The notes under the pieces: model-generated | Told to the model about the DNA's origin: nothing | Database searches by the model: none | Seen by the model: the letters and a program-made list of their open reading frames with translations, nothing else | Shown: in pieces, positions 1 to 64,000 of the stretch | Position numbering within the stretch: the first letter of the stretch is position 1 | How the letters are laid out: the number at the start of each line of letters is the position of its first letter | Origin: Candidatus Pacebacteria bacterium CG_4_10_14_3_um_filter_34_15 | GTDB taxonomy: Bacteria; Patescibacteriota; Microgenomatia; UBA1400; PJMF01 | DNA: 64,000 nt | Assembly (NCBI GenBank): GCA_002783105.1 | Contig: PFJN01000016.1 | Span: 15,034 to 79,033, forward strand | Direction: 5' to 3' | Position numbers and translations under genes: made by a program

Positions 1-1
1 A

Positions 2-418
2 GAAGATGCGTTTCCTGCAAAAGAAATTTATCAGAAAAGAATTAGAAAAGAGGAATATTTATTAAAAGATTTACCAGAGCCAGAGGTATTTGGTAGTCAA
101 GATCCAGATATTTCATTCGTTGGCTGGGGTAGTGTTAAAAATACCATGTTAGATGTAATGGATATTTTAAATGAGCGCGGGAAAAAGAAAATTGCTTATT
201 TGCATTATGAATATGTTTATCCACTTAAAATTGGAGTTTTCCAAAATTTCGCTAAAAATGCCAAAAAATTGGTTCTGATTGAGAATAATGCGACCGGTCA
301 GTTGGGCAATTTAATTACTTCAAAAACTGGTGTTTTGTTTAAAAATAGACTGATGAAATTTGATGGCAGGCCTTTCTTTTTAGAAGATATTATCGAGTAT
401 ATTGAAAGTGAGGAGTAA
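2..418 (+). CDS. 2-oxoacid:ferredoxin oxidoreductase alpha subunit (KorA/PorA-like), C-terminal part; 5' end lies outside the window
   Basis: The reading frame is open from position 2 to the TAA at 416-418. The translation (..FVGWGSVKNTMLDVMDILNERGKK..) resembles the C-terminal domain of KorA-type alpha subunits. The gene is immediately followed by a TPP-binding beta subunit. Confidence 0.55.
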   Translation, partial: EDAFPAKEIYQKRIRKEEYLLKDLPEPEVFGSQDPDISFVGWGSVKNTMLDVMDILNERGKKKIAYLHYEYVYPLKIGVFQNFAKNAKKLVLIENNATGQLGNLITSKTGVLFKNRLMKFDGRPFFLEDIIEYIESEE

Positions 419-419
419 T

Positions 420-1331
420 ATGTCTTGCATTACTTGTAATTCAACTACCACTCCCACAATGAAAGACTTTCAATCAAAGAATATCTTTACATGGTGTACT
501 AACTGTGGAAACTATGGAATTCATACTGCAATAAGGAGAGCATTAGTATCAAAGAAAATTTCAGCTTGTAATACACTTACCTGTTTTGATATTGGTTGTA
601 ATGGTAATGGATCTGACAAAATTGGTGGATATAATTTTCATGGTTTGCATGGAAGGTCAATTCCATTGGCAGTTGGAGCAGAAATGGCTAACAGAAAAAT
701 AACGGTAATTGCTTTTGGTGGTGACGGTGGAACTTTGGGCGAAGGCATAGGACATTTAGTTCATGCAGTTAGAGGAAATTACAACATTACTTTTGTTTTA
801 CATAATAATTTAAATTACGGATTAACCAAGGGACAAGCTTCAGTAACAACAAAAAAGAACATGAAGATGAATTCATCACCTGACGGGACCAACTCTGAAC
901 TCTTACACCCAGCTAGATTTGTCTTGTCTTTAGAATCAACATTTGTAGCTAGAAGTTTTTCAGGTGACGTAAAACACATGAGCAAGGTCTTTGAACAAGC
1001 TTTAGATCATAAAGGTTTTAGTTTTGTAGAAATCTTACAAAGCTGTCCAACCTACAATAAAGAAACTCCTCACGAGTGGTATATGGATCGAGTTTACGAT
1101 GTGGAAACTATTGATGGCTATGATAATTCCAATAGGGAATTAGCACTAAAAACCGCTCAAGACCAAGAGGAAAGAATTGCCATTGGTGTTTTATATCAAG
1201 ACAAAAAAAGCGTGCCACAAATCGATAGACAGCTTAACAGAAATGGAGCGATGGGAACTAAAATTGAGACAGAGCCGTATGAAGAAACAAGACAATACGA
1301 TATTTCAAAATTACTAGAGAAATTTAGATAA
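420..1331 (+). CDS. 2-oxoacid:ferredoxin oxidoreductase beta subunit (TPP-binding, KorB-like)
   Basis: The translation begins MSCITCNSTT..WCTNCGNYG.. and carries a GGDG TPP-binding motif (AFGGDGGTLGEG). A GAGGAG RBS at 410-415 sits just before the ATG at 420. The track's TTG at 402 is in the same frame but lacks an RBS. Confidence 0.75.
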   Translation: MSCITCNSTTTPTMKDFQSKNIFTWCTNCGNYGIHTAIRRALVSKKISACNTLTCFDIGCNGNGSDKIGGYNFHGLHGRSIPLAVGAEMANRKITVIAFGGDGGTLGEGIGHLVHAVRGNYNITFVLHNNLNYGLTKGQASVTTKKNMKMNSSPDGTNSELLHPARFVLSLESTFVARSFSGDVKHMSKVFEQALDHKGFSFVEILQSCPTYNKETPHEWYMDRVYDVETIDGYDNSNRELALKTAQDQEERIAIGVLYQDKKSVPQIDRQLNRNGAMGTKIETEPYEETRQYDISKLLEKFR

Positions 1332-1348
1332 TAGGTTATTCATAAAAA

Positions 1349-3952
1349 TTATTTTTTCAAATATTGTTTGATATAAATCCATTTGAAAATTTCAATTGAG
1401 GCAATTACCCCAAAGCTAATTGTAAAGACAATTAACCAGTCTGTGAGACTCAAAGCAGTAGTCCCCAATAGATTTTGCAGAGGTTTTAAATGAACTGAAA
1501 AGATAGTTAAAATTATTCCAAATAATGAAGCTATGACAAGCCACATATTTTTAAAAATAGATTCATGCCAAATATTTTTAGTTAACGATCTACAAGAAAA
1601 AACATAAAGAAGTGAATCAATACTAAGAGTTGCAAAAACCATTGTTCTAGCGAGTTCTTCGCCCCTTTGTTGCCAATCAATCCAGAAAATCGCAAGACAA
1701 CTAAGGGCAGTTGTTAAGGAGATAATTATAATGAGAAATAGCATCTCGTTGTCGATAAGTCTTGTTTTTGGAGAAAGTGGTTTCCTTTTCAAGAGATCAT
1801 GGTCCTTGGGATCAATTGTCAGCGCTAAGTTTGGCAGGCCATCATCAATTAAATTTATCCATAAGATTTGTACGGCCGTAATTGCGGCTGGCCAACCCAT
1901 CAGAAGACTAACTAAAACAATTATAATTTCAGAAAATGAGTCGCTAAGTAAATACAAGGCCACTTTTTTTAGGTTTTCAAGCATCGATCTACCTTCTTCC
2001 ACAGAGGCAGTAATTGTTTCCATATTAGAATCTAGTAATATTAAATCAGCAGTCTCTTTAGCAATTTCACTTGCTTCTTCTACAACTATTCCTATATTAG
2101 AAACAGCTAGTGCAGGGGCATCATTAACTCCATCACCCATCATTCCAACGATTTCCCCATTGGCTTGCAAGGCCTTTACAATTCTAAGTTTTTGAGATGG
2201 TTTGGTTCTGGAAAATAAGAGAATTGAGTTAACTCTGCTTTTTAGTTCGTCATCGCTCATTTTTTCTAGTTCTTGTCCTTCGATAATCTGATCACTTTTG
2301 ACATTAAAGCCTATTTTTTCCATCACAGCCAATGCAGTAGTTCTAAAATCTCCAGTGATTACTTTTATATTAATTCCAGCTTCTTGGGTCTTTTTAATAG
2401 AAGCTTTTACTGAAGGCCTAATAGGATCATCAAAGGCCATTAAACCTAGCCAATTTATTATTTTTTTATTAACATCATCTTTTTTAAGTTTTGAAAATAC
2501 TTCTTTTGCTTCATCATCTGATTCGCATTTAATATATGCAAAACCAATCAACCGTCTTCCTTTTTGGGCCCAGTTTTCAATTAGATTTTCATATTCGTTA
2601 ATGATACTTGTGGTGGAATTAGAACGTAATAACATTTCTTCAGGAGCTCCAGAAAGATAAATAAATTCTTTGTGTCTGGTAGCTAGAAATCTTCTTTCAA
2701 CAGAGAAGGGAATAATTTCGTCTCGTTCTTCTTGTAGAACTAATTCTTCAGGGGCAACCAATTTATTTTTTGTTACTCCTATACTATTGTCTTTGGAAAC
2801 TTTTAATGCCCACTGCCATCTAGCGAGTTCAATTGGATCTTTAAGATCATTTGCTAGCGTACTAGCTTTATAAGCAAAAAGTTTGTCGGTTAGTTTAGTT
2901 TCAACTACTCTCATTTTTCCCTCAGTAAGGGTTCCAGTTTTGTCGACACAAACCGTAGTTACGCTTCCTAAGGTTTCTGCAGCGACTAAAGATTTAACTA
3001 AGCCTTTTCTTTTCAGAATTCGGTGCATGCCAATCGCCAAAATTGCAGTTAGCCCTACCACGAGACCTTCTGGAATGGCAGCAACTGCGAGAGCAACGGC
3101 TGTTGTAAACATTTCAATTGGATCTTTTTTCAATACTATTCCAGTTATAAAGATCAATATTGAAAGTAAAATAATTCCAATTGTTATAAACTTTGCAAGT
3201 TGATCGAGTTTTACTTCAAGAGGGGTTTTAACCATTCTATTTTCTACTAAATGTGCAGCTATCTTGCCCATTTCAGTTTTCATTCCTGTCGAGGTGACGA
3301 GAACTTTTCCTGAACCACCGACTACGGTTGTGCCCATATATAAGATATTGATAGTTTTAGAGTTGTTTGTTTTAGTAGCCTGAATGATAAATTCATTGAT
3401 TGTTTCTTCAGAAATATGACTTTTAAATTCTTTTTTTGAGACAGGAACGCTTTCACCAGTTAATAGTGCTTCATTAATTAGCAAATCATTGTCTTCGATA
3501 ATAATTCCATCCGCAGGAACTTTATCACCTTCATAAAGTACTACAATATCACCCGGAACAATCTTAGAAATTTCAATTTTGATTTTCTGGCCAATTTTTT
3601 CAAAATCATTATTTCTAATTACCCAGGCTTCATGTGTGACAACTTTTTTTAAAGCATCTAGAGATTTGTAAGCTTTTCTTTCTTGAATAAAGCCCAAAAT
3701 GGTATTAACAATTATTGCCAAAGATATTACAAAGGCGTCTGAAAAATCACCAACAATAGCAGTAATTATAGTTGCAATTATTAAGACTAAAACTAAAGGA
3801 TTTTGAAATTGTTTAAAAACAAAATATAAATCTGTAGGTGGTTTTTTCCCAACTAATTGATTTGGGCCGAATATATCAAGCTGTTTTTTTGCATATTCGC
3901 TATTTAATCCAGATGATTTTAATTCATTAAGGGAAAAAATAGATTCATTCAT
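1349..3952 (-). CDS. P2-type cation-transporting P-type ATPase (Ca2+/Mg2+-ATPase-like)
   Basis: 867 aa with the DKTGTLT phosphorylation motif, TGES, PEGL (which marks type P2), GDGVNDAPAL, and multiple TM helices. Confidence 0.9.
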   Translation of the reverse strand: MNESIFSLNELKSSGLNSEYAKKQLDIFGPNQLVGKKPPTDLYFVFKQFQNPLVLVLIIATIITAIVGDFSDAFVISLAIIVNTILGFIQERKAYKSLDALKKVVTHEAWVIRNNDFEKIGQKIKIEISKIVPGDIVVLYEGDKVPADGIIIEDNDLLINEALLTGESVPVSKKEFKSHISEETINEFIIQATKTNNSKTINILYMGTTVVGGSGKVLVTSTGMKTEMGKIAAHLVENRMVKTPLEVKLDQLAKFITIGIILLSILIFITGIVLKKDPIEMFTTAVALAVAAIPEGLVVGLTAILAIGMHRILKRKGLVKSLVAAETLGSVTTVCVDKTGTLTEGKMRVVETKLTDKLFAYKASTLANDLKDPIELARWQWALKVSKDNSIGVTKNKLVAPEELVLQEERDEIIPFSVERRFLATRHKEFIYLSGAPEEMLLRSNSTTSIINEYENLIENWAQKGRRLIGFAYIKCESDDEAKEVFSKLKKDDVNKKIINWLGLMAFDDPIRPSVKASIKKTQEAGINIKVITGDFRTTALAVMEKIGFNVKSDQIIEGQELEKMSDDELKSRVNSILLFSRTKPSQKLRIVKALQANGEIVGMMGDGVNDAPALAVSNIGIVVEEASEIAKETADLILLDSNMETITASVEEGRSMLENLKKVALYLLSDSFSEIIIVLVSLLMGWPAAITAVQILWINLIDDGLPNLALTIDPKDHDLLKRKPLSPKTRLIDNEMLFLIIIISLTTALSCLAIFWIDWQQRGEELARTMVFATLSIDSLLYVFSCRSLTKNIWHESIFKNMWLVIASLFGIILTIFSVHLKPLQNLLGTTALSLTDWLIVFTISFGVIASIEIFKWIYIKQYLKK

Positions 3953-4065
3953 CTTTTAATCTTATTATTTATTGATCTGATGTGCAATAGACCCATGTAC
4001 AAGATTCACGTACCTTTGTTAAAAACAATGTCTTTTGTTATAGTAGATTATTAGGAAAATTGATT

Positions 4066-4929
4066 ATGCCAGATAAATTTACAGCTACTTGGGTTTCTCA
4101 TTCATCAATTGGAGACTTTTTAAAATGTTCCAGATCTTATTATTTAAAAAATATCTATAAAGATCCAAATACTGGAAATAAACTACAACTTACTTCAGCA
4201 CCACTATCTTTGGGATCTGCAGTTCATGAAGTTATTGAAGCTTTATCTGCAATTCCAACTAAAGATCGTTTTAAGGATTCTCTTCTAGAAAAATTTGATA
4301 ATGCATGGAAAAAATATTCAGGCAAAATAGGTGGTTTTATAAGTGAAGCGCAGGAAGAAGAATTTAAAAAGGAAGGTCAAAAAATGATCAGGAAAATCAT
4401 TCAAAACCCCGGTCCTTTAAAGACTCTTTCAGTTAAAATCAAAGAGGATCTGCCATATTATTGGTTATCAGATGAAGACAATATAATTTTATGTGGCAAG
4501 ATTGATTGGCTTGAGTACTTACCAGCTACTGATGGAGTTCATGTCATTGATTTTAAAACTTCAAAAAAAGAAGAAGATGAAAACTCTCTTCAACTTCCCA
4601 TTTATCATCTTTTAGTTAAGAATACTCAAAATAGAAAAGTCGAAAAAGTAAGTTATTGGTATCTTCGATTGAGTGATAAATTACAAGAACAACCATTGCC
4701 AAATTTGGAAGAAGCTCATGAGAAAATTTTGGCAATTGCAAAGAAAATGAAAACTGCGCGTAAACTCAATGTTTTTAAATGTCCTGAAGGAGAGAATGGT
4801 TGCTTTGCATGCAAGCCTATAGAGTCAGTAATACGTGGGGAAGCAGAATTTGTTGGTGTTGGTGGTTACAAAAGAGACGTCTACATTTTGAATTCCCAAG
4901 AAGTTGATAATAGTAGTACTATTTTATAG
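4066..4929 (+). CDS. PD-(D/E)XK nuclease superfamily protein, Cas4/AddB-like with a 4-Cys cluster
   Basis: There is an N-terminal Cys (FLKCSRSYY), and the nuclease motifs GKIDWLEY and VIDFKTSKK fit a D..E/D-x-K pattern. The C-terminal triad CPEGENGCFACKP gives C-x6-C-x2-C. An ATG at 4066 is preceded by AGGAAAA, and the track's TTG at 4060 is in the same frame. Confidence 0.6.
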   Translation: MPDKFTATWVSHSSIGDFLKCSRSYYLKNIYKDPNTGNKLQLTSAPLSLGSAVHEVIEALSAIPTKDRFKDSLLEKFDNAWKKYSGKIGGFISEAQEEEFKKEGQKMIRKIIQNPGPLKTLSVKIKEDLPYYWLSDEDNIILCGKIDWLEYLPATDGVHVIDFKTSKKEEDENSLQLPIYHLLVKNTQNRKVEKVSYWYLRLSDKLQEQPLPNLEEAHEKILAIAKKMKTARKLNVFKCPEGENGCFACKPIESVIRGEAEFVGVGGYKRDVYILNSQEVDNSSTIL

Positions 4930-4938
4930 TTTTTTTGT

Positions 4939-5247
4939 ATGCTGGTTTTGCGGTATACTTATTCCATGAAAGAAAGTATCAGTGATTTACAGACTAGTAT
5001 TAATGAATTAGAGAAATCAGTCTCATTTTTGGGGGAACAAATTAGAAAGCAAAATTCATATAGAAGAAATGTTAGTTTATCTGTAGTACGTGGATTTAGC
5101 ACAGCGGTGGGAGCCACAGTTATTTTTGGTGTTATTTTGGCTTTGCTAGTTAAAACTATTAGTTCAATTGATTATGTTCCAATAATCAACAATTTAATGA
5201 GTTCAGAGGCTATTGAAAGTTTTATTGCTAAGTTTACGCAACCGTAA
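4939..5247 (+). CDS. hypothetical small membrane protein (one predicted TM helix)
   Basis: The 102-aa ORF is tightly packed between neighbouring genes and has a hydrophobic segment, AVGATVIFGVILALLV. An alternative ATG lies at 4966. Confidence 0.4.
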   Translation: MLVLRYTYSMKESISDLQTSINELEKSVSFLGEQIRKQNSYRRNVSLSVVRGFSTAVGATVIFGVILALLVKTISSIDYVPIINNLMSSEAIESFIAKFTQP

Positions 5248-5272
5248 TTTGTTATAGTAATAAGTAGTAATT

Positions 5273-6040
5273 ATGTCCCAAAATTTAAAATTTACTACAG
5301 CAATTAGTGGCAATACTTCTCAGGGTTTAGTTTTAAGAAATCAAAAGTTGGAGGGCTTAATCAAAGAAGCTGATTTTGTAAGCACATTTTTTCTTTCTTT
5401 AGTTGGCCGAAAGCCAAAAGATGCAGAAAAAACAATTTTGAACGCTATTCTAGTTTCTGCGATCGATCACGGAATTAATCCTGCAAGTGGATTTGTACCT
5501 CGCGTAGTAGCTTCTTCTGGGGGAGATGTTCTTTCAGCCATGGCTGCTTCATTGTTAGCAATAGGGCCATATCACGGTGGAGCTATTTCGGCTGCTATGA
5601 ATATTTTTAAAACTATCAATGAAGAAGGTTCTGACATCGAAAAAGCTTGCAATAATTTAGTTGATTCATATAGTGTTGATAAAAAAAGAATTCCAGGATT
5701 TGGTCATCCGGTTTATAAAGATTTCGATCCTAGAGCAAAAGAATTATTTGATTTAGCAAGAAAAAATGACATGGATATTCAGTTTATGAATATCGCCAAA
5801 CAACTCGAACATTCATTGGATGACAAGCTGAGTTACAAAATAAAGAAAAAATTAATTTTGAACATTGATGGAGCAATTGCTGCCTTGCTATTGACCATAG
5901 GAATTGACTCAATGGCTGGTAATGCTATTTTTGGTTTGGCAAGAGTAGCGGGGAGTATTGCTCACATTGTTGAAGAGCAAAAATCTGATAAAGGTGTCAG
6001 GCGTCTTACAGATGAAGATGTGGAGTATATATCAACATAA
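5273..6040 (+). CDS. citrate synthase family protein, short form (citryl-CoA lyase-like)
   Basis: 255 aa containing GFGHPVYKDFDPRAKEL, the citrate synthase GFGHRVY signature with the catalytic His. The PYHGGAISAAMN region matches the CoA-binding region. It is too short for a full citrate synthase. Confidence 0.6.
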   Translation: MSQNLKFTTAISGNTSQGLVLRNQKLEGLIKEADFVSTFFLSLVGRKPKDAEKTILNAILVSAIDHGINPASGFVPRVVASSGGDVLSAMAASLLAIGPYHGGAISAAMNIFKTINEEGSDIEKACNNLVDSYSVDKKRIPGFGHPVYKDFDPRAKELFDLARKNDMDIQFMNIAKQLEHSLDDKLSYKIKKKLILNIDGAIAALLLTIGIDSMAGNAIFGLARVAGSIAHIVEEQKSDKGVRRLTDEDVEYIST

Positions 6041-6091
6041 AATAGTGTTATTATTTTGTTTTGAAATAAGTAGGTAAATTGGAGAAAACTA

Positions 6092-6769
6092 ATGAACGTA
6101 ATCACATATTTAATCAGTTTTATTTTGCATTTAGATCAACATTTAGCTGAAATAATTTCAGCCTATGGATCACTAACTTATCTGATTTTCTTTTTAATTG
6201 TTTTTGCAGAAACCGGCTTGGTAGTATTTCCTTTTTTACCAGGTGATTCATTATTATTTGCAGCCGGGACATTTGCGGCTCTTGGTTCTTTAAATTTTAT
6301 AGCTACATTTTTAATTTTGTTTATTGCTGCAGTTCTTGGAGATTCAGTAAATTATTGGATTGGAAATATCTTTGGGAAAAAAATTGTTGATAATCCTAAA
6401 ATTACTTTTATTAATCAAGAGCACATTGATAAAACAGAAGCATTCTATAAAAAATACGGTGCTAAAACAATTATTTTAGCTAGATTTGTACCAATTGTCC
6501 GTACCTTTGCTCCATTTGTTGCTGGAGTTGGTAAAATGAATTATCAGCATTTCTTTGTATATAATGTTCTAGGAGGTTTCGCTTGGGTGACACTATTCAT
6601 GACACTTGGATACTTCTTTGGAAATGTTGAAATCGTCAAAGAACACTTTTCAGTTGCAATACTAGCAATTATTGGTATATCAGTTATTCCAATGGTCGTA
6701 GAATACATTAAGCAGAAAAATACTCCATCTACTCTAATTAAAGTTCTAGAAAAAGTTGTTAATAAATAA
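6092..6769 (+). CDS. DedA/SNARE-associated family membrane protein
   Basis: It carries the VFPFLPGDSLLFAAG motif and the multiple TM helices typical of the DedA family. Confidence 0.8.
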   Translation: MNVITYLISFILHLDQHLAEIISAYGSLTYLIFFLIVFAETGLVVFPFLPGDSLLFAAGTFAALGSLNFIATFLILFIAAVLGDSVNYWIGNIFGKKIVDNPKITFINQEHIDKTEAFYKKYGAKTIILARFVPIVRTFAPFVAGVGKMNYQHFFVYNVLGGFAWVTLFMTLGYFFGNVEIVKEHFSVAILAIIGISVIPMVVEYIKQKNTPSTLIKVLEKVVNK

Positions 6770-6777
6770 CAAATTTT

Positions 6778-7356
6778 ATGGAATATCCAAAATCATCTCA
6801 GCCAATGCCCAAAACTGCAAAGCAAGTTTTTAAGGGAAAAATTTTTGAAGTTTGGCAGTGGCAGCAAACCATGTTTGATGGCTCAGTTAAAACTTTTGAA
6901 AAAGCAAAAAGAAATTCCTCAGTTGGAATTTTTCCAGTTACAGCAGATGGAAAAATTATTGTCACATCACAAGCACAGCCTTTAATGAAGCCATTTATTA
7001 GTTTAATAGGTGGTGTTGTTGATGAGGGTGAGTCTCCATTAAAGGCCGCTGAGCGAGAACTCATGGAAGAAGCAGGCTTTCAAGCAAAAAGTTTAGATCT
7101 TTGGTTTTCTGTTCAACCAGTCACAAAAATTGAGTGGCCAATATTTATATATATTGCAACAGGTTGTAAAAAAGTTGCCGAGCAAACTTTGGACTCTGGT
7201 GAAAAAATTAAATTAAAGTATGTCGATTGGGATGAATTTCTCGAAATAGTTGTTCAGGATGATTTTAGAGATTATGAAATTGCTTTGAGGTTTTTAAAAG
7301 CGATGCAGAGAGAAGGCGAGTTAGAAAAAATTAAGCAGCTTATTTTTTCGCAATAG
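6778..7356 (+). CDS. NUDIX hydrolase
   Basis: The Nudix box GGVVDEGESPLKAAERELMEEAGF matches the consensus GX5EX7REUXEEXGU. Confidence 0.75.
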   Translation: MEYPKSSQPMPKTAKQVFKGKIFEVWQWQQTMFDGSVKTFEKAKRNSSVGIFPVTADGKIIVTSQAQPLMKPFISLIGGVVDEGESPLKAAERELMEEAGFQAKSLDLWFSVQPVTKIEWPIFIYIATGCKKVAEQTLDSGEKIKLKYVDWDEFLEIVVQDDFRDYEIALRFLKAMQREGELEKIKQLIFSQ

Positions 7357-8323
7357 CTTCTATAGCTAATTTTATTTCATTTTCATGTGTATGTGCCAAA
7401 AAGCCAATAAAAATTAAAATATTTTCTGCTATTGAGCCAATCCCAGGAGTATTTTCTTGATTTTTTAGCAACACAAAATCAGTTCTTTTTCCTACGGAGT
7501 TCATTAAATAAAATTTATCATCGGTTAGTTTGACAAACCCCTTAATTCTAAAGATATTTTTTGGAGTTTCATTAATCGTTTTTTCTAATTCATCTTTGTT
7601 AAATTTCCCAAGTGGCTTGAGATTAAAGGTTTGAATTTGATCTTCTTGAATGTGGTCTGTGTTTGGTTGACCAGCATTTGGATTTTCAACTTCTGCTAGC
7701 AAAGTGGGCAAATCTTTTGAGTTAAGGCCAAAAACAAGTTTTGATGAGATTTTTCCGTTCGGTGCCTCAATAATTGGTGAGTGAGCATTCAGTTCACGAA
7801 CATAACCAACCACTGCTTTTTTTTTGGCAATATCGACTAGCTCAATTTTATTAAAAATTATTAAATCGGTAAATTTGGTTTGGTTTTGGGCGGTGACGCT
7901 AAGATCTTTGTAGCCTTCAAAATTTACTACATCAATTATTCCAATTACTCCATCACGAGCTAAATTTGGATGCAAAGAAATCATCAGAGCAAGTGCTGAG
8001 GGATCGGCGGCTCCAGAAGCTTCAATAATTATTTTGTCTGGTGAAAAAGTTTCGACAATTTCGTTAATTGAGCTAATGAACGGTCCAACTAAAGTGCAAC
8101 ATATACAACCATTTAAAAGCTCTTTGGTTTTTATGCCCTTACCTTCTAAAACTTTGCCGTCTATGTCAGTATCACCAATTTCATTTTTAATATAAATGAC
8201 TTGCTGGTTATTTGCTTGGAGTTCATCTATCAAATTTGAAATAATTGTTGTTTTTCCAGATCCTAAAAAACCTGAAAAGACAGTGGTGGGGATTTTGTTT
8301 TTTTGTATTTTTAGTTCATTCAT
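7340..8323 (-). CDS. COG0523/CobW-family GTPase (putative metallochaperone)
   Basis: It has a P-loop, GFLGSGKTT, and a GCICCT metal-binding motif. Confidence 0.75.
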   Translation of the reverse strand: MNELKIQKNKIPTTVFSGFLGSGKTTIISNLIDELQANNQQVIYIKNEIGDTDIDGKVLEGKGIKTKELLNGCICCTLVGPFISSINEIVETFSPDKIIIEASGAADPSALALMISLHPNLARDGVIGIIDVVNFEGYKDLSVTAQNQTKFTDLIIFNKIELVDIAKKKAVVGYVRELNAHSPIIEAPNGKISSKLVFGLNSKDLPTLLAEVENPNAGQPNTDHIQEDQIQTFNLKPLGKFNKDELEKTINETPKNIFRIKGFVKLTDDKFYLMNSVGKRTDFVLLKNQENTPGIGSIAENILIFIGFLAHTHENEIKLAIEAIAKK

Positions 8324-8338
8324 AAATTGAGTTTTGAG

Positions 8339-9145
8339 TTATAAACATTCTAGATTTTTATGAGAAAGTATTCCAAAATTAACTCCACTGGCGCTTGATT
8401 CGATAATTTTAACTTTCCATTTATTCTCAAATTCTTTCATTTTCTTTTGGGTGTGAGTGATGTCTAACTCTAGTAAGATTTCACCATTTTTTGAAAGTTG
8501 CTCTTCAGCTTGTTTCAAAAGTTTTCTAACTAAGTCTAATCCATCTGGTCCGCCATCCAATGCTAAGTGAGGTTCAAAATCTTTTACTGAATTGTCTAGA
8601 ATTTTTATTCTAGCCGATGGAATATATGGAAGATTGGCAATAATTAAATCAATACTGTTATCAGGATTGCCAAGTTTGTCAAGGTTTACACGATCATTAA
8701 GTTCAGCTAATAGATCAGATTTAATGAAACTTATTGGAAGTTTTGGATTAATATTCTGTAAGTTTATTCTAGCTATTTCTAGTGCGTCGAGTGAAATATC
8801 TAGGCCAGTAATTTGAAAGGCTATTCCTAATTTACTAAATTTTTTAGCTACACTAATTGCGATAGCTCCAGAGCCAGTGCCTACATCAACAATTTGGAGA
8901 ATTTGATTATGATTATTCTTTTTGCCAAGAATTTCAGATTTATTAACAGCCAATTCAACTAACTCTTCAGTTTCAATTCTAGGAATAAGTACGCTGGGAG
9001 ATACTAATAAATCTAATCCGAGAAACTCAACATGGCCTGTTATATATTCTACAGGTGCGTCCGTGTTCAGCAATTCTTCAAGATTTATTCCATATTTCAG
9101 CATTTGATTTTTTTCGTACGGAGTGAGTATTCTTTTATTAAGCAT
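8339..9145 (-). CDS. prmC: release factor glutamine N5-methyltransferase PrmC/HemK
   Basis: It has a SAM-binding motif, VDVGTGSGAIAI, and the NPPY-type catalytic motif IIANLPYIP. Confidence 0.8.
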   Translation of the reverse strand: MLNKRILTPYEKNQMLKYGINLEELLNTDAPVEYITGHVEFLGLDLLVSPSVLIPRIETEELVELAVNKSEILGKKNNHNQILQIVDVGTGSGAIAISVAKKFSKLGIAFQITGLDISLDALEIARINLQNINPKLPISFIKSDLLAELNDRVNLDKLGNPDNSIDLIIANLPYIPSARIKILDNSVKDFEPHLALDGGPDGLDLVRKLLKQAEEQLSKNGEILLELDITHTQKKMKEFENKWKVKIIESSASGVNFGILSHKNLECL

Positions 9146-9277
9146 GAATTCTTTAATTTAGAGTCTAAACTACTACATTTAATAGTACTTGTATTTTTTG
9201 TTATTTTGTACGAAGATAAAAAAGCATCTCAAAGTTGCAAATTTATTATTCATTATAACAATAGAAAGATATAACAA

Positions 9278-10069
9278 ATGTCGAAAAATGATTCAAGCTC
9301 TCAAAATTCATTTTCTTTTTCAAGTTTCACAAACTTTTTCTCAGAAAATTTTGTTCTAGTAATTATGACTCTAGCTTTTCTGCTGGGAGGATTCTTTTTA
9401 GGATCCATCTGGACAGAAAATAGAATGTTAAAAGGTGCTGGCGGATCAGGATCGGGATCTCCATCAGCTCCAGCAGCAGCTGCACCAGCGGCTGATGCAC
9501 GAGATTTAACTATTCCTGGGTTAGTTAGCAAGGGTAAAAAGCTAGGCGTGAAAGAAGCTGACCTTCAAAAATGTATTGATAGCGGAGAAATGGCAGAAAG
9601 AGTTAGTGCTGATGCAGCAGGCGGTGCAGCCGGTGGAATCACAGGAACTCCTGGAACAGTTATTGTTGTAAATGGTGTCCCAGCAGAATTAATTCCTGGA
9701 GCTTTGCCATACGAACAAGTCAAACCAATGCTAGATTATTATGTAAATGGAGGTGTTATTGATCCTGTTAAAAGTGGTCCAGTCGCTGGACTTCCAGCTG
9801 TAACAGATGCCGATCATTACAGAGGTATAGCTGGTGCCAAAATAGTCTTAGTTGAATATTCAGATTACGAATGCCCATTCTGTGAGCGATTTCACCCAAC
9901 CATGACAACCGTTATGAAAGATTACGGAAATGATGTTGCTTGGGTACTGCGAAACTTCCCACTATCATTCCACCCAGCTGCACAAAAAGCTGCTGAAGCT
10001 GCAGAGTGTGTAGCCAAATTAAAAGGCAATGATGTCTTTTGGGATTATTCTGACGCATTATTCAACTAA
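9278..10069 (+). CDS. membrane-anchored thioredoxin-fold (DsbA/Trx-like) protein with CPFC active site
   Basis: An N-terminal TM helix is followed by a Gly/Ser/Ala/Pro-rich linker and an YECPFCERF CxxC motif. Confidence 0.6.
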
Positions 10070-10083
10070 GAATTAGGAGAGAT

Positions 10084-10515
10084 ATGAATCTTAAAGACCA
10101 GCTTGTTGAAGATATGAAGCAAGCCATGAGGAGTAAGGATACAGTTAAGCTTGGTGTAATCAGGTTCTTACGTTCAGAAATTAAAAATTTTGAAATTGAT
10201 AATGGCGAACAAGACGACAAAGGAGTAGTTAAAATTATTGCTTCTCAGACCAAAAAAATTAAGGATGCTCTTGTAGATTTCAGAGCTGCGGGTAGAGAAG
10301 ATTTGGTTTCTGCAGAAGAAGCAAAAGTTGCTATTCTGGAGGCATACTTGCCCCAACAAATGAGTGACGAAGACCTCAGAATCGTTGTTGCAAAAATTGT
10401 TGATGAAACTGAAGAAAAGAATATGGGCAAACTGATTGGAGCTGCTGTTAAGGCAGTTGAAGGCAAAGCTGATGGTGGCAGAGTCTCTGCTATGGTCAAA
10501 GAAAAATTGCAGTAA
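10084..10515 (+). CDS. GatB/YqeY domain protein
   Basis: The translation MNLKDQLVEDMKQAMRSKDTVKLGVIRFLRSEIKN.. matches the YqeY family pattern. An AGGAG RBS precedes the start. Confidence 0.8.
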   Translation: MNLKDQLVEDMKQAMRSKDTVKLGVIRFLRSEIKNFEIDNGEQDDKGVVKIIASQTKKIKDALVDFRAAGREDLVSAEEAKVAILEAYLPQQMSDEDLRIVVAKIVDETEEKNMGKLIGAAVKAVEGKADGGRVSAMVKEKLQ

Positions 10516-10538
10516 TATCAGTTGTACCTAAGTTAACT

Positions 10539-11183
10539 ATGAGAACTAAAACCATTGGCGAAGCTCTAAAAGAAGAAAGAGTTAGTCATCGCCTTAGGAT
10601 CGAAGATCTTTCCAAAAAAACTAGAATTCGGATCAACTATTTAGATGCCCTTGAAGAAAATCGGTTTTCTGAGTTGCCCTCAACAACATTTGTTAAGGGT
10701 TACATCAAGACGTACGCAAAGATTTTTGGATTTGATTACAAGCCTCTAATCGCAATGCTTAGACGTGATTATAAGGAAAGTGCTAAGGGCAGGTTGGTTC
10801 CTAGAGAATTTATAAAACCAATTTTTAAAAGAAGATCTTCTCGTACTTCGATTACCTTGGTTGTAGTTATATTAATCAGTATTTTTTCAAGTTTGGTTGG
10901 TTATATCGGTTTTCAATGGCACAACCTAAACAAACCACCAGAGCTTATAGTTTCAAAACCCGGAGAGCAAGATATAGTTTCTTCTAAAGTACTAATTGAG
11001 GGCAAAACAGTTCCTGATGCAATTCTAGTTGTGAATGAACAACCAGTTTCACTACAACCATCTGGAGAGTTTAAAACAGAAATCTTAATTCCAAATGAGG
11101 GAATTGCAATAATCACTATTGAAGCAAAGGATAGAAGAGGCAAGAGTAATACAGTTCAACGATCTGTGAACGTGCAGTTTTAA
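10539..11183 (+). CDS. RodZ-like HTH (XRE-type) membrane protein
   Basis: It has an N-terminal HTH (IGEALKEERVSHRLRIEDLSKKTRIRINYLDALEENRF), a single TM helix and a C-terminal extracytoplasmic domain. Confidence 0.55.
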   Translation: MRTKTIGEALKEERVSHRLRIEDLSKKTRIRINYLDALEENRFSELPSTTFVKGYIKTYAKIFGFDYKPLIAMLRRDYKESAKGRLVPREFIKPIFKRRSSRTSITLVVVILISIFSSLVGYIGFQWHNLNKPPELIVSKPGEQDIVSSKVLIEGKTVPDAILVVNEQPVSLQPSGEFKTEILIPNEGIAIITIEAKDRRGKSNTVQRSVNVQF

Positions 11184-11240
11184 AGCAAACATCGAGAGAA
11201 TGTTGTATGATGAAGTTAGTTAAAGTAAAAAAAGGATAAC

Positions 11241-11513
11241 ATGGATATTTTACCAATAGTTTTTGCAGTCGTATTAGTCGTTCTTACAATCGTACTAAGC
11301 GTGGTTGGAGTTCAGGTGATTATGGTGCTTGTTGAAATCAAGAGAACCTTGAGAAAAGTTAATGCCACTCTCGATGTAGTTGAGGACAAAATGCATGCGA
11401 TTACCAGCCCATTTCAAAATCTTGGCGGCGCATTATCTGGAATTAAAACAGGTATGCAGTTCTTTGAAGCATTTACAGTATGGCTAAGCAAAGGCAAAAA
11501 AAAGGATGAATGA
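11241..11513 (+). CDS. small membrane protein, DUF948-like
   Basis: The 90-aa protein has an N-terminal TM helix followed by an amphipathic region. It is paired with a downstream YtxH-like gene. Confidence 0.4.
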   Translation: MDILPIVFAVVLVVLTIVLSVVGVQVIMVLVEIKRTLRKVNATLDVVEDKMHAITSPFQNLGGALSGIKTGMQFFEAFTVWLSKGKKKDE

Positions 11514-11913
11514 CAATGAGCATAATAATTTTTCGTTAGGTTTTGTAGTTGGAGCACTTGTTGGCGTTGCTGGATATTTTTTTACTAGAACGCAAGAAGG
11601 TAAAGAAATTAAAAAAAAAATTACTAGTGAATGGTCTACAATTCGAAAAAAGCTTGAGGACGAGGGAGTGATTCCAGAAGATGGCAAAGATTTTTCGGAC
11701 ATTATTGTAAGCGTAAGAACGAAGCTTTATGAATTTTTAGGTGAAGAAGGTAAATTCCGCAGGAAGAAAGGTTGGCCTGGGTCATTGCGTAGCAAGATAG
11801 AGTACCCTGGGGTAAAGCCAGGAAGAAAAATCACTGGAGCGAGTTCAAAATTAAGTGAGGTTTCAACAAAATCTCTAGCCAAAAAAAGAAAGCGAATGTT
11901 TAAGGGAATTTAA
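11506..11913 (+). CDS. YtxH-like small membrane-associated protein
   Basis: It has a GFVVGALVGVAGYFF N-terminal helix and a charged C-terminus. It overlaps the upstream gene by 8 nt. Confidence 0.4.
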   Translation: MNDNEHNNFSLGFVVGALVGVAGYFFTRTQEGKEIKKKITSEWSTIRKKLEDEGVIPEDGKDFSDIIVSVRTKLYEFLGEEGKFRRKKGWPGSLRSKIEYPGVKPGRKITGASSKLSEVSTKSLAKKRKRMFKGI

Positions 11914-12155
11914 TCAACTTTAAACTAAAAAACTATTTTCCGAGTGCCATCATAACCATCTGTTTGAAGGCATCGAGAGTGGATTTTAATGCTATGGCAA
12001 TCCATCTAAAAATAAATTTTAGTGTTCCATTAGCTATATTAGTTGATCTTTTTTTGAATTCAGGAGAGTTTACGAAGCTTTGAAATTCTGGTGTTTGTGC
12101 ATTTTGCATTTGCATAAGTAGTCGCTAATTATAATGCGAGTTTGGTGATAAGGCA

Positions 12156-14069
12156 ATGATTTGTAATAATCTTAAGATAGATTATAATTCCAGTTATATG
12201 AAACCAGATGAACTTCGAAACCTATACTTAAGTTTTTTCAAAAATAATGGTCATGAAATTGTGCCATCGGCTTCAATTGTGCCAGAAAATGATCCAACTA
12301 CGCTTTTTACTGGATCTGGTATGCAACCAATGATGGAGTATCTGCTCGGTGCAAAACATCCTAAAGGAACTAGAATTGTTGATAGTCAGAAATGTTTTAG
12401 ATCGCAGGATATTGAAGAAGTTGGTGATAATAGACATATAACTTTTTTCGAAATGTTGGGAAATTGGTCTTTTGGGGATTATTTCAAGCAAGAACAGCTT
12501 GAGTGGCTTTTTAAGTTTTTAACTAGAGACATAGATTTGGATCCAAACAAGCTATTCATCACGGTTTTTAGAGGAAATGACAAGCTTAAAATTGGTAAAG
12601 ATGTCAAGTCTGTAGAGATCTGGAAGAAACTATTCTTACAAGTTGGTATAGAGGCAAAAGATATCGATTTTTCAGAAAAGACAGGTCTTCAAGATGGCAG
12701 AATTTTTTATTACGATGAAACCAAAAACTGGTGGTCTAGAGCAGGTATTCCTGATAAGATGCCGGCAGGTGAGCCAGGTGGTCCAGATAGCGAAGTGTTC
12801 TATGATTTTGGTGCAGACAAAAACATTCACGAAAATTCTCAACTTAAAGATGAAGTTTGCCATGTGAACTGTGATTGCGGAAGATTTTTAGAGATTGGCA
12901 ATAATGTTTTCATGCAGTATCAGAAACAAGCTGACGGTGGATTCAAGGAACTTTCGCAAAAGAATGTTGATTTTGGTGGAGGTTTTGAAAGAATTTTAGC
13001 CGCAATCAATGACACTGCCGATGTTTTTCAAACTGCTCTTTTTATTCCAATTATTAGACATTTAGAAAAAATTAGTGACCAAAAATATGAGTCTTCTTCC
13101 AACTCTAAAAGATCTTTTAGAGTTATTGCCGATCATATGCGCGCTGCAGTAATGTTAGCGGCTGACGGCGTTTATCCCTCCAACAAAGAACAAGGTTATT
13201 TTGCCAGAAGACTAGTTAGAAGATCAATTAGATATGCAAAAATGATTGGTGTTAACCAACTATTTGTTGCCGATCTAATTCCGGTAATCGTTGAAATTTA
13301 TCAAAACTCATATCCTGATGTAAGCCAAAAATTAGTCAAAATTCAGAGTGTTTTGGTTCAAGAAGAAAATAAATTTGCCAAAACTATAGAAAAAGGCTTA
13401 CGAGAGCTTGAAAAATATCAAGAAATGACTCCACCAGTTGCTATTGATGGTGCGATTGCATTTAGATTATATGAAACTCATGGATTTCCTTTTGAACTTA
13501 CTCAAGAAATTGCTCATGAAAAGGGTCAAAAAATTAGTCTTGAGGAATTTGAAAATGCTAAGAGGGCTCATGCTGTCATGTCCAGAGACGCTTCTTCAGA
13601 TAAATTCAAAGGTGGCTTACAAGATAGTAGCGTCCAAACCACAAAATATCACACGGCTACTCATTTACTTCATGCCGCTTTGCGAAAGATATTAGGCAGG
13701 CACGTCCAACAAAAAGGATCAAATATAACTGTAGACAGACTAAGATTTGATTTCTCACATCCACAAGCACTTTCTCAGAATGAAAAAATCCAAGTTCAAG
13801 ATCAGGTCAACGAATGGATAGATGCTGCTTTGCCAGTCAAAGTCGAACATTTGAGAAAAAGTGACGCTTTGGAATCTGGAGCAATTGCATTTTTTGTTGA
13901 AAAATACCCTGACGAAGTTACGATTTATACGATTGGAGATGGAGATGCCTGGATTTCAAAAGAATTTTGTGGTGGCCCCCACGTCAAAAATACATCTGAA
14001 ATAGGCAAGATAGAAATCTTTAAAGAGAAGGCAGCTTCTGCCGGAGTTCGAAGAGTTTATCTTAAATAA
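12156..14069 (+). CDS. alaS: alanine--tRNA ligase, short form lacking C-terminal C-Ala domain
   Basis: The N-terminus reads MKPDELRNLYLSFFKNNGHEIVPSASIVP (ATG at 12198), which aligns to canonical AlaRS starts. An editing-domain HxxxH motif, HTATHLLHAALR, is present. An upstream in-frame ATG at 12156 has AAGG just 5'. Confidence 0.9.
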   Translation: MICNNLKIDYNSSYMKPDELRNLYLSFFKNNGHEIVPSASIVPENDPTTLFTGSGMQPMMEYLLGAKHPKGTRIVDSQKCFRSQDIEEVGDNRHITFFEMLGNWSFGDYFKQEQLEWLFKFLTRDIDLDPNKLFITVFRGNDKLKIGKDVKSVEIWKKLFLQVGIEAKDIDFSEKTGLQDGRIFYYDETKNWWSRAGIPDKMPAGEPGGPDSEVFYDFGADKNIHENSQLKDEVCHVNCDCGRFLEIGNNVFMQYQKQADGGFKELSQKNVDFGGGFERILAAINDTADVFQTALFIPIIRHLEKISDQKYESSSNSKRSFRVIADHMRAAVMLAADGVYPSNKEQGYFARRLVRRSIRYAKMIGVNQLFVADLIPVIVEIYQNSYPDVSQKLVKIQSVLVQEENKFAKTIEKGLRELEKYQEMTPPVAIDGAIAFRLYETHGFPFELTQEIAHEKGQKISLEEFENAKRAHAVMSRDASSDKFKGGLQDSSVQTTKYHTATHLLHAALRKILGRHVQQKGSNITVDRLRFDFSHPQALSQNEKIQVQDQVNEWIDAALPVKVEHLRKSDALESGAIAFFVEKYPDEVTIYTIGDGDAWISKEFCGGPHVKNTSEIGKIEIFKEKAASAGVRRVYLK

Positions 14070-14151
14070 TAAGTTGCTCTTCTATTTTAGTCAATAATTT
14101 GCTTTAATTAAGGACAGTAAGCTCGATCTATCGAAGAACGGTTTTATTTTA

Positions 14152-16464
14152 GTGGATTTAATTTATATGGACTTGCCCAACCTATTTTCAACAAATTTGG
14201 ATAAAGAAAACCAAGTGATGACAATTTTTATTCACTTGACCGATATCAAAATTCAATCATTTTTACTTTCAATTTCAGACGAAGGTGCTCAGATTTTAGG
14301 AAAATCTAGCGTTTCGGACTATGAAGGAATAGACAATTGCTTGGTTAGAGTTGATGAAAGTCTACAGCAACTTGGAAAAAAATCGGAGAAAGTGACTTCG
14401 GTTATTTTTGGTTTAAATCACGCTTGGGTCAAAAAAGGTGAGGTTACTGAGGACAAAAATCCATTATTAAAGAAACTCACCGATGATTTAGGCTTAAAAC
14501 CAATGGGTTTTATAATTATTTCTGAGGCTCTCGTTCAGCAAAAAATCTCAGCTAACTCGATGTTCTCAGGAATAATTGCAGTTTTTAGTGAGAAAAATTT
14601 AACACTCTCATTGATTCATCAAGGAAAAGTAAAATCTATAGAAACAGTAGGAAGATCATCCGACGGCAAAGGTGATTTTCTTGAGGGGTTAGCACGATTT
14701 TCTGCTAAGTCAGGAAAAGAGGGTTTCTATTTGCCATCAAAAATAATTTTAGCATCTCTAGATTTAGATGAAAAAGAACTTAAGAAACATCAACAATTTG
14801 TTTATGATTCTGATTGGACAGTTCAAACTCAGTTTTTACAACCTCCAACAGTGACGATAATCGCTCAAAATGATTATGAAGAAATGATAACTAAAGAAGC
14901 CGCAAAAGCTGTTGCTTTGCAAAAAGGTATGACAAAAGCAGCAATGGCTGTGATTACAACCAGAGATTTAGATGTCAAACAACCAACTGAGCTCGATACC
15001 GATGAATTGGGTTTTAGTGAAGTTAATCCAGAAGAAGACTTAGAATTAGCAATAGCTGATGAAGTTGTTGAAGCTGATAGTCAATCTCCAACTTCATTTG
15101 GTGTGCCAATTTCTACAAAAGAACTTGATAAGGAGCTTGCTTCTATTAATGAAAATAATCTAAAAGAGCCAGATTTTGAGGAAAATAGTGAGTCGGCTGT
15201 AGATTTTTCTGGTAAAAAGTCTAATGACGAAGATCAAGAGTATGGAGAAACAAAACATATTTTTGATAAAAATAGATCCAAAGACGTTGTCAATGGAAAA
15301 AATTTTAAGCTTTACACTTTGATTGGATTTATTGCCGGTTTAGTTGCCCTGATGGTCATTGGTTTTTTTGGAATTACAAATTTAGCAATCGCTGAAGTTG
15401 GAGTTGTCTTGGAAACTAAGGCAGTTTCTAAAGACTTAGAAATTATATTAGACACTTCAATTTCAGAAACTGATAGTGAAAAATTAATTTTGGCCGCTGA
15501 CAAAGTTTCTAAGACCGAACAATCTGAAAGCACGATGCAGACTACGGGCGTCACAATTGTTGGTGAAAAAGCCAAAGGTAAGGTTTTTATTTACAATAAT
15601 TTGGTAGCTGCTGAAAAATTGTTGACGAAGGGCACGATATTGAGTGCTGGAGATGTAAAATTTGAGCTTGACGATGATGTAACAGTTCCAGCTGCAAGTA
15701 TTCCACAGCCAACAAAATTGGATCCAGGTAAAGCTGAGGCATTTGTAACGGCAACAAAAATAGGGGCAGAGGGTAACATTGTTGAAGATACGCAACTGCT
15801 GGTTTTGCCATATGACAAAAGTTCATACTATGCAGTTGTAACAGATAATGATTTTGTTGGCGGATCAAGCCGAGAGGTTAAGGTCGTGTCAGAAGCAGAT
15901 AGAATTGAGTTGCTCGCTGATTTAAAGAAAGAGATCATTGAGAAAATAAATAAAGGATTTCAAAATGACTCTGGAAATGGTGTTTATATTTTACCATCTA
16001 ATAATATTGTTTCAGAGAAAGCTGATTTTAACTTTGAAGTAGGGAATGAAGCGGAATCTTTATCTCTCAATTTAACCTTAGAAATTGAGGCAATCAAATA
16101 TACCTCCGAAGATTTAAAACCGCTGGCCACTAAAGTTTTGGCTTCAGAAATACCTGAAAATTACAAATTATTTGATGGGGATCCTCAAATATTATCTGCT
16201 CCAACTGAAAATGCTCTGAATACTTTAGATATTACAAAGCCAGTAACTTTGTCTGTGAACATAAGTTCATTTGCAATTCCCGTAATGTCGCAGGACCGAA
16301 TTAAAGATGAAATTTTAGGAAAATCTATTGATGAAGCAAAGTTAATACTCGAGTCAAAGGATGAAATTAAAACTGTTGAAATAACTATTGATCCATCATT
16401 TGCTAGGTCTCTTGTTAGAAAAATACCTAGAAAATTAGAAAAAATAAAGATCGAGTTTAAATGA
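14152..16464 (+). CDS. large hypothetical membrane protein, cytoplasmic N-domain, central TM helix, extracytoplasmic C-domain
   Basis: 770 aa with a single hydrophobic segment, LYTLIGFIAGLVALMVIGFFGI, near the middle. No motif is recognised with confidence; there is a faint PilM/FtsA-like N-terminal pattern. The start codon is uncertain (14152, 14167 or 14218). Confidence 0.5.
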   Translation: MDLIYMDLPNLFSTNLDKENQVMTIFIHLTDIKIQSFLLSISDEGAQILGKSSVSDYEGIDNCLVRVDESLQQLGKKSEKVTSVIFGLNHAWVKKGEVTEDKNPLLKKLTDDLGLKPMGFIIISEALVQQKISANSMFSGIIAVFSEKNLTLSLIHQGKVKSIETVGRSSDGKGDFLEGLARFSAKSGKEGFYLPSKIILASLDLDEKELKKHQQFVYDSDWTVQTQFLQPPTVTIIAQNDYEEMITKEAAKAVALQKGMTKAAMAVITTRDLDVKQPTELDTDELGFSEVNPEEDLELAIADEVVEADSQSPTSFGVPISTKELDKELASINENNLKEPDFEENSESAVDFSGKKSNDEDQEYGETKHIFDKNRSKDVVNGKNFKLYTLIGFIAGLVALMVIGFFGITNLAIAEVGVVLETKAVSKDLEIILDTSISETDSEKLILAADKVSKTEQSESTMQTTGVTIVGEKAKGKVFIYNNLVAAEKLLTKGTILSAGDVKFELDDDVTVPAASIPQPTKLDPGKAEAFVTATKIGAEGNIVEDTQLLVLPYDKSSYYAVVTDNDFVGGSSREVKVVSEADRIELLADLKKEIIEKINKGFQNDSGNGVYILPSNNIVSEKADFNFEVGNEAESLSLNLTLEIEAIKYTSEDLKPLATKVLASEIPENYKLFDGDPQILSAPTENALNTLDITKPVTLSVNISSFAIPVMSQDRIKDEILGKSIDEAKLILESKDEIKTVEITIDPSFARSLVRKIPRKLEKIKIEFK

Positions 16465-17402
16465 AAACACAACCAAAGACCGTTGTAATGCAGAGCGATA
16501 TAATTGATCTTTACAGAAATGCATTGCGACAAGGCATAGAAATATCTCAAGTTGAAAAGAAAATTAATCGCCACTTAAAAAGAATAAATGCTAGTGATCA
16601 TATTGAAAATCAAGAGGATGAGTTGAGATCGGAAAACGAAAAGAAACGATTGCCAAAAATTGTGAGGGCTGGCGCTATGGCGTTACCAATTCTATTCTTG
16701 ATAATTGGTTTTTACTTAGTTGGTAGCGCTGTCGTGCCAATCATTGGATCTTACATTATTGTTGCCAAAGATGTTCAGATGACTAATCTAACTTCTCCAG
16801 TACCTCGGGAGCAAGTGATGGACGTTACGCCTTTAGTTATAACTCAAAGTAATATTCCAGAAAAAGTTGATCGTGATTTGAAAATTATAAATGAAGAGCT
16901 AGATTACACAAATCTTTCAAACTGGTTTAGCTCAACTACGCTACCTGAATTTGGTTTGCCAGAACTTGATTATGATATTACTGAATATACGATTGATATT
17001 CCTAAATTAAATATTAGCAATGCTATAGTGAGAGTTGGTGGCAATAATCTTAATGAAAATCTCATCGCCTTTAAGGGTACTGCATTGCCAGGAAGTCCAG
17101 GTGCGCCAGTAGTTTTTGGGCACTCAGTTTTAAGACAATTTTATAATCCAAGTGAGAAAAATCCTCGAAGATATAATTCTATTTTTAGTACTATTATGAC
17201 CTTAGAAACAGGTGATAAAATATTTGTTACGTCTGGAGGAGTAAAATATACATATGCAGTTTTACTGAAGAAAGAAGTTAAACCAGAGGATGTGTATATA
17301 TTGACTCAAAAATATGATTCAAAGCAACTTAAGTTAGTTACCTGTACACCTGAAGGAACCTATTTACGTCGTGGAGTTGTTACCGCTCAACTGATAGAAT
17401 AA
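16461..17402 (+). CDS. sortase family transpeptidase
   Basis: An N-terminal TM anchor is followed by a catalytic His (VVFGHSVL), a TLxTC-type Cys (LKLVTCTPEG) and a downstream Arg (LRRGVV). Confidence 0.75.
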   Translation: MKTQPKTVVMQSDIIDLYRNALRQGIEISQVEKKINRHLKRINASDHIENQEDELRSENEKKRLPKIVRAGAMALPILFLIIGFYLVGSAVVPIIGSYIIVAKDVQMTNLTSPVPREQVMDVTPLVITQSNIPEKVDRDLKIINEELDYTNLSNWFSSTTLPEFGLPELDYDITEYTIDIPKLNISNAIVRVGGNNLNENLIAFKGTALPGSPGAPVVFGHSVLRQFYNPSEKNPRRYNSIFSTIMTLETGDKIFVTSGGVKYTYAVLLKKEVKPEDVYILTQKYDSKQLKLVTCTPEGTYLRRGVVTAQLIE

Positions 17403-17409
17403 AGACCAA

Positions 17410-17615
17410 TTTTTAAAATTAAATATATCAACTGTTCGCGTTGGGACAAGCCCAAAATGCTCTCAGTTCATATATTTAATTTTAAAAAATTATCTAAGAA
17501 TAAAGGATTCGAAAAATTTCGTTGAAGTTGTTTATTTTTTTTGAATTTTCGATTAATTTCAAAATATAAGTACAAACAACGAACATTTTGGGCTTGTCCC
17601 AACGAGAGTTGTTTG
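17410..17615. repeat. intergenic structured element: two nested hairpins sharing an inverted 21-bp core (cgttgggacaagcccaaaatg)
   Basis: Copy A of the core lies at 17439-17459 and copy B, its reverse complement, at 17584-17604. Copy A is enclosed by a perfect 19-bp palindrome, 17410-17428 against 17470-17488, plus aactg/cagtt. Copy B is enclosed by caaacaac/gttgtttg, 17573-17580 against 17608-17615. Confidence 0.5.
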
Positions 17616-17653
17616 AATTTATATTTTGAGGATCATTACTTGAATGAAAAATT

Positions 17654-18061
17654 ATGAATAATCCTGAAGATTCAATATTAGCAATTGATTTTGGAACGGT
17701 CAGGATTGGCCTAGCAATTTCAAGGTATATTTTGGCAGAGCCTTTAGAAATAATTTATAATGATGAGTCCAAATTTCAAAAAATTAAAGAAATTTGTGCA
17801 ACTCATAATATTAAAAAAATTATTGTAGGTCTGTCAGAAAATGAAATGGCAAGGATGACTCAGGTTTTTGCGGCTGAACTTGAAGCAGAAATTAAATCTG
17901 AATGGGAATATAAACCTGATCTAGAATACGTAGATGAAACTTTGAGTTCTCACTCAGTTCACGAGAGATTAAAGTCAGCTAAGAAATCTAAAAGAAATGC
18001 AAATATTGATCACTATGCTGCCTCTGTGTTTTTGCAAGATTGGTTAGACGAAAACTTTTGA
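17654..18061 (+). CDS. ruvX: Holliday junction resolvase-like protein YqgF/RuvX
   Basis: It has the ILAIDFGTVRIGLAIS N-terminal motif and is 135 aa. Confidence 0.8.
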   Translation: MNNPEDSILAIDFGTVRIGLAISRYILAEPLEIIYNDESKFQKIKEICATHNIKKIIVGLSENEMARMTQVFAAELEAEIKSEWEYKPDLEYVDETLSSHSVHERLKSAKKSKRNANIDHYAASVFLQDWLDENF

Positions 18062-18115
18062 TGAGTATTTTGTTTATTAATCTTTGCTTCATTAGGCTTA
18101 ATAAATAAAGGAAAT

Positions 18116-19108
18116 ATGACAAAAAAAACAATCAAGAAAACTACTATTTTATTTGCGGTGATTTTAGTTTTTATAGTCGCAGCTATTTCGGCGCTGTTAT
18201 ATTTAAGTACATTATTGAAACCTCTTGATATAAATTCAACTAAATCTAGCCGATTTGTTATCCCCAAGGGTCAAGCAATTTCAATTATTGGTCAGAGATT
18301 ACAGGAAGAAAAGCTGATTAAAAATGCGTACGCATTTAGATTCGTTGTTGCTAAAGAAAAGTTGGTAAACAAGATTCAAGCAGGTTCTTTTGATATTTCG
18401 GCCAGCATGAGTGTGAGTGAAATAGCCAATTATTTAACAATTGGTACAGAAGATGTTTGGATCACGCTCCTAGAAGGATGGAGAACTGAAGAAATTGCAG
18501 AATATTTAGAGGCTCAGGACTTAGATAGCTTTAACAAAGAAGAGTTTATAACTATGGCAAAACCTAACGAAGGCATGCTTTATCCAGATACTTATTTAAT
18601 TCCTCGAGAAATATCCAGTGAGCAAATATACAATTTATTATTAAATACTTTTGATCTCAAGGTTGTTCAAGGTCTTTCAGAAGAGATTGCAGGCTCCCAA
18701 AGAGATTTTAATCAAGTTTTAATTATGGCATCATTAGTTGAAAGAGAGGCAAAAACTTTCGAACAAATGAGAAGAGTAGCTGGAATTTTATGGAATAGAA
18801 TTGATTTGGGCATGGCCCTGCAGGCTGATGCTACTTTGCAATATGTGAATGGCTATGACAGAGTTCAAAAAAAATGGTGGGCGGTTCCGAGCTCGGAAGA
18901 TAAAAAACAAAAATCACCATATAATACTTATTTAAATCCAGGGCTTCCTCCAAAGCCAATTTCTAACCCCAGTCTAAATGCAATTAAGGCAACACTAGAT
19001 TCTTTAGAATCTGATGATAGGTTTTATATTCATGCCAATGATGGTACGATGTATTATGCCTCAACTTTAGAAGGTCATAACGCAAATGTAAACAAATACT
19101 TGCGCTAG
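18116..19108 (+). CDS. mltG: endolytic murein transglycosylase MltG (YceG-like)
   Basis: An N-terminal TM helix is followed by the YceG-like domain pattern (..PDTYLIPRE..LVEREA..). Confidence 0.8.
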   Translation: MTKKTIKKTTILFAVILVFIVAAISALLYLSTLLKPLDINSTKSSRFVIPKGQAISIIGQRLQEEKLIKNAYAFRFVVAKEKLVNKIQAGSFDISASMSVSEIANYLTIGTEDVWITLLEGWRTEEIAEYLEAQDLDSFNKEEFITMAKPNEGMLYPDTYLIPREISSEQIYNLLLNTFDLKVVQGLSEEIAGSQRDFNQVLIMASLVEREAKTFEQMRRVAGILWNRIDLGMALQADATLQYVNGYDRVQKKWWAVPSSEDKKQKSPYNTYLNPGLPPKPISNPSLNAIKATLDSLESDDRFYIHANDGTMYYASTLEGHNANVNKYLR

Positions 19109-19128
19109 GGTGTGATAGTTGTTATAAT
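19100..19128 (+). promoter_or_regulatory. candidate sigma70-type promoter with extended -10 (TTGCGC-17-TGtTATAAT)
   Basis: The -35-like TTGCGC lies at 19100-19105, followed by a 17-nt spacer, TG at 19120-21 and TATAAT at 19123-19128, directly after the mltG stop. Confidence 0.4.
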
Positions 19129-19221
19129 ACTCAGTTCAGTGTACTAAATAATAGTGGGGCTAAATTTCTTGAGTACAGTAACGTACGTCACTTCAGGTGC
19201 ATTACTCTAAAAAAATATCAA

Positions 19222-19255
19222 GGGGAGCGACTTTTGTCAGTCTCTCCATTTTTTA
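19222..19255 (+). terminator. rho-independent terminator-like hairpin plus T-run in the mltG-rpoB spacer (possible attenuator)
   Basis: The stem pairs ggagcgact with agtctctcc (9 bp, 1 mismatch) around a 6-nt loop, followed by TTTTTT at 19249-19254. Confidence 0.5.
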
Positions 19256-19318
19256 GTTTAAAAGCCAGATTAGCAGCTCCCAACTAGATTAAACAAACTA
19301 TAATAGCAAGGGAGATTC

Positions 19319-22300
19319 ATGTCACAAACCAAGCGTCAAAATTGGGGTCAATCACACTCAATTCTACCAGAATTAGATCTGATTAAACTTCAAATCGACA
19401 GTTATAAAATCTTTTTAGAAACTGGAATTAGAAAATCATTAAACGAAGTTAATGGTGACAAAGGAATCGAAGATTACACTGGAAAAAATTGGGCGCTAAA
19501 GTTTGGAGAATACAGATTCGGTAAAGCAAAATACTCAGTTACTCAAGCTAAAAACAAAGGAGTAACTTACGACATGCCTCTTTATGTTGAGGCAACTCTC
19601 ATTAATAAAAGATCTGGCGAAGAAAAAACTCAAGAAGTTTTCTTGGGCGACATTCCTAAAATGACCAAAATTGGTACCTTTATTGTTAACGGTATCGAAC
19701 GTGCAGTTGTTACGCAATTAGTTAGATCTCCAGGTGTTTTCTTTGGTGGTGCTTTAGAAAGAACTCAAGGAAGACAACTTTTTAATGCAGAACTTAGACC
19801 AAAAAGAGGTTCATGGATAGAAATTTCAGTTGGTAAGAGAGATGTTATTACCGTTAAAATTGATCGTAGAAGAAAAATGCCAGTTACAGTTTTACTTAGA
19901 GCCCTAGGATATGGTTCTGACGAAGAAATTTTAGAATTACTCAAAACTGAGAACTCAATGGACGAGCTTAATTTACTTCAAAATACAATTGACAAAGATG
20001 CTACTAAAACTCAAGAAGAAGCTTTAATTGAAATTTACGAAAAAATGAGACCAGGTGAGCCAGCAGTTTTGGAGACGTCTAGAGAATATTTCAAACAATT
20101 ATTTTTTGATCCAAGAAGATATGATTTAGCAAGAGTTGGAAGATACAAACTTAATAGAAGATTAAAACTTAAAGTTGATCAAGATATAACTGTTTTGACA
20201 CAAGAAGATATCGTTGCTACTGTTAAATATTTAATTAGATTACAAAACGGTGAAGGTAAAGTTGATGATATTGATCATCTTAGTAATAGAAGAGTTCGCC
20301 AAATTGGTGAGTTAGTCAAAGAGTCAGCATTTAGAATTGGTCTTATTAGATTGGAAAAATCAATTAGAGAAAAAATGTCTTTGACAAAAACTGAAGAAGT
20401 TTTGAGTCCAGCAGCACTAGTTAATGCACGCCCACTCATTGCTACAATTTCAGAATTTTTCAGACGTAATAGATTGTCAACAATCTTAGATCAAACTAAT
20501 CCTTTATCTGAAATTGACAACCTAAGACGTTTGTCTGTTATGGGTACTGGTGGTGTGACCAGAGAACGTGCATCATTTTCTATGCGTGACATTAATGCGT
20601 CTCAATACTCTCGTATCGATCCAGTTAGATCTCCAGAAGGTCCAAACATTGGTTTAGTTACTTATCTTTCTCTTTATACCAAGGTTAATGATTTCGGTTT
20701 CTTGGAAGCTCCATACAGAAAAATCGTGAATGTTAAGGGTAAAATGCAGGTCCAAGATGAAATTGTTTATTTATCTGCAGACGAGGAAGAAGATTATAAA
20801 ATTACTCATGCAAGTGTAAATATTAACGACAAAGGAGTCATTCAAGATGAATGGGTTGCTATGCGTTATATGAACAGTTTTACTGAGGGTCCAGTAGAAG
20901 ATGCTCAATATATTGATGTTATTCCAAATCAAGTTATCGGTACGTCCGCATCATTGATTCCTTTTATTGCAAATGACGAAGCTAATCGTGCGCTTATGGG
21001 TACACATATGCAATGTCAGGCTGTTCCTTTGGTTAAACCACAGGCTCCAATTGTGGGGACAGGTATGGAGGCAGCAGTTGCTGCTGCTATGGGAAGAACA
21101 GTTAAGGCCGTTCATGCTGGTGAAGTTACCTATGTAGATGCAAATAAAATTGAAATTCAGACATCTAAAGCTGATTCAAAAAAAGCCATCGAGAGGTCAG
21201 AAGATTTTGACGAGATGCATACTCATGAAAATGGCAAAGATATTTATAACATTACAAAATTTATTAGAACATCACAAAGTACGTGTTATTCACAAAAACC
21301 AATCGTAAGCGTTGGTGACAAAATCAAAGCAGGAGACGTCATTATTGATGGACCAGCTGCAGAAGGTGGTGAACTAGCACTTGGTAGCAATTTAGTAATC
21401 GCTTATGCTTCATTCGAAGGTTTGGGTTATGAGGATGCTATCGTTATTTCTGACAGATTAGTTAGAGAAGACACACTTACTTCAGTTCAAATCAACGAAT
21501 ACAAAGCAAAAGTTATGGATACTAAGCTTGGTGCAGAAGAATTAACTAACGATATTCCAAACGTTTCTGAAATTTACTTGAGCAACTTAACATTGGAAGG
21601 AATTATTCGTGTTGGAAGTATTGTTAGCTCAGGAGATATCTTGGTTGGAAAAATTGCTCCAAAAGGTGAAACTGAGTTATCGCCAGAAGAGAGATTGCTA
21701 AGAGCTATTTTCGGTGAAAAGTCTAGAGAAGTTAGAGACACATCATTAAGATTGCCTCATGGTCAATCAGGAACTGTGATCGAAGTTTCAGTTTTGGATA
21801 GTGACCTTGGAGATGAGCTTGACCCTGGAACTCTTAAAGAAGTCGTTGTTAAAGTGGCACAAATTAGAAAAATTACCGTCGGAGATAAGTTGGCTGGACG
21901 CCATGGCAACAAGGGTGTTATTTCAAAGATAGTTCCTGTTGCAGATATGCCTCATACGCAAGACGGTACTCCAGTAGACATTATTATTTCACCACTTTCT
22001 GTTTTGGCACGTATGAACTTAGGTCAGCTTTTGGAAGCACATGCGGGTTGGGCAGCTCAGAAATTAGGCTATAAAATTGCTATTCCAGCTTTTGAGAGTT
22101 TTGATGAAAAGAAAATCTGGGAAGAATTAGGAAGAGCAGGATTACCAGTTTCTGGAAAAGCACAACTTATCGACGGTAGAACAGGCGAACAATTTAGTGA
22201 AACAACAACTGTTGGTATCGGATACATTCTTAAGTTGTCTCACATGGTTGAAGATAAAATGCATGCAAGATCAACTGGTCCTTACTCCCTAGTCACTCAA

Positions 22301-22768
22301 CAACCACTTGGTGGTAAAGCTCAAATGGGTGGACAGCGTTTGGGAGAAATGGAAGTTTGGGCACTTGAAGCACATAAAGCAGCACATACGTTGCAAGAAA
22401 TGCTTACTATCAAATCTGATGATGTGATGGGTAGAGCAAAAGCTTTTGAATCTATCGTTAAGGGTTTGGATATTCCTGAGCCAGCTGTTCCAGAATCTTT
22501 CAGAGTTTTGATGAGAGAGTTGAACTCACTTGGAATTGATGTTGTTCCTCATGAAGTTATTGAAGAAGATGAAGTAGTTTTAGAAGAAGCTTCACCGGGA
22601 CTTAATATTGATCCAGACGAGTTAAATACAGTTGATCAAAGTGCGGGAGAAGCTGACAATGATGATTTGGCAACTGTTGAGCTTGAGGATATTGAACCTG
22701 AATTCGACGAAGAAGAGGCTGCAAAAATTGAGGCCTTAGAAGATGATGAGAAAGAAATAGCAGAGTAA
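19319..22768 (+). CDS. rpoB: DNA-directed RNA polymerase subunit beta
   Basis: 1149 aa with conserved beta-subunit blocks throughout (e.g. GDKLAGRHGNKGV, LGGQRLGEMEVWALEA). The RBS is AAGGGAG. Confidence 0.97.
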   Translation: MSQTKRQNWGQSHSILPELDLIKLQIDSYKIFLETGIRKSLNEVNGDKGIEDYTGKNWALKFGEYRFGKAKYSVTQAKNKGVTYDMPLYVEATLINKRSGEEKTQEVFLGDIPKMTKIGTFIVNGIERAVVTQLVRSPGVFFGGALERTQGRQLFNAELRPKRGSWIEISVGKRDVITVKIDRRRKMPVTVLLRALGYGSDEEILELLKTENSMDELNLLQNTIDKDATKTQEEALIEIYEKMRPGEPAVLETSREYFKQLFFDPRRYDLARVGRYKLNRRLKLKVDQDITVLTQEDIVATVKYLIRLQNGEGKVDDIDHLSNRRVRQIGELVKESAFRIGLIRLEKSIREKMSLTKTEEVLSPAALVNARPLIATISEFFRRNRLSTILDQTNPLSEIDNLRRLSVMGTGGVTRERASFSMRDINASQYSRIDPVRSPEGPNIGLVTYLSLYTKVNDFGFLEAPYRKIVNVKGKMQVQDEIVYLSADEEEDYKITHASVNINDKGVIQDEWVAMRYMNSFTEGPVEDAQYIDVIPNQVIGTSASLIPFIANDEANRALMGTHMQCQAVPLVKPQAPIVGTGMEAAVAAAMGRTVKAVHAGEVTYVDANKIEIQTSKADSKKAIERSEDFDEMHTHENGKDIYNITKFIRTSQSTCYSQKPIVSVGDKIKAGDVIIDGPAAEGGELALGSNLVIAYASFEGLGYEDAIVISDRLVREDTLTSVQINEYKAKVMDTKLGAEELTNDIPNVSEIYLSNLTLEGIIRVGSIVSSGDILVGKIAPKGETELSPEERLLRAIFGEKSREVRDTSLRLPHGQSGTVIEVSVLDSDLGDELDPGTLKEVVVKVAQIRKITVGDKLAGRHGNKGVISKIVPVADMPHTQDGTPVDIIISPLSVLARMNLGQLLEAHAGWAAQKLGYKIAIPAFESFDEKKIWEELGRAGLPVSGKAQLIDGRTGEQFSETTTVGIGYILKLSHMVEDKMHARSTGPYSLVTQQPLGGKAQMGGQRLGEMEVWALEAHKAAHTLQEMLTIKSDDVMGRAKAFESIVKGLDIPEPAVPESFRVLMRELNSLGIDVVPHEVIEEDEVVLEEASPGLNIDPDELNTVDQSAGEADNDDLATVELEDIEPEFDEEEAAKIEALEDDEKEIAE

Positions 22769-22790
22769 CAACCAAACCACAAAGGACTTT

Positions 22791-25700
22791 ATGAAAAATA
22801 TTATTAACTTCTCTGCTTTAGAAATTCGCATAGCTTCCCCAGATACAATTAAGTCGTGGTCATTTGGTGAAGTCAAGAAACCAGAGACAATCAATTACAG
22901 ATCACTCAAAGCAGAAAAAGATGGCTTATTTGATGAGAAAATTTTTGGACCTATCAAAGATTATGAATGTTACTGTGGAAAATATAAAAGAATTCGTTAT
23001 AAGGGTATTATCTGTGATAAATGTGGTGTTGAAGTAACTCAATCAAAAGTTAGACGTGAGAGAATGGCTCATATCACTTTATCATCTCCAGTCGCTCATA
23101 TTTGGTTTTTTAAAGGTGCTCCTTCAAAATTATCTTTACTTTTGGATATCTCTCCAAGAAATTTAAGTTCAATTATCTATTTTTCAAAGTACTTAGTTCT
23201 TGATATTGATACTGATGAAAAAACAGAAATTTCTGATCGCTTGAATGTAGATTTAGTTGCTGCTCAAGATGAACTTAAGGATGAGGCAAAAGTAGGGATG
23301 GAATCAGTAAAAGCAACCTTAATTGAAGACAAAGCTAGTTTAAATGAAAAAGTAACAAGTAAGGAGACTCTCCAATTAAAACTCACAGAAGCAGAATTAA
23401 AAGCAAAAAACAAACTCGTAGCACTTAAGAAACAATTAGAAGTGAAGTTGGATCAAACTGAAGAAATTTATAAAACCATCAAACTAATGGTCAAGAAAAT
23501 TGGAAAAGGAATGATTTTAACTGAAGATGAGTATTTAAAGCTTGATGATTATAATGCTGTCTCTCACTTGAGAGTTGGAATGGGCGCAGAAAGTATATTA
23601 GAGCTTGCAGAAGCAATTAATTTGGACACTTTAGTTGCTAAATTAAGAGGAGAAATAGAAGAATCAAAAGGTGCTAAGTTGGTAAAATCAATTAAACGAT
23701 TGAGAGTTGCTGAAGGACTAAGAAAAGCCAAAATAAAACCAGCTTGGATGTTTATGACCATTTTGCCAGTTATCCCTCCAGATTTAAGACCTATGGTTCA
23801 GCTTTCTGGTGGTAGATTTGCAACTTCAGATCTAAATGACTTATATAGAAGAGTTATCAATAGAAATAATCGTTTGAAACACTTAATTGATTTAGGTGCT
23901 CCAGAAATTATTTTGAGAAACGAAAAAAGAATGCTTCAAGAAGCAGTTGATTCACTAATTGATGGTTCAAGTGCACGACAGACAAGAAGAAGACAAACAA
24001 GAAGACCTCTTAAATCTTTATCAGAAATGTTAAAGGGTAAGCAGGGTCGTTTCCGTCAAAATCTACTTGGAAAACGTGTTGATTATTCGGGACGTTCAGT
24101 TATCGTTGTTGGTCCAGAGTTGAAGCTCAATGAATGTGGTTTGCCAAAAGATATGGCGTTAGAAATGTTTAAACCATATGTCTTAAGAGAGCTGATTGTT
24201 AATGGAACCGCTCCTAACGTTAAAAGCGCGAAGCACTTAATCGAAAGACATGAGCCAGAAGTTTATGATATTTTAGAAGAAGTTACTAAGAATCATCCAG
24301 TTATTTTAAATCGTGCACCAACTTTACATAAGCTTGGTATGCAGGCATTTTACCCTATTTTGATTGAGGGAAATGCTATTAGATTACATCCATGTGTTTG
24401 TTCTGGTTATAACGCTGACTTTGACGGTGACCAAATGGCTGTTCACGTACCTTTAACCAAAAAAGCTCAACAAGAAGCAATCGATTTATTAATGGCAACA
24501 AATAATTTGCTTAAACCTGCTAATGGTGAGCCAATTACTATTCCAAATAAAGAAATGGCAATGGGAATTTATTACCATACAGTTGTAGATAATAAATTTA
24601 AAGTTTTCCCAGGAATATTCTCATCTAAAGATGAAGCTTATCATGTATACCAGATTGGTAAACTTGGGCTTAGACAATTAGTCAAAGTTAGAATTGCTTC
24701 TTTAGGAAAAGTTATAGAAACCACAGTCGGTAGACTTCAATTTAATGATTTATTGCCAGTTGAATTTGGTTATATAAACGAAGCAGTAGGTGCAAAGAAA
24801 ATCAAACAATTAGTGACAACTGCAATTAAAGAGTTTGATAAACAACGTGTTGCAAACTTAATTGACGCTATCAAAAATTTAGGTTTTGAAGCGGCAACAA
24901 TTTCAGGTATTTCGGTGTCAGTTAGTGATTGTGAAATGATTGAAAATAAAGATGAAATCATTGAAGCTGCTAATAAAAAAGTTGAAGAAATTCAAGAACA
25001 ATACAACGAAGGTATGATTGCAATTGAGGAAAGAAAAAGACTTTCATTTGATGTTTGGATTGATACAACAGAGGATATTGCAGAGAAAACTTGGAGTACA
25101 TATTCAGAAGACAATGCTGTTAAAGTTTTGATTGAGTCAGGTGGAACTCGTGCTTCAAAAGATCAGGTTAAACAGCTTGCAGCAATGCGTGGTTTAGTGG
25201 TTGATCCAAATGGTAATATTGTTGAAATGCCTACTAAGTCTAACTTTAGAGAGGGCTTAACAATTTTCGAGTACGTGACTTCAGCTAGAGGTTCTCGTAA
25301 AGGTTTGACTGACTCAGCTATTAAAACGGCTGATGCTGGTTACCTTACACGTCGTTTATGCGATGTTTCTCATGATGCAATTATCAGATTGGAAGATTGT
25401 AAAACTGAAGAATTTATCACAATTTCAGATGAAGATAGAACTGATGTTTTTGCAACAAGAATTGCGGGTAGAATTTTAGCTAGAGATATTGTTCTTAACA
25501 AGAAAGTAGTTGCGCAAAAAGGCACATTAATTACCATAGAACTCGCTAAAGAACTGGTAAAAGCAGGATTAAAAACAGCAGACGTTAGATCTCCTCTTAC
25601 TTGTGAAGCTTCAAAAGGACTTTGTGCTACATGCTATGGAATCGATTTTTCAACTTCAAAGATGATTGAGCTCGGAGTTCCAGTTGGAATTGTAGCTGCA

Positions 25701-26480
25701 CAATCAATTGGAGAGCCAGGTACCCAGCTTACAATGAGAACCAAGCATAGTGGAGGTATTCTAGGTGCTGACGTGACTCAAGGTTTGCCACGTGTTGAAG
25801 AACTTCTTGAAGCAAGAAATCCAAAGAATCAAGCTATCATTAGTGAGATTGCTGGAAAAGTTTCGATTGAAGAAGGCGACAAAGACATTACTGTTACTAT
25901 TAGAACAACTTCATCACCAGTTGAAGAAGTTGAGTATAAGCTTTCAGTAAATGCTGAGTTACTTATCAAAGATGGTGATTTAATCCATGTTGGTCAACAA
26001 TTAACAACTGGATCAGTTAGTCTTAAAGAGTTAGCTCTTGTAAAGGGTTTACTTCAAGCTCAACAGTATACAATTAATCAGGTGCAAGCTGTTTACGAAT
26101 CTCAGGGTATCCCAATTCATGATAAACATTTTGAAACTATCATCAGAAAAATGTGCGATAAGCTTCAAATTGAATCTGCAGGAGATACTGATTTCTTAAC
26201 TGGTGAAGTTATTGAAAAAACCAAGTTTATTGAAGCAAATGATGAAGCAATGGCTGCCGGTGGTGAACCAGCAACCGCTAAGGTTCTCTTTTTAGGAATT
26301 ACCAGATCGTCATTATTTACTGCATCTTGGTTATCAGCTGCTTCTTTCCAACATACTAAGAATGTCTTAACCGATGCATCAGCAGCAGGAAAGATTGATT
26401 ACTTAGATGGTTTGAAAGAAAATGTCATTATTGGTAGATTAATTCCAACCAGTAAAGAAAGAGCTAGTATTGAACTCTAG
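22791..26480 (+). CDS. rpoC: DNA-directed RNA polymerase subunit beta'
   Basis: 1229 aa with an N-terminal zinc motif ([23 protein letters not shown]), the [12 protein letters not shown] catalytic motif and a C-terminal Cys cluster. Confidence 0.97.
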
Positions 26481-26499
26481 ATGATATCTGTCAGTCTTA

Positions 26500-26508
26500 T
26501 GATATAAT
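26500..26508 (+). promoter_or_regulatory. candidate extended -10 element (TGaTATAAT) upstream of rpsL
   Basis: TGATATAAT at 26500-26508 lies 31 nt upstream of the rpsL ATG. No convincing -35 is present. Confidence 0.3.
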
Positions 26509-26539
26509 CAGTGTTCGTGTTATTTTATTGGAGTTATTT

Positions 26540-26953
26540 ATGCCTACAATTAATCAGTTAATTAGAAAAGGTGGACGTAAGCCCAATCCTAAGAGGATTA
26601 AAGCTCAAGCACTTCGCAGAAGTTTTAATTCTAATACTGGAAAACAGATTAAAACTACTAATCCACAAAAACGTGGTGTATGTACTGTGGTCAAAACAAT
26701 GACTCCTAAGAAACCTAACTCAGCACTTCGTAAAGTTGCTCGTGTTAGACTTTCTAATAAAATGGAAGTCACTGCTTACATTATGGGTGAAGGTCATAGT
26801 TTGGCCGAACACAGTATCGTTTTGGTTAGAGGCGGAAGAGTTAAAGATCTTCCAGGTGTGAAGTATCACATTATTAGAGGTAAATATGATGCTACTGGAG
26901 TCAGCAATAGAAAAACTTCATGTAGTAAATATGGTGTAAAGAGAAACGGATAG
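26540..26953 (+). CDS. rpsL: 30S ribosomal protein S12
   Basis: The translation [28 protein letters not shown] is S12, with a GGAG RBS. The track's TTG at 26528 is in the same frame but an unlikely start. Confidence 0.95.
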
Positions 26954-27008
26954 TAATTAAATATTAAATGAAAGTATTTGCTAAAAATTTAGCAGAGAAG
27001 AAATTATC

Positions 27009-27485
27009 ATGAGAACTAAAAAAGCTCCAGTTAGAATAACTAGACCAGACGGAAAATACCAGTCTGTCAGAATTGCAAAGCTCATTAACTATGTGATGCG
27101 TGATGGAAAAAAATCTGTTGCACAAAAACAAGTTTATTTAGCTCTTGAAGAGTTAGCTCTAAAAACTGGCAAAAAAGCATTAGAATCTTTCGAAGAAGTA
27201 ATTAAAGCAGTTACTCCTCAAATGGAGGTTAGATCTAGACGTGTCGGTGGTGCTTCTTATCAAGTTCCTATGCCTGTTAGAAGCGGTAGAGGTTTTGCTC
27301 TTTCATTAAGAGCATTAGTAGAAGCTGCTAACAAAAAACCAAACAAGCAATACCATACTTTTGGTGAAAAGCTCACAGCAGAAATGCTCGAAGCCCTTCA
27401 GGGTACTGGTGGAGCAATTAACAAGAAAAATACTGCTCATCGAATGGCCGACGCTAACAAAGCATTCGCCCACTTTAGATGGTAA
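27009..27485 (+). CDS. rpsG: 30S ribosomal protein S7
   Basis: 158 aa with typical S7 sequence, located between rpsL and fusA. Confidence 0.95.
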   Translation: MRTKKAPVRITRPDGKYQSVRIAKLINYVMRDGKKSVAQKQVYLALEELALKTGKKALESFEEVIKAVTPQMEVRSRRVGGASYQVPMPVRSGRGFALSLRALVEAANKKPNKQYHTFGEKLTAEMLEALQGTGGAINKKNTAHRMADANKAFAHFRW

Positions 27486-27517
27486 GAATTTATTATTTAT
27501 AGTATAGGTGGGAAGAT

Positions 27518-29647
27518 ATGGCTGACAATACAAACACAAGAGTTCCATTAGAGAGAATTAGAAATATTGGTATTATTGCCCATATTGATGCTGGAAAAAC
27601 CACAACTTCCGAAAGAATCCTTTATTTTACAGGTAGAACTTACAAAATTGGTGAAGTTCATGAGGGTGCTGCAACTATGGATTGGATGGCTCAAGAACAA
27701 GAGCGTGGTATCACAATTGTATCTGCTGCAACCACATGTTTTTGGAAACCTCACTTTGAAGTTCATTTAGAAAATGCATTATATAGATTTAATATTATTG
27801 ATACCCCAGGGCATGTTGATTTTACAGCAGAAGTTGAAAGATCACTTCGTGTTCTAGATGGAGGAATTACAGTTCTCGATGCTAGTGAAGGTGTCCAGTC
27901 TCAATCAGAAACCGTTTGGCGCCAAGCAGATAAATATAATATTCCAAGAATTTGTTTTATCAATAAAATGGATAAATTAGGTGCAGATTTTTTTGCTACT
28001 ATTGAAGACATCAGAGTTAAATTTGGTGTGACTCCAGCTGTAATGGTTTTACCAATGGGTGCAGAAAATGATTTTAGAGGAGTTATCCAAATTCTTGAAC
28101 AAAAAGCTTTGTTTTGGAAAGATAGTGCTGCAGATACCGAACCAGAGGTTAAAGGAATTCCAGAAGAATACAAGGCAAGAGTTGCAGAATTAAGATCTCA
28201 ATTAATTGAACAAATTGCAGAAACTGATGATGAACTTTTACAAAAATTCTTCGATGGAAAAGAGATTGCTTTAAATGTATTAAAAACTGCATTGCGAAAA
28301 GCTGTTATTGATTACAAATTAGTTCCTGTTTATGCAGGCTCATCACTCAAAAATACTGGTGTTCAGCCAATGCTTGATGCAGTTGTAGATTATCTTCCAT
28401 CTCCAGTTGATATTGATCACATAACTGGTATTAATCCAAAGACTCAAGAAGAGGAAACCAGACAATTAGTTACAAATGAAAAATTCTGCGCACTTGCTTT
28501 CAAGATTCAAACAGATCCTCACGTGGGAAAAATTACTTACACTCGAGTTTACTCTGGAGTACTCAAGGCAGGAAGTTATACATATAATTCAAGTACAAAA
28601 CAAAAAGAAAGAGTTGGACGCTTGCTTCTTATGCATGCCAATCAAAGAGAAGAAATTCAGGAAGCAAAAGCAGGAGAAATCGTTGCTATTGTTGGTTTGA
28701 AAAATACCAGAACAGGTGACACTCTTTGTGATGAAGATAGCAAAATTGTGCTTGAGGGAATTACTTTCGCAGAGCCAGTTATTTCTTTATCAATTGAGCC
28801 TAAAACAAAATCTGACCAAGAAAAAATGGGTATGGCTTTGGCAAAACTAAGTGAAGAGGATCCAACATTTTCTATCAAATCAAATCCTGACACTGGACAA
28901 ACTATTATTGGCGGAATGGGAGAACTACATTTGGAAATTATTGTGGATCGTATGAAAAGAGAGTTTAGCGTTGAAGCAAATGTTGGTACACCTCAAGTTG
29001 CATACAGAGAAACCATTACCAAAACCGCTCAAGCTGAGGGTAAATATATCAAACAATCTGGTGGACGCGGTCAATATGGTCACGTTTTCTTGAGAATTGA
29101 GCCAAAAGATAGAGGTACTGGATACGAATTCGTTAATGGTATCAAAGGTGGAACAGTTCCAAGAGAATTTATTAAACCAACAGACAAAGGTGTTCAAGAA
29201 TCTCTTGAACGTGGTTTTTTGGCTCATTTTCCAATGAGTGATATCAAGGTTACACTTTATGATGGCTCATACCACGATGTTGACTCAAGTGAAATTGCAT
29301 TTAAAATGGCTGGTTCTTTGGCTATGAGACATGCAACACTTTTAGCAGGTATGGTTTTACTAGAACCAATTATGAAGGTTGAAATTTCAACTCCTGATGA
29401 ATACATGGGAGACGTAATTGGAGATTTAGGTTCAAGAAGAGCGCAAATTCAAGGGACAACAACAAGAGGTAGTGTTACAATTATTACAGCACTTGCTCCT
29501 TTAGCCGAGATGCAAGGTTATGTTACAATTTTAAGAAGTATGACAAAAGGAAGAGCATCATCGGTGATGTTGCCAAGTCATTACGATATTGTTCCAAACA
29601 GTATTACTGAAAAATTGGTAGCCGAGAGAAAAACTGGCGGAAGATAA
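27518..29647 (+). CDS. fusA: elongation factor G
   Basis: It has the G-domain motifs AHIDAGKTT and DTPGHVDF and is 709 aa. Confidence 0.97.
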   Translation: MADNTNTRVPLERIRNIGIIAHIDAGKTTTSERILYFTGRTYKIGEVHEGAATMDWMAQEQERGITIVSAATTCFWKPHFEVHLENALYRFNIIDTPGHVDFTAEVERSLRVLDGGITVLDASEGVQSQSETVWRQADKYNIPRICFINKMDKLGADFFATIEDIRVKFGVTPAVMVLPMGAENDFRGVIQILEQKALFWKDSAADTEPEVKGIPEEYKARVAELRSQLIEQIAETDDELLQKFFDGKEIALNVLKTALRKAVIDYKLVPVYAGSSLKNTGVQPMLDAVVDYLPSPVDIDHITGINPKTQEEETRQLVTNEKFCALAFKIQTDPHVGKITYTRVYSGVLKAGSYTYNSSTKQKERVGRLLLMHANQREEIQEAKAGEIVAIVGLKNTRTGDTLCDEDSKIVLEGITFAEPVISLSIEPKTKSDQEKMGMALAKLSEEDPTFSIKSNPDTGQTIIGGMGELHLEIIVDRMKREFSVEANVGTPQVAYRETITKTAQAEGKYIKQSGGRGQYGHVFLRIEPKDRGTGYEFVNGIKGGTVPREFIKPTDKGVQESLERGFLAHFPMSDIKVTLYDGSYHDVDSSEIAFKMAGSLAMRHATLLAGMVLLEPIMKVEISTPDEYMGDVIGDLGSRRAQIQGTTTRGSVTIITALAPLAEMQGYVTILRSMTKGRASSVMLPSHYDIVPNSITEKLVAERKTGGR

Positions 29648-29701
29648 ATTGACTAAAAATAGTATTATATAGTAATTAAGTAAATTAATTTAGGAGGCCT
29701 T

Positions 29702-30898
29702 ATGGCAGACGCAAAAAAATTTATACGTGATAAAAAGCACGTAAACATCGGTACAATTGGTCACGTTGATCATGGAAAAACTACTCTTACTGCAGCTATT
29801 GCTACAACATTATCGGTAAAAGTTCCAAGTGACATCAACAAAGCAATGGGCTACTTAGACATTGATAATGCTCCAGAAGAAGCAGCTCGTGGTGTGACAA
29901 TTAACATTTCACATATCGAGTACGAAACTAAAAAGAGACATTACGCTCACATTGACGCTCCAGGACATGCTGATTATATTAAAAACATGATTACTGGTGC
30001 CGCTCAAATGGACGGTGCAATTTTAGTTGTTGCTGCTACAGATGGTCCTATGCCTCAAACACATGAGCATATTTTGTTAGCAAAACAAGTTAACGTTCCA
30101 AACCTAGTTGTTGCCTTAAACAAATGTGATATGGTTGATGATGCAGAGCTTTTGGACTTAGTCGAAATGGAAGTCAGAGAATTACTTACCAAACATGGTT
30201 TTGATGGTGAGAATGCTCCAGTTCACAGAGTTAGTGCTCTTAAAGCTTTAGAGGGTGATGATGCGGAACAAATGAAGATTATGGCCCTCATGGATTCAGT
30301 CGATACATTTATTCCAGATCCAGTTAGAGAATTAGACAAACCTTTCTTAATGCCTGTTGAAGATGTTTTTTCAATCAAAGGTAGAGGAACAGTTGTTACT
30401 GGACGTATTGAGTCTGGTATTGTTAAAATTGGTGATGAAGTCGAGATCGCAGGTATTAAAGATACTAAGAAATCAACTGTCACTGGAGTCGAAATGTTCC
30501 GTAAAATGCTTGACCAAGGTGAAGCAGGAGACAATGTTGGTATTCTTTTAAGAGGTGTTGGCAAAGATGACGTCGAAAGAGGTCAAGTTTTGGCAAAACC
30601 AGGTACAGCAAGTGTTCACACTGAGTTTGAAGCTGAAGTTTACATTTTGACCAAAGAAGAGGGTGGCAGACATAAGCCTTTCTTCACAGGTTATAGACCA
30701 CAGTTTTATATCAGAACCACTGATGTAACAGGTGAAATCAAGCTTCCTGAGGGTGTTGAAATGGTTATGCCTGGAGACAATGCAAAAATGCATGTCAAGC
30801 TAATCGTTCCAGTTGTTGCCTCTGAAGGATTACGTTTTGCAATTCGTGAGGGTGGACACACAATTGGTGCTGGTGCAATTACCAAGATTACCAAGTAA
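29702..30898 (+). CDS. tuf: elongation factor Tu
   Basis: It carries [18 protein letters not shown] and NKCD and is 398 aa. The RBS is AGGAGG. Confidence 0.97.
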
Positions 30899-30916
30899 AA
30901 TATTATTGAGATTAGG

Positions 30917-30947
30917 CTTCACCCCGCACTTAACATGCGGGGTGAAA
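30917..30947 (+). terminator. GC-rich hairpin downstream of tuf (likely str-operon terminator)
   Basis: An 11-bp perfect stem, ttcaccccgca paired with tgcggggtgaa, encloses a 7-nt loop. It is a striking GC-rich structure in AT-rich DNA, but no clear T-run follows. Confidence 0.5.
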
Positions 30948-30987
30948 AGTTTAGAGGGCAAAAACGAGAGAAAGAAGAAATTGGGGT

Positions 30988-31015
30988 TTACTTCTTGAGG
31001 AATTTTATGTATAAT
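30988..31015 (+). promoter_or_regulatory. candidate promoter for S10 operon (TTTACT-16-TATAAT)
   Basis: The -35-like TTTACT at 30988-30993 is separated by a 16-nt spacer from TATAAT at 31010-31015, about 60 nt upstream of rpsJ. Confidence 0.35.
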
Positions 31016-31076
31016 CTCGTCCTATGGTTTAATCACCATGAAGAAATTAAAAAGTAATTAAGTAAGTTGTTTTAAA

Positions 31077-31409
31077 ATGGCTAAACTAGATCAAAAAGCA
31101 AAAGCTGGATATAAAATTCGCGTAAGACTAAAATCATACGATCATCGTGTTATAGACAGTGCAAGTCAAAAGATTTTAGAAACAGCACTTTCTACTGGCG
31201 CAAAGGTTGTTGGTCCAGTACCACTACCTTCTCATAAAAGAGAATTTGCAGTGCTAGCATCTCCTCATTCTGACAAGAATGCTCAAGAGCACTACCACAT
31301 TAAAACACACAAGAGATTGATAGACATTGTCAATCCAACAAGCAAGACTATAGATTCTTTGATGCATTTGGAACTCCCAGCCGGAGTCTCAATTCAAATT
31401 AAGATGTAG
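31077..31409 (+). CDS. rpsJ: 30S ribosomal protein S10
   Basis: The translation is [25 protein letters not shown].., 110 aa. Confidence 0.9.
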
Positions 31410-31495
31410 TAATAAATATAAGGAGATAAAGTTGCGATTAAATTTAAGCAACCTTAGATTAATTAGAAGAAATAATTTATATAGATTTAATTGGT

Positions 31496-32278
31496 ATGAT
31501 ACTAGATATTTTTGCTACCAAAACAGGAATGACACAAGCTTGGACCAAAGCAGGCAAGCGCTTGGCTGTAACTCGCTGTAAAATTTTGGATATGCCCATA
31601 ATTGGTAAGCAAGATATTGAAGTATTAGATAAAAATTCACAAATTAGAGAAACTCTTACTTGCTCAATCTTAGAAGTAGGATTTGGTAAGAAAAAACTTA
31701 AAAACATGAGCAAACCACTCCGGACCAAAATGGAAAAGAGTGGTTTTTCTTTTGGGGTTAAAAACATTAGAGGAGTTAGAGCATCAAATGACAAAATGAA
31801 ACCATCAGTCGATGAGGAGTTTAAAATTGGCGATAGTATTAATATTAACCAAGTTTTAGAAGTTGGAGATGTTGTCAAAGTTCAAGGTATTAGTAAAGGA
31901 AGAGGTTTTGCTGGTGGAATAAAACGACATGGTTTCCACGGCGGTCCTAAAACTCATGGTCAATCTGACAGAGCACGTGCTGTTGGTTCTATTGGTTCGG
32001 GAACAACTCCGGGTAGAGTTTGGTTAGGCAAAAAAATGCCTGGTCATTATGGAGTAGAAGCAAAGTCAGTTTTAAATTTGGTAATTTTACATATTGATAA
32101 AGAGAATAATGAAGTTTGGATCAGTGGTCCGATCCCTGGTTCTATGATGTCAGATATTAGAATTTCAAAAGTTGGTAAAAAAAAGAAAATTGAGATTGAT
32201 TACAAAGCTTCAAATATTGAAATCAAAACAGTTGTTCCTGGAAAAGAAGAGGTTATTACAGAAGAGGTTATAGCATAA
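31496..32278 (+). CDS. rplC: 50S ribosomal protein L3 (long form, ~50 aa longer than typical)
   Basis: The translation reads MILDIFATKTGMTQAW...GISKGRGFAGGIKRHGFHGGPKTHGQSDR. Confidence 0.9.
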   Translation: MILDIFATKTGMTQAWTKAGKRLAVTRCKILDMPIIGKQDIEVLDKNSQIRETLTCSILEVGFGKKKLKNMSKPLRTKMEKSGFSFGVKNIRGVRASNDKMKPSVDEEFKIGDSININQVLEVGDVVKVQGISKGRGFAGGIKRHGFHGGPKTHGQSDRARAVGSIGSGTTPGRVWLGKKMPGHYGVEAKSVLNLVILHIDKENNEVWISGPIPGSMMSDIRISKVGKKKKIEIDYKASNIEIKTVVPGKEEVITEEVIA

Positions 32279-32280
32279 TC

Positions 32281-32913
32281 ATGAAAATCAAAAGTATTAC
32301 GCCAACCAATAAACTTTCAACAATCACAGTTAGTGATGAAATTTTTGGTTCAAAAACTAATGATCAACTTTTAAGTCAAGCAATTAGAGTTTACCTTTCA
32401 AACAAAAGACAAGGTACAAGCAAAGTTAAAACCAGAGGTGAGGTTACTGGATCAAGAAGAAAAATTTGGAAACAAAAAGGAACAGGTAATGCTCGTCATG
32501 GTGCAAAATCAGCTCCAATTTTTGTAGGTGGCGGTGTCGCTCATGGTCCTACAGGGTTGGAAAACTGGACTTTAAAACTTTCGAAGCATATGAAGAAAAA
32601 AGCTTTAATAATAGCACTTAGTTTGCAATCAGAAAACATTTTTGTTACAGATAATTTAGCTGATTTTGATGGAAAAACAAAAACTGCTGCCAAACTTTTG
32701 AAGGACTTAAATATTTTTGGAAAAAGAGTTTTATTAGCTACTGATGGTAATAATGAATTGATTAGAAGAGCATTCGGCAACATTCAAAAAGTTAATGTTA
32801 TGGAGGGTTCATTAGTTAATGCCCTAGACGTTGCTTCATCTGATGCAATTATTTTTAGCAAAGATGCAGTGAAATCTTTAGAAAAAAGATTGATGAAGAA
32901 AGTTAAATCATGA
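32281..32913 (+). CDS. rplD: 50S ribosomal protein L4
   Basis: It contains QKGTGNARHGAKSAPIFVGGGVAHGP. Confidence 0.9.
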   Translation: MKIKSITPTNKLSTITVSDEIFGSKTNDQLLSQAIRVYLSNKRQGTSKVKTRGEVTGSRRKIWKQKGTGNARHGAKSAPIFVGGGVAHGPTGLENWTLKLSKHMKKKALIIALSLQSENIFVTDNLADFDGKTKTAAKLLKDLNIFGKRVLLATDGNNELIRRAFGNIQKVNVMEGSLVNALDVASSDAIIFSKDAVKSLEKRLMKKVKS

Positions 32914-33206
32914 ATCCTTATATAGTTGTTAAACCAGTTATAACTGAAAAGTCATTAAGACTTGCAAACACCGAAAATACATATGTGTTTGAAGTTCAAA
33001 TGACCTCAAATAAAAACCAAATCAAAGAAGCAATTGAAAAATTGTTTGAAGTCAAGGTTGAAAAAATTCGTACTATTGTCAATCAAAGAGAATTAAAGCG
33101 AACTGGTAAAAAGAGAATGACAGTTAAACTCGGAAAAACTAAGAAAGCTTTAGTTACTCTAATTTCAGGTCAATCTATAGATTTATTTGATACATCAGAA
33201 AAATAA
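32910..33206 (+). CDS. rplW: 50S ribosomal protein L23
   Basis: It is 98 aa, matches the L23 pattern, and overlaps the rplD stop by 4 nt. Confidence 0.88.
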   Translation: MNPYIVVKPVITEKSLRLANTENTYVFEVQMTSNKNQIKEAIEKLFEVKVEKIRTIVNQRELKRTGKKRMTVKLGKTKKALVTLISGQSIDLFDTSEK

Positions 33207-33212
33207 AATATA

Positions 33213-34046
33213 ATGTTAATAACACAAAAACCAACTAGCAGCGGAAGAAGACATCAAATAAATATTGATCGCTCCGAGTTACATAAGGGCAAACCAGAAA
33301 AGTCTTTATTGGAATCTGGTCATAAAAAGCGTCAAGGAAGAGGTTTTCTAGGTCATATTATAGTTAGACATAGAGGTGCTGGTGTTAAGAAAAAATTACG
33401 TATTATTGATTGGAAACGTAAAAATCGTGATATTGAAGGTACAGTGATTAGATTAGAATATGATCCAATGAGAAGTTCTCATTTAGCGCTTATCTACTAC
33501 AAAGATGGTAGTAAAGGCTATATTTTAGCTCCTCAAGGATTAGCTGCAGGAGATATAATTCTTGCAGGAGAAAAAGCAGAAGTGAAAGTTGGCAATGCTT
33601 TGCCATTAAAAAATATCCCAATTGGAATGTTTATTCATAATCTTGAAATTAGAGCTGGCAAAGGTGCTCAAATGGTTCGTGGAGCAGGCACGGCGGCTAT
33701 TATTCAGTCTAAAGAGGGAAAGTATGTAACTATTCAACTTCCATCTAAAGAGCTCAGATTGCTCAATGCAGAATGTTACGCTACAATTGGCCAAATCGGA
33801 AATCAAGATTGGAAGAACAGAAAGATTGGTAAAGCAGGTAGAAAACGCTTAATGGGTATTAGACCAACAGTTCGTGGTACAGCCCAACATCCAGATAGTC
33901 ATCCACATGGTGGTGGTGAAGGCAGATCAGGAGTTGGTATGAAGTATCCAAAAACACCATGGGGTAAGCATGCGCTTGGTAAAAAGACTAGAAAGAAAAA
34001 TCATAGAACTAATAAATGGATAATTAGAGATAGAAGAGTTAAATAG
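33213..34046 (+). CDS. rplB: 50S ribosomal protein L2
   Basis: It contains GTAQHPDSHPHGGGEGRS and is 277 aa. Confidence 0.93.
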   Translation: MLITQKPTSSGRRHQINIDRSELHKGKPEKSLLESGHKKRQGRGFLGHIIVRHRGAGVKKKLRIIDWKRKNRDIEGTVIRLEYDPMRSSHLALIYYKDGSKGYILAPQGLAAGDIILAGEKAEVKVGNALPLKNIPIGMFIHNLEIRAGKGAQMVRGAGTAAIIQSKEGKYVTIQLPSKELRLLNAECYATIGQIGNQDWKNRKIGKAGRKRLMGIRPTVRGTAQHPDSHPHGGGEGRSGVGMKYPKTPWGKHALGKKTRKKNHRTNKWIIRDRRVK

Positions 34047-34055
34047 GAAAAAATT

Positions 34056-34340
34056 ATGTCAAGATCAAGCAAAAAAGGACCATTCATTGACCCAAAACTT
34101 TTAAAGAAAGTCTTGGTTCAAAAGGCTTCTGGAGATAAAGCACCAATTAAAACCTGGAGTAGAGCTTGTGTTGTCTCGCCTGATTTTGTCGGTCACACTT
34201 TTTTGGTTCATCAGGGTAAAAATTTCGTTGAAGTTTTTGTTAACGAAAGTATGGTTGGACACAAGTTGGGAGAGTTTGCTCCAACCCGTACATTTAGAGG
34301 TCACGGTAAGATTGTTAAACGTACTTTAACCAAAACTTAA
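34056..34340 (+). CDS. rpsS: 30S ribosomal protein S19
   Basis: It contains [38 protein letters not shown]. Confidence 0.93.
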
Positions 34341-34359
34341 GGTTTATAAAATAATTAAA

Positions 34360-34896
34360 ATGATAATTAAAGCAACACAAAAAAATACCAGACAAACAGC
34401 AAGAAAAGTTAGATTAGTAGCTAACCAAATTAAGAAGTTACCTTTAATGGACGCTATCAATCAATTGGCTGTTATTGAGAAGAAATCAACATTAGTTCTC
34501 TTGAAAGTAGTTAGACAAGCAATTGCCAATGCTATTCACAATCATGGATTTACTTTAGAAGATCTAACTATTAAAGCTATCACAGTTATTCCAGCGCCTC
34601 AACTCAAAAGGTTTAGAGCTGTCAGTAGAGGTCGAGCACACACAATAGTTAAAAGAACTTGTCATATTACTGTTGAGTTAGAAGCTGCAGAATCTAAAAA
34701 TACTGTACCAGCTTCTAAGAAAATTGTACCAGCTGTTAAAAAAGTAACAAAAACAAAAAAAACTGAGGTTGATACAAAAGTTTCAACCCCAACCAGAAAA
34801 ATGCCAACTGAAAAGGTAGTTAGAAAAATAATTGCAACTCAAAAGATCTTAACAAAGGCTAGTAATACAAAACAGAAAAAGGGACAAGCAAAATAA
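34360..34896 (+). CDS. rplV: 50S ribosomal protein L22 with C-terminal K/T-rich extension
   Basis: An L22 core at aa 1-110 is followed by a roughly 65-aa basic tail. Confidence 0.88.
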   Translation: MIIKATQKNTRQTARKVRLVANQIKKLPLMDAINQLAVIEKKSTLVLLKVVRQAIANAIHNHGFTLEDLTIKAITVIPAPQLKRFRAVSRGRAHTIVKRTCHITVELEAAESKNTVPASKKIVPAVKKVTKTKKTEVDTKVSTPTRKMPTEKVVRKIIATQKILTKASNTKQKKGQAK

Positions 34897-34980
34897 TTAT
34901 AGAAGTAGTATAATGCACAGTCTGGAATTAAGACTAAAATAATTAATCGATGATACCCTAAAGGGTATGAATATAAAAAT

Positions 34981-35631
34981 ATGGGACAAAAAGTACATCC
35001 AACTGGCTTCAGAATAGGCTCAACATTTAGTTGGAAGTCTCGTTGGTTTGCAGATCCTAAAGATTATTCAGATAGAGTAATTGAAGACTACAAAGTTAGA
35101 AAATTTTTAAATGATAAGCTGATCAGTGCTGGAGTGACAAATGTAGAAATCGAGAGATCTTTAAAAGCAATTAAAGTGGTATTATTTGTTTCTCGTCCTG
35201 GTGTTGTCATCGGTAAAGGTGGAACAAATCTCGAAGTAATTAAAAAGGAAATCGAGAGAATCTTAAACGTTTCAAAATTACAAAAAGATAAAGTTAAAAT
35301 TGATTTAAGAGTCGAAGAAGTTAGAAAACCAGATTTAAGTTCTAAATTAGTTGCAGAAAGAATTGTAGCTCAATTAATTAAACGATTCCCACACAGAAGA
35401 GCTGTCATGCAAGCATTGGAAAAAACTATGCAAGCTGGCGCAAAAGGAATAAAAATTCAACTTTCTGGAAGAATTAACGGAGCTGAAATTGGAAGAACTG
35501 AAAAATATTTTCAAGGGTCAGTTCCAACTCAGACAATCAGAGCTAATATTGATTATTTCCAAGTACCAGCTAGAACTCGTTCTGGGTATGTTGGAATAAA
35601 GGTATGGATTTATAAAGGTGAGGTAGTCTAA
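34981..35631 (+). CDS. rpsC: 30S ribosomal protein S3
   Basis: The translation begins MGQKVHPTGFRIGSTFSWKSRWFA.. and contains KH-domain GKGG. Confidence 0.93.
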   Translation: MGQKVHPTGFRIGSTFSWKSRWFADPKDYSDRVIEDYKVRKFLNDKLISAGVTNVEIERSLKAIKVVLFVSRPGVVIGKGGTNLEVIKKEIERILNVSKLQKDKVKIDLRVEEVRKPDLSSKLVAERIVAQLIKRFPHRRAVMQALEKTMQAGAKGIKIQLSGRINGAEIGRTEKYFQGSVPTQTIRANIDYFQVPARTRSGYVGIKVWIYKGEVV

Positions 35632-35634
35632 GAT

Positions 35635-36039
35635 ATGCTACAACCAAAAAAAGAAAAACACCGTAAACAATTTAGAGGAAAAATGAGAGGAACAGCTCAA
35701 CGTGGTACAGACGTTTCTTTTGGTGAATTCGGATTACAAGCAACCTCAAGAGGTTGGGTATCCGCTAGACAAATTGAGGCAGCTAGAAAAAAAATCACTT
35801 TTATGACTAAAAGAGATGGTAAGTACTGGGTTAGAGTTTTCCCACACAAGCCAATTACTAGTAAGCCAGTTGGAGTAAAAATGGGTTCTGGTAAAGGTGC
35901 AGTTAAGGAACACGTTGCAGTTGTGAGACCAGGATCAGTACTATTTGAATTAAGTGGTGTTTCAGAAGAAACAGCCCGTTTGGCTTTCGTCAAAGCTGGA
36001 CACAAGTTATCAGTAAAAACAGCATTTGTTAAAAAATAA
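35635..36039 (+). CDS. rplP: 50S ribosomal protein L16
   Basis: The translation [19 protein letters not shown].. is the L16 signature. Confidence 0.93.
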
Positions 36040-36058
36040 TTAAACCCTAAAGGGATAA

Positions 36059-36250
36059 ATGAGAACTAACGATATAAAAGCACTACATGATAAAACGATC
36101 GAAGAACTTAATCTTCAGCTCGAAGTATTGTTAGTCTTATTGGCAAAATCAAGATTGCAAAAAAGAGCAGGCAAGTTAAAAAATACCCACATCTGCTTGT
36201 TGGCAGATGATGTTGCTAGAGTTAAGAGTGTAATAGGAAATAAATCATGA
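36059..36250 (+). CDS. rpmC: 50S ribosomal protein L29
   Basis: It is 63 aa, at the expected position between rplP and rpsQ. Confidence 0.8.
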   Translation: MRTNDIKALHDKTIEELNLQLEVLLVLLAKSRLQKRAGKLKNTHICLLADDVARVKSVIGNKS

Positions 36251-36486
36251 AATCTATAAATGGCACTGTTGAATCATTGAAGTCTACCAAAACTGCAAAA
36301 GTCAGAGTTGTTAGATTGTGGCAACATCCTTTATACCTAAAGTCTGTTAAACGTACAAAATCATATGCTTGTCATTATGAGGGTATTGATTTTGAAGTTG
36401 GTGATGAAGTTGTTATTGAGGCTTCAAGACCAATTAGTAAAACAAAGAAGTTTAAAATAGTTTCAAAAATTGGAGGAGCCAAGTAA
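36247..36486 (+). CDS. rpsQ: 30S ribosomal protein S17
   Basis: It is 79 aa with the S17 pattern (GTVESLKSTKTAKVRVVR..HPLYLK). Confidence 0.88.
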   Translation: MKSINGTVESLKSTKTAKVRVVRLWQHPLYLKSVKRTKSYACHYEGIDFEVGDEVVIEASRPISKTKKFKIVSKIGGAK

Positions 36487-36860
36487 TGATCCAATTAAGA
36501 TCTATTCTACAAATTGCTGATAATTCAGGTGCAAAAAGAATCAGAGTTATTCAGGTTCATGGTGGATCAAGAAAAAGATTTGGGGTTGTTGGTGATATAG
36601 TTGCTGCTTCTGTAATAGTTTCAGACGCAACTGGATCAATTAAAAAAGGTGAGGTTGTTAAAGCAGTTATTGTTAGAACCAGAAAAGAAGTTAGAAGAAA
36701 TTCTGGAGAGTATGTAAGATTTGATGATAACGCAGCAGTTATTATTGAATCAAGAGCAAACCCAATTCCAGTTGGAACTCGTGTTTTTGGACCAATCGCA
36801 AGAGAAGTTAAGAACAGAGGTTTCAATAAGATAGCAAGTTTAGCACAAGAGGTTTTATAG
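36486..36860 (+). CDS. rplN: 50S ribosomal protein L14
   Basis: The translation begins MIQLRSILQIADNSGAK.. and is 124 aa. Confidence 0.93.
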   Translation: MIQLRSILQIADNSGAKRIRVIQVHGGSRKRFGVVGDIVAASVIVSDATGSIKKGEVVKAVIVRTRKEVRRNSGEYVRFDDNAAVIIESRANPIPVGTRVFGPIAREVKNRGFNKIASLAQEVL

Positions 36861-36889
36861 GCTAATTATTGTACCCTGAAAGGGCAAAA

Positions 36890-37210
36890 GTGAAATTTAA
36901 ACTTAATGACAAAGTACTAATAACTGCAGGAAAAGATAAGGGAATATCTGGAGTTATTAAAAAGGTTTATCCAAAACTAAATAAAGTTTTGGTTGAAGGT
37001 GCAAACAAATATACCAAGCATATTAAACCAGTAAGTGGCAGAGCAGGAGATAAAATTAAGGTTGAGAGACCGCTCCACACTGCAAGTATCGCTATTCTTA
37101 ATGACAAGGGTGTAGCAGACAGAGTTGGATTTAAAGTTGCTAAAGATGGTACAAAATCAAGATTTTTTAAGAAAACAGGAAAAATCATAACAGAAAAAGG
37201 GCACAAATGA
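36890..37210 (+). CDS. rplX: 50S ribosomal protein L24
   Basis: A GTG start at 36890 gives MKFKLNDKVLITAGKDKG.., the canonical L24 N-terminus. The track's TTG at 36869 is in frame but adds 7 unlikely residues and spans the upstream hairpin. Confidence 0.85.
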   Translation: MKFKLNDKVLITAGKDKGISGVIKKVYPKLNKVLVEGANKYTKHIKPVSGRAGDKIKVERPLHTASIAILNDKGVADRVGFKVAKDGTKSRFFKKTGKIITEKGHK

Positions 37211-37758
37211 AATTAAAACAATTATACATTAGCAAAATTTTGCCAGAACTTAAAAAGGAGTTTAAGTTAACTAATGATTTTGAAGTTCCAAAATTAGAAA
37301 AAATTATTGTTAACATTGGTGTTGCAGATCCTCAAGATCCAAAGGCTAGAAAAGTGGCAATTGCTAATATCGTTGAGCAATTTGCTACCATCACAGGACA
37401 ACAGCCAGTTGTTACTTTGGCTCATAAATCCATTGCCAACTTTAAATTAAGAGTAGGCGATCCTTTGGGAGTTAAAGTAACACTGCGAGGAAAAAGAATG
37501 TGGGGATTTCTTGAGAAACTAATCTCAGTCGCATTACCTCGTGTTAAAGATTTCAGAGGAGTTTCAAAGACTGCTTTTGATCATGCAGGTAATTATAGTA
37601 TGGGAGTGGAAGAACAAATCATCTTTCCAGAAATTAATTACGATAAAATAGAACGTATAAGAAGTTTCCAAATAGTATTAGTAACTTCAGCTAAAACAGA
37701 CGAAAAGGCTTTCAGAATGTTAGAATTATTTGGAATGCCTTTCGAGAAAAAGGAATAA
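37207..37758 (+). CDS. rplE: 50S ribosomal protein L5
   Basis: It is 183 aa with the L5 pattern (..NIGVADPQDPKA..). Confidence 0.92.
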   Translation: MKLKQLYISKILPELKKEFKLTNDFEVPKLEKIIVNIGVADPQDPKARKVAIANIVEQFATITGQQPVVTLAHKSIANFKLRVGDPLGVKVTLRGKRMWGFLEKLISVALPRVKDFRGVSKTAFDHAGNYSMGVEEQIIFPEINYDKIERIRSFQIVLVTSAKTDEKAFRMLELFGMPFEKKE

Positions 37759-37763
37759 TTTAA

Positions 37764-37994
37764 ATGGCTAAAAAATCAAAAGTTGCAAAATCAAAAAAAT
37801 TATTGGCACTAAGAGAATCCTTGAGAAAATCAGGAGTCAAAAAAGTCAATAAAGTTTTAACCAGAGGAGTAAACCGTTGTAAAATAACTGGTCGTCCTAG
37901 AGGTTATATGAGATTTTTTGGTTTAAGTAGATTAACATTTAGAGAGTTAGCTTCAAAAGGAGAATTACCTGGAGTAGTTAAATCAAGTAAGTAA
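37764..37994 (+). CDS. rpsN: 30S ribosomal protein S14 (short, single-Cys variant)
   Basis: It is 76 aa with [19 protein letters not shown]. Confidence 0.85.
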
Positions 37995-38001
37995 AAACAT
38001 T

Positions 38002-38394
38002 ATGACAACCGATCCAATATCAGATATCATCATCAGAATAAAGAACGCATATATGGCTCGCCATTCTAAAGTTGAAGTTCCTTATTCAAAAATGAAGAAG
38101 GCTGTCGCAGATATTCTTTTGAAAGAAGGATATGTTAGTGAGGTCGGTATGAAAGAAAGTAAGCCATTTAATTATTTGGTTATAACATTAAAATACATTG
38201 GAAAATTACCAGCAGTAAATGATGTTAAGAGATTATCTAAACCAGGAAGAAGATTATACGCACCAGTAAGCAAATTACCAAAAACTTTAGGTGGCTATGG
38301 AATTACTATTGTTTCTACAAGCAAAGGTGTCATGACTGACAAAGAAGCTCGTAAAGCAAATTTGGGAGGAGAACTTCTTTGCCAAGTTTGGTAA
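38002..38394 (+). CDS. rpsH: 30S ribosomal protein S8
   Basis: It has DPISDIIIRIKNAY at the N-terminus and is 130 aa. Confidence 0.92.
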   Translation: MTTDPISDIIIRIKNAYMARHSKVEVPYSKMKKAVADILLKEGYVSEVGMKESKPFNYLVITLKYIGKLPAVNDVKRLSKPGRRLYAPVSKLPKTLGGYGITIVSTSKGVMTDKEARKANLGGELLCQVW

Positions 38395-38408
38395 AAGGTT
38401 AAATATAT

Positions 38409-38945
38409 ATGTCAAGAATTGGAAGAAAATCTATCACATTGCCGGCGGGAGTAACAGCTACCGTTACTAATAATATTGTTGAGGTAAGAGGTCCTAAAGG
38501 TCAACTTAAAGTTTTGTGCTTACCTAATATTACAGTTGTAGTTAAAGATGGCGAAATTCTTGTTGAAAGAAAAAGTGAAGATAAACAAACTCGTTCTTTT
38601 CATGGCCTAATTAGAAGTTTAATTCAAAATAATGTTTTGGGTGTTACAGAAAATTACAAAAAAACTTTAAAGTTAGTTGGAACAGGCTATAGAGCAAAAG
38701 CTCAGGGAGCAAACGTTTTTTTAGCAGTTGGGTATTCTCACCCAGTTGAAGTTAAAGCAGTTAATGGAGTATCTATTAAAGTTGAAGGAAATGACACTAT
38801 CATTATAGAAGGAATTGACAAACAAGCAGTTGGTCAATTAGCAGCAGACATCAGAAAGATCAGACCACCAGAGCCTTATAAGGGCAAAGGTATCAGATAT
38901 GAAAATGAAACTGTTATTAGAAAACAAGGAAAGGCAGCAGCATAA
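38409..38945 (+). CDS. rplF: 50S ribosomal protein L6
   Basis: The translation begins MSRIGRKSITLPAGVTATV.. and is 178 aa. Confidence 0.92.
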   Translation: MSRIGRKSITLPAGVTATVTNNIVEVRGPKGQLKVLCLPNITVVVKDGEILVERKSEDKQTRSFHGLIRSLIQNNVLGVTENYKKTLKLVGTGYRAKAQGANVFLAVGYSHPVEVKAVNGVSIKVEGNDTIIIEGIDKQAVGQLAADIRKIRPPEPYKGKGIRYENETVIRKQGKAAA

Positions 38946-39316
38946 TGCCAAAAATTAGTCATTACACTACCAAATCAGATAGCAGAAAAATTAGAGTTCG
39001 TTCCAAAATCTTTGGTACTGCTGAAAGACCAAGATTGACAGTTTATCGTGCCAACAAGTATTCTTACATTCAAATAATTGATGATGTAAAAGAAGTAACA
39101 TTATTAACAATGAGTGACATGAAGATCAGAAAAGCAGTTAAGAAAACAGACAAACTTACCAAAACAGAGTCTGCTATCAAAGCCACAGAAGAATTGCTAG
39201 TCAAGATGAAAAAAGCAAAGATTACCGCTGTAGTTTTTGATAGAGGTCAATATAAATATCATGGTAGAGTCAAGGCAATCGCCGAAGCTTTAAGAAATGG
39301 TGGAATAAAGGTATAA
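38945..39316 (+). CDS. rplR: 50S ribosomal protein L18
   Basis: It is 123 aa and contains RPRLTVYRANKYSYIQIIDD. Confidence 0.9.
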   Translation: MPKISHYTTKSDSRKIRVRSKIFGTAERPRLTVYRANKYSYIQIIDDVKEVTLLTMSDMKIRKAVKKTDKLTKTESAIKATEELLVKMKKAKITAVVFDRGQYKYHGRVKAIAEALRNGGIKV

Positions 39317-39319
39317 AAC

Positions 39320-39889
39320 ATGAATCAACGACCAAGCACAAACAAACATTCTGGCAATAACGAACCAAAAGAATTCGAAGAGAAGGTTATTAGAATTTCT
39401 CGAGTTTCAAAAAAAACCAAAGGTGGAAACAATGTAGGTTTTTCCGTTCTAATGGTTGTTGGCGATAAAAAAGGAAGAGTTGGAGTGGGTTTGGGAAAAG
39501 CTAAAGACGTTATTGGTGCTATTAAAAAAGGCATTAAAAAAGCTAAAAAGAAAATGATTACAGTTCCTCTTGACGGTACTACTATTCCATTTCCAATCAC
39601 TGTTAAAAAAGGTGCCGGAATTGTTATGTTGAAGCCAGCTCCCAAAGGTTCTGGAGTTATTGCAGGTGGACCAGTTCGTGCAGTTGTAGAAGCAGCTGGA
39701 GTTAGAGATATCTCAAGTAAAATCCTTGGATCTGAGAACCAAGCTTCTAGTGTTTATGCAACTTTTGAAGCTTTAACTGAAATTCAAAAAATTGTTGAGT
39801 TAAAGGGAATCAAGTTAAAATCTATTGCTCAGGTTGAAGCAGAAGAAGCAGAGAAAATTAAAAAAATTCAAGAACAAGCAAAGAAATAA
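39320..39889 (+). CDS. rpsE: 30S ribosomal protein S5 with acidic/lysine C-terminal extension
   Basis: The S5 core (..VIRISRVSKKTKGGN..) is followed by a roughly 30-aa EAEEAEKIKKIQEQAKK tail. Confidence 0.9.
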   Translation: MNQRPSTNKHSGNNEPKEFEEKVIRISRVSKKTKGGNNVGFSVLMVVGDKKGRVGVGLGKAKDVIGAIKKGIKKAKKKMITVPLDGTTIPFPITVKKGAGIVMLKPAPKGSGVIAGGPVRAVVEAAGVRDISSKILGSENQASSVYATFEALTEIQKIVELKGIKLKSIAQVEAEEAEKIKKIQEQAKK

Positions 39890-39893
39890 TATC

Positions 39894-40334
39894 ATGTCAT
39901 TACTTACAAACTTACTTAAAATTACAGAAACATCAAAAAAACGCGTCGGTCACGGTTATGGTTCTGGAAAAGGTGGTCACACATCTACTAGAGGTCAAAA
40001 AGGTCAAAAATCTAGAGGTGGTTCCAAGATTCCTGTATGGTTTGAAGGTGGTCAACTACCTTTAATCAAACGTTTGCCTATGTTAAGAGGTAAGGGTAGA
40101 TTAACAGTTGTCAGACCATCTGCAGAGATAAACTTAACTCAAATTCAAAGAATGAAAACTGATGTTATTACACTTGATGCTTTAAAGCTTGAAAAATTAA
40201 TTGATATTAAATTTAAAAAAGCAAAGATTATTGCAAGTGGTGAAATAACTAGAAAAGTAACCATAAAAGGTTTGAAAATTTCGGAAACTGCAAAAAAAGC
40301 TGTCGAGAAAGCTGGTGGAATCATCGAAGATTAA
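39894..40334 (+). CDS. rplO: 50S ribosomal protein L15
   Basis: An ATG at 39894 gives MSLLTNLLKITETSKKRVGHGYGSGKGGHTSTRGQKGQKSRGG. It lies immediately after rpsE with no L30 gene between. Confidence 0.9.
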   Translation: MSLLTNLLKITETSKKRVGHGYGSGKGGHTSTRGQKGQKSRGGSKIPVWFEGGQLPLIKRLPMLRGKGRLTVVRPSAEINLTQIQRMKTDVITLDALKLEKLIDIKFKKAKIIASGEITRKVTIKGLKISETAKKAVEKAGGIIED

Positions 40335-40386
40335 GATAGCGAGTATTGAACAAACAGCAGGAAAGTTATACCCTAATCAGGTGCTT

Positions 40387-41667
40387 ATGAAGAAATTAAC
40401 TGATTTTTTAAAAAAGATTAATTCTACACCGGAGTTAAAAAAGAAACTCTTGTTTACGGCAGCTATACTTTTAGCATTTAGATTTTTCGCACACATTCCA
40501 CTTCCTTCTGTAGATTTACAACAACTAAGACAATTATTTGCTTCAAATCAATTTTTAAGTTTACTAAATGTTTTTTCAGGCGGGACACTTTCAAACTTTT
40601 CAGTTTTAGCGGTTGGAATTAACCCATACATTACTGCTTCGATTGTAATGCAACTTGGTGGAATGGTAGTTCCAAAAATTAAAGAAATGCAGAAAGACGG
40701 TGAAGCTGGTCGAGAAAAATTGAATCAATATACTAGATATTTATCAGTTCCATTAGCAGTTGGTCAGAGCATTTCTGTCTTAGCGCTTTTACGTTCTCAA
40801 AACTTGCTGGAGTCAACTTCTCCACTAGCATTTATTGCGATGATTTTGTCATTAGTAGCTGGTTCTTTAATTGTTACTTGGTTGGGGGAATTAGTTTCCC
40901 TTCACGGTATCGGTAATGGAATTTCCATGATTCTATTTGCAGGTATAGTAAGTCAACTTCCCAGCTCGTTTTCTCAGGTTTTGTTATCTGGCACAAATAG
41001 GCTTTTTGTTGGAGTTTCTTTCTTTACCGTCTTTTTTATGATTATCGGTTTGATTGTATTTATGAATGAAGCAGTTAGAAAGATCACAATTCAATATGCT
41101 ACTAGAACTAGAGGAAAGAAATCATACGGTGGCCAGACAACTCATTTACCTATTAAAGTAAACGTTGCTGGAGTGATGCCGATTATTTTTGCAGTTTCTA
41201 TAATGTTGGTTCCATCATTTGTAGCAAAATTAATGATTGCTTCCAGTAATCCCAAGATTATTGAAATCGGAAATATGCTTACAATTAATTTTCAACAGAC
41301 TTCTCCAGTCTATATGATTCTTTATTTTATCATTGTCTTTTTCTTTACTTTCTTTTCATCGATGATCTTTTTCAATGCAGAAGATATTTCAGATGAATTG
41401 AAAAAAAGCGGCGCATTTGTTCCAGGTATTAGGCCAGGAACTAACACTAAAAAGTTTTTGGAATATGTAGTTTCAAGAATTACCATTGCAGGCGCATTCT
41501 TTTTAGGTTTTATTGCAATTATGCCTTCATTAGCTCAAATTTTTACAGGTATAGGGCAACTATCAGTAAGTGGAACTAGCATCTTAATTGTTGTCTCAGT
41601 AGTATTAGAAACCTACAAACAAGTCGATAGTATGCTAGTTGAGCAAAACTACGATCGATTTATTTAG
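40387..41667 (+). CDS. secY: preprotein translocase subunit SecY
   Basis: The translation begins MKKLTDFLKK..LLFTAAILLAFRFFAHIPLP, and about 10 TM helices are predicted. The track's 40315 start would overlap rplO. Confidence 0.9.
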   Translation: MKKLTDFLKKINSTPELKKKLLFTAAILLAFRFFAHIPLPSVDLQQLRQLFASNQFLSLLNVFSGGTLSNFSVLAVGINPYITASIVMQLGGMVVPKIKEMQKDGEAGREKLNQYTRYLSVPLAVGQSISVLALLRSQNLLESTSPLAFIAMILSLVAGSLIVTWLGELVSLHGIGNGISMILFAGIVSQLPSSFSQVLLSGTNRLFVGVSFFTVFFMIIGLIVFMNEAVRKITIQYATRTRGKKSYGGQTTHLPIKVNVAGVMPIIFAVSIMLVPSFVAKLMIASSNPKIIEIGNMLTINFQQTSPVYMILYFIIVFFFTFFSSMIFFNAEDISDELKKSGAFVPGIRPGTNTKKFLEYVVSRITIAGAFFLGFIAIMPSLAQIFTGIGQLSVSGTSILIVVSVVLETYKQVDSMLVEQNYDRFI

Positions 41668-41697
41668 TAATAATAAATTTAAACCGAAAGGGAAAAA

Positions 41698-42234
41698 ATG
41701 AAATTAGTATTAATTGGCATTCAAGGAGCAGGGAAATCAACCCAAGGTAATTTCTTAGCAGATAAATATAAAATTCCTTATTTATCTTCAGGACATATTT
41801 TTAGAGATATGGCTAGAGAAAAAACACAGATTGGTAGATGGCTTAAAGAAACAATTAATTCAGGAGCACTAGTTCCAGACGACAAAACATTAGAAATTAT
41901 TTTGACATACTTAGAAAAACCAGAATATGCCAATGGTTATATTTTAGATGGTTTTCCCAGAACTGTGGTTCAAGCTGATGCCTTTAATGGCGGTGTTGAT
42001 AAAGTTATTTTTCTAGAAGTTTCTGATAAAGAGGCCCTTTGGAGACTTGCTGGTAGATCTAGTGATCGAGGCGATGAAACTATTCATGCTATCAAAAAAA
42101 GAATTGATCTTTTCCATAATTTTACAGAACCAGTCATCCAATTTTATAAAAAAGAAGGCAAATTAATTGTTGTAGATGGCGAAAAGAATATTGATGAAGT
42201 TTTTAAGGATATCTGCAAGGAATTAGATAAATAG
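41698..42234 (+). CDS. adk: adenylate kinase (short form)
   Basis: It has a P-loop, GIQGAGKSTQG, and is 178 aa. Confidence 0.88.
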   Translation: MKLVLIGIQGAGKSTQGNFLADKYKIPYLSSGHIFRDMAREKTQIGRWLKETINSGALVPDDKTLEIILTYLEKPEYANGYILDGFPRTVVQADAFNGGVDKVIFLEVSDKEALWRLAGRSSDRGDETIHAIKKRIDLFHNFTEPVIQFYKKEGKLIVVDGEKNIDEVFKDICKELDK

Positions 42235-42978
42235 ATGAGCAAAACTCTAGAATATAAGATTAAGTCAATGCGTGAAGGAGGAAAAGCTCTTGGAGTTATT
42301 AAAAGGCATTTGGCCGAATTTTCCAAACCCGGTGTCTCATTCGAGCAAATTGAGACTCAAGCACAAAAGTTGATTAAAGAAGCTGGTATGTTGCCAAGTT
42401 TTTCTACTGTTCCAGGTTATAGATGGGCAACATGTATTATGAAAAATGATAGCGTATGTCATGGAATTCCTCAAAATAATGTGATTAAAGACGGAGATGT
42501 TATTACTATAGATATTGGTCTAATTAATAATAATTTTCATTTAGATACCACAATTACTTTTGCAGTTGGAGAAGTTAGCTCAGAAATAAGAGAGTTCCTT
42601 AATACTGGTAAAAAATCATTAGAGAAAGCTATTCAAAGCGCAAAAATTGGCAATTCAGTATATGACATTAGTCGAGCAATGGAAAAACCACTCAAGAGAA
42701 AAGGGTATGGAGTAGTTTTTCAGCTAACTGGTCATGGTGTCGGAGAAGAGCTTCATATGGAGCCATCAATACCTTGTGTACCAGATAAAACTGACAGAAA
42801 TGTCAAGCTTTACGAAGGCCAAACTCTAGCTATTGAAAACATGTATACTATGGGAAATGCAACTTTGAAAGAGTCTTCAGACGGTTGGACTTACAAAACT
42901 ATTGATGGCTCAACTTCGGGCATGTTTGAGGAGACTGTCCTAATTACTAAAAAAGGTCCTGAAATACTGACGAATTAG
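42235..42978 (+). CDS. map: methionine aminopeptidase type I
   Basis: It is 247 aa with pita-bread fold metal ligands (D..D..H..E..E pattern). Confidence 0.88.
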   Translation: MSKTLEYKIKSMREGGKALGVIKRHLAEFSKPGVSFEQIETQAQKLIKEAGMLPSFSTVPGYRWATCIMKNDSVCHGIPQNNVIKDGDVITIDIGLINNNFHLDTTITFAVGEVSSEIREFLNTGKKSLEKAIQSAKIGNSVYDISRAMEKPLKRKGYGVVFQLTGHGVGEELHMEPSIPCVPDKTDRNVKLYEGQTLAIENMYTMGNATLKESSDGWTYKTIDGSTSGMFEETVLITKKGPEILTN

Positions 42979-43123
42979 CGCTTCCATCTGGTACAAGATG
43001 AAGAAGCTGAATTGCGAAGCAGGAGAGGCCAACTTGGGTTGTGACCATAGCCAGAGAAGATACCCTGGGGTATAATACTAACTTCTGACTCCATTTTAAT
43101 TAATTGTTGTCAGATAGGTATAT

Positions 43124-43447
43124 ATGGGTAAAGTTCAAGATCATAAAAGATCTGCTAAATCAAAAAAGCAAGTAGACACCACTGCTAAGAAGTCCGATCG
43201 CAACGATCGTTTCGAAGTCGAAGGTGTGGTTGAGAATTGCCTGCCAAATACCATGTTTAGAGTATTGGTAACTGATTCAGAAGTTAAACCCATGATAAAC
43301 AAAATTCTCTTGGGAACATTGGTCGGCAAGATGAGATTATATAGAATTAGAGTTATGCCAGGCGATTTAATCAGGGGATATGTATCTAAATATGACCTCA
43401 ATAAGTGTAAAATCACCTATAGATCAACCAAACAAGCTACGCAGTAA
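43124..43447 (+). CDS. infA: translation initiation factor IF-1 with ~30-aa basic N-terminal extension
   Basis: An S1-like core (RFEVEGVVENCLPNTMFRVLV..) sits at its expected position after map. Confidence 0.88.
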   Translation: MGKVQDHKRSAKSKKQVDTTAKKSDRNDRFEVEGVVENCLPNTMFRVLVTDSEVKPMINKILLGTLVGKMRLYRIRVMPGDLIRGYVSKYDLNKCKITYRSTKQATQ

Positions 43448-43537
43448 AACTAATTCTTTTCAATTTTGATAAATTGATGTATAGTTCAAGCCTGTTGAAA
43501 AATTAGAAGACATAAATAAACCCTGAAAGGGCCTAAA

Positions 43538-43651
43538 GTGAAAGTAAAAGTATCTTTAAAAACAATTTGCATTCATTGCAAGCTTGTTAAGCGTAAAGGA
43601 GTTCTGAGACGTATTTGTACAGAACCAAAACATAAAGGAAAACAAGGATAA
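43538..43651 (+). CDS. rpmJ: 50S ribosomal protein L36
   Basis: A GTG start gives [37 protein letters not shown], 37 aa, with the C-x2-C-x12-C-x4-H zinc ribbon. It is not in the ORF track because it is under 60 aa. Confidence 0.85.
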
Positions 43652-43657
43652 GAATAT

Positions 43658-44068
43658 ATGCCTCGTATTATTGGTGTTGATATACCAGAAAACAAAAAAA
43701 TCCTTTTCTCACTTCAATTTATTTATGGAGTAGGAGGAACCGTAGCAGAAACAGTATTAAGAGAAGCTCAGGTTGATCCAGATAAAAGAGCAAAAGACTT
43801 AACTAATGAAGAAGTAAACAGAATTCAAAGAATATTTGACAGATACGAACTTGAAGGTGATCTAAGAAGACACGTAAGCGATAATATTGACCGTTTGAAG
43901 CGCATTAGAAGCTATAGAGGAATGCGTCATATTATGAAGCTTCCAGCTAGAGGTCAAAGAACAAGAACAAACTCTAGAAATGCTAGAGGTGGTTCAAAGA
44001 GAAAAACAGTTGGTGCTATGTCTAAAGAAATGGCAACAAAATTAGAAACAGCAAAAAAAGGTAAATAA
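43658..44068 (+). CDS. rpsM: 30S ribosomal protein S13
   Basis: The translation begins MPRIIGVDIPENKKI.. and is 136 aa. Confidence 0.93.
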   Translation: MPRIIGVDIPENKKILFSLQFIYGVGGTVAETVLREAQVDPDKRAKDLTNEEVNRIQRIFDRYELEGDLRRHVSDNIDRLKRIRSYRGMRHIMKLPARGQRTRTNSRNARGGSKRKTVGAMSKEMATKLETAKKGK

Positions 44069-44073
44069 TTATC

Positions 44074-44481
44074 ATGGCTCAAGAAAGAAAGAACACAACT
44101 ACAAGTAAGCAACTAAAAAAAGTAACCAAAGCTGTTCCTAAAGGCAGAATATATGTTACCGCTACATTTAACACTACAATGGTGAGTGTTACAGATGATG
44201 TAGGAAATGTTATCTGCTGGTCTACAGCAGGTGAAGCAGGTTTCTCAGGATCAAGAAAATCAACCCCATATGCGGCTACCATTACAGTTGAAAATGCTGT
44301 TAATAAGGCAAGAGCATTTGGAATGAATACAGTAGATGTATTCATTAAAGGACCAGGTCCTGGAAGAGACGTTACATTAAGAGTTTTGAGAGCTCAAGGT
44401 ATTAGAGTCAGTATGATTGCTGATATGACACCAGATCCTCATAACGGAACTAGACCAAGAAAAGCAAAACATAACAAGTAA
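44074..44481 (+). CDS. rpsK: 30S ribosomal protein S11
   Basis: It is 135 aa with the S11 pattern (..GRIYVTATFNTTMVSVTD..). Confidence 0.93.
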   Translation: MAQERKNTTTSKQLKKVTKAVPKGRIYVTATFNTTMVSVTDDVGNVICWSTAGEAGFSGSRKSTPYAATITVENAVNKARAFGMNTVDVFIKGPGPGRDVTLRVLRAQGIRVSMIADMTPDPHNGTRPRKAKHNK

Positions 44482-44508
44482 GAAAATACCCTAAGGGGCA
44501 CAAGTAAT

Positions 44509-45114
44509 ATGGCACGATACATTGGACCAAAAAATAAATTAGCAAGAAAAATTGGTGAAGACTTAGGTCTTAAGACCAACGCTCTTAAAGTTGCAAGACG
44601 TTTGACTTCTAAACCAGGTCAACACGGTGCAAAATCAAGAAGAAAAACTTCTGATTATGGAACTCAACTTAATGAGAAACAAAAAGTTAAGTATATTTAT
44701 GGTATTTTGGAAAGACAACTTAGAAAGCTTTATACCGAAGCTAGTAAGAATCCAACAGCAACTGGTGCCGCTCTTTTAAGTTTACTTGAAAGAAGATTAG
44801 ACAATGCTATTTATAGATTGGGCTGGACAGGCACTAGAGCCGCTGCAAGACAATTAGCATCTCACTCTCATATAAGAATAAATGGTAAAAAAATGGATGT
44901 TCCTTCTTACCAAGTAAAAGTAAATGACATTATTTCTTTAACTTCAAAGGGAATGAAAATACCTTTGATTTCAGAAGCAATAAAAGAAAATTCAAGTAAA
45001 GTCACATGGTTAGAACAAAAAGGTGCTGTAGCTAAGGTATCAAGATTGCCTGAGAGAACAGACGTCACAGAGTCAATAGAAGAACAACTAATTGTTGAGT
45101 ACTACAGTAGATAA
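44509..45114 (+). CDS. rpsD: 30S ribosomal protein S4
   Basis: The translation begins MARYIGPKNKLARKIGEDLGLK.. and is 201 aa. Confidence 0.93.
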   Translation: MARYIGPKNKLARKIGEDLGLKTNALKVARRLTSKPGQHGAKSRRKTSDYGTQLNEKQKVKYIYGILERQLRKLYTEASKNPTATGAALLSLLERRLDNAIYRLGWTGTRAAARQLASHSHIRINGKKMDVPSYQVKVNDIISLTSKGMKIPLISEAIKENSSKVTWLEQKGAVAKVSRLPERTDVTESIEEQLIVEYYSR

Positions 45115-45194
45115 AAAATATTATTAATTAAAATCTAGAAACAGATTCCCGAAAGAACAAAGTTCTCAGGGGAGAAGAAACAAAGGAGAAAAAT

Positions 45195-46130
45195 ATGAAC
45201 AACTTAATTACAGGAATGAATCCAACTTTTCAAGTAAAAGAGAAAGATTCTAGTGCTACATCAGCTACTATTATTATTGAACCATTAGAGAATGGTTTTG
45301 GTCATACAATTGGCAATGCTCTTAGAAGAGTACTTTTGTCTTCATTGCCAGGTACGGCTATTACTCAATTTAGAGTTGAAGGTGCAGATCATCAATTTTC
45401 AACCATTGATGGATTAAAAGAAGATGTCTTAGAAATGGCTTTAAATATCAAACAAATCAAAGTTTTTGCATCTACTCATGAAACTGGATTGCTAAAGCTT
45501 TCAGCAAAAGGTCCAAAAGAAGTAACTGCAGGGGATATTGAATGTGAAGCAGGATTTGAAATCATAAACAAAGACTTGCCAATTTGCACTATCGCAAAGG
45601 GCAAAAGTATTCAAATGGAAATGAGAGTAGAGTCAGGAATTGGCTACGTAGTTGCAGATGAAAAATCAGCAGATTCTATAGGCGACATCGTTCTTGACGC
45701 TTTATTTTCACCAGTTGTTAAAGTTTCATACAAAGTTGAACAAACTCGTGTTGGAAGAATTACTGATTTTGATAAATTAATAATGACCGTTCAAACTGAT
45801 GGTTCAATTTCCCCAATTGATGCCGTTAAGTTGTCAGCAGAAATTTTAACAAAACAATTTGGTCAAGTATTTAACCCAGTTGTACCAGAAGTAGTTGAAC
45901 CAGAAATTACTCTATCACCAGAAGAAGCAGAAATATTAAGATTAACGGTTGAAGAGTTAGATTTGCCAACTAGAATTGCCAACGCTCTTAGAAAAGGTGG
46001 TTTTAAAACAGTCGGAGATTTAACTGGCGCACCAAAAGAAGTAGTTTCTAAAGTCAAAAACTTAGGTGGAAAAAGTGTCGTATTGATCGATGCAGCATTA
46101 CAAAAAAAAGGCGTAAACTTGGGAGAGTAA
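45195..46130 (+). CDS. rpoA: DNA-directed RNA polymerase subunit alpha
   Basis: It is 311 aa with an N-terminal domain and a C-terminal domain (..LDLPTRIANALRKGGFKTVGDL..). Confidence 0.93.
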   Translation: MNNLITGMNPTFQVKEKDSSATSATIIIEPLENGFGHTIGNALRRVLLSSLPGTAITQFRVEGADHQFSTIDGLKEDVLEMALNIKQIKVFASTHETGLLKLSAKGPKEVTAGDIECEAGFEIINKDLPICTIAKGKSIQMEMRVESGIGYVVADEKSADSIGDIVLDALFSPVVKVSYKVEQTRVGRITDFDKLIMTVQTDGSISPIDAVKLSAEILTKQFGQVFNPVVPEVVEPEITLSPEEAEILRLTVEELDLPTRIANALRKGGFKTVGDLTGAPKEVVSKVKNLGGKSVVLIDAALQKKGVNLGE

Positions 46131-46134
46131 TACA

Positions 46135-46665
46135 ATGAGACATAGAGTAAAAATTAAGCATTTTAATAGAGACAGCAAAGCTAGAAAAGCATTGTTCAAA
46201 GGTTTGGTACGTTCTTTAGTTGAGCATGGGTCTATTGTTACTACTGAAAATAAAGCAAAAGAAATCAAAAGAATTGCTGATAAGATTATTTCAAAAGCAA
46301 AAGTTGATACACTTGCTACAAGAAGACTCTTACATAAGTTTTTTGGCAGAAGAGACGTTGTTAATTCTTTAGTAGATAGAATTGCTCCTGAATTTTCTGA
46401 TAAGAATTCCGGCTTTACAACTATTGAAGATGCTGGTTTAAGAAGAGGAGATAATACAAAATTATCAAAACTTTCTTTAACAAAAGTGCCATCAAGAATA
46501 GGTACTTTGAAAGCAGAGAAAAAACCAGCTGAAAAAGTGGCAAAAAAGCCAGTGGCAAAGAAAACCGTTGCAAAAAAAGCAGTAGCAAAAAAAACAGTGG
46601 CAAAAAAAGCTCCAACTAAGAAAGCTGTTGCAACAAAGAAAAAATCCAAGAAAGAAATAAAATAG
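46135..46665 (+). CDS. rplQ: 50S ribosomal protein L17 with C-terminal AKK-repeat (histone H1-like) tail
   Basis: The L17 core begins MRHRVKIKHFNRDSKARKALF.. and is followed by a KKPAEKVAKKPVAKKTVAKKAVAKKTVAKKAPTKKAVATKKK tail. Confidence 0.9.
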   Translation: MRHRVKIKHFNRDSKARKALFKGLVRSLVEHGSIVTTENKAKEIKRIADKIISKAKVDTLATRRLLHKFFGRRDVVNSLVDRIAPEFSDKNSGFTTIEDAGLRRGDNTKLSKLSLTKVPSRIGTLKAEKKPAEKVAKKPVAKKTVAKKAVAKKTVAKKAPTKKAVATKKKSKKEIK

Positions 46666-46668
46666 ATA

Positions 46669-47088
46669 ATGCAAAAAACTTACACACAAAAAACTAGCGA
46701 AATTAAAAGAGAATGGCACATTGTTGATGCTAAGGATAAAGTTTTAGGTCGCATTTGTACTGATATTGCAACCAAACTCATTGGTAAAGGCAAAAAAGAG
46801 TACACCCCTCATATCGATGCAGGTGATTATGTTGTTGTTATCAACGCTGCTGAAGTTGCAGTTACTGGAAACAAAGAAGAAGATAAAAAATACTATAGAC
46901 ACTCTGGCTACCCAGGTGGTTTCAAAGAAAGAAATTTAGTTAAAGTAAGAGCTCAATTTCCTGAAAGAATTATTGAAAACGCAGTCAAAAATATGTTACC
47001 AAAAAATAAACTACAAGATCTAAGAATGGCTCGCTTGAAGGTATACGCAGGTCCAGATCATAATCACGAAAGTCAATTAGGAGCATAA
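46669..47088 (+). CDS. rplM: 50S ribosomal protein L13
   Basis: It is 139 aa and contains ..WHIVDAKDKVLGRICTDIATKL... Confidence 0.92.
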   Translation: MQKTYTQKTSEIKREWHIVDAKDKVLGRICTDIATKLIGKGKKEYTPHIDAGDYVVVINAAEVAVTGNKEEDKKYYRHSGYPGGFKERNLVKVRAQFPERIIENAVKNMLPKNKLQDLRMARLKVYAGPDHNHESQLGA

Positions 47089-47094
47089 CCAGTT

Positions 47095-47610
47095 ATGGCA
47101 TTAAAATTAAATAAAAAGAAAAAAATCATCAAAAAAATTGTTAAAAAATCTAAACCAGTTAAAAAGCTTGTGAAGAGAATTGAGTCTGAAACTTCTTCAA
47201 ACTTAACAGTTCCAACCGGAAAATACTACGAAGCAGTTGGTAGAAGAAAAGTTGCAACCGCTAGAGTTAGGCTTTATGAGTCTGAAGGCGATTTTATCAT
47301 AAATGACAAGCTTGTAGGTAAGTATTTTGACACCATCAGTGATGCAAAATTAAGATATAACAATCCATTTGAATTAACTGGCACAAAAGGCAAGTTTTCA
47401 GTTATTGCTAAAGTTTCAGGATCTGGATCTTCTTCACAACTAGATGCAGTTGTTCATGGCATTGCTAGAGCATTAGTTAAATATGATGAATCATTCAGAT
47501 TATTGCTTAAACCAGCAGGACTAATTACTAGAGATGATAGAATGAAAGAAACTAGAAAAATTGGTATGGGTGGTAAAGCAAGAAGAAAGAGACAATCTCC
47601 AAAGCGTTAA
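47095..47610 (+). CDS. rpsI: 30S ribosomal protein S9 with lysine-rich N-terminal extension
   Basis: A roughly 40-aa K-rich leader is followed by the S9 core (..YYEAVGRRKVATARVRL.. ..GGKARRKRQSPKR). Confidence 0.9.
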   Translation: MALKLNKKKKIIKKIVKKSKPVKKLVKRIESETSSNLTVPTGKYYEAVGRRKVATARVRLYESEGDFIINDKLVGKYFDTISDAKLRYNNPFELTGTKGKFSVIAKVSGSGSSSQLDAVVHGIARALVKYDESFRLLLKPAGLITRDDRMKETRKIGMGGKARRKRQSPKR

Positions 47611-47615
47611 ACTTT

Positions 47616-48407
47616 TTAACTTCCAACTCCTGAATATTTTTTCAAAGCCCAGTTCCAAAATTTTAAACTTGCAATTAAACTTCCAACTCCTACAAGAATT
47701 GTTACAAAAATACTAAATGAGGGTTTGACACCTAATAAAACTTCGGTAGGAATTGTGATCATCATTCCAATGGGGATAATAAAGAAAAGCACAAACCGTA
47801 ATGGTTGCATGTACATTCCAATTGGAAATCTGCCCATTGAACTTAAGTCACGATAAATCCAAATAATTCCTTCAGTTTCAGTTGTAAGAATACCAATAGA
47901 TAAAATTAGGATATTTATGGCGGTAATGATTAATAAACCATTTGTTACGAGAATTAAATACCATACAAGTGATAACCAAGTTACAGAAATATCAAGATTA
48001 TTGAAAATATAAAAACTTACAGCTAATGAAGGAATCATAAAAATAGCATCATTTATATCAGGTTTACCGGTTAAGGCTCTAAACAAAGGATTGATAGGTT
48101 TAGTTAAATAAGCATCAAAAGATCCTAATCGAACTTCATTACTAAATACATACGTACCTCTATAAAAAATTTGACTAATTAAATCTATAAATTGATATGT
48201 GAGAAAAAAAACAATCATTTGAGCTGAAGTATATCCTGCAAAACTACTGACTGTATTTTTAATTAAAAACAAAAAAATTAATGAAAATGAAAAACGCAGT
48301 ACTTTGCCGATCATGAATAAAATGTTTGAGCCCCTATTTACAAGATTCTCTTGAATGGCGTTAAAGCCAAAAATTTTCCAAACATTAAAATATGTTTTTA
48401 GTCTCAT
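47616..48407 (-). CDS. ABC-2 family transporter permease (paralog 4 of 4)
   Basis: It is 263 aa with 6 predicted TM helices and the motif EVRLGSFDAYLTKPINPLF, shared in variant form by the other three permeases. Confidence 0.7.
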   Translation of the reverse strand: MRLKTYFNVWKIFGFNAIQENLVNRGSNILFMIGKVLRFSFSLIFLFLIKNTVSSFAGYTSAQMIVFFLTYQFIDLISQIFYRGTYVFSNEVRLGSFDAYLTKPINPLFRALTGKPDINDAIFMIPSLAVSFYIFNNLDISVTWLSLVWYLILVTNGLLIITAINILILSIGILTTETEGIIWIYRDLSSMGRFPIGMYMQPLRFVLFFIIPIGMMITIPTEVLLGVKPSFSIFVTILVGVGSLIASLKFWNWALKKYSGVGS

Positions 48408-48413
48408 ATTAAT

Positions 48414-49205
48414 TTAGATACCTACTGATTCATAAGATTTCAATCCCTTTTTCCAAATTTTATTTGTGATTGTTCCCAAAATAAATATCCAAAAAACTAG
48501 AATAACTGTATGTTTAAGAATGTCTTGGGAATTAAGTCGATTTAGAAATAATTGAATTTGAACAAAAGATAGGTATGGAAAAGGCGTAAGGTAAATTATT
48601 TTCTGGAGCATAATTGGTAAAATATCTAATGGAAAAAGTTTTCCAGCTGTAAAATCTAGAATCATGAAGAATAAAAACTTTGGTCCCCATACTTGAGGGC
48701 TCCAAAAACCCAAACTACCGAAAAGAAGTGTGATAATAAAATTTAAAATTAAACCTCCAAATGACCATATTAAAAATAACAAGAATAATTTCAAATCAGG
48801 AAATACAATAATTGGTTTGAAAATTAAAAATAAAAATAGAGATTCCAAAAACAAGAAAAGTAGATTCTTAATTTTGTCCGCAATTTCTTGAATTGCGAAT
48901 AGACCAAATAAATTAATTGGTTTCAATAAATAATTACTAATTTCTCCAGAGTATAGTCTACTTGCTAGGCCATTAAGAGAAGAAGCGATGATCATACTTT
49001 GCAAGAAGGCAACTAAGAATATATAAGTAATCATGCTCTCTTTAGAATAGCCAAAAGCACTGTTGTTTGAGGTAAAAATCACTGTCCACACAGTTAGAGA
49101 CATAAGGCTGGATAAGAATGACCTAAGACGCCATGTGAAGAGACTTAACCTATATACTAGACTGTTTTGCCAGGTTATTTTAAGGAGTGTTAAATATTTG
49201 GTCAT
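48414..49205 (-). CDS. ABC-2 family transporter permease (paralog 3 of 4)
   Basis: It is 263 aa, multi-TM, and carries SGEISNYLLKPINLF. Confidence 0.7.
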   Translation of the reverse strand: MTKYLTLLKITWQNSLVYRLSLFTWRLRSFLSSLMSLTVWTVIFTSNNSAFGYSKESMITYIFLVAFLQSMIIASSLNGLASRLYSGEISNYLLKPINLFGLFAIQEIADKIKNLLFLFLESLFLFLIFKPIIVFPDLKLFLLFLIWSFGGLILNFIITLLFGSLGFWSPQVWGPKFLFFMILDFTAGKLFPLDILPIMLQKIIYLTPFPYLSFVQIQLFLNRLNSQDILKHTVILVFWIFILGTITNKIWKKGLKSYESVGI

Positions 49206-50189
49206 TTAATGGATTTTCTTAGCGCCAAAGATCTCTCGAATCACAACTTCTATTGGAACTTCTTCAATATTCAAATCATTAACTTTAAATTGATTTAAAA
49301 TTTTAGAAGCTATCTTAGTTGCTTCTTTGCGAGGCACTATCAAAGTTGCTTGGTTATTTTTGAATGATTTTACAGTTCCAAATTGTTCGAGATCATTTTT
49401 TGTTATTGAGTTTTCAAGTGTCAGTGAAAGAATTTTATTTCGAGCATATTTATTAATAATGTCAGCTAATTTGCCATCATAAACTTTATGACCTTTATCG
49501 ATAATTATTACTCTTTCACAAAGCTCTTTGACATCGCCCATGTAGTGGCTAGTTAAAATGATTGTTGCTCCAAATTCTTTATTGTAAGTTTTAATGAAAT
49601 CTCTTAAGGTTTTTTGCATGACGACGTCTAAACCAATAGTTGGTTCATCTAAAAATAAAACTTTTGGATTGTGAAGCAAGGCCGCAATAATCTCACACTT
49701 CATTCTTTGACCTAGCGACAGTTTTCTAACCTGAATTCTTAAAATATCTTCAACATCTAAAATTTTTGATAGCTTTGCTAATGTTTCATCAAAAATTTTA
49801 TCCGGAATTTCGTAAATTGCTTTATTTAGGTGAAAGGATTCAATTGCTGGTAAATCCCACCAAAGTTGGTTCTTTTGTCCCATGACCAAGGCAAATTGTT
49901 TTTGAAATTCAGGTTTTCTATCCCATGGATTAAATTCTAAAACAGTAGTTTTTCCATCTGTTGGGTATAAAAGACCAGAGAGCATTTTTAGTGTGGTGGT
50001 TTTTCCAGCCCCATTTTGACCGATAAAACCGACAATCTCACCTTCGGCAATTTCAAAACTAACATCATCAACTGCTTTTACAGTTTCATAACTTCTTTTC
50101 CAAAGAGATTTAATGGAGCCCCAAAGTCCAGGTTCTTTTTTATAGACTTTGAAATATTTTTTTAGATTGCTGACTTTAATAGTGATCAT
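49206..50189 (-). CDS. ABC transporter ATP-binding protein
   Basis: It has Walker A GQNGAGKTT, an LSLGQRMK ABC signature variant, and Walker B LFLDEPTIGLD. Confidence 0.85.
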   Translation of the reverse strand: MITIKVSNLKKYFKVYKKEPGLWGSIKSLWKRSYETVKAVDDVSFEIAEGEIVGFIGQNGAGKTTTLKMLSGLLYPTDGKTTVLEFNPWDRKPEFQKQFALVMGQKNQLWWDLPAIESFHLNKAIYEIPDKIFDETLAKLSKILDVEDILRIQVRKLSLGQRMKCEIIAALLHNPKVLFLDEPTIGLDVVMQKTLRDFIKTYNKEFGATIILTSHYMGDVKELCERVIIIDKGHKVYDGKLADIINKYARNKILSLTLENSITKNDLEQFGTVKSFKNNQATLIVPRKEATKIASKILNQFKVNDLNIEEVPIEVVIREIFGAKKIH

Positions 50190-50221
50190 TTATGCCTTTC
50201 AAGCTATCTTTTTATTATACC

Positions 50222-51010
50222 TTAATTTCCAACACTTGAGTATTTTTTAATTGAAAATTTATAAAATAAAATTGTTAAATATGCAAAAACAGAGGTGAAC
50301 ATAAAAAAATAAAAAATATCAAAGATATTATTTCTGTTTAAAAGTATTTCACTGGGTAAAGTTGTAACTAATCCTAGTGGAAAAATAAAGGTAATTATAA
50401 ATCCTGTTAATCCCGTGTAAATTCTCGCTGGCATTTGATAGACACTTCTAAACCCAGGCATTATTTCATTAATATTGTTTAATTTTTCTGCCCAAAAAGT
50501 CAGTGTGGCCAGAAGGAACCAGCCACTATATATAAATATTATAGAAATTATAAAAACCAATGTGGCTAAAAGTATTTGATAAATTGTAACTTCAATTTGC
50601 ATTTTGATTGCAGTACTAATTAAAACTATAAGGCCGATAAAAAATCTTGGAACATTATGATAGGTTGCTTCTTGAGTTAAAATTATAAAAATATTGTTAA
50701 CTGGTAAGAGCAAAAGATTACTTAAGCTACCTTGATAAATTGATTCGGTGTAGTTAACCATATTTGGATAGAATACTGACCAAGTAAAAGCGTCCAGCAT
50801 GGTAAAAAATGAAAGTAAAATGAGAACTTCATCGTAACTCCATCCAGCTATAGTTTTACTATTGCCAATGATCAAGTAATAAAAAAAATAATTGAAAGCA
50901 GTCCACATGGTTGAAACTATTAGCCAGAAGAAAAAATCACCCCGGTACTCCATCATTTTCATGAGTTGAATTTTTCTGAATTTCCAAAATAAATTCCAAT
51001 ATTTTTTCAT
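50222..51010 (-). CDS. ABC-2 family transporter permease (paralog 2 of 4)
   Basis: It is 262 aa, multi-TM, and carries QGSLSNLLLLPVNNIF. Confidence 0.7.
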   Translation of the reverse strand: MKKYWNLFWKFRKIQLMKMMEYRGDFFFWLIVSTMWTAFNYFFYYLIIGNSKTIAGWSYDEVLILLSFFTMLDAFTWSVFYPNMVNYTESIYQGSLSNLLLLPVNNIFIILTQEATYHNVPRFFIGLIVLISTAIKMQIEVTIYQILLATLVFIISIIFIYSGWFLLATLTFWAEKLNNINEIMPGFRSVYQMPARIYTGLTGFIITFIFPLGLVTTLPSEILLNRNNIFDIFYFFMFTSVFAYLTILFYKFSIKKYSSVGN

Positions 51011-51018
51011 TATTTATA

Positions 51019-51819
51019 TTATCCTCCGGCTGAGGAATATTTATACCTCGCTTTTTTCCATAAAAAATTACTAAATAAAAACATGATTGCCAAAGTAGAT
51101 GAAATAAAAATATAATCATAAGTTTGTAGCTTCATTTTCCCTTGGATAATTTGTATAGGAACATAACTTAGATATTTAAATGGCAAAAAACTAAAAATAT
51201 TTTGTAACCAAACTGGCATAAATTCAAATGGTATTGTTGAACCGCTAAATAAAGAAATAAGAATCCATTTAAAATGTTCGAGACCGCTAGATCCTTCGAA
51301 CCAAAATGTCAGTAGCACAATCCAAAGCGCAATCATTATTTGAATAGCATATGCAGCTGCTAGTAATCCTAAAAACATAAATAAATTGTTTAACTCCAAA
51401 ATAATTTTAGAAACATGGAATAGTTTTAAAGAAAATATATAAAAAAGAGTTAGGATTGGAATAGAGATTATCAAGTTGACAATTTTCCCGCCCAATTCTC
51501 TTGAAATTATTTCGTGGATGTAGGAAAACGGTCTAGTTAAAAAATAATCAATTTTACCCATTCTAATCTCTTGGGAGCGCCAGCCTTCAAAGTAAGTTGC
51601 GGTGATTCTTTGAATAAAAACTACTAATATGTAGTATTGAACGATATCTGAAAAAGAATAATTATTAATGCTTTCTTGACCTGAATAAACTGCGCCCCAT
51701 AAAAAGAATAAGACGAAGAATGGAATGACGTCTAAGAATGCATAGATTGCAATTTCTTCTCTAAATTGTAATGTTTTAATAAACATGAATTTAAAGATTA
51801 GATAATATTTCTTTAGCAT
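51019..51819 (-). CDS. ABC-2 family transporter permease (paralog 1 of 4)
   Basis: It is 266 aa, multi-TM, and carries EIRMGKIDYFLTRPFSYIHEI. Confidence 0.7.
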   Translation of the reverse strand: MLKKYYLIFKFMFIKTLQFREEIAIYAFLDVIPFFVLFFLWGAVYSGQESINNYSFSDIVQYYILVVFIQRITATYFEGWRSQEIRMGKIDYFLTRPFSYIHEIISRELGGKIVNLIISIPILTLFYIFSLKLFHVSKIILELNNLFMFLGLLAAAYAIQIMIALWIVLLTFWFEGSSGLEHFKWILISLFSGSTIPFEFMPVWLQNIFSFLPFKYLSYVPIQIIQGKMKLQTYDYIFISSTLAIMFLFSNFLWKKARYKYSSAGG

Positions 51820-51895
51820 GTTGCTATTTTAGCACCTCTGGGACGATCTACCCAATAAGAGTTTAGGTTCTATGATTAGGAGACTGTTCATTATC

Positions 51896-51924
51896 AAAAA
51901 CCCCCGCTCGAGCGGGGGTTTAAT
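51896..51924 (-). terminator. rho-independent terminator downstream of the HU gene
   Basis: A perfect palindrome, cccccgctcgagcggggg at 51901-51918, is flanked by an A-run on + (51896-51900). On the minus strand this reads as a stem followed by TTTTT. Confidence 0.75.
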
Positions 51925-51959
51925 ACTTTTATTTTAAATCTACCAAGTAGCTTTTTAGT

Positions 51960-52235
51960 TTACCAAACTTGTTTCTTTAATGGTTTGCCAACTCTGAAGT
52001 TAACAACTTTATGACCTTTGATTGTCTGTCTTTTAGATTCATTACCAAAAGGGACTACTTGTTTGTCTCCAACTTTGCTAACATAAAATGTTCCGAATCC
52101 TGAAATAACTACTTTTTCACCTTTATTAAGTGAACGGATGACTTCTTCAAACAGTGCTTCGATAGCATCTGAAGAAGCTTTTTTTGTTAAGTGAGCTTTT
52201 TTTGCAATAACAGCAACCAATTGTGATTTAGTCAT
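51960..52235 (-). CDS. HU/IHF-family DNA-binding protein
   Basis: It is 91 aa and contains ..GEKVVISGFGTFYVSKV..RQTIKGHKVVNFRVGKPLK. Confidence 0.85.
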   Translation of the reverse strand: MTKSQLVAVIAKKAHLTKKASSDAIEALFEEVIRSLNKGEKVVISGFGTFYVSKVGDKQVVPFGNESKRQTIKGHKVVNFRVGKPLKKQVW

Positions 52236-52338
52236 TTTTATTCCCTTTTAATAATTATTAATTAGCCTCATATAGAGCGACTTAGATCAATCATTATCAC
52301 TTATTTTCTTCAGCTGTCAATCTTCAAAATGTTGCAAA

Positions 52339-52713
52339 TTAAATAAAATTATATCTTCTTAAGAACGCAACACTGACTCCGAGCATGTCATAACCGATGT
52401 CTCTTAAGGTAGCATACCTCCCAGGAACCAGTGATTGATGGAATTCATCACTCACGGCATAAAGCAGGCAAATTAAAATCGGAACGTAAAGATGTTTTGT
52501 TGACGTTTCTAAGTTTGTAGTTTGGTCTACAGCCCTTTTTAAAAGTAAATAAAGGATAAAATAGACAAAGAGATGAGCAGCTTTTTTAAAAATAAAGTCA
52601 AAACCTGATTCTTGAAAGCCGGCAATTACACTTTGAGATGATAAGATAAAGATAAAGGTTGCCCAGAGAATAGGTGGTAGATAAGCGTTCAATATTTTGT
52701 TAAATTTTTTCAT
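52339..52713 (-). CDS. VanZ-like family membrane protein
   Basis: It is 124 aa with 3-4 TM helices and a VanZ-like pattern (..ILWATFIFILSSQS..KAAHLFVYFILYLLL..). Confidence 0.5.
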   Translation of the reverse strand: MKKFNKILNAYLPPILWATFIFILSSQSVIAGFQESGFDFIFKKAAHLFVYFILYLLLKRAVDQTTNLETSTKHLYVPILICLLYAVSDEFHQSLVPGRYATLRDIGYDMLGVSVAFLRRYNFI

Positions 52714-53867
52714 TTGATAAAGAATAATCCAGAACTTGCTAGCATTGCACCTCCAATTATAACACTGATTATGGCTATTTTTGGCAAACTATTGTCTTTA
52801 ACCACCACTTGTTTTGAGATGTAATTATCTGTTTTGGCCGTAGAAGATTTATCAGCATTACTGACCGAAAGTAATCCATTTATTCTTTTTAAATTTGAAA
52901 TTTTTTGGGCTGATGTACTATCTGTAATAGTTTGTTTTTTATCAACATCGAGTTTATCTTCTGGAAATAACTGTGTTGTTGAAGTTATTTTTTGTTGAGA
53001 ACTGTTACTTTCATTTGAAGTATCTATTGAAGAAATTGGGACCCCAATTGAGCACTGTCCAAAATTTAGAGTGTCTATTATATTTTTATTAGGATCAAGT
53101 AGAGTTATTGTATCACCAGAATTATTTAGAATACTATTTTTTAGATAAATGGTTATAAAAGATATACCTGGTATTTCTTTATTTGAACTAAGAAGCATTT
53201 GGTTATTTGCAGAATCTTTTAGCAACCAATTATCGAGATTTACAGCTTCATTATTTGGATTCTTTACCTTAACCCATTCCTGGTTGTTTTCTTCTGGACA
53301 TGACATGATCTCGTGTATTTTAAGCGAAGGATATTCCATTAAGGTCTCTTGGCTAATTTCTTGTGTATCTTCTATTACTATTTCTGTTTCGTTATCTTCA
53401 GTGTTAGTCGGTAGAGGATTTGGAAGTCCCTTGCTTGGAACTGATAATGCAATTAACTTTTGATTATTTTCTGTAATTAACGAAAAACTCTTTCCTTGTT
53501 CAGAGCTCGAATATTCAAACTGATCAATGGTTTCGCCAAGGCTATTTATTAATAATACGCCATCAGCTGTGTTATTGAGTTTATTGTTCTCAATTTCAAT
53601 TACTAAATAAGTGAGCGGTTTCATTTCCAATTTATCGTCAAGAATTTGATTAAATTGGAAAATAATTGATGGGGCACTGAGTTTGTCCATCAAAATCCAA
53701 CCTGATAGATCAATAATTTCTGAAGAATCATTATAAATTTCTACCCACTCTTTTTCTTCTGCATTAGGTTTTGGATAAATCTCATTTATTATTGGAGAAG
53801 CAAAAACTGGTTTAGTAAAAAATATGGTGGTAAAAATAAATAAGATGACACAGAAAATTATCTTCAT
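52710..53867 (-). CDS. secreted protein with two lamin-tail domains (LTD) and C-terminal TM anchor
   Basis: A signal peptide precedes two LTD motifs, INEIYPKPNAEEKEWVEIYNDSSEIIDLSGWIL and IHEIMSCPEENNQEWVKVKN..NLDNWLL. The C-terminus has a hydrophobic anchor, IAIISVIIGGAMLASSGLFFIK. Confidence 0.65.
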   Translation of the reverse strand: MKIIFCVILFIFTTIFFTKPVFASPIINEIYPKPNAEEKEWVEIYNDSSEIIDLSGWILMDKLSAPSIIFQFNQILDDKLEMKPLTYLVIEIENNKLNNTADGVLLINSLGETIDQFEYSSSEQGKSFSLITENNQKLIALSVPSKGLPNPLPTNTEDNETEIVIEDTQEISQETLMEYPSLKIHEIMSCPEENNQEWVKVKNPNNEAVNLDNWLLKDSANNQMLLSSNKEIPGISFITIYLKNSILNNSGDTITLLDPNKNIIDTLNFGQCSIGVPISSIDTSNESNSSQQKITSTTQLFPEDKLDVDKKQTITDSTSAQKISNLKRINGLLSVSNADKSSTAKTDNYISKQVVVKDNSLPKIAIISVIIGGAMLASSGLFFIK

Positions 53868-53922
53868 TAGAATAATACTTTAAAGTATTATTCTTGTGTA
53901 AAATGTAGAGTTATGTGACTTT

Positions 53923-55176
53923 CTAATAAATAGTCAATCGGTCAACTGCAGTAATATTTGAAAGTGAGTGTTTGTCTGTAAATGGAATGTTATTGCCATC
54001 TGTTTCAAGAGGGTCTTTCATAATATATTTATCATTTTCTTTTTTGGTTATAACTATAAAATGATCTCCTGAACTACTTTGAGCTTTGATTCTAACAATA
54101 ACTGGTTTTCCAGAAGAGAGTTCTGAATCCAAGCAAGAGGTGTCGTAGCAAATTCTTTCTCTTAACACGCTGACTCCATTAAGTGACCAAGTATAGCCTC
54201 TAATCATATCAGCTGAGTATGGAACGAAAGGTGTTGCGCTGCCTGCAATTTGATTTGGACTGAGGGTCTTACCATAATGTGAGGTGATCATTGCTGTTGA
54301 AGTTACTAAGCATCCAACATATTTCATTGTCATGCCACTATTGCCAATTATTTGATTAGCCCAGGCGCTATCTCTTTGATTATAATAACAGCCCCAATCA
54401 TCACATTTTGTCATATTAGATAGTAATGAAATGTCTTTATTTGCGGTGTATCTTTTTATTGCATCAACTTGTTCTTTAGCTTCTTTCAACAATTTTTGAA
54501 ATTTCTGCTCATCATTTTGAGTAGCGGTAAGTAAATTTTTCTTTTCTTCCCTTTGAGCAACTAGATTATTTTGTTCAAGTTGTAATTGATATCTTTTAGT
54601 TTCAATTTCATCTTGTTTGATTGTTTTGATATCTTTCTGTTCATCATAAAAAACTTTTTGAGTTTGAGCTTTTTGCATGGCATCCGCTGTTTGTTTTCCA
54701 GCAAGACTTAAATATCGATGTTGATTAATAAATTTTGAAAGAGAGTTAGAAGTGAGCAGAATTTCTAAAGGATTTGACTGTTTTTGTTTATATTGAGTTC
54801 TAATTCTATCTACCAGCAGCGTGGCTAGTCGGTCAAGTGAAATGCTCAATCCAGAGATTCTGTCACCTAATGCCTCAATTTCTTTTTCAAGTTTGCTTAT
54901 TTCAGCTTCCCTTTGCTGAATTTGTAACTCTTGAATATTTATATTGCCATTGAAAACACTAATTGTACTGTTGAGCGTTGTTTTTTCGTTACTAATTTCT
55001 CCTAATCGATTTTCAATACAATTAATTTTTTTTTGCAGACATGAGTCGTAATCTGAACTGGTACTATCACAAGTAAAATCTTTTTCACAATCCTGAGCAT
55101 TGACTACATTCACAACTAATCCAAAGAATATATAAATGAGAAAAAGTACGACTGATAAATGTATTTTCTTGATCAT
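53923..55176 (-). CDS. secreted coiled-coil protein with C-terminal papain-like cysteine peptidase (C39-like/CHAP-like) domain; PcsB/CwlO-like putative peptidoglycan hydrolase
   Basis: A signal peptide precedes about 200 aa of heptad-rich coiled coil (..EISKLEKEIEALGDRISGLSISLDRL..). The C-domain has a catalytic-type Cys (GNSGMTMKYVGCLVTSTAM) and His (SGDHFIVI). It lies directly downstream of ftsEX. Confidence 0.6.
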   Translation of the reverse strand: MIKKIHLSVVLFLIYIFFGLVVNVVNAQDCEKDFTCDSTSSDYDSCLQKKINCIENRLGEISNEKTTLNSTISVFNGNINIQELQIQQREAEISKLEKEIEALGDRISGLSISLDRLATLLVDRIRTQYKQKQSNPLEILLTSNSLSKFINQHRYLSLAGKQTADAMQKAQTQKVFYDEQKDIKTIKQDEIETKRYQLQLEQNNLVAQREEKKNLLTATQNDEQKFQKLLKEAKEQVDAIKRYTANKDISLLSNMTKCDDWGCYYNQRDSAWANQIIGNSGMTMKYVGCLVTSTAMITSHYGKTLSPNQIAGSATPFVPYSADMIRGYTWSLNGVSVLRERICYDTSCLDSELSSGKPVIVRIKAQSSSGDHFIVITKKENDKYIMKDPLETDGNNIPFTDKHSLSNITAVDRLTIY

Positions 55177-55227
55177 AGTAAACTCAATAAACTAGTTAAA
55201 CGGTGATGTCAGCACGAGCCTATCGAG

Positions 55228-56097
55228 TTAATTTCTTATTAATCTTTGAATTGCAACTAAACTTGCATATCCTCCAAGGAAAACTCCAGAAAGTATGCCT
55301 ATAGTGCCATGAATAATATAGAATTCTATAGGAATTGGAAGAAGTTTAATTTCGCCTAATACTTCATTAATAGAGGGAGTTAAGTAAAGTAATATTGAAA
55401 AAGTAACCAACCAACCAATCGTAGCGCCCACGAGTCCATAGATCATTCCTTCATACATGAACGGAATTTTTATATATCCTTTAGTTGCTCCAAGTATTCT
55501 CATTACTGTAATAGATTTTTTCTGAGCTGTAGCTTTCATTGCGATCACTATCATGATTATTAGAAAAGAAATTAAGGCTAAGATTGAAGTTGCTGAGATT
55601 CCAATAATTTCAGCTGTATTAATCCATTTTGAAAGAATGGAAACTACATCTTCTTGAAAAACTACGTCTTCCACTTGATTGAATTCATCAAAATCATTTT
55701 TTATATTAATAAGTGATTCAATGTTTCGTCCAGAGACTTCAATGCTTGCTGGCAAAATATCAGCAGTAACTAACTCGAGTAGGAGCGGATCATTTTTGTT
55801 TTCTTCTTGGTAGAGTTTTAGAGCGTCGTCTTGGGTAATTATTTTTGCTGACTCTACGTAAGGTTTTGCTCTAATCTTTTCTGCGGTTTTTTCAATATCA
55901 GTAATTGGAGTTTCTAGTTCGAAAAAAGCAATTATCTGAGGTCTGGTTTCAAAATGCTGAAGAACTTTACTTGCCCCGATAACAAAAAGTGAAAATGAAA
56001 AACCTACAAAAAATGTTACAGCAACCATGATAATTGAGGTTAAGGCCTGGTATGGAGATCTTCTAATAGTGGTTAGGGCAGTTGCTAGTGAACTCAT
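55228..56097 (-). CDS. ftsX: cell division protein FtsX (ABC permease-like)
   Basis: It is 289 aa with an N-terminal TM helix, an extracytoplasmic loop, three C-terminal TM helices, and is adjacent to ftsE. Confidence 0.8.
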   Translation of the reverse strand: MSSLATALTTIRRSPYQALTSIIMVAVTFFVGFSFSLFVIGASKVLQHFETRPQIIAFFELETPITDIEKTAEKIRAKPYVESAKIITQDDALKLYQEENKNDPLLLELVTADILPASIEVSGRNIESLINIKNDFDEFNQVEDVVFQEDVVSILSKWINTAEIIGISATSILALISFLIIMIVIAMKATAQKKSITVMRILGATKGYIKIPFMYEGMIYGLVGATIGWLVTFSILLYLTPSINEVLGEIKLLPIPIEFYIIHGTIGILSGVFLGGYASLVAIQRLIRN

Positions 56098-56105
56098 ATT
56101 CTTCT

Positions 56106-56918
56106 TTATTTTGTTTTATTCTTTTTATCTGTGTTCTTTAATTTGTAATCTTTCGTTTCTTTTAATTTTGATTTAATTTTTTTCTTATCATCCACATCTG
56201 GTTTTGATTCCACATCTGACTTGGATTTCACATCCGGTTTGGATTCTTTTTTTGGCTTAGTGTCTTTTTTGATTTTGCCTTTTTCGAGTTCAATTTGTCT
56301 AACTCCTTTGAATAACTCCATAATATCATGATCATGAGTTGCTAAGATGATGGTAGTTCCAAAAGAATTTATTTTTTGAAGTAATTTCCCAATTTCAAGA
56401 GCAGTTTCCCTATCTAGATTTCCAGTTGGTTCATCTGCAAAAATAATTGTTGGACCGGTGGATAATGCTCTAGCGATACTAATTCTTTGAGCCTCTCCGC
56501 CAGAAAGTTGTTTTGGAAATAAAAAAGCTTTGTCTGTCAGGGAAATTAGTGTCAAAAGATCAGTTACTCTTTGTTCAATTTCTTCTTGTTTTTTGCCAAT
56601 AATAGAAAGGGGGAGAGCTATATTTTCCCAAATATTTAGCTCTGGGAGCAGTTTGTAATCTTGGAAGATAACGCCAATCTTCCTTTTATGCTCGTGAATT
56701 TGCGATTGTTTGATTTCATTTATATTTTTGTCAGCAAAGAAGATATCACCCGAAGTTGCCAGATGTTCTCTTGTCAATAATTTCATGATGGTGGTTTTTC
56801 CAGATCCAGAAGGACCTGTAAGAAGGACTAATTCGCCATCATCAATGTCAAAAGAAATATCATTAACTGCGTAAGAGTCTGGTGGAAAATATTTGCTGAC
56901 TGAGGTAAATTTAATCAT
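56106..56918 (-). CDS. ftsE: cell division ATP-binding protein FtsE with lysine-rich repetitive C-terminal tail
   Basis: It has Walker A GPSGSGKTT, LSGGEAQR and Walker B IIFADEPTGNLD. The tail reads KPKKESKPDVKSKSDVESKPDVDDKKK. Confidence 0.85.
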   Translation of the reverse strand: MIKFTSVSKYFPPDSYAVNDISFDIDDGELVLLTGPSGSGKTTIMKLLTREHLATSGDIFFADKNINEIKQSQIHEHKRKIGVIFQDYKLLPELNIWENIALPLSIIGKKQEEIEQRVTDLLTLISLTDKAFLFPKQLSGGEAQRISIARALSTGPTIIFADEPTGNLDRETALEIGKLLQKINSFGTTIILATHDHDIMELFKGVRQIELEKGKIKKDTKPKKESKPDVKSKSDVESKPDVDDKKKIKSKLKETKDYKLKNTDKKNKTK

Positions 56919-56973
56919 AATTTAAACCTAGTCTAGCCTGTTTACTAGTGACTTTGCAAGATTGAATTGAGGT

Positions 56974-57549
56974 TTATTCTTCTGCGGGAGACTCTGCGTC
57001 AACTTTTAGTACTTCAACTCTACCAACATCCATTAACCAGCCTGCTTTTTGACCTTTAAAAGTCTCTCCCCATACTTTAATTTCTGTTCCAGCGAGTTGC
57101 GTGAGATCGGTGACTGATGATGTTAAGTAGACTGTTTGGGATTCGCCACCTGGTCTTAAAAGTTTATGAGAACCTTCTCCATCGAGACCACCAACTTCTA
57201 AGTACCCTTCGGCGGAATCTTTAAACGATTCGTCCTTACTTCCAAATGTATCCCCAACATTTAATTTTCCGGCAGTCGGAAGTTCTTGAAGAGCCAGATT
57301 TGATTCGGACGAGTTAGATTTGTTTGCAAAAAGCTTGAAACTTCCAAAACCTGTACCTACACCAGATAGGACTGCAATAATTGTTAAAACTATAAATAAT
57401 CTTGAAGTACTTCTCATTGATATGTCTTTCTCTATGTTAGCTGTTCGAATACTTTCCAATTCAGGAGATTTTTGATTATGCTCTAGAAGCAAATCATCGT
57501 CAACTACGGCTTTGTTCTCGATGTCTTCCATAATGTCAATTTTTTTCAT
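56974..57549 (-). CDS. hypothetical membrane-anchored protein
   Basis: It is 191 aa with a single TM helix (LFIVLTIIAVLSGVGTGFG), an acidic N-terminus, and lies between prfB and ftsE. Confidence 0.4.
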   Translation of the reverse strand: MKKIDIMEDIENKAVVDDDLLLEHNQKSPELESIRTANIEKDISMRSTSRLFIVLTIIAVLSGVGTGFGSFKLFANKSNSSESNLALQELPTAGKLNVGDTFGSKDESFKDSAEGYLEVGGLDGEGSHKLLRPGGESQTVYLTSSVTDLTQLAGTEIKVWGETFKGQKAGWLMDVGRVEVLKVDAESPAEE

Positions 57550-57568
57550 ATATTTAATTATAACTGAT

Positions 57569-58663
57569 TTATAATTTTATTTCTTCTTGAATAAATATGT
57601 CTATATCACCGTCCAAAACAGCCTCCGTGTTTGTAGTTTCTACCTGAGTTCTAGTGTCTTTTACTAATTTGTAAGGGTGCAAAACGTAGTTTCTAATTTG
57701 ACTGCCAAAACTTGCGTTAACATGAACTCCTTTTTCTTTATTTAGCTCGTCTTGAAGTCTTTGGGCTTCTATTTGTGCTAATTTTCTTTTAAGTTTTATA
57801 AGTGCTTTTTCTTTATTTTGAACTTGGCTTCTTTCTTCTCGGCATCTGACTACAATTCCAGTTGGAACATGAGTTAACTCAACTGCGGTATTTACTTTAT
57901 TAACATTCTGCCCGCCAGCTCCACCGGCTCTTGAAAAATTCCAATTTAATTCTGAATCATTTATTTCTATTTCGTCATCGCTTTCGTCTATTAATGGTAA
58001 CGTTTCGACTAATGCAAAAGAAGTTTGTCTAAGATTATCGGCATTAAAGGGACTTTGTCTGACTAATCTATGTGTTCCTTGTTCATTTTTTAAATATCCG
58101 TAGGCATACTGGCTATCAATTTGGAATTCTGCAGATTTTATTCCGGCTTCTTCACCGCGGGATTCTGAAATCAACGTTGCTTTCCAACCTTTTCTTTCAA
58201 AAAATCGTGAATACATTCTTTTGAGCATTGAGGCCCAGTCCATGGCTTCCGTTCCACCTTGACCAGAGTGAACCGATAAAATAGCTCCATAGTTATCATA
58301 TTTACTGTTTAAATATTGTTTTAATTTCAACTCATAAAGTTTTTTTGATAATTTTGAGCAAGTGATACGTAAATCTATTTCAAGATTTTTAACAGTTTCC
58401 GCATCTTTTTCCTCGGCTACTAATTCTTGATACGTTTGTAGTTCAGCATTTAAATTTTTCACTGTTTCGAAATCCTCAATCTCTTCTTTGACAAGCGAGG
58501 TATTTTTCATCACTTTTTTTGCTTCTTTAGACTGCCAGAAGTTAGGTAAAAAAGTTTTTTCTTCTAAATCACTTAGTTCTTTTTTTAGTTTGTTTATATC
58601 GGCTGAAGACAAATAGATATTTGCATTCTCGATAAGTAGCGATGGTTCGTGACTTGAATTCAT
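57569..58663 (-). CDS. prfB: peptide chain release factor 2 (uninterrupted ORF, no programmed frameshift)
   Basis: It has the GGQ motif ([13 protein letters not shown]) and the SPF tripeptide ([10 protein letters not shown]) specific to RF2. It is a continuous 364-aa ORF. Confidence 0.88.
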
Positions 58664-58688
58664 AGAATGATTTTATCACGAATCTAGT

Positions 58689-60368
58689 TTATTGGAGATT
58701 AATCAGAGAATTTTGTTCTAGTAGAAATTGAGTAATAAAGGAGTCTTTTTTAATTGTGTACGGAGTTGCAGGAAGACCTGGCTGTTTTTGAATGTAAATT
58801 TGATTTTCATTTTGTTGGTTATTGGTTAGATAAATTTCCAGCACAGAATTTTCCTGTTCCATAAGCGTGATAATAAAACCAATTTCTTTAAATTCTTCAT
58901 TCTTTGAATTTTTAATAGTGGTTTCATGCCAATCAACAATCAGCGAGTCATTATATTTAATGTATTCTAAATTCTGTTCTTGTTTTAAGAATATTCTTTG
59001 ATAATTTACGTATCCAAGGTGATTGGCTTTATTACTATTATTAGATTCATTAACATTTTCAATTTCATCACCCATTAATTCAGATAAATTTGAAATCATT
59101 GGTGATAAGTTGTTATTTTTAAAATTAACAGTTATTAAAGTTTCATTGTTTTTTTTATCGATAAAAACCTCTCTAGTAATATTTTTATTTGCTTTATTTA
59201 TTCCGACATTTGATTCTACTAGAAAGAGATAATCTGCATTTTTTTTAAAACCAAGTTCTTGTCTAAAACTATATTTTGAAAATATTTTGTCTATCTCATC
59301 GACATTTGAATAAAGTTGAATATTATTATAAGCAAATTGATTTATAGTTTCTTGAAGAATATTAATTTTCGATTTTTCGTCAAGATTACTAATCTTAATT
59401 TGTAACTGTGTTAGTAGTTGAGAAAGAATGTGTTTTTTTTCTGTACTTCCAGGAAAGAAGGTGCCTCTTCTTGATCTAAGTACTTCAGTGATATTATTTC
59501 TGTCGACAATCGTATTATAATCTTTAAGTGTAATTCTGCCGGTAATTGATAAAATTAGTTTTGCATAATCTGGATTAACAGCAATAAGAGTAGTGACATT
59601 CTTTTTATTTCCAAGTGCAAAAAATTGCAATATTTGTTCAGCACTTGTTGGAAAATCTGGATTCCAATTGGCGTTTGGTAGTCTCAAACCTTTACTATCA
59701 CTTAGATATTCTTTAACACCGCTTGGAGCTTCGATGAATCCTTCAAACTGTCCGTCTGCATCGTATATATCCTCGGTTACAATTTCTGTAACTTTTCCAT
59801 TGACGATATCTAAAACAGCATAAGAGCCCATAAAACCACCAGTTGCTCGAATTTCATCCGAGTTCTGAAAAACTATAATAATTTTTTGGTCCTGATTTGA
59901 AAAGCTATCTAAAAATTTTATCATATCAGGCAAAGATTCAGAAAATTGATGAAACTTTTGAAGTTTTTCTTCACTAATTATTTTGTTTGCAATTTTTGAT
60001 TGATTAATTTGATTGTCAATAATTTGAATTTTTTGTTCTAGATCAATCAAAGTAATTTTTAAACCTGAAATATCAAAAATATAGTTGTTTTTGTGATTTA
60101 AGTTGCTGGCTGAGATTAGGGTGTCAGTATAAGAGGGAATATCACTGATCAAATATAATGAATTTTTAAATAATTCAAGGTCAGTATTGTTAGAAAAAGT
60201 AATTTTTGAGAGAGGCTCAATAATATAAAGGCATTTTAGAGCAGTTTCTCTTGCTTCTGGAAAATTTCCATTATTTAATTGGTTGAATGTGCGTGTGACT
60301 AAGAAAATCAGAATTGCAAAAACTGTTGCAGAAATTATCCCTAATAATATTAAGATTCTTTTCCACAT
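58689..60368 (-). CDS. hypothetical N-terminally anchored extracytoplasmic protein (DUF4012-like)
   Basis: It is 559 aa with an N-terminal TM helix (ILILLGIISATVFAILIFLV) and a large Asn/Ile-rich extracytoplasmic domain. Confidence 0.4.
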   Translation of the reverse strand: MWKRILILLGIISATVFAILIFLVTRTFNQLNNGNFPEARETALKCLYIIEPLSKITFSNNTDLELFKNSLYLISDIPSYTDTLISASNLNHKNNYIFDISGLKITLIDLEQKIQIIDNQINQSKIANKIISEEKLQKFHQFSESLPDMIKFLDSFSNQDQKIIIVFQNSDEIRATGGFMGSYAVLDIVNGKVTEIVTEDIYDADGQFEGFIEAPSGVKEYLSDSKGLRLPNANWNPDFPTSAEQILQFFALGNKKNVTTLIAVNPDYAKLILSITGRITLKDYNTIVDRNNITEVLRSRRGTFFPGSTEKKHILSQLLTQLQIKISNLDEKSKINILQETINQFAYNNIQLYSNVDEIDKIFSKYSFRQELGFKKNADYLFLVESNVGINKANKNITREVFIDKKNNETLITVNFKNNNLSPMISNLSELMGDEIENVNESNNSNKANHLGYVNYQRIFLKQEQNLEYIKYNDSLIVDWHETTIKNSKNEEFKEIGFIITLMEQENSVLEIYLTNNQQNENQIYIQKQPGLPATPYTIKKDSFITQFLLEQNSLINLQ

Positions 60369-60384
60369 TAATTATCTCATTCTA

Positions 60385-61083
60385 CTATCTGTAGCTTGCT
60401 TTGATGATCTTGTCACCGACTTCAATAGATTCTAGGACGTCCATACCTTCGACCAATTTTCCAAAAACTGCATGCTTCCCATCTAGGTGAGGTTGTGGGG
60501 CATATGTAATAAATATTTGACTACCACCGGTGTTTGGTCCTGAGTTAGCCATTGAAAGAATTCCAGCCGAATCATGTTTTAGTGTAGAATCGAATTCATC
60601 CATTATCTTATATCCTGGATCTCCCGTTCCCCAAATATTCTCGTTTCCTGCTATTTTTGTGAAAGGGTCACCGACTTGGGCCATAAATCCAGGGATGACT
60701 CTATGAAAAATAATTCCATCATAAAAACCGCTATCTATTAAGTCTAAGAAATTTGCTGTTGTAAGAGGTGTTTTGTCTCTATATAGATCAATGACTAGAG
60801 TACCTTTAGTTGTCTCAAAAACTGCTTGAGTGGCATCAATTTTTTTGAAATCTTCGATTGTTTTGTATTGTTTGTTTGGCATTGGCGAGGTTGTTTCCTT
60901 ATTAGTTAATTTAGTATCTGTCAATTCTATACCTGAATCATTATTATTTGGATCAAAATTTATTTTAATATCTTCTGGTAAATCTTTTGAAGTGTCAGCA
61001 TCTTCTGGGTTGGTACATCCGGAAAATAATATTGTAGTTGAAATCAGAAGGGTTGTAAGAGCAATTATTCGTGAGTTTTTCAT
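60385..61083 (-). CDS. peptidyl-prolyl cis-trans isomerase, cyclophilin type, lipoprotein
   Basis: It has a lipobox, LFSGC, after the MKNSRIIALTTLLISTTI signal, and the cyclophilin signature FHRVIPGFMAQVGD. The ATG at 61081-61083 is preferred over the track's 61278 start, which would add 65 non-homologous residues. Confidence 0.8.
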   Translation of the reverse strand: MKNSRIIALTTLLISTTILFSGCTNPEDADTSKDLPEDIKINFDPNNNDSGIELTDTKLTNKETTSPMPNKQYKTIEDFKKIDATQAVFETTKGTLVIDLYRDKTPLTTANFLDLIDSGFYDGIIFHRVIPGFMAQVGDPFTKIAGNENIWGTGDPGYKIMDEFDSTLKHDSAGILSMANSGPNTGGSQIFITYAPQPHLDGKHAVFGKLVEGMDVLESIEVGDKIIKASYR

Positions 61084-61222
61084 ATATTTGTTAGTATACT
61101 TAAGAATCAAAGAGATGCAACTTTTAAATTGAAAAGTAGAACTGAAACTGCTAAAACACTCAAAATATACTACAATTGACTCAAGAATGTATTCTAAACA
61201 AAGATTGGTCTCAAAATAAACG

Positions 61223-61966
61223 ATGAAAACAATATTTATACTCCATGGTTGGGCTGTTAGAGGAGCTGAGGAAAACAAAAAAATGTGGCAACCATTTATA
61301 GACGAGTTGGAATCGAGTGGTTTGCAAGTAATTTTTCTAAAAATTCCTGGACTTTCAGCACCGTTAAATGAAGTTTGGAATATGGATAACTATTTATCTT
61401 GGCTTGATAGTGAGATCGATAAAAAACTTGGTAACAGCAAAGTCATTTTATTAGGGCATTCTTTTGGTGGACATTTGGCTATTAGATATGTAGCTCAAAA
61501 TCCCAAAAAAATTGGAGAACTAATCTTAGTGGATAGTTCTGGAATCAGAGACATGGCTTCAAAAGCAGTTATTAAAAGAACTATTTTCTTAATACTTGCA
61601 AAAGTTGGTAAAGTTTTTTTTAAGTCTGAATTTTTTAGAAACATTATTTACAAGTTTGCTAGAGAAACTGATTATAGAAATGCTCCGCCTTTATTAAGAA
61701 GAACGATGTCTAAAATTTTGGACGATGAAATTCTTAATGATTTGTCAAAAGTTAATTGTCCTACAAAAATAATTTGGGGAGAGAATGATTTAACTACTCC
61801 GGTTAAGCATGCTAGAAAAATGCATCAGTTAATTGTTAATAGTGAACTTGTTTTTATTAAAGAAGGCAGGCATTCACCTCAATTCACTCATTCAAAAGAA
61901 ACTGCAAAATTAGTCAATGATTTTATTTTAAAAAATACTGGTTGTGAAACTGAAGGGAATAAATGA
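61223..61966 (+). CDS. alpha/beta hydrolase fold protein
   Basis: It has a GHSFGG nucleophile elbow and is 247 aa. Confidence 0.7.
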   Translation: MKTIFILHGWAVRGAEENKKMWQPFIDELESSGLQVIFLKIPGLSAPLNEVWNMDNYLSWLDSEIDKKLGNSKVILLGHSFGGHLAIRYVAQNPKKIGELILVDSSGIRDMASKAVIKRTIFLILAKVGKVFFKSEFFRNIIYKFARETDYRNAPPLLRRTMSKILDDEILNDLSKVNCPTKIIWGENDLTTPVKHARKMHQLIVNSELVFIKEGRHSPQFTHSKETAKLVNDFILKNTGCETEGNK

Positions 61967-63468
61967 AAACTCTTTCAATACTAGCAATCTTTTTTACATC
62001 ATTTTTTATTAGAGCGTTAAGATGGTTGGCGGTTGTTCAACAAAAAGAATATCGCATCGATAGATTAATTCTATTTATAAAATCTGACGAAGGCAAAAAA
62101 GAGCTGTTCAGAATATTTCCTCAAAAAAAAGATTTTTCAAGAACTGGCTTAAAGCGACCTAAAATAACTTCGCGAATATTAATTGTTACAATTATATTTA
62201 TAATCTTGTTTTCATTTTTAGTGACATGTTTAGTTGTAAAAAGTTTTGTATTTGGGAGTCTAGTTTTTATACTTTACATATTATTGGGTTTATTAATTTA
62301 TTTAATAATCACGCCAATATTAGTAATGATTTCAATTTTGCCGACAACTTTAATTGCTTTATTTAGAGTTTGGCTAGAATTATTATCCGCAAAAGCAAAA
62401 GTTAAAAAAATAAAACCAAATATCATTGGGATTACTGGAAGTTATGGAAAGACTTCTACAAAATTACTTTTAGCAACGGTTTTAGAAAAAAAATATAATG
62501 TTTTTAAAACTCCTAAATCATTTAATACTAAATTTTCTGTTGCTCAAAGTATCAATAAAGGATTTAAAAATCAAGAAATAATGATTCTTGAATATGGGGC
62601 CTACAAAAAAGGTGAGATAAAGACACTAGCATCGTGGTTTAAGCCGAATATGGCCATTATCACGGGTTTAGCGAAGCAACATCTGGGGTTATTTGGCAAT
62701 ATCGAAGCAATTATTGAAGCTAAATCTGAGCTAGTTAAATCTTTAGCTTCCGGTTCAGTTGTGATTTGGAACGGGAATGACAAAGGTGCTAAGAGAATTT
62801 GTGAAAAAGGAATAAGTGAAGATTCAATTTCAAAAGGCAATCTCGAAATTCTTGAAGCAAAAATCGATAACAAAAATTCCGTTACAATGAAGGCTCACTT
62901 AAACAAAGTTGGAAAACTTCAATTTGTTTTTGCTGGCCAGCAAGTTAATACTAATTTGCTAGGAATGCATTATCTCGAAATAATTGTAATGGTTATTTTA
63001 GTAGCTAAAAAGCTTGAAGTGAGTGACAAGGATATTGTTGAGGCAATTTCAAAATTTGTTCCTGACGACAAATTTATTTATTCATACAGCACAAAGACGG
63101 GAAGTTTAATAATTGACGATGGTGGATCAAGCAACTTAAATGGATTTGTTGCTGCAATTAACTTAGCTGCCCATATTAAGCATCCAAAAAAAGTTCTCAT
63201 TACTTCGGGAATTGTTGATTTGGGAAATGAATCAAACAGTATTCATACTGAATTAGCCAAAAAAGCATTTGAAATCTTCGACACAGTTTTTTATGTTGGA
63301 GAATCGGGGATTAAGCAATTTCAAAGCGTGTTTAAAGATAGGCTTTTTAGTGCTGAATCTGCAAGCGATCAAACTAGAATTATAAACTTTTTGTTAAACT
63401 TGACTTATTATGAGATGATTCTTATTGAGGGCAGAATACCTGGTTGGATAAAAAAATATTTAAAATAA
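61963..63468 (+). CDS. Mur ligase family protein (MurF-like) with N-terminal multi-TM domain
   Basis: Residues 1-130 carry about 3 TM helices. These are followed by GITGSYGKTSTK (the Mur ligase P-loop), an ITGLAKQHLGLFGNIEAI motif, and IIDDGGSSNLNGF, which resembles MurF IDDSYNANP. Confidence 0.6.
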   Translation: MKTLSILAIFFTSFFIRALRWLAVVQQKEYRIDRLILFIKSDEGKKELFRIFPQKKDFSRTGLKRPKITSRILIVTIIFIILFSFLVTCLVVKSFVFGSLVFILYILLGLLIYLIITPILVMISILPTTLIALFRVWLELLSAKAKVKKIKPNIIGITGSYGKTSTKLLLATVLEKKYNVFKTPKSFNTKFSVAQSINKGFKNQEIMILEYGAYKKGEIKTLASWFKPNMAIITGLAKQHLGLFGNIEAIIEAKSELVKSLASGSVVIWNGNDKGAKRICEKGISEDSISKGNLEILEAKIDNKNSVTMKAHLNKVGKLQFVFAGQQVNTNLLGMHYLEIIVMVILVAKKLEVSDKDIVEAISKFVPDDKFIYSYSTKTGSLIIDDGGSSNLNGFVAAINLAAHIKHPKKVLITSGIVDLGNESNSIHTELAKKAFEIFDTVFYVGESGIKQFQSVFKDRLFSAESASDQTRIINFLLNLTYYEMILIEGRIPGWIKKYLK

Positions 63469-64000
63469 TATGAACTCAATTTTTAACAGCTTAGGTTCAA
63501 ATTATTCTTTCAATTTTGTGATGCTTGCACTGAAACAAATTATTTCCGATAGTGATGATAATAATAGTATTGATGAACTACATAAATATTTAGAAAAAAC
63601 ATACAATGGAAATTCATATTTATTTTATAAGGGAAGGGATGCAATAGAGTTTTCTTTAAGGATTTTACTTTCAGAAAATGAGAAAGATTCAAATATTAAA
63701 GGAAAAGTCTTAACGCAAGCATTTAGTTGCTTCGCAGTCGAAGAGGGAATTAAAAGAGCTGGTGCAACTCCTGTATATGTTGATATTGATTCATACTCAA
63801 CCAACATGGCTGTTGAAACTTTGAATAAGGCATTCGCAAAAAACCCTGACTCAAAAGTAGTTCTTGTTCAGCATAGCTTGGGAATTCCGGTAGATATTGT
63901 TAGCATCAAAAAATGGTGTAAACAAAATAAGTTATTATTAATTGAGGATTTAGCTCAAGGAATTGGTGGCGTTGATTCAGTTGGAGAACACTTAGGTAAA
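63469..64000 (+). CDS. DegT/DnrJ/EryC1/StrS-family PLP-dependent aminotransferase (N-terminal part; 3' end outside window)
   Basis: It is open from the ATG at 63469 to the window end, and contains ..GKVLTQAFSCFAVEEGIKRAGATPVYVDID.. and ..LLLIEDLAQGIGG... Confidence 0.55.

Follow-up and report, generated by a model that had tools for sequence, protein, structure and literature searches.

Hairpins in the sortase-ruvX spacer of a CPR bacterium: a probable cluster of dispersed palindromic repeats

Genomes of CPR bacteria (Patescibacteria) comprise about 1 Mb, are tightly packed, and are usually called poor in repeats and mobile DNA. Here, we ask what kind of element fills the spacer between the sortase gene and ruvX in a 64-kb stretch of DNA from such a bacterium (in the following, the window). 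The spacer covers 251 bp from the sortase stop codon (17402) to the ruvX start (17654) and is part of the alaS-to-ruvX-mltG gene row. The initial annotation had described it as a structured gap of about 250 bp with a 21-bp inverted repeat inside larger stems and had offered three candidates, i.e., a MITE with 21-bp terminal inverted repeats (TIRs), a pair of operator sites for DNA looping, or a structured ncRNA. In our assessment, the spacer is probably a small cluster of a previously undescribed family of dispersed palindromic repeats that occurs in a limited set of ultra-small, Woesebacteria-like CPR bacteria and is similar to REP/BIME elements and to Rickettsia palindromic elements (RPEs); the cluster consists of two intact units that face opposite ways, possibly joined by a decayed third one. 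For this reading we count the family itself, its structure, the turnover at the same site, the insertion into a gene, the mixed genomic context, the signs of gene conversion, and the symmetry at the DNA level. Full-text literature searches returned no description of a REP- or MITE-type family in CPR/Patescibacteria.

The inverted repeat is present as annotated, with all coordinates right: the 21-mer CGTTGGGACAAGCCCAAAATG lies at 17439-17459 on the plus strand, and the minus strand carries the identical sequence at 17584-17604. With up to three mismatches allowed, neither the rest of the 64-kb window nor any of 100 dinucleotide shuffles yields a further match. Each 21-mer forms the tip of its own long AT-rich hairpin, and the shared unit exceeds 21 nt, i.e., the whole hairpins of 71-83 nt are family copies. 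The coordinates of both units and their surroundings are given in Table 1. The annotated enclosing stems are also found. That of unit A pairs 17410-17428 with 17470-17488 (19 bp, perfect, AT) and is extended by AACTG/CAGTT (17430-17434 with 17464-17468), while that of unit B pairs CAAACAAC with GTTGTTTG and lengthens to 22-nt arms (17559-17580 with 17608-17629) with 91% complementarity. Beside these two stems, the regions 17416-17486 and 17557-17627 form an overall 71-nt inverted repeat of 70%.

Table 1. Features of the sortase-ruvX spacer and its flanking genes (positions within the window).
Feature	Position	Strand	Description
sortase (PF04203)	16461..17402	+	5' flanking gene, outside the element
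repeat unit A	17408..17490	+	83-nt palindromic hairpin, sense, begins 6 nt past the sortase stop codon
apical core of unit A	17435..17463	+	TTCG-CG-TTGGG-ACAAG-CCCAA-AATG-CTCT; includes 21-mer 17439-17459
AT-rich inter-unit spacer	17496..17558	.	separates units A and B
repeat unit B	17559..17629	-	71-nt palindromic hairpin, antisense to the flanking genes, ends 24 nt before the ruvX start codon
apical core of unit B	17580..17608	-	CTCT-CG-TTGGG-ACAAG-CCCAA-AATG-TTCG; includes 21-mer 17584-17604
ruvX (PF03652)	17654..18061	+	3' flanking gene, outside the element

Folding of both strands yields strong hairpins for A and B that are far more stable than those of dinucleotide shuffles, with energies from -24.5 to -33.8 kcal/mol and z-scores from -6.2 to -8.7. 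Unit A folds with -29.6 kcal/mol (z = -7.9) and unit B with -24.5 kcal/mol on the minus and -26.9 kcal/mol on the plus strand. The inter-unit spacer contains the annotated small palindrome CGAAAAATTTCG (17511-17522). From a comparison of the spacers by eye, the region 17497-17522 (AAGAATAAAGGATTCGAAAAATTTCG) may, with low confidence, be what is left of a third unit in antisense orientation, one that is still present at the matching place in two relatives (L012 and L029, see below); 17496..17558 gives no significant match to our covariance model. A 44-aa ORF across the spacer (17468-17602, minus strand) was dismissed, with the spacer sequence being unconserved in the same two relatives. No tRNA or tmRNA genes are found in the 64-kb window.

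To find further members of the family, we searched genome and metagenome collections with the exact 21-mer, degenerate core patterns, and a covariance model. Since both collections are incomplete for this organism, the resulting copy counts are lower bounds. About 20 further copies were found in related CPR genomes, most of them single hairpins. Assemblies with copies include GCA_900089805.1, GCA_017999345.1, GCA_020632265.1, and VFLK01, as well as ERZ27293372 with its contig k141_824607. Within the genome collection, the exact 21-mer occurs at one other locus (L001, a CPR MAG), where it again forms a hairpin tip. A second hairpin 50 nt upstream of it has the inner stem TCGAA/TTCGA but retains the CTCTCG and AAT.TTCG flanks as well as the ACAAG loop. 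The degenerate pattern CTCTCG N5 ACAAG N5 AAT N TTCG matches 17 loci of the metagenome collection, of which 11 show an inner stem of 5 bp that pairs perfectly, enclosed by 14-28 bp of AT-rich outer stem; the remaining 6 lack both stems and are chance matches. A looser pattern and the covariance model add extra copies, e.g., four within 11 kb of L025. The covariance model (R1), which derives from the aligned copies described below and was built without unit A, scores this unit with 74.5 bits (E = 9e-13) and unit B with 85.8 bits; any other hit in the window reaches at most 19.5 bits.

The density of copies differs between genomes. The window's own genome shows one locus in about 83 kb, i.e., no copy is found in the additional 19 kb of the same contig past the window. 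Three FLOH contigs of about 690 kb in total, read only in short stretches round the matches, hold at least nine copies. Units form inverted pairs in the window and in L012 and a tandem pair in L001. Viral contigs scanned with the degenerate core patterns gave 0 matches and thus no sign of a phage origin. Given that copies exist and that the motif is conserved in relatives, the structure picked out by the initial annotation stands as more than a fortuitous palindrome.

All units follow the same architecture, i.e., a nested hairpin of about 70-90 bp in which an outer stem of 20-27 bp, AT-rich and variable in sequence, is followed by an internal loop, an inner stem, and a terminal loop. The internal loop is asymmetric and invariant (5' CTCTCG, 3' AATGTTCG). 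The inner stem of 5 bp varies solely by compensatory substitutions, and the 5-nt loop is mostly ACAAG, with the variants ATCAG, AGCAG, and AGTTC. Individual units measure 71-88 bp with 18-32% G+C and fold with -15 to -33 kcal/mol. A gapless alignment of 17 copies (A1, 93 columns) is invariant in CTCTCG, AAT.TTCG, and the first loop base, all of them in the apical loop. Conservation drops to 50-80% in the outer stems, which keep pairing nonetheless, and the outer ends are the least conserved columns.

We tested a structure of 24 outer and 5 inner pairs on these 17 aligned copies. Standard pairs make up 84% of the cells and 25/29 pairs show changes on both sides; neither the observed pairing nor the covariation is matched by any of 500 shuffles. 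When the 3' partner is slid by 1-3 columns as a control, the pairing falls to 36-50%. For the inner stem, the compensatory nature of the changes is directly visible, i.e., TTGGG/CCCAA is swapped for CAGGA/TCCTG, TCGAA/TTCGA, or CAGAC/GTCTG in other copies.

These swaps bear on the idea of an operator pair, according to which a dimeric regulator would sit on both copies of TTGGG-N5-CCCAA (double-stranded TTGGGACAAGCCCAA) and draw the DNA into a loop. Two identical 15-bp palindromes spaced by 145 bp from centre to centre would suit such a regulator. Elsewhere, however, unrelated complementary sequences take the place of the palindrome arms, whereas the flanks outside the palindrome are invariant. 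The covariation pattern thus already contradicts an operator pair. In addition, single units are the rule, copies are located behind unrelated genes, and a close relative (L011) has no unit at all, such that we regard this proposal of the initial annotation as scarcely credible.

The orthologous spacers of relatives, located via their sortase homologues, contain 0, 1, 2, or 3 units. No unit is present in the 15-bp spacer of L011 (sortase identity 93%), and three are found in the 327-bp spacer of L029 (92%), one of them without its 5' arm. L012 (83%) has two units of opposite orientation plus a 5'-truncated relic, L013 (81%) has one unit, and L015 (79%) has none and shows an unrelated array of tandem repeats of about 17 nt. 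Unit A is orthologous to the first hairpin of L029 (h1) and to the truncated relic in L012, and unit B is, by eye, similar to the first hairpin of L012 (h1), which has the opposite orientation. A second orthologous site, located 3' of a gene for a 194-aa protein (proteins 94% identical), shows two units in L001 and one, with a different inner stem, in L025. Units thus differ between close relatives in number, orientation, and completeness, and presence/absence patterns of this kind, as the sole basis, suggest that they are mobile.

The same comparison bears on whether 17403-17630 is one MITE with either the 21-mers or both hairpins as its terminal inverted repeats. The overall 71-nt inverted repeat as well as the two-hairpin layout that is also seen in L012 would fit such a composite. 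Yet most family members are lone hairpins without a partner in reach, L029 has three units and L013 one, and neither the window nor the 19 kb past it holds a second composite. Furthermore, the inter-unit region is unconserved among L012, L029, and the window, L012 has a different inner stem in each of its units, and target-site duplications are absent. We therefore consider a single MITE very unlikely. What stands of the annotated MITE is a repeated element of mobile type; its anatomy as a single element does not, as the 21-mers are the tips of two independent units.

Perfect inverted repeats of 21 bp, 124 bp apart and immediately upstream of a gene, could also suggest an invertible promoter switch, i.e., a recombinase that flips the segment of about 124 bp and thereby turns the expression of ruvX-mltG on or off. 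A weak sigma-70-like motif (TTGAAT-N18-TATAAG, 17541-17570) can be read by eye within the spacer, but it is absent from the output of the promoter scan, and promoter-like sites round the spacer occur at chance level. Ten assemblies of the organism from different groundwater samples all carry the identical spacer in the same orientation, with neither inversion nor indel variants among them. Since, in addition, the repeats in L012 and L029 are non-identical (their inner stems differ), single units are common, and no recombinase gene is found nearby, we judge the switch to be highly improbable.

The perfect identity of the two 21-mers is better related to the exchange between neighbours. The core of unit A differs at 5/21 positions from its orthologue in L029 (h1) and is identical at 21/21 positions to its inverted neighbour B. 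Homogenisation best explains this pattern, and from these sequence comparisons the perfect 21-bp repeat probably results from gene conversion between neighbouring copies.

Next, we consider the genomic context. The copies adjoin unrelated housekeeping genes (TrpRS/TyrRS, a tRNA-binding protein, MiaB-like, MacB/FtsX, NUDIX, SufC, SufB, DnaB, DnaJ/NusA) with no partner gene in common. Among the Pfam domains near the copies (about 2-20 kb each; 64 + 19 kb for the own genome), no transposase, RAYT, recombinase, or Nop-domain gene is found. Direct repeats that would mark target-site duplications, a common target, and a T-run are all absent from the flanks of 20 units. Old copies could have shed their target-site duplications.

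With regard to orientation, 13 of 17 independent copies point the same way as their flanking genes (sense) and lie 13-38 nt past a stop codon, while the other four, unit B included, are antisense and located 24-68 nt before the next start codon. This bias fits either a constraint at the RNA level or a strand-specific insertion relative to replication; the two are inseparable here because genes and GC skew run in the same direction. The sense bias past stop codons could equally indicate an RNA-level function.

This leads to the reading that the hairpins are mainly cis-acting RNA elements of the host, placed in 3' untranslated or intercistronic regions and spread by duplication since they are useful. 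They could act as a hairpin for transcript ends or stability, as an RNase III/RNase Y site, or as a site for an RNA-binding protein at the internal loop. Beside the 13/17 sense copies, the strong covariation of both helices, the invariant single-stranded loop nucleotides, and the very stable folds are in line with such a role. Furthermore, orthologous spacers stay occupied in several relatives, i.e., the same spacer is occupied in 4/6 of them, which could reflect retention for function and not repeated insertion. On the other hand, the only genes near four of the copies, unit B among them, run in the opposite direction, and the 15-bp spacer of L011, despite 93% sortase identity, shows that the units are unneeded between sortase and ruvX. 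Also the features expected of a transcript end are missing. The units do not qualify as intrinsic terminators, with stems rich in A and T and no run of T behind the full hairpins, and the scan for terminator-like sites round the spacer remains at chance (1 vs. 1.4 expected).

As to the structured ncRNA that had been proposed, no Rfam family is matched at the gathering score within the 64-kb window, and permissive thresholds report only generic long-hairpin (miRNA precursor) models. The units contain 26 G-U pairs on the sense and 31 on the antisense strand and no strand folds consistently better. G-U pairs thus show no strand preference and give no sign that selection acts on one transcribed strand, such that this test does not discriminate RNA from DNA hairpins. 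Together with the copy inside an ORF described below, we take the RNA element to be rather unlikely as the main explanation, and what keeps it alive is an identical 29-nt core in six paralogues, the outer stems of which have diverged. Still, the units may have an RNA-level side effect, e.g., as a stable hairpin in transcripts; any read-through transcript of the sortase-ruvX spacer would carry two very stable ones.

The 29-mer core of unit B is the exact family consensus and is the same as the cores of L001, L012/L023 (h1), and L018. An identical core within diverged stems in six paralogues implies that selection or conversion acts on the core at each site. This exceeds the expectation for a purely selfish relic and argues for purifying selection or homogenisation.

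In L024 and L028, a unit resides in frame within a gene for a multi-pass membrane protein of 587 aa, a protein with many homologues. According to an alignment of 21 homologues, it coincides with a segment of about 24 aa between two hydrophobic stretches. The segment is kept, in progressively decayed form, in the closest homologues only and is missing from the more distant ones. This is the only in-gene site among about 20 copies. An in-frame residence makes little sense for a terminator or an operator. We liken it to the hallmark behaviour of RPEs, i.e., palindromic repeats that occur between genes as well as in frame inside protein-coding genes (PMC10969869).

The units and RPEs are also alike in that both reside in the reduced genome of a host-dependent bacterium, with intergenic copies as well as in-frame copies that add a peptide and leave the gene intact. 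In contrast, RPEs are about 100-150 bp long and frequently located in genes, the two probably have no sequence similarity, and the lineages differ (Rickettsiales vs. Woesebacteria-like CPR). Common descent with RPEs is implausible because the host is a Woesebacteria-like CPR bacterium.

REP/BIME elements, which are known from Enterobacteria and Pseudomonas and are mobilised by RAYT Y1 transposases, are similar in more respects. Like our units, they are small gene-less imperfect palindromes, mostly in short spacers 3' of genes and often within operons, that occur singly or in clusters of opposite orientation, lack target-site duplications, show compensatory stem changes, and vary in copy number and orientation at orthologous sites. 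With 71-88 nt, our units exceed REPs in length by a factor of two to three, one copy is intragenic, and the conserved part is the internal loop with the mini-hairpin at the tip and not the foot of the stem as in REPs. A tetranucleotide of GTAG type at the 5' foot of the hairpin, which is a REP trait, is absent from the units. Finally, we find tens of copies compared to hundreds per genome, no RAYT in the neighbourhoods of the copies, and a CPR host.

Bacterial MITEs such as ERIC, Correia/CREE, QMITE2, and SPRITE are AT-rich, shorter than 500 bp, intergenic, and often found in 3' untranslated regions; they form stable stem-loops in transcripts and include truncated copies (PMC10969869). Our units share the length below 500 bp, the AT-richness, the non-coding and intergenic nature, and the stable stem-loop. 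MITEs, however, are defined by conserved TIRs that match a parent IS and by direct repeats at their flanks, whereas in our units conservation is highest in the centre and lowest at the termini. An IS with ends matching the units is neither known nor was it found, and the units show no flanking direct repeats.

A further similarity, in form only, is to the ends of IS200/IS605 elements. These are ssDNA hairpins recognised by HUH Y1 transposases, in which a structure-only hairpin is placed between sequence-specific single-stranded nucleotides; insertion produces no target duplication and is biased in orientation relative to the direction of genes and replication. The architecture of the conserved module in our units is analogous to that of such ends. 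In contrast to IS200/IS605, neither a transposase gene nor a pair of left and right ends nor a target tetranucleotide was found here.

Hairpins with variable stems round short conserved motifs in a CPR genome could also call to mind the stem-loop guide-RNA units of a TIGR-Tas-like system, since TIGR arrays occur in CPR bacteria and some of them consist of palindromic stems of variable sequence round conserved loop motifs (PMC12045711). The likeness is superficial. TIGR units consist of two spacers of 8-12 nt flanked by box C/D motifs and form tandem arrays adjoining a Tas (Nop-domain) gene (PMC12045711). Here, the loop comprises just 29 nt with two complementary 5-mers as its variable parts and no C/D-box sequences, the units are scattered as single copies amid housekeeping genes, and no Tas gene is found nearby. 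We thus give almost no credence to this explanation.

The elements are best filed broadly with the small palindromic repeats that occur dispersed in genomes. In our preferred reading as a repeat family, the units carry no gene, and at orthologous sites they undergo gain, loss, duplication, truncation, and inversion over short evolutionary time. They resemble selfish or co-opted REP elements or RPEs and not a dedicated regulatory device. A unit would form its hairpin when single-stranded, in DNA (or RNA), and thereby expose its invariant single-stranded flanks and its structure-only mini-hairpin as a putative recognition module for a trans-acting protein. By analogy, this protein might be an ssDNA transposase or nuclease with specificity for structure, like those that act on REPs and IS200/IS605 ends, and it would copy or maintain the units. 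Between sortase and ruvX, the units would be dispensable passengers of the gene row.

More specifically, we tentatively propose, as a doubtful but defined option, that CTCTCG and AATGTTCG round the 5-bp mini-hairpin, at the tip of an AT-rich palindrome that extrudes easily, are the recognition and cleavage site of a putative structure-specific CPR protein. Such a protein could serve a REP/RAYT-like ssDNA transposition, or it could be a host factor for which the hairpins were domesticated, e.g., for transcript processing or replication-associated functions. A protein recognising the core would account for identical cores in paralogues with diverged stems.

A palindromic family with a structured core that turns over and is able to reside within genes means that small non-autonomous elements operate in reduced CPR genomes. 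It accounts for unusually long, hairpin-rich spacers in these genomes and opens no long-standing question. In practice, the family can confound terminator and ncRNA prediction as well as assembly, and it could serve as a marker for strain typing. The 29-nt core provides a defined bait for finding the protein that recognises it.

One peculiarity of unit A is left to mention. While all other copies show CTCT...TTCG round the core, unit A alone has TTCG...CTCT, i.e., four outer nucleotides per side deviate from the family consensus. We considered an inversion or flip-flop; no such mechanism yields this arrangement. It requires just four substitutions, given that both tetramers have the central TC in common, and we ascribe it to drift combined with partial gene conversion, with no mechanism implied. 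Unit A is a member of a subfamily with CTCACA...AAGYGTTCG flanks.

The core flanks of unit A are TTCG on the 5' side (17435-17438) and CTCT on the 3' side (17460-17463) in the window, while all other copies found carry the reverse arrangement, i.e., CTCT 5' and TTCG 3' of the core. This exchange requires four substitutions; with it the closing G-C pair, which flanks the internal loop on its outer side elsewhere, comes to lie on the inner side. Inversion was considered as its source and rejected, since no mechanism considered yields the order TTCG...CTCT.

With regard to the sortase-ruvX spacers of relatives, we observe 5'-truncated relics of the unit in two loci (L012 and L029; see the table below), which shows that units decay in place. 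The segment 17497-17522 of the window may be a comparable relic, namely of an antisense unit. In a further relative (79%), hairpin units are absent from this spacer, and a repeat of about 17 nt (GGAAACAAATCCTRAA...; L015 3955-4143, L016 3407-3595) is present there in about seven tandem copies. A repeat of a different kind thereby occupies the same site.

Unit relics in sortase-ruvX spacers of relatives (L012, L029; h2 and h3 are hairpins of L029) and unit copies within a membrane-protein gene (L024, L028)
Feature	Locus	Position	Sequence
Unit relic, 5'-truncated	L012	4040-4075	ACAAGCCTAAAAGCGTTCG, then 3' arm of unit
Unit relic, 5'-truncated	L029	reverse strand, between h2 and h3	ACAAGCCTAAAAGCGTTCG, then 3' arm of unit
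In-frame unit	L024	1414-1506	translated as ...YKFIKISRRNKFEMFAFKKFIKNI...
In-frame unit	L028	4293-4385	translated as ...YKFIKISRRNKFEMFAFKKFIKNI...

The in-frame unit of L024 and L028 sits in a loop of a multi-pass membrane protein of 587 aa, for which no Pfam match was obtained. Decayed forms of the corresponding protein segment are present in related proteins (P0123-P0125, P0127-P0129).

On another contig, L025, copies are locally much denser than in the window's genome: four units occur within 6.5 kb (3888-10395), all four in sense orientation and interspersed along a series of genes that are unrelated to one another (RNase H-like, NUDIX, SufC, NUDIX, SufB, NTPase).

Weak matches of the covariance model (19-26 bits) were also obtained for other intergenic palindromes, i.e., 53855-53908 of the window and 20550-20613 of locus L035. 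In both the conserved core is missing, and they resemble ordinary terminator-type hairpins, e.g., AGAATAATACTTTAAAGTATTATTCT. Negatives from the metagenome and genome pattern scans are limited by the collections covered: contigs of the window itself were not among the loci retrieved, even though unit B is an exact match to the pattern and there are JGI contigs bearing it.

The gene immediately upstream of the sortase gene (14152-16464), with which it shares a 4-nt overlap, encodes a 770-aa protein without Pfam match, which may be the substrate of the sortase or a surface protein. In L005 and L009 (one population) this upstream gene is split into ORFs of 479 aa and 287 aa, with a one-base shift of the locus, which suggests a frameshift variant. 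Finally, a minus-strand gene block (47600-61300; its Pfam labels include FtsX/ABC, RF-1 and peptidase C39-like) shows lower G+C (0.30-0.33) and a flat or negative GC skew, in contrast to the window's plus-strand region of rpoBC and ribosomal-protein genes.

Follow-up and report, generated by a model that had tools for sequence, protein, structure and literature searches.

Recurring CCC/GGG mini-hairpins before ribosomal protein start codons in a Candidatus Pacebacteria genome: a possible lineage-specific ribosome-binding-site module

The ribosomal protein (r-protein) gene cluster of this Candidatus Pacebacteria bacterium, a Microgenomates-like member of the CPR, raises a simple question: what is the role of a short palindrome, CCCT(R)AAGGG, that recurs directly before start codons? 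The initial annotation read it as a shared translational-control or mRNA-processing signal at intercistronic junctions, with the ribosome-binding site (RBS) sequestered in a CCC/GGG stem. We analysed the whole 64-kb stretch of DNA (the window) together with loci of related genomes. All five copies reported before r-protein starts were present: CCC-N3-5-GGG lay 4-15 nt 5′ of the rpsC, rpmC, rplX, rpmJ and rpsD starts, and CC-GAAA-GGG lay 5′ of adk. The features described below are on the + strand.

The rpsC leader copy (ATACCCTAAAGGGTAT, 34953..34968) read ATACCC-TAAA-GGGTAT, with a 6-bp stem, a minimum free energy of −7.6 kcal/mol and a conserved TATAAT box upstream (34909-34914). Its stem ended 15 nt before ATG 34981, a distance too great for a normal Shine-Dalgarno (SD) sequence. 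The rpmC copy (CCCTAAAGGG, 36045..36054; CCC-TAAA-GGG) began 5 nt after the rplP stop and ended 4 nt before ATG 36059. The rplX cassette (TACCCTGAAAGGGCAAAAGTG, 36872..36892) and the rpmJ cassette (43521..43540) carried the same hairpin, CCCTGAAAGGG. In rplX the hairpin (36874-36884) was followed by a 5-nt spacer and GTG 36890, and in rpmJ (43521-43531) by cctaaa and GTG 43538. The rpmJ cassette occupied a leader position, 3′ of a conserved promoter-like box (43457-43485). The rpsD cassette (TACCCTAAGGGGCACAAGT, followed by aat and ATG; 44487..44511) contained hairpin CCCTAAGGGG at 44489-44498, one base ahead of the reported start of 44490; this hairpin began 7 nt after the rpsK stop and ended 10 nt before ATG 44509. 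The adk copy (41684..41700) had CCGAAAGGG, read as CC-GAAA-GG(G), at 41684-41692, also one base off its reported position (41685-41693), followed by aaaaa and ATG 41698.

Two further junctions held degraded forms. Before rplE we observed AAAAAGGGCACAA followed by ATG (37194..37209), the 3′ half of a copy found in the related genome L081 (AATACCCTAAAGGGCACAAGTG); the 5′ arm is missing in the window, where rplX overlaps rplE (ATGA). The secY initiation region (40370..40389) contained a decayed ACC-ctaatca-GGT, then gctt and ATG 40387, which is the true secY start; homologues are 426 aa long. The G-run was 4-6 nt from the start in most copies and 10-15 nt from it in some (rpsC, rpsD and L001 rpsS).

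Placement of the motif was not random. The literal CCCTRAAGGG had 3 matches compared to 0.04 expected from shuffles, and CCC-N2-7-GGG occurred at only 12 sites in 64 kb, 6 of them within r-protein cluster spacers. CCC-N3-5-GGG was found 5 times in the 75 upstream-30 windows (2,250 nt) but only twice across 60.5 kb of coding sequence on the sense strand (P = 1.2e-6, Fisher). The motif was thus not equally frequent in coding sequence but ~67-fold denser upstream of starts. C makes up only 9.6% of the upstream regions. Five of the six upstream CCC triplets in the window lay 3-5 nt 5′ of GGG (P = 3.5e-8, binomial), as did 17/20 in a clade of five genomes (P ~ 7e-25). In L081 (5 sites) and L001 (3 sites), each CCC-N3-5-GGG closely preceded a start codon. 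Hairpins built from other GC triplets (GGG..CCC, GCC..GGC etc.) showed no junction enrichment; only the C-5′/G-3′ orientation was enriched. Coincidence of composition, in which an SD-like GGG has an unrelated CCC nearby, would agree with folding energies that are not better than those of dinucleotide shuffles, but it is refuted by these counts and by recurrence of the motif in independent assemblies. Placement and counts agree on a real, non-random mini-hairpin just 5′ of start codons.

Two related forms proposed earlier did not belong to this motif. The palindrome in the infA leader (43060-43073) overlaps a TATAAT box (43071-43076) that is kept as tctggTATAAT in relatives, and the region is a −10 box. 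The rpoA form (45148-45172) is a separate, deeply conserved leader hairpin with covariation.

We then considered whether the G-run serves as the SD. It was the sole SD-like sequence for rpmC, rplX, rpmJ, rpsD and adk, as the initial annotation held, but not for rpsC, where it is too distant. With an assumed canonical anti-SD tail (CACCUCCUUUC), G-run duplexes reached −5.7 to −7.8 kcal/mol, comparable to genuine SDs of this genome. For the anti-SD CCTCCT, lower detection is confined to a subgroup of Parcubacteria and does not extend to Microgenomates (PMC9297842). Where relatives lack the C-run at adk, a canonical SD occupies that position, and the G-run is therefore most probably the SD. The C-run/G-run stem was the predicted minimum-energy structure in 26/27 copies. 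The hairpins were weak (−1.6 to −7.6 kcal/mol; minimum-energy fold ensemble frequency of 0.3-0.6), and dinucleotide-preserving shuffles folded just as well (z between −1.4 and +1.0), so masking of the SD would be modest at best.

Conservation at the same junctions in relatives was largely lacking. In the closest genomes (SecY 86-94% identical), the rpsC, rpmC, rpmJ and rpsD copies were mostly absent or decayed. Five close relatives carried the motif only just before starts, mostly at other junctions (rpsS, rplE, secY). At rpsC, it was absent from L081, L161, L162 and L001, and L081 had a different hairpin there, with a 10-bp stem and a TAAA loop. At rpmC, it had decayed to CCCAAAAAGAG in L081 and was absent from L161, L162 and L001, whose spacers are 2-8 nt compared to 19 in the window. 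The rplX cassette with its GTG start was also present in L081 and L001; in L161 and L162 the gene begins with ATG and its spacer is shorter by 19-20 nt. At rpmJ, L081 kept the cassette, with a second ACCTAAAGGT and an ATG start, and L161, L162 and L001 lacked it, all with ATG starts. The rpsD cassette was identical in L081 and absent from L161 and L162 (spacer of 12 nt compared to 27), and L001 had a different hairpin, ATACC-tgaatt-GGTAT.

Only the adk and secY sites were widely kept, with variable loops. The C-run/G-run pair at adk was present in 9/12 related genomes, and the remaining three had GGGAG, AGGAG or GAGGAG. Full secY forms were ACCC-tgatt-GGGT (L161, L162), ACCC-caaa-GGGT (L001) and ACCC-tcaaa-GGGT (L168). 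The arms persisted across different loops at secY (tgatt, caaa, tcaaa, ctaatca) and adk (gaaa, ggaa, gga, a7, tcgc, ttcaat), with stem variants CCT/AGG, CCCG/CGGG and ACC/GGT. With stems almost always CCC/GGG, there is little true covariation. The motif comes and goes among close relatives, and thus looks like a short-lived, lineage-specific RBS module rather than a conserved regulatory signal. The family appears limited to one narrow group of uncultured CPR/Patescibacteria bacteria.

The copies also shared sequence beyond the stem. The rplE and rpsD copies of L081 were identical at 22/23 nt, non-stem flanks included (AGAATACCCTAA[A/G]GGGCACAAGT), and eight copies ended in a ...CA(M)AAGT tail. 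The consensus was (T/A)A-CCC(T)-loop of 3-5 nt-(A)GGG-(C/T)A(M)AA(GT), with the start ~4-10 nt on and often GTG. The core was ~10-11 nt and the unit with flanks ~20 nt. All five GTG starts in the clade, which represent three independent junctions, followed the motif (5/16 compared to 0/135, P = 7e-6). Filled spacers were 19-31 nt long and empty orthologous spacers 1-12 nt, without any SD.

Such copying would also be expected of a neutral or selfish palindromic repeat of ~20 nt, spread near A/T-rich starts by templated insertion, ectopic gene conversion or a mobile process. The insert would be tolerated since it brings or spares an RBS, and the hairpin would be an unselected by-product of the palindrome. 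We consider this unlikely, though it is the most probable of the alternatives. In line with it, close relatives differ cleanly by the presence or absence of 15-22 nt, the 22/23-nt identity between copies extends into flanks with no obvious role, and decay is rapid at rpmC in L081 and at rplE and secY in the window. Near-perfect palindromes with TA flanks (TACCCT-AA-AGGGTA, TACCCT-TG-AGGGTA) and the unrelated hairpin element of the Curtissbacteria genome L013 also fit, as does a copy-like sequence in frame inside the L161 rpoA coding sequence (+9 codons), which suggests mutation or insertion more than selection for an RBS. However, intergenic copies are all sense-strand and 4-15 nt before a start codon, with zero copies in ~35 kb of the window outside the cluster and zero among ~30 further spacers ≥19 nt long. 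At adk and secY, copies survive deeper divergence while their loops change. A search of 2.5 Mb of loci revealed neither a target-site duplication nor a longer parent element nor matching terminal repeats.

REP/BIME elements, MITEs and Rickettsia palindromic elements are short dispersed palindromic repeats of 35-150 nt, and the Rickettsia elements insert in frame into genes. The motif resembles these repeats in being multi-copy, in its presence/absence polymorphism and in similarity beyond the stem, and the L161 rpoA copy recalls the Rickettsia elements. It differs in its length of ~20 nt, in its sense-strand orientation, in its occurrence so far only 5′ of starts in one cluster, and in that no target duplication, associated transposase or RAYT was seen.

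With a probability of about 0.5, we favour a lineage-specific family of very short, copied, fast-turnover translation-initiation cassettes whose C-run weakly masks their own SD. The purine-rich loop and G-run, (G/U)AAAGGG, would act as the SD and pair with the 16S rRNA 3′ tail. In free mRNA, the C-run would fold back onto the G-run, and this marginal hairpin would partly mask the SD and make it harder for 30S subunits to enter independently. In intercistronic copies, the ribosome that completes the upstream cistron, 4-19 nt away, may open the hairpin. Coupled, roughly equimolar translation could then survive although the cassette lengthens the spacer by ~15-22 nt. New copies would come from one initiation region being copied to another inside the S10-spc-alpha cluster, and would soon decay or be deleted.

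RNA unfolding is an established framework for translational coupling, and SD-sequestering coupled operons include E. coli rpmI-rplT, phage MS2 coat-lysis and phage f1 genes VII-IX (PMC12548453). As in those operons, the motif stem would hold the downstream SD, here between cistrons of an r-protein operon, and several copies are within reach of a terminating ribosome, 4-13 nt after the stop. Unlike them, the stem is only 3-6 bp and marginal, many junctions carry one and the same sequence, close relatives do not conserve it, and two copies are in leaders with no upstream cistron nearby. In those copies (rpsC and rpmJ), promoter-like boxes lie upstream and the preceding stop is >50 nt away, so no terminating ribosome could open them. 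Overall, the original proposal is partly supported: to call the motif a conserved signal for translational control or processing, shared between junctions, overstates the case, and a copied RBS hairpin module specific to the lineage describes the data better.

Could the hairpin instead determine mRNA stability or processing? Once the A/U-rich spacer has been cut endonucleolytically, or where a primary transcript begins, it would cap the downstream segment at its 5′ end, or else the upstream segment at its 3′ end, and protect stable, translatable sub-transcripts from exonucleases. The spacers are otherwise A/U-only and hold no other GC-containing structure, copies occupy intercistronic positions as well as leaders that follow promoter-like boxes, and the rpsC copy is too far from its start for an SD. 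Other hairpins often occupy the same junctions in relatives (L081 rpsC, L001 rpsD), and an analogous concept exists for plastid intercistronic elements (PMC2230500). But known protective stem-loops at 5′ or 3′ ends are far stronger than 3-4 bp, the C-5′/G-3′ polarity would be needless in a purely structural cap, and empty orthologous junctions function without any hairpin. We regard a processing role as improbable.

Still less probable is a site for a trans-acting factor (a repressor, an r-protein or a boxB/N-like antiterminator recognizing the CCCU-GAAA-AGGG hairpin) that co-regulates the marked cistrons. One sequence, not just any hairpin, does mark many genes of one functional class. The CCCUGAAAGGG(C) copies, with a CCCU/AGGG stem and a GA-rich loop, also resemble lambda nut boxB (GCCCUGAAAAAGGGC). 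However, boxB requires a 5-nt GNRA-like loop, a boxA partner and N protein, whereas the motif has varied loops of 3-5 nt (UAAA, UGAAA or GAA, UAAG, GGAA, CAAA, UGAUU) and abuts start codons. The marked gene set differs among genomes with 86-94% identical SecY, which a regulon would not tolerate, and variable inter-arm spacing speaks against a dimeric DNA operator. The lack of any matching Rfam family also counts against such a site.

No covariance-model match to Rfam, including its r-protein leader and autoregulatory motifs (S10, L4, S4/alpha, S8/spc etc.), was obtained even at E ≤ 5. Those leaders share with the motif their operons and a hypothetical link to r-protein stoichiometry, but they are larger, specific to single proteins and positionally conserved. 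The fourU and ROSE RNA thermometers pair the SD with U-rich strands, occur in 5′ UTRs of heat-shock and virulence genes and are positionally conserved. The motif is likewise a small, marginally stable hairpin predicted to pair with the SD, but its SD partner is CCC(U), its genes encode r-proteins and its copies turn over fast. The unrelated hairpin element in the distant Curtissbacteria genome L013 has three copies, located before secY, rpsD and rpoA.

We observed all five core copies of the mini-hairpin listed in the initial annotation on the plus strand of the window (34% G+C), which encodes rpoB-rpoC-rpsL-rpsG-fusA-tuf and the S10-spc-alpha supercluster. They precede rpsC (ATACCCTAAAGGGTAT, 34953-34968), rpmC (CCCTAAAGGG, 36045-36054), rplX (CCCTGAAAGGG, 36874-36884; start GTG 36890), rpmJ (CCCTGAAAGGG, identical to the rplX copy, 43521-43531; start GTG 43538) and rpsD (CCCTAAGGGG, 44489-44498), and a related form on the same strand precedes adk (CCGAAAGGG, 41684-41692). 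The earlier positions were right apart from those of rpsD and adk, which were off by one base. In the motif core, CCC(U)-loop-(A)GGG, the loop spans 3-5 nt (UAAA, GAA or UGAAA, UAAG). The base 5' of the C-run is A in nearly all copies, and C or T directly follows the G-run, the T lengthening the stem to ACCC/GGGT or ATACCC/GGGTAT. The G-run and the start codon are 4-6 nt apart at rpmC, rplX, adk and rpmJ, as they are in related ribosomal protein loci at rplE (L081), adk (L081, L161 and L001) and secY (L001); this distance is 10-15 nt at rpsD and rpsC and at rpsS of L001. Intercistronic copies begin 4-19 nt past the upstream stop, and the rpsC and rpmJ hairpins begin 56 and 73 nt past it, behind promoter-like boxes. 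At secY, the mechanical ORF begins at GTG 40315 and overlaps rplO; because homologues are 426 aa long, we placed the true start at ATG 40387, after a 52-nt spacer (40315-40389).

The motif was concentrated at gene starts. CCC-N3-5-GGG occurred 5 times in 2,250 nt upstream (30 nt 5' of each of 75 starts in the window) compared to twice in 60,555 nt of sense coding sequence (odds ratio 67, P = 1.2e-6), as the initial annotation would predict. CCCTRAAGGG had 3 matches against 0.04 expected in the window, and only 12 CCC-N2-7-GGG sites were present in the 64 kb, half of them (6/12) in spacers of the ribosomal protein cluster, while only about 5% of the window is non-coding. The upstream regions contain only 9.6% C, and 5 of their 6 CCC triplets lie 3-5 nt 5' of GGG (P = 3.5e-8; window). 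Across the window and four relatives (L081, L161, L162 and L001; clade A), GGG followed at this distance after 17 of 20 upstream CCC triplets (P ~ 7e-25), a count from related and thus phylogenetically non-independent genomes. In L081 (5/5) and L001 (3/3), every CCC-N3-5-GGG site lay shortly before a start codon. SD-like GGG runs that lack a CCC are common (rpoB, rplE, the gene at 61963, and a minus-strand gene at 51960-52235, unannotated here, with ...aaaagggaataaaa upstream), so the dependence is one-way: CCC is present only as the partner of GGG. Other GC-triplet hairpins (GGG..CCC, GCC..GGC and others) were not enriched at junctions. With these counts, the probability that the two runs co-occur by chance is negligible. 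One match was judged to be of that kind, a CCC-N7-GGG-aaaa-ATG in a P-type ATPase gene (2912-2931, motif 2919-2931, minus strand) whose ATG is in-frame Met347 in the hydrolase domain. No copies were found in the window outside the ribosomal protein cluster (roughly 35 kb); cluster specificity refers to the 64 kb of this one genome, and the comparison covered about 21 kb per relative.

In 26 of the 27 copies examined across genomes, the local sequence was predicted to form the C-run/G-run stem as its minimum-energy fold, in a structure that includes the putative SD of the downstream gene. Hairpin energies ranged from -1.6 to -7.6 kcal/mol, and the minimum-energy fold made up 0.3-0.6 of the ensemble. 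Stability was not better than that of dinucleotide shuffles (z -1.4 to +1.0), and our claim is therefore limited to the non-random co-occurrence of the two runs. What is unusual is a C-run beside a G-run in an otherwise A/U-only spacer rather than an exceptional folding energy. A hairpin that caps the mRNA for stability or processing, the latter raised in the initial annotation, would suit the copies that stand behind promoter-like boxes; given stems of this strength, we consider such a role distinctly unlikely.

The G-run occupies the position of an SD. Duplexes of (G/U)AAAGGG with the canonical 16S tail CACCUCCUUUC, which was assumed and is not the host's own, had energies of -5.7 to -7.8 kcal/mol, comparable to the clear SDs of the same genome with the same tail. 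By this measure, and again with the assumed tail, 24 of 75 genes had no SD at all. The 16S 3' tail suited to this pairing would be ...CCUCCUUU; no rRNA was present in the window or in the relatives' loci, and a search for tRNA and tmRNA genes was negative. Reduced anti-SD detection has been reported only for a Parcubacteria subgroup (PMC9297842).

Searching genome, metagenome and protein collections with SecY, we obtained a graded series of related loci. The closest public genomes were Patescibacteria/Microgenomates-type metagenome-assembled genomes, some of them wrongly labelled "Pseudomonadales". In the locus and protein searches, SecY identities were 94% (L081), 90% (L161), 88% (L001 and L167), 87% (L162), 85% (L170), 81% (L168) and 77-79% (L163, L166, L164, L165, L169 and L002), and lower in more distant Microgenomates; a tblastn re-comparison gave 88% for L161 and 86% for L162. 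A neighbour-joining tree of 13 concatenated proteins resolved clade A as ((((window,L081),L161),L162),L001), with (L164,(L163,L166)) as the sister group.

The motif was restricted to the clade, the sole exception being the adk junction, where L163, L166 and L002 also have a C-run/G-run pair. Within the clade, positions turned over rapidly. The motif was present at rpsS in L001 only, at rpsC in the window only (in L081, another hairpin, of 10 bp with a TAAA loop, is found there), at rpmC in the window (decayed to CCCAAAAAGAG in L081), and at rplX in the window, L081 and L001 (none in L161 or L162). L081 has a full copy at rplE, of which the window has the 3' half (AAAGGGCACAA) only. The rpmJ and rpsD junctions are filled in the window and L081, with ATACC-tgaatt-GGTAT instead at rpsD of L001. 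The secY copy is present in L161, L162, L001 and L168, decayed in the window and deleted in L081. Each of the rpsC, rpmC, rpmJ, rpsD, rpsS and rplE copies was thus found in just 1-2 of the 5 clade genomes. Because copy positions differ between genomes, the conservation expected of a shared signal was largely lacking, though the type of element recurs; only adk and secY keep it broadly. A common site for a trans-acting factor could account for one motif at several ribosomal protein genes; it is very unlikely, since the set of marked genes changes between near-identical genomes. At the rpsC junction, hairpins of varied sequence recur, and the L081 leader (about 4440-4498) has a stronger one, CTCTATTTTC-taaa-GAAAATAGAG, in place of the CCC/GGG copy.

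In a comparison of filled spacers (with a copy) to orthologous empty ones, the motif behaved like an inserted, copied unit. Filled spacers were 19-31 nt long, whereas empty ones were 1-12 nt, A/T-only and without any SD. The respective lengths were 29-31 and 9-10 nt for rplN-rplX, 19 and 2-8 nt for rplP-rpmC, 27 and 12 nt for rpsK-rpsD, 27 and 1-9 nt for rplB-rpsS, and 19 and -4 to 5 nt for rplX-rplE. The rplE and rpsD copies of L081 were identical at 22 of 23 nt (AGAATACCCTAA[A/G]GGGCACAAGT), a likeness that extends past the stem, and eight copies end in a ...CA(M)AAGT tail. All five GTG starts followed the motif, at 5 of the 16 starts with a copy compared to none of the 135 others (P = 7e-6; 151 starts in clade A); the five represent three independent junctions (rplX, rplE and rpmJ), and the orthologous empty sites start with ATG. 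The cassette seems to bring its own ...AAGTG end. In L161, the rpoA 5' end (14730-14790) has a copy-like TTTATACCCTTGAGGGTACAAGTC in frame, adding 9 codons compared to the window, L081 and L001. We compared copies by pattern matching and minimum-energy folding, as MAFFT put the variable loops of the 14 short copies out of register.

In its similarity beyond the core and its insertion/deletion polymorphism, the cassette evolves like the short dispersed palindromic repeats of the REP/MITE type. It differs from them in that filled/empty boundaries showed no target-site duplication, neither a transposase nor a RAYT was seen with the copies, and 2.5 Mb of loci contained no parent element, meaning no longer element with matching ends and no inverted partner of TA-CCCT..AGGG-TA with the tail CACAAGT. 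A transposon footprint or solo terminal repeat was rejected on the latter ground and survives only within the reading of a neutral or selfish mini-palindrome that is tolerated at RBS positions. We regard that reading as unlikely, while taking it more seriously than any other rival.

The adk and secY junctions persisted over deeper divergence, with arms that remain complementary and loops that vary in sequence and length. Forms at secY were ACCC-tgatt-GGGT, ACCC-caaa-GGGT, ACCC-tcaaa-GGGT, ACC-ctaatca-GGT and AACC-N8-GGTT; those at adk were CC-gaaa-GG, CCC-ggaa-GGG, CCT-gga-AGG, CCT-a7-AGG, CCC-tcgc-GGG and CCCG-ttcaat-CGGG. Stems were nearly always CCC/GGG, with few variants (CCT/AGG, CCCG/CGGG, ACC/GGT and ACCT../..AGGT), and covariation support is weak because true double compensatory changes were few. 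Where adk has no C-run, GGGAG (L168), AGGAG (L164 and L169) or GAGGAG (L165) was found at the same position. These SDs are the best evidence available that the G-run would serve as an SD.

The best-supported reading, to which we assign a probability of roughly one half, is that the motif is a lineage-specific RBS cassette. The A-rich loop and G-run would form an SD that pairs with 16S rRNA, and the C-run would fold back onto the G-run and partly mask it. Where the cassette lies 4-19 nt past the upstream stop, a ribosome terminating at that stop would open the hairpin, and coupled expression would be preserved despite the lengthened spacer. Such opening agrees with the RNA-unfolding model (PMC12548453) of translational coupling. 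Several observations count against an RBS cassette: the stems are weak, promoter-like boxes precede the rpsC and rpmJ copies, some copies lie 10-15 nt from the start, and one is in frame within rpoA. If the motif is a copied RBS module, it would show that a streamlined, uncultured lineage can remodel its translation-initiation regions very quickly. Among genomes that differ by 10-15% in concatenated ribosomal proteins, a junction can have an SD-less spacer of 1-12 nt, an ATGA overlap or a 19-31-nt spacer with hairpin and SD, which bears on how equimolar synthesis of these proteins is kept without conserved junction signals. A bolder proposal, which we consider doubtful, is that reduced CPR genomes harbour a ~20-nt portable RBS (hairpin, SD and spacer, often with its own GTG) that actively spreads from one gene start to another, replacing SD-less reinitiation junctions and standardising ribosomal protein initiation. 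If this were true, templated insertion, ectopic conversion or some mobile process not yet recognised could drive the spread. The element, small, weak and confined to one lineage, opens no long-standing question; it is a clean example of fast turnover of initiation regions, and no conserved regulatory system. Gene callers are affected at the GTG starts of rplX and rpmJ and at the secY start, and a recurrent motif in one genome need not be a conserved regulator.

We also compared the cassette to known systems. It is proposed to work like intercistronic hairpins that mask an SD, and it differs from Rfam-type cis-regulatory RNAs in lacking conservation at orthologous positions. With Rfam, the entire window had no match at gathering thresholds, and a search of 30-48 kb relaxed to E <= 5 added only 3 chance-level matches, located elsewhere. 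The lambda-type boxB has a 5-nt GNRA-like loop (GAAAA or GAAGA), a 5-bp stem and a boxA partner; the cassette loops (UAAA, GAA/UGAAA, UAAG, GGAA, CAAA and UGAUU) and stems of 3-6 bp do not fit it. A CsrA site was ruled out by a G-run that lies in the stem and a loop without GGA. A DNA operator for a dimeric protein was rejected because arm spacing varies (3-9 nt) and loops are asymmetric. Intrinsic terminators were likewise rejected, with no sense-strand T-run and 8 scan matches compared to 8.4 expected from shuffles; antisense terminator-like matches at 43535-43517 and 44501-44486 reflect the A-rich flank. Literature searches turned up no report of a comparable element in CPR or Patescibacteria.

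Two further sites that had been grouped with the motif proved to be different. The infA palindrome (43060-43073) overlaps a TATAAT (43071-43076) that is conserved in relatives as tctggTATAAT at a similar distance from infA; judged by its sequence, it is a promoter-like box and no copy of the cassette. The rpoA form (45148-45172) makes up the stem of a separate leader (45137-45194), aGAAACaGATTC-[hairpin]-GGGAGaaGAAACAAAGGAG-N5-7-ATG, with flanks kept in 12 genomes (window, L081, L161, L001, L163, L164, L003, L005, L082, L083, L133 and L085). The GAAACA boxes beside this hairpin are nearly invariant, and the stem differs in sequence in nearly every lineage, with compensatory double changes at 4 of 6 predicted pairs. 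The leader had no Rfam match and is possibly an undescribed cis-regulatory leader in Microgenomates. Promoter-like boxes conserved in relatives also precede rpsC (gtagTATAATgcaca, 34905-34935) and rpmJ (ttttcaatt-N-TATAGTtcaagcctg, 43457-43485). The rpsC box is followed by a 5'-proximal hairpin (AGTCTggaattaAGACT), in the place of which L003 has TTCCG..CGGAA. The conserved boxes suggest several putative internal transcription starts in the supercluster.

Repeated hairpins were also observed near gene starts in Curtissbacteria. An element of ~50 nt, ..N..CCCCTTAg, is present in three copies in L013 directly before secY, rpsD and rpoA (9902-9960, 14023-14075 and 14699-14760), and such a repeated element lies before infA in L009 (about 12727-12800). 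Its sequence is unrelated to the clade A motif and its placement is analogous; it may be a split RBS that the hairpin brings into register. By analogy, these elements hint that repeated hairpins in initiation regions could be general. Together with a portable RBS in clade A, if that proposal holds, they would mean that initiation regions of Microgenomates evolve in a general way that has not been described before.

Within the window, the gene for L30 is absent between rpsE and rplO (39889-39894; 4-nt spacer), and this absence is a CPR hallmark (PMC9297842). rpsN encodes the 76-aa form, and infA has an N-terminal extension of 30 residues. The 251-nt spacer before ruvX (17403-17653) contains a long inverted repeat, gttgggacaagcccaaaatg ... 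cattttgggcttgtcccaac, around about 130 nt of A/T-rich sequence, a candidate small RNA gene or MITE-like element. Directly after tuf (30915-30950) is a strong GC hairpin, tcaccccgca-cttaacat-gcggggtga; its Rfam suhB match was at chance level (E = 1.8), and it is probably the tuf terminator.

Follow-up and report, generated by a model that had tools for sequence, protein, structure and literature searches.

Organization of the operon

The window, i.e. the whole 64-kb stretch of DNA analysed, derives from a bacterium of the Microgenomatia (Patescibacteria/CPR) and carries on its minus strand at 47616-51819 five genes encoding, in order, permease, permease, ATPase, permease and permease. The first gene, P1 (51019..51819), encodes an A1-type permease of 266 aa, the long start being favoured by a conserved K-Y at residues 3-4. 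It is followed by P2 (50222..51010; B1-type permease, 262 aa), the EVE-type ABC ATPase gene (49206..50189; 327 aa), P3 (48414..49205; A2-type permease, 263 aa), whose start codon comes directly after the stop codon of the ATPase gene, and the last gene, P4 (47616..48407; B2-type permease, 263 aa). The intergenic gaps are 8, 32, 0 and 6 nt, and both the gene order and the tight spacing reported in an earlier sequence-only reading agree exactly with the ORF coordinates. Likewise, the stop codons of S9 (47608-47610) and P4 (47616-47618) converge with 5 nt between them, as had been claimed for the junction with the r-protein genes. At the other end of the cluster a G+C-rich hairpin followed by a T-run (51898..51921, minus strand) lies downstream of the HU gene and is likely the HU terminator, marking the upstream limit of the ABC operon, and a leader of roughly 78 nt (51820-51897) follows it. 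No Rfam family reached its gathering score in 47400-52400, indicating that the leader contains no ppGpp riboswitch. The five genes are a single real operon for an EVE-family (DUF990) ABC-2 pump.

The ATPase matched PF00005 (E 7e-26) and contains a Walker A motif (GQNGAGKTT, 49995-50021), a signature motif (LSLGQ, 49707-49721), a Walker B motif (VLFLDE, 49644-49661) and an H-loop histidine (His215, residue 215), all encoded on the minus strand. In 15 orthologs the Walker A, Q-loop, signature (LSLGQ), Walker B and H-loop motifs do not vary, and the protein is 68-94% identical among relatives, with a mean column identity of 76%. Among solved nucleotide-binding domains (NBDs) the closest are those of ABCA3/ABCA4/ABCA1, which are type V, and a QKNQLWW motif is common to this ATPase and those of canonical ATPase-permease-permease loci. 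Judged by its sequence, the protein is a dedicated EvrA/NatA-like ATPase with intact catalytic motifs, encoded together with its permeases as in other EVE systems. The best NCBIfam match was the drrA subfamily (TIGR01188) at 200.4 bits; membership of that subfamily was rejected, the score falling below the curated cutoff of 312.45 bits. No second EVE-type ATPase was found within the 64-kb window, consistent with the earlier assignment of a single ATPase to the cluster, and the only other ABC ATPase there is FtsE, paired with FtsX.

Two anciently diverged permease types

All four permeases matched PF06182 (ABC2_membrane_6/DUF990; profile length 229 positions, gathering score 22 bits) over essentially the whole profile, at 84.6 bits for P1 (E 1.1e-23), 140.1 bits for P2 (E 1.3e-40), 73.6 bits for P3 (E 2.7e-20) and 119.9 bits for P4 (E 1.9e-34). 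[quoted passage not shown] In pairwise comparisons P1 and P3 share 24.5% identity (E 1e-14) and P2 and P4 share 23% (E 4e-15), cross-type matches being far weaker. With P1 and P3 designated type A, and P2 and P4 type B, the gene order is A1-B1-ATPase-A2-B2. The description of the cluster as two pairs of paralogous permeases is therefore correct as to paralogy, but the neighbours are hetero-pairs (A1-B1 and A2-B2) and the paralogs are P1 with P3 and P2 with P4. Since these are just 23-25% identical the duplication is ancient, and the four proteins are related yet deeply diverged. In neighbour-joining trees of 134-166 permeases, which have short deep branches and no bootstrap values, the midpoint root splits A from B, the positional classes A1, A2, A3, B1, B2 and B3 are each monophyletic, and P1 falls inside the A1 clade. 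A2 (P3) groups with the first permease and B2 (P4) with the second permease of two canonical 3-gene loci (L048 and L053), and in outgroup 3-gene loci the first permease falls in A and the second in B. The A/B split corresponds to the two different subunits of EVE systems, COG4587-like and COG3694-like, these numbers denoting likeness and not direct COG assignments. Homolog searches returned 735 sequences for P3 and 71 for P2.

A 16-position motif had been proposed to be shared by the four permeases. Its core, G-x-x-[DS]-x-x-L-x-x-P, occurs once in each at homologous positions and turns up by chance in 0.3-1% of shuffled versions of each protein, but the full form fits P4 alone. The core lies at 51529..51558 in P1 (GKIDYFLTRP, placed by alignment to the P2 model), at 50702..50731 in P2 (GSLSNLLLLP, G94...P103, from the P2 model and alignment), and, by motif scan, at 48918..48947 in P3 (GEISNYLLKP) and 48096..48125 in P4 (GSFDAYLTKP), all on the minus strand. 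Its G, L and P are conserved at 95-100% among 134 family members. In the AF2 model of P2 (pLDDT 86.7) the motif follows helix 59-93 and precedes helices 106-112 and 120-136, and in P1 it lies in the cytoplasmic TM2-TM3 connector, the presumed coupling-helix region. The best PDB matches of the P2 model were Wzm (7k2t_B, TM 0.57-0.60) and TarG (9cfl_A), while the P3 model (pLDDT 73.9) matched Wzm, TarG and KpsM; the best matches of both models had probability 1.0 and TM-scores of 0.5-0.6. Both types are thus modelled as type V (Wzm/TarG-like) transmembrane domains (TMDs) with a six-TM fold, in agreement with the earlier prediction of six-TM permeases, although a crude hydropathy scan was by itself not clean for six TM. 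Structural alignments to Wzm, TarG and KpsM gave 13-21% identity, with no relationship at the sequence level, and no solved structure was found for the DUF990/EVE family. In the coupling region and interface helix the paralogs are no more alike mutually than when compared with outgroup permeases, indicating that the motif is family-wide and not specific evidence for sharing of the ATPase.

Three-, five- and seven-gene versions at one locus

Among 36 GTDB loci, 35 of them from Patescibacteria (names such as Woesebacteria, Pacebacteria and Amesbacteria), every one has a single ATPase; 18 are 5-gene versions, and the 7-gene version is represented by six complete and two partial loci. The cluster occupies a syntenic slot between LTD-VanZ-HU and S9-L13-L17-rpoA, within which three versions occur in different relatives: a canonical 3-gene version (ATPase-A2-B2), the 5-gene version, and a 7-gene version (A1-B1-A3-B3-ATPase-A2-B2) with six permeases and one ATPase. 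Five A2-anchored loci in this slot comprise two 3-gene (L128, L130), two 5-gene (L129, L132) and one 7-gene version (L131). All genes of the operon are conserved in relatives, and 132 indexed collection blocks contain the P2 protein unchanged. The permease-permease-ATPase-permease-permease arrangement was looked for in other genomes and is present in about 20 at species level, and for this reason is not an assembly artefact. Contigs assembled from separate samples and drawn from different sources (ENA, JGI, NCBI, Logan), some of 0.5-1.2 Mb, show the same order, so that an origin in misassembly or misbinning, which no observation favoured, is barely conceivable. Lone partners occur in a few MAGs, with B2 decayed in one (L024), A1 absent from a second (L032), and A2 truncated and B2 absent in a third (L031); these may be assembly errors.

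Outside the clade, two permeases accompany one ATPase in all sampled EVE loci with linked permease genes. EvrA-like ATPases sampled from metagenomes (43-62% identical) gave ATPase-permease-permease in six of six loci with linked permease genes, and an upstream permease pair in none of the three having upstream sequence. The sequence-only reading had described known members as usually having one ATPase with one or two permeases; in sampled loci and the literature one ATPase with two permeases is the canonical arrangement. In place of the one-to-one gene stoichiometry of ATPase and A/B pair in EVE systems, the window shows 1:2, and in relatives the number of pairs ranges from one to three. ATPase-A2-B2 is probably the ancestral core, the operon having later been extended by the permease pair A1-B1, an account that forms part of the joint best explanation of these data.

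Another ATPase, encoded elsewhere in the genome, might instead drive the upstream pair (and, in relatives, the third), adjacency to the present ATPase being mere gene order. Family genes are dispersed in Eremiobacterota, where 4.6 kb separates the B gene from ATPase-A, and the evrA, evrB and evrC genes of Synechocystis are known to be dispersed too. This explanation is nevertheless unlikely, as the extra pairs always lie immediately upstream of the ATPase, at spacings of 8-32 nt here and similarly short ones in about 30 relatives, the sole alternative ABC ATPase in the window is that of the FtsE/FtsX pair, and the genomes measure about 1 Mb.

Co-evolution of adjacent partners

In partial Mantel tests across 24 genomes, distances were correlated for A2-B2 (r=0.60, p about 2e-4) and A1-B1 (r=0.42, p about 2e-4), whereas A1-B2, B1-A2 and B1-B2 showed no significant correlation (r=0.01-0.09). 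Adjacent A/B partners co-evolve and non-adjacent A/B do not. A1 and A2 distances correlate too (partial r 0.45, p about 2e-4), so that neighbours do not account for the whole co-evolution signal. Change in the ATPase is 2.3-3.5 times slower than in the permeases (mean distance 0.32 vs 0.75-1.12), and A1/B1 evolve faster than A2/B2 (1.12/0.90 vs 0.79/0.75).

The faster evolution of A1 and B1, and the frameshifts or losses seen now and then in MAGs (L009, L032), might suggest that the upstream pair is functionless and decaying, left over from a second EVE operon whose ATPase was lost. However, both ORFs are intact in some 30 species-level genomes, at identities down to 39%, and A1 and B1 retain the family-invariant residues Y4, R23, G94, L100, P103, P194, P211 and Y257, and co-evolve with one another in streamlined genomes that do not keep dead genes, making decay highly improbable. 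If pairing were combinatorial, with every A able to join every B (A1B2, A2B1 etc.), at least four channel types would result. This would be compatible with the family-wide connector motif and fold common to all the permeases, but the near-zero partial correlations between non-neighbouring A and B, and the gain and loss of permeases as adjacent A+B units, render it quite unlikely.

The sequence-only reading had offered two architectures, a hetero-tetrameric assembly and two alternative heterodimeric channels. A larger complex of all four permeases with the ATPase would accord with the tight packing of five genes in one operon and with the A1-A2 correlation. Yet relatives manage with ATPase-A2-B2 alone, or carry three pairs, at the same locus, so that the downstream pair can work by itself and the upstream one is an addition that can be dispensed with; non-adjacent A and B do not co-evolve; and the structural matches Wzm-Wzt, TarGH, KpsMT and ABCG all belong to a class of two-TMD plus two-NBD machines. 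The hetero-tetramer is accordingly disfavoured and appears very unlikely. Alternative heterodimeric channels are best supported by the comparative evidence, in which pairs are present or absent as units and neighbours co-evolve, and it is on this evidence that the proposal stands as an inference.

A proposed sharing of the ATPase by alternative heterodimers

That relatives differ in carrying one, two or three pairs at this spot suggests that the ATPase probably powers several alternative channels. We estimate at roughly 60% the probability that two or three A/B heterodimers act as alternative partners of a single ATPase homodimer. The core would consist of the ATPase homodimer and an A2/B2 heterodimer, as in Synechocystis EvrABC and B. 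cereus BC0513-0515, with A1-B1 forming a second, anciently diverged A/B heterodimer without an ATPase of its own and A3-B3 a third in some relatives. The ATPase dimer would dock by turns on A1B1 or A2B2, at a site comprising the family-conserved cytoplasmic TM2-TM3 connector and the N-terminal interface helix, and the outcome would be two exporters (one or three elsewhere) of different specificity with one common motor. Physical sharing of the ATPase, cognate A/B pairing, the export direction and distinct substrates are what we infer from these comparisons. It is about an even proposition that the system is, more generally, a modular type V ABC-2 exporter of CPR Microgenomatia, in which a highly conserved ATPase dimer would be exchanged among up to three co-transcribed, long-diverged A/B heterodimers, with modules gained and lost as units at a fixed locus.

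Comparison with known systems

The EVE family is equivalent to DUF990, and in B. cereus a C-M-M operon is present (BC0513-0515; PMC5417439). Three-gene natA/COG3694/COG4587 operons are known in Firmicutes, some under ppGpp riboswitches (PMC6003355). These operons, BC0513-0515 included, have the order ATPase, permease, permease and so resemble the ATPase-A2-B2 half of the present operon, but lack upstream permease pairs; the riboswitch that some possess was not detected in the leader here. In the account relayed by PMC10469934 and PMC5417439, EvrABC is the ethyl viologen exporter of Synechocystis PCC 6803 (Prosecka et al. 2009), and according to the former it is the sole characterised EVE member, exporting cationic viologens. 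Compared at family level, EvrABC likewise has PF06182 permeases, one ATPase of the DrrA/NatA/ABCA-like class and two different A/B-type permeases. There, as in every other member sampled, each ATPase has a single permease pair, whereas two pairs (three in relatives) surround one ATPase in one operon here. Wzm-Wzt, TarGH and KpsMT (PDB 7k2t, 9cfl, 8tsi) are similarly type V, with six TM helices and an N-terminal interface helix, but their TMDs are homodimers of one permease, unlike the A/B hetero-pairs, and their substrates are lipid-linked polymers.

Group II ECF transporters share the EcfAA'T module. The multitask ATPases MsmX, MsiK and MsmK serve type I importers (PMC7658222, PMC5730181). 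In both cases one energising module supports several membrane modules of different specificity, as proposed here, but these are importers of other folds with scattered permease genes, in contrast to a single operon and a type V exporter-like fold. MceG (Mkl) of Mycobacterium tuberculosis is thought to energise the several heterodimeric pairs YrbE1-4A/B of Mce1-4, which share a conserved cytosolic loop motif that is a candidate MceG docking site (PMC9947336). It sets a precedent for several heterodimeric permease pairs relying on a common ATPase, although the MceG systems belong to an MlaE-like family and fold, are importers with Mce substrate-binding proteins, show no PF06182 homology, and have the ATPase gene away from the permease operons rather than inside one.

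The use of one ATPase by several membrane modules is already established for importers (ECF, MsmX/MsiK, MceG), and a shared-ATPase operon overturns no principle. No description of ATPase sharing by type V ABC-2 exporters, or of sharing with all modules in one operon, was found in the literature searched. If true, the proposed arrangement would be an exporter-side, single-operon counterpart to the energiser sharing of ECF, MceG or MsmX, in a family with only one characterised member, and a genome-streamlining way of keeping several export specificities in about 1 Mb. The natural series of 3-, 5- and 7-gene versions at one locus offers a ready comparative system for NBD recognition of different transmembrane dimers. 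Among Patescibacteria bins evrABC homologs have been seen in Microgenomatia only, placing the cluster among the few Microgenomatia-specific transporters in Patescibacteria (PMC10469934), a specificity that may bear on the exports of these ultra-small, host-dependent cells.

Organization of the permease-ATPase cluster

Five consecutive minus-strand ORFs, oriented head to tail, at 47616-51819 encode the permeases P1 (266 aa, 51019-51819) and P2 (262 aa, 50222-51010), an ABC ATPase (327 aa, 49206-50189) and the permeases P3 (263 aa, 48414-49205) and P4 (263 aa, 47616-48407), with intergenic gaps of 8, 32, 0 and 6 nt. The upstream neighbour is an HU gene (51960-52235, minus strand), and just past its stop codon (51898-51921, minus strand) lies a G+C-rich hairpin of 10 bp and then TTTTT, likely an intrinsic terminator parting HU from the ABC operon. 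With this hairpin and T-run upstream, the five genes look like a separate transcription unit with a leader of approximately 78 nt. No Rfam family was matched at threshold in the leader region and the ppGpp (ykkC-type) riboswitch of some Firmicute ethyl viologen exporter (EVE) family operons was not found there; sub-threshold matches (rli38, RsmY) were spurious and caused by the HU terminator hairpin. At the other end the stop codons of P4 and the convergent S9 gene are 5 nt apart (47608-47618), so that there is no room for separate terminators, and the ORF coordinates thereby confirm the close convergence with the ribosomal protein cluster reported in the sequence-only reading. The corresponding spacing in relatives is 3-60 nt (loci L128, L129, L132 and L002).

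The permeases belong to one family and two ancient types

All four permeases gave full-length matches to the PF06182 profile (ABC2_membrane_6, formerly DUF990) with scores of 74-140 bits (cutoff 22), and the ATPase matched PF00005. These matches, together with the same gene order in relatives, show that the cluster had been rightly read from sequence as an ABC-2 transporter with one ATPase flanked by two permease pairs. The EVE (DUF990) family is typified by Synechocystis EvrABC, and its B. cereus member is a three-gene ATPase-membrane-membrane operon (PMC5417439); three-gene natA/COG3694/COG4587 operons have also been described (PMC6003355).

BLASTP paired P1 with P3 (24.5% identity, E 1e-14) and P2 with P4 (23%, E 4e-15), cross-type matches being far weaker, and the gene order is therefore A1-B1-ATPase-A2-B2, where A and B denote the two permease types and the number the positional pair. 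Neighbour-joining (NJ) trees were built for 134 permeases and, after outgroups were added, for 166; type A split from type B at the midpoint root, and every positional class was monophyletic in both trees across approximately 30 genomes. In unrelated three-gene loci the first permease fell in A and the second in B. Identity was 16-25% between paralog classes as against 34-53% within them, indicating that the duplication or acquisition of the second pair was ancient and not recent. Recent tandem duplication was ruled out by the 23-25% identity of the paralogs and the monophyly of each positional class.

The 16-residue motif at first ascribed to all four permeases matches P4 alone as originally written, whereas all four contain a single copy of the motif core, G-x-x-[DS]-x-x-L-x-x-P, with G, L and P 95-100% conserved across the family. 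A Kyte-Doolittle scan gave an unclean six-TM count and AlphaFold2 models were therefore used instead. In the model of P2 (pLDDT 86.7) a long helix (59-93) is joined to helices 106-112 and 120-136 by a connector, and this connector contains the motif. The coupling helix of type V ABC permeases occupies that position, and the P2 motif connector is thus predicted to be the coupling-helix region. Across the coupling region and interface helix, paralogs presumed to share an ATPase were no more alike than paralogs and outgroup permeases, and the motif is therefore a family feature rather than evidence for ATPase sharing. The best structural matches of the B-type (P2) and A-type (pLDDT 73.9) models were Wzm, TarG and KpsM (TM-score 0.5-0.6), while no sequence-level relative of the permeases was found in the PDB.

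Three-, five- and seven-gene versions of the cluster in related genomes

A profile scan with B1 of one genome per GTDB species, followed by typing of ORFs against the window proteins, yielded 36 loci, 35 of them from Patescibacteria. The five-gene arrangement was present in 18, which established its occurrence in other genomes, and three further loci (L024, L031 and L032) were five-gene variants with one member decayed or missing. A seven-gene arrangement, A1-B1-A3-B3-ATPase-A2-B2, was found in eight (six complete and two truncated by contig ends), six loci were uninformative owing to contig ends and one was from Eremiobacterota. Such repeated occurrence in relatives rules out an assembly artefact. 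Complete or near-complete Microgenomatia genomes with the cluster include JACKFW010000001.1 (1.08 Mb), BOKR01000001.1 (1.17 Mb) and BOKX01000001.1 (1.15 Mb). The seven-gene version (loci L023, L034, L035, L036, L038, L039 and L131, e.g. L131:1663-7600) comprises six PF06182 permeases and one ATPase, its third pair forming deep clades of its own, A3 and B3. Synteny was retained down to 39-45% P2 identity, the cluster being flanked by genes for a lamin-tail-domain (LTD) protein, a VanZ-like protein and HU at one end and by convergent S9-L13-L17-rpoA-S4-S11 at the opposite end. Organism names of homologs were Woesebacteria, Pacebacteria and Patescibacteria, and Candidatus Pacebacteria bacterium CG1_02_43_31 is the annotated source of a protein with 100% identity to P3; the window is accordingly assigned to a Microgenomatia (CPR) genome. 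In the literature searched, the sole mention found was of evrABC homologs in Microgenomatia bins (PMC10469934), and no description of the multi-pair architecture or of the 3/5/7 series was found.

Single-gene defects were seen in four loci: only two fragments of B2 remain in L024 (8567-8981), L031 (7730-8419) has a truncated A2 and no B2, L032 lacks A1 (upstream of 5965) and A1 carries a frameshift in L009 (5184-5989). Each of these could equally reflect genuine decay or a MAG error. The seven-gene locus L034 contains spacers, 0.47 kb and 1.25 kb in length, within its A1/B1 and A2/B2 pairs (5492-5962 and 10245-11496).

Five additional loci were picked via A2 homologs, a choice without bias towards an upstream pair, and all five occupied the same slot. 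Two of these carried the canonical ATPase-A2-B2 alone between HU and convergent S9 (L128:7000-9600 and L130:6978-9642), two carried five genes (L129 and L132) and one seven (L131). Detectable homologs were approximately ten times more numerous for A2 than for B1 (735 versus 71), and in the NJ tree A2 and B2 cluster with permeases of the canonical three-gene loci L048 and L053. The matches listed in an ATPase-anchored metagenome scan were EvrA-like ATPases (43-62% identity) and generic ABC ATPases, with no close Microgenomatia ATPase orthologs among them, and served as an outgroup sample. Among these listed matches, the order was ATPase-permease-permease in all six EvrA-like loci with linked permease genes, and none of the three EvrA-like loci with 8 kb of upstream sequence had an upstream permease pair. 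The series of A2-selected loci, the grouping of A2 and B2 with canonical loci and the outgroup gene order together indicate that the core is ATPase-A2-B2, with A1-B1 and A3-B3 representing add-on modules without an ATPase of their own. The three-, five- and seven-gene states were interspersed on an NJ tree of the ATPase, built without bootstraps and with its rooting disturbed by a truncated L048 sequence; combined with each class having arisen once, this interspersion is a hint that entire pairs were lost repeatedly, with no firm polarity from that tree.

In an Eremiobacterota (Baltobacteraceae) locus, L046, ATPase-A lies at 542-2376 and the B-type permease, detached by 4.6 kb, at 7001-7813. 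This locus adjoins photosynthetic reaction-centre (PF00124) genes at 10470-12403.

One ATPase and its probable alternative permease pairs

The best NCBIfam match of the cluster ATPase was the drrA subfamily, with a score under the cutoff, and its nearest solved nucleotide-binding domains were those of ABCA3, ABCA4 and ABCA1. Walker A, Q-loop, LSLGQ signature, Walker B and H-loop were invariant in 15 orthologs, and pairwise distances from 24 genomes with all five genes indicated that the permeases evolve 2.3-3.5 times faster than the ATPase. QKNQLWW and KEPGLWGS are motifs of the EVE-type ATPase. No second EVE-type ATPase was present within the 64-kb window, where the sole other ABC ATPase is FtsE beside FtsX.

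Partial Mantel analysis of pairwise distances from the same 24 genomes, with the other permeases and the ATPase controlled for, gave partial r values of 0.60 for A2-B2, 0.42 for A1-B1 and 0.45 for A1-A2 (permutation p about 2e-4 in each case), with values of 0.01-0.09, not significant, for A1-B2, B1-A2 and B1-B2. Adjacent A and B permeases co-evolve whereas non-adjacent A and B permeases do not, which fits cognate A/B heterodimers formed within each positional pair, although the A1-A2 correlation shows that the pairing test is not clean.

The canonical EVE architecture is an ATPase homodimer with an A/B heterodimer. Most likely, one ATPase dimer would dock on either A1B1 or A2B2, and in some relatives on A3B3 too, giving two or three transporters of differing specificity driven by one motor. 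The sequence-only reading had proposed either alternative heterodimers or a hetero-tetramer. The former is the best-supported reading of these sequences, with the 3/5/7 series and the co-evolution of neighbours pointing to it, whilst a single assembly containing all four permeases is unlikely. The export direction and substrate class suggested for such alternative heterodimers derive from the EVE family and type V fold alone. Precedents for one ATPase serving several permease modules include MceG (PMC9947336), shared by four YrbE A/B pairs in which a cytosolic loop is conserved, and multitask ATPases of the MsmX/MsiK type (PMC7658222, PMC5730181); these systems are, however, importers whose folds differ and whose genes are dispersed.

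Neighbouring genes and database records

L17 (46135-46665) has a Lys/Ala-rich C-terminal tail of approximately 55 aa with AKKxVAKK-like repeats, and S9 (47095-47610) a Lys-rich N-terminal extension of approximately 40 aa. The minus-strand region 52339-53867 contains a gene that overlaps the VanZ-like gene by 4 nt and encodes a protein of 385 aa with two stretches of lamin-tail domain; the N- and C-terminal sequences of this protein looked hydrophobic when judged by eye. The genes LTD-VanZ-HU come before the ABC cluster in nearly every related locus with upstream genes read, the exceptions being L128, where the gene in the LTD position had no LTD match, and L008, without a called VanZ gene. A further minus-strand row (53923-56918) consists of FtsE (56106-56918), FtsX (55228-56097) and a coiled-coil protein of 417 aa that bears a Peptidase_C39_2 domain (53923-55176). 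Relatives (L006, L012 and L014) retain all three genes, which may form a cell-wall hydrolase module under FtsEX control. 'Pseudomonadales bacterium' is the title of many public MAG records that belong to Patescibacteria (e.g. isolate HK-STAS-PATE-15; L010, L012, L013, L015, L016, L019 and others), evidently a taxonomy mislabel.

Follow-up and report, generated by a model that had tools for sequence, protein, structure and literature searches.

Among the means by which cells cut their walls safely and in a switchable way, the hydrolases under FtsEX control are the best understood. The FtsEX partners described to date carry a CHAP, an NlpC/P60 or a degenerate LytM domain, C39 being unmentioned in PMC11627006, and one of these partners, PcsB, is autoinhibited and directly activated by FtsX (PMC11627006). 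FtsEX–CwlO has as cofactors the type II membrane proteins SweC and SweD, which set a precedent for an additional bitopic partner (PMC6705773). In the Patescibacteria, a phylum with minimal genomes, there has been next to no study of cell division, and a literature search on FtsEX in Patescibacteria/CPR, or on FtsEX with C39, found no paper describing such a module. Here we describe a locus from a Candidatus Pacebacteria metagenome-assembled genome that probably encodes an FtsEX cell-wall hydrolase module, in which a coiled coil docked on FtsX would carry an active C39-like peptidase directed at the cell's own peptidoglycan.

Gene content and order of the FtsEX locus

The window, which is the whole 64,000-nucleotide stretch of contig PFJN01000016.1 that was analysed, contains seven co-directional ORFs on the minus strand from position 58663 down to 52339 (Table 1), as a first-pass annotation had claimed. 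Its description of these genes as a tight cluster holds for their spacing, with successive gaps of 19, 55, 8, 51, 55 and −4 nt from prfB to the VanZ gene, but not for their limits: the co-directional run extends beyond the seven genes to span 47616–61278 and comprises about 15 unrelated genes, with cyclophilin and DUF4012 genes on the upstream flank and HU and ABC-2 transporter genes downstream. The window also contains a Mur ligase gene (61963–63468), which shows that the organism makes peptidoglycan. An Rfam scan of the whole window returned zero RNA families at threshold, so that regulation is not accounted for by a riboswitch, a leader or a tRNA. Promoter and terminator counts were not above those of shuffled sequences, the sole notable sites flanking the HU gene before and after, and thus no internal operon boundary could be set.

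Table 1. Features of the FtsEX locus, in positions of the window.
Feature	Position	Strand	Length or residues	Basis
prfB, peptide chain release factor 2	57569–58663	−	364 aa, single unbroken ORF	
191-aa bitopic membrane protein	56974–57549	−	191 aa	No Pfam or NCBIfam match
ftsE, ABC ATPase of FtsEX	56106–56918	−	270 aa	TIGR02673
FtsE Lys/Asp/Ser-rich tail with SKPDV-like repeats	56109–56273	−	aa 216–270	Sequence
ftsX, permease-like subunit with extracellular domain	55228–56097	−	289 aa	Pfam FtsX_ECD and FtsX
Secreted coiled-coil and Peptidase_C39_2 protein	53923–55176	−	417 aa	Pfam
Signal peptide (...VVNVVNA)	55096–55176	−	aa 1–27	Sequence; kept in family alignment
Coiled-coil hairpin	54442–55050	−	aa 43–245	DSSP on AF2 model
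C39-like papain-fold cysteine peptidase domain	53926–54429	−	aa 250–417	Pfam and AF2 model
Catalytic-set codon, Gln267	54376–54378	−		
Catalytic-set codon, Cys289	54310–54312	−		
Catalytic-set codon, His372	54061–54063	−		
Catalytic-set codon, Asp388	54013–54015	−		
Double-LTD surface protein	52710–53867	−	385 aa	Pfam LTD
VanZ-family membrane protein	52339–52713	−	124 aa	Pfam VanZ

The release factor gene scores 415 bits against TIGR00020 (cutoff 370), with both PCRF and RF-1 matching in Pfam. For FtsE, the best match is TIGR02673 at 245 bits (cutoff 264.85), with the next family at 169 bits; for FtsX, TIGR00439 is the top match at 154 bits (cutoff 255), accompanied by Pfam matches to FtsX_ECD (aa 54–145, 47.2 bits against 23.5) and FtsX (aa 169–287, 42.7 bits against 25.5). 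That FtsE and FtsX score under their equivalog cutoffs is as expected, because the phylum is divergent. The lysine-rich repeat tail that had been noticed on FtsE is present but amounts to a variable low-complexity extension that is not conserved, the tails of relatives being charged, 0–265 aa long and not alignable. The ORFs, the Pfam C39_2 match and the AF2 model together bear out the claim that FtsEX lies directly upstream of a secreted protein combining a coiled coil with a papain-like Cys/His peptidase. By contrast, prfB and ftsE are not the direct neighbours they had been taken for: the gene of the 191-aa protein, which the first-pass annotation had counted but never named, separates prfB from ftsE.

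This 191-aa protein, 100% identical to COZ34_01240, lacks a signal peptide and has a variable cytoplasmic N terminus and one transmembrane helix (about aa 49–70, motif GxGTGxG). Its extracytoplasmic domain, some 90 aa long, is very conserved and adopts an OB fold. It has 3488 homologues, all unnamed; Pfam searched at E values as high as 10 and a profile search of the PDB returned nothing meaningful and no named family. Its gene is the most conserved extra partner at the FtsEX locus. The protein probably acts as a membrane-bound accessory to the FtsEX complex and is a candidate cofactor, with a membrane topology compatible with that of SweC and SweD, a likeness drawn by analogy.

Of 73 loci, each from a different species, 68 have ftsX directly upstream of the hydrolase gene, and in 24 loci the ftsX stop and the hydrolase start overlap by 4 nt. 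One gene is inserted between the two in three further loci, and ftsEX is absent near the hydrolase in two (L070 and L080). The 191-aa gene is linked to ftsE in 64 of 68 loci and has prfB upstream of it in 59 of 65. The order prfB–191aa–ftsE–ftsX–hydrolase is kept across Microgenomates-type Patescibacteria, and the module, translationally coupled to ftsX, spans five or more candidate class-level groups. A gene order not kept in relatives would, by the first-pass annotation's own terms, have refuted its reading, and the order is kept. Broad conservation holds only for this five-gene core: the hydrolase gene is immediately followed by one for a recognisable LTD protein in 19 of 69 loci, and a VanZ gene lies within 5.5 kb downstream in 29 of 60.

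The two remaining genes, named earlier as extra partners of the module, are both confirmed in the window and, given these counts, are only partly conserved. The LTD protein (Pfam LTD, 103 bits against 34.3, in two stretches) comprises a signal peptide and a pair of lamin-tail domains, with a linker rich in Ser and Thr and a transmembrane anchor at the C terminus. In other lineages, its slot holds a protein that has this layout but a different N-terminal domain. The 260–290-aa proteins encoded between hydrolase and VanZ in Woese- and Collierbacteria were considered as LTD proteins and rejected, with one weak Pfam match in ten and no more than the overall layout shared. The VanZ protein scores 43 bits in Pfam (against 30.1) and 75 bits for NF037970 (against 20); the start of its gene overlaps the stop of the LTD gene by 4 nt, and a VanZ gene also follows locus L083, in which the coiled coil carries an M23 domain. 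The stalk-like LTD protein and VanZ are looser, envelope-related companions of the core.

The coiled coil and peptidase domain of the 417-aa protein

The 417-aa protein has 623 homologues, with relatives in the genomes of 413 species, and many family members carry the JGI label 'peptidoglycan hydrolase CwlO-like protein'. The AF2 model (pLDDT 88) consists of a coiled-coil hairpin and an alpha/beta domain, with a hydrophobic N-terminal helix at aa 3–19; Cys30, just after the signal peptide, is near-invariant in the family alignment. DSSP assigns helices to residues 43–62, 68–132, 146–219 and 223–245 of the model, of which 68–132 and 146–219 are the longest and 223–245 bears a conserved T-x-N-D-E-x-x-[YF]-Q motif.

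Peptidase_C39_2 (PF13529) matches aa 264–389 with 36.9 bits (cutoff 24) over profile positions 5–142 of 143, and PF03412 also matches, with 24.9 bits against 22. Four residues, the catalytic Cys289 and His372 with Asp388 and the oxyanion Gln267, show no variation across 43 sequences with identities down to 34%. The peptidase fold that had been proposed for the C-terminal domain is confirmed by the above-threshold match, the confident model and the invariant residues, and this fold is papain-like and of the C39 type. A single-sequence search of PDB sequences with the catalytic domain gave zero matches. Taken from sequence and model, these features make the C-terminal domain a candidate active C39-like cysteine peptidase, whose substrate would be peptidoglycan.

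Relationships of the coiled coil were assessed with the family profile. EnvC was matched at E values of 7.5e-10, 3.3e-7 and 2.2e-5; the first is the coiled coil of Escherichia coli EnvC, aligned to aa 24–236 (about 210 residues), and the last is EnvC of Vibrio cholerae, with compositional bias in the coiled-coil matches amounting to 27 of 41 bits. The 8i6o metallopeptidase followed at 6.9e-4, generic coiled coils reached 1e-4 or worse over spans of 70–90 residues, and PcsB itself was matched only marginally (E 0.097). The Pfam family CC_PcsB matches 43 of 112 relatives, with a best E value of 3.5e-9, and the 417-aa protein alone scores 18.1 bits, under the threshold of 27. Whole-chain structural matches from Foldseek against the PDB include EnvC in FtsEX (8tzl_E), RipC in FtsEX (8idc_E) and PcsB (4cgk), every E value being greater than 1e-3. 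Conservation is fairly even along the coiled coil, with no peak at the hairpin tip, the region of contact between EnvC and FtsX; the strongest motif in the conservation profile lies at aa 215–230, beside the catalytic domain. The EnvC profile match and the CC_PcsB matches among relatives uphold the assignment of the protein to the PcsB/CwlO/RipC/EnvC kind of architecture. Judged by these profile matches, the coiled coil is a homologue of those of EnvC and PcsB, which are known to bind FtsX, and we infer that it binds FtsX.

Exchange of C39_2 and M23 catalytic domains

Among 112 representatives with the same coiled coil, 62 carry Peptidase_M23, a classical peptidoglycan endopeptidase family, and 43 carry C39_2; the Pfam scan of these relatives found no CHAP or NlpC/P60 domain on the coiled-coil family. 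The M23 domains are circularly permuted, and their metal ligands (HxH and HxxxD) are intact. Genes for the M23 form also lie directly 3′ of ftsX, and in some genomes the C39_2 and M23 forms occur in tandem. One M23 counterpart of the window protein, P0028, is encoded in a fully syntenic locus (L081); it is 80% identical to the window protein over aa 1–240, after which M23 stands instead of C39_2. A one-step deletion between tandem C39_2 and M23 genes was considered as the origin of L081 and rejected, P0028 being only 33% identical to the M23 form of a tandem locus (L028). Two M23 forms, P0028 and P0114, share 63% identity, yet each of their coiled coils is nearer to a C39_2 protein of its own lineage. 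The exchange may have come about by repeated swaps or by gene conversion. The exchange of the two domains in one slot fits a putative swappable wall-hydrolase module on an FtsX-binding scaffold.

Proposed mechanism and comparison with known FtsEX systems

The mechanism that we propose builds on the gene identities, the fold, the conserved catalytic residues, the coiled-coil homology, the synteny and the M23 exchange. FtsE, the cytoplasmic ATPase, and FtsX, with its extracellular domain, would form the usual mechanotransmission complex in the membrane, and the protein under its control would be the secreted product of the next gene after ftsX. The antiparallel coiled-coil hairpin of this protein, EnvC/PcsB-like, would dock on the extracellular domains of FtsX. 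As FtsE binds and hydrolyses ATP, FtsX and the coiled coil would move, so that the C39-like peptidase, which is presumably autoinhibited, would be freed to cleave stem peptides or cross-links in the peptidoglycan of its own cell as that cell divides or grows. Activation would be direct, as for PcsB, CwlO and RipC, and not via an amidase as for EnvC.

To our knowledge, those C39 peptidases that have been characterised process leader peptides in the cytoplasm and are not hydrolases of the wall, and we know of no biochemical case of peptidoglycan activity in the coiled-coil and C39_2 family. The domain could instead be a protein- or peptide-processing protease held at the membrane by FtsEX and acting in the maturation or shedding of secreted or surface proteins, for example the stalk protein encoded next to it or a precursor of the double-glycine type. 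We consider this unlikely. Peptidoglycan as the C39_2 target is supported only indirectly, by the exchange with M23 in the same slot and by the listing of Peptidase_C39_2 as an enzymatically active domain in phage endolysins (PMC8223927, PMC13284279). It is similarly improbable that the hydrolase is a weapon for episymbiont attachment or feeding, aimed at the wall of a host bacterium with FtsEX as a mere membrane-bound switch. Such a role would suit organisms widely inferred to be episymbionts, as PMC13059738 and PMC11809585 state for Patescibacteria, whose reduced genomes might reuse a regulated hydrolase, and variable surface proteins are indeed encoded beside it. However, the cluster sits among housekeeping genes (prfB, HU and Mur ligase) and is kept, with translational coupling to ftsX, in at least five candidate class-level groups; the Pfam scan found no wall-binding or host-targeting domain on the protein, and every FtsEX system characterised to date works on the wall of the cell that makes it (PMC11627006).

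Because the closest coiled-coil sequence is that of EnvC, whose C-terminal domain also has a peptidase fold (PMC11627006), the 417-aa protein could be read as a catalytically silent activator that switches on a separate amidase. The degenerate site of EnvC contrasts with the invariant Gln267/Cys289/His372/Asp388 set and with the retained metal ligands of the M23 counterparts, and we regard a silent activator as very unlikely. Least probable of all is that the adjacency of ftsX and hydrolase has no functional meaning, the genes merely sharing one long housekeeping transcription unit. The co-directional run of about 15 unrelated genes and the partial conservation of LTD and VanZ would allow it, but the adjacency recurs in 68 of 73 loci, with the 4-nt overlap in 24, although the genes on either side differ between loci, and the M23 form obeys the same slot rule.

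A bolder extension of the own-wall hydrolase reading, which we put forward tentatively, is a four-part FtsEX machine of Microgenomates-type bacteria, in which the OB-fold protein would be an obligatory cofactor outside the cytoplasm, either a functional counterpart of SweC/SweD or a wall sensor, and the scaffold would be indifferent to chemistry, with C39-like and permuted M23 domains freely exchanged. If this were true, C39_2 would be the fourth catalytic class among the wall hydrolases that FtsEX governs, and the OB-fold protein would define a new family of divisome components. The 191-aa protein, tightly linked and highly conserved, is a concrete candidate for a previously unrecognised accessory factor of FtsEX.

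Among known systems, PcsB of Streptococcus pneumoniae is similar in being secreted and in joining an N-terminal coiled coil to a C-terminal papain-fold Cys/His peptidase, which is CHAP in PcsB and Peptidase_C39_2 in the 417-aa protein. In pneumococcus, pcsB is not known to be adjacent to ftsEX, whereas the hydrolase gene of the window immediately follows ftsX. EnvC of E. coli, V. cholerae and Pseudomonas aeruginosa activates amidases through a degenerate LytM domain; the 417-aa protein has an intact cysteine-peptidase set, and the M23 domains of its relatives, although circularly permuted, are likewise intact. RipC of Mycobacterium tuberculosis and CwlO of Bacillus subtilis are coiled-coil hydrolases under direct FtsEX control in monoderm or mycolate bacteria, but both use NlpC/P60 for catalysis, a domain that the window coiled-coil family lacks. 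CwlO needs the bitopic cofactors SweC and SweD, and the window locus has its own bitopic protein, that with the OB fold.

On the side of the peptidase, the C39 domains of ComA and PCAT1 are cytoplasmic, stand at the N terminus of ABC exporters and remove double-glycine leader peptides, unlike the C39-like domain described here, which lies outside the cytoplasm in a fusion with a coiled coil of the FtsX type. B. anthracis 3ERV is grouped with the C39 and C39-like domains (PF03412, PF13529). The pseudomurein endoisopeptidase PeiR (8z4h; 17% identity) is an archaeal-virus or prophage enzyme that acts on pseudomurein and has neither a coiled coil nor a link to FtsEX. The locus probably encodes an FtsEX–hydrolase system of a known kind whose cutting domain has not been reported among such systems before, and would add a C39-like cysteine peptidase to the hydrolase domains that FtsEX controls. 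The exchange of C39_2 and permuted M23 on a near-identical coiled coil provides a natural experiment in the control of unrelated catalytic domains.

Gene content and surroundings of the cluster

The seven co-directional minus-strand genes described in the first-pass annotation were recovered in an ORF listing of the window, and profile scans assigned their identities (see the table). Their intergenic spacers, in order, are 19, 55, 8, 51, 55 and −4 nt. The annotation had counted among the seven, without naming it, a gene for a 191-aa protein between prfB and ftsE; its presentation of prfB and ftsE as neighbours does not hold. Nor are the seven genes a separate unit, as they belong to a minus-strand run spanning 61278 to 47616.

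Features of the minus-strand run and its surroundings in the window
Feature	Position	Strand	Evidence or context
Mur ligase gene	61963-63468		
Cyclophilin, secreted or lipoprotein-like	60385-61278	-	Upstream of DUF4012 gene; gap 16 nt
DUF4012 protein, 559 aa	58689-60368	-	Directly upstream of prfB; gap 25 nt
prfB	57569-58663	-	TIGR00020, 415 bits, above cutoff
191-aa protein gene	56974-57549	-	No family match
ftsE	56106-56918	-	FtsE clear top NCBIfam match, 245 bits, slightly below equivalog cutoff
FtsE tail, aa 216-270	56109-56273		Lys/Asp/Ser-rich, SKPDV-like repeats
ftsX	55228-56097	-	Pfam FtsX_ECD and FtsX, both above threshold
417-aa protein gene	53923-55176	-	Peptidase_C39_2, 36.9 bits (threshold 24); CC_PcsB weak
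Double-LTD protein gene	52710-53867	-	Two lamin-tail domains
VanZ gene	52339-52713	-	Above threshold
Promoter-like site	52320-52293		TTGACA-16-GATAAT, just upstream of HU gene
HU gene	51960-52235	-	Downstream of VanZ in same run
Palindrome	51898-51921		AAACCCCCGCTCGAGCGGGGGTTT, just downstream of HU gene
ABC-2 type transporter block	47616-51819	-	Downstream of HU: two permeases, one ATPase, two further paralogous permeases

The cyclophilin and DUF4012 genes are kept upstream of prfB in Pacebacteria-like relatives and in L081 and L082, and the ABC-2 block has the same gene order in close relatives. The window's cyclophilin ORF is listed from a TTG; its true start probably lies further in, because the homologue in L081 is 232 aa. 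The sole strong promoter-like site, the best in the region, precedes the HU gene. The perfect GC-rich palindrome that follows this gene resembles a terminator hairpin and could terminate transcription in both directions. Programmed +1 frameshifts are common in bacterial prfB genes; the window's prfB, a single unbroken 364-aa ORF whose residues 19 to 362 match the RF2 model, appears to lack one. No Rfam family reached its gathering score in the whole 64-kb window, whether tRNA, ribosomal-protein leader or riboswitch, although ORFs of rpoB/rpoC size are present, as is a long series of small ones sized like ribosomal-protein genes. The Mur ligase gene indicates that the organism makes peptidoglycan.

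Conservation of gene order across relatives

Synteny was assessed in 80 loci from different species genomes, whose ORFs were searched with the window's proteins. The sample covered Pace-, Woese-, Collier-, Roizman- and Shapirobacteria, together with MAGs apparently mislabelled as Pseudomonadales. Among loci with sufficient upstream DNA, ftsX lies directly upstream of the gene for the 417-aa coiled-coil protein (a putative cell-wall hydrolase; hereafter, the hydrolase) in 68 of 73; one gene intervenes in three more, and ftsX is not nearby in two (L070 and L080). The ftsX stop and hydrolase start overlap by 4 nt in 24 loci. Also present are ftsE (66/69), the 191-aa gene (64/68) and prfB (59/65). 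Downstream, a recognisable LTD protein directly follows the hydrolase in 19 of 69 loci, and VanZ lies within 5.5 kb in 29 of 60. Thus, of the proposed seven-gene order, a five-gene core (prfB-191aa-ftsE-ftsX-hydrolase) is conserved, and the full set is restricted to closer relatives (L001-L007, L055 and some others). In public records, the titles 'uncultured Pseudomonadales', 'Gammaproteobacteria' or 'Alphaproteobacteria' are given to many MAGs with a Patescibacteria-type locus (L003-L006, L013, L014, L016, L025-L027 and numerous others); these look like taxonomic mislabels.

A 260-290-aa protein with a signal peptide, a ~110-aa beta domain, a linker rich in Pro/Thr and a TM anchor at the C-terminus occupies the position preceding VanZ in Woese- and Collierbacteria (L024 8195-9055, L029 8155-8964, L046 2867-3736, L059 8112-8894, L065 8262-9059, L072 8129-8953 and others). 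It shares a stalk-like layout with the window's LTD protein, but its head domain, with the motifs YFGxTxN...GPGxYxxKxxRxT, is different and was not recognised as LTD in a Pfam scan. In the relative L010 (8272-11765), an insertion separates the coiled-coil peptidase from LTD-VanZ-HU; it encodes a 796-aa protein that no Pfam family matches and a protein with a sortase domain.

The 191-aa protein has 3488 homologues, none of which is named or carries a Pfam domain. It shares 100% identity with a hypothetical protein from a Candidatus Pacebacteria MAG, which confirms that the window comes from the Patescibacteria. A variable N-terminal region precedes a single TM helix with GxGTGxG and a very conserved OB-fold ectodomain of ~90 residues with 30 invariant columns (for example, GEGSH, SQTVYLTSS and KAGWLMDVG). 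It is better conserved than the hydrolase (61% identity in L082, versus 44% for the coiled coil). Gap sizes in related loci indicate that its gene is kept slightly more often beside ftsE than beside prfB (gaps >300 nt in 4/64 and 9/60 loci, respectively). SweC and SweD, type II membrane cofactors of Bacillus subtilis FtsEX-CwlO (PMC6705773), offer a precedent for such a membrane partner, by analogy rather than by membership.

FtsE tails in relatives range from 0 to 265 aa, are charged and cannot be aligned, which makes the window's tail a lineage-variable disordered extension. Many long Pacebacteria-like tails (L003, L005, L006, L007, L010, L011, L040, L044, L055, L057 and L060) contain an amphipathic G-F-[LF]-x-x-L-F-x-K-K-K motif (for example, GFLSSLFGKK and PSFFKKLFARKK), which may form a helix that binds the membrane or a partner; the window's own tail lacks it.

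The coiled-coil peptidase and exchange of its catalytic domain

The hydrolase family is large, with 623 database matches and relatives in 413 species-level genomes. NCBI already has members under the name 'C39 family peptidase', and JGI under 'peptidoglycan hydrolase CwlO-like protein'. Across 43 aligned members, with identities as low as 34%, Gln267, Cys289, His372 and Asp388 are invariant (codons verified in the window), as is the motif WGCYYNQRD. In the confident AlphaFold2 model (pLDDT 88), a signal-peptide helix is followed by a hairpin of helices 68-132 and 146-219, then by helix 223-245 and an alpha/beta domain that starts at residue ~250. The Peptidase_C39_2 match, the invariant catalytic residues and this model together bear out the peptidase fold anticipated at the C-terminus. 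The family profile matched the Escherichia coli EnvC coiled coil over ~210 residues (E 7.5e-10), with generic coiled coils far behind.

Two homologues among the database matches carry Peptidase_M23 in place of C39_2. One, P0028 (7001-8239), sits in the fully syntenic close relative L081 (cyclophilin-DUF4012-prfB-190aa-ftsE-ftsX-P0028-LTD-VanZ-HU-ABC2); across residues 1-240 it shares 80% identity with the window protein, after which the similarity ends and the M23 domain follows. An exhaustive search of 1.84 billion representatives with the coiled coil alone returned 613 proteins. Among the 112 full-length proteins in the best 150 matches, 62 carry M23, 43 carry C39_2 and none carries CHAP or NlpC/P60; 43 match Pfam CC_PcsB. 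Both M23-type representatives whose context was checked lie immediately after ftsX and overlap it by 4 nt; DUF4012-prfB-OB protein (the 191-aa family) precedes one, and LTD-VanZ follows the other. In some genomes, C39_2 and M23 types stand in tandem after ftsX (L028, with the M23 type at 8239-9495; L064, with it at 8140-9333). The coiled coils cluster by lineage, not by catalytic domain, and therefore domain exchange or coiled-coil homogenisation has occurred more than once.

These M23 domains are circularly permuted: HxH (HLHF, ~aa 275) precedes HxxxD (HPAMD or HxGID, ~aa 350-360) in 55 of 63 M23-type representatives (alignment A5) and in P0028 and the L028 and L064 proteins. The canonical order was found in no M23-type member of the family, and the proteins end midway through the Pfam M23 profile. 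Unlike in EnvC, the metal ligands are intact. Because M23 enzymes are classical peptidoglycan endopeptidases, their interchange with C39_2 in one slot is the strongest indirect evidence that C39_2 likewise has the wall as its target. Independent support comes at the annotation level, where Peptidase_C39_2 is counted as an enzymatically active domain in endolysins of phages of Gram-positive hosts (PMC8223927, PMC13284279).

Proposed mechanism and relation to known FtsEX systems

The observed components most likely operate in four steps. FtsE would hydrolyse ATP, and FtsX would relay the movement to the coiled coil, which would dock on the FtsX extracellular domains, as suggested by the tight linkage and by homology with the coiled coils of EnvC and PcsB. 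Autoinhibition of the C39-like domain would then be lifted, by analogy with known systems (PMC11627006), and this domain would cut stem peptides or cross-links in the peptidoglycan of the cell itself. Because the catalytic residues are intact, direct hydrolysis is favoured over amidase activation of the EnvC kind. A role as cross-link endopeptidase is compatible with the best structural match, a wall cross-link isopeptidase, with the alternation with M23 endopeptidases, and with the cleavage after Gly-Gly that C39 enzymes share with lysostaphin-type M23 enzymes; bond specificity is speculation.

Full-text literature searches turned up no paper that connects FtsEX with a C39 domain or reports this module from CPR/Patescibacteria. 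The general idea is already implicit in databases, because automated annotation names members 'CwlO-like'. In a 2024 FtsEX review (PMC11627006), EnvC appears with a degenerate LytM domain, PcsB with CHAP and RipC/CwlO with NlpC/P60; C39 is nowhere mentioned. The module is not surprising in principle, and it offers concrete, testable material on the control of unrelated enzymes by a single coiled-coil scaffold and, for an uncultivated phylum, on cell division. Its control logic is familiar; it differs from known systems in a catalytic domain class not described for FtsEX control, the strict ftsX-hydrolase operon arrangement, a conserved, putative new OB-fold membrane partner and the natural exchange of C39_2 and M23.
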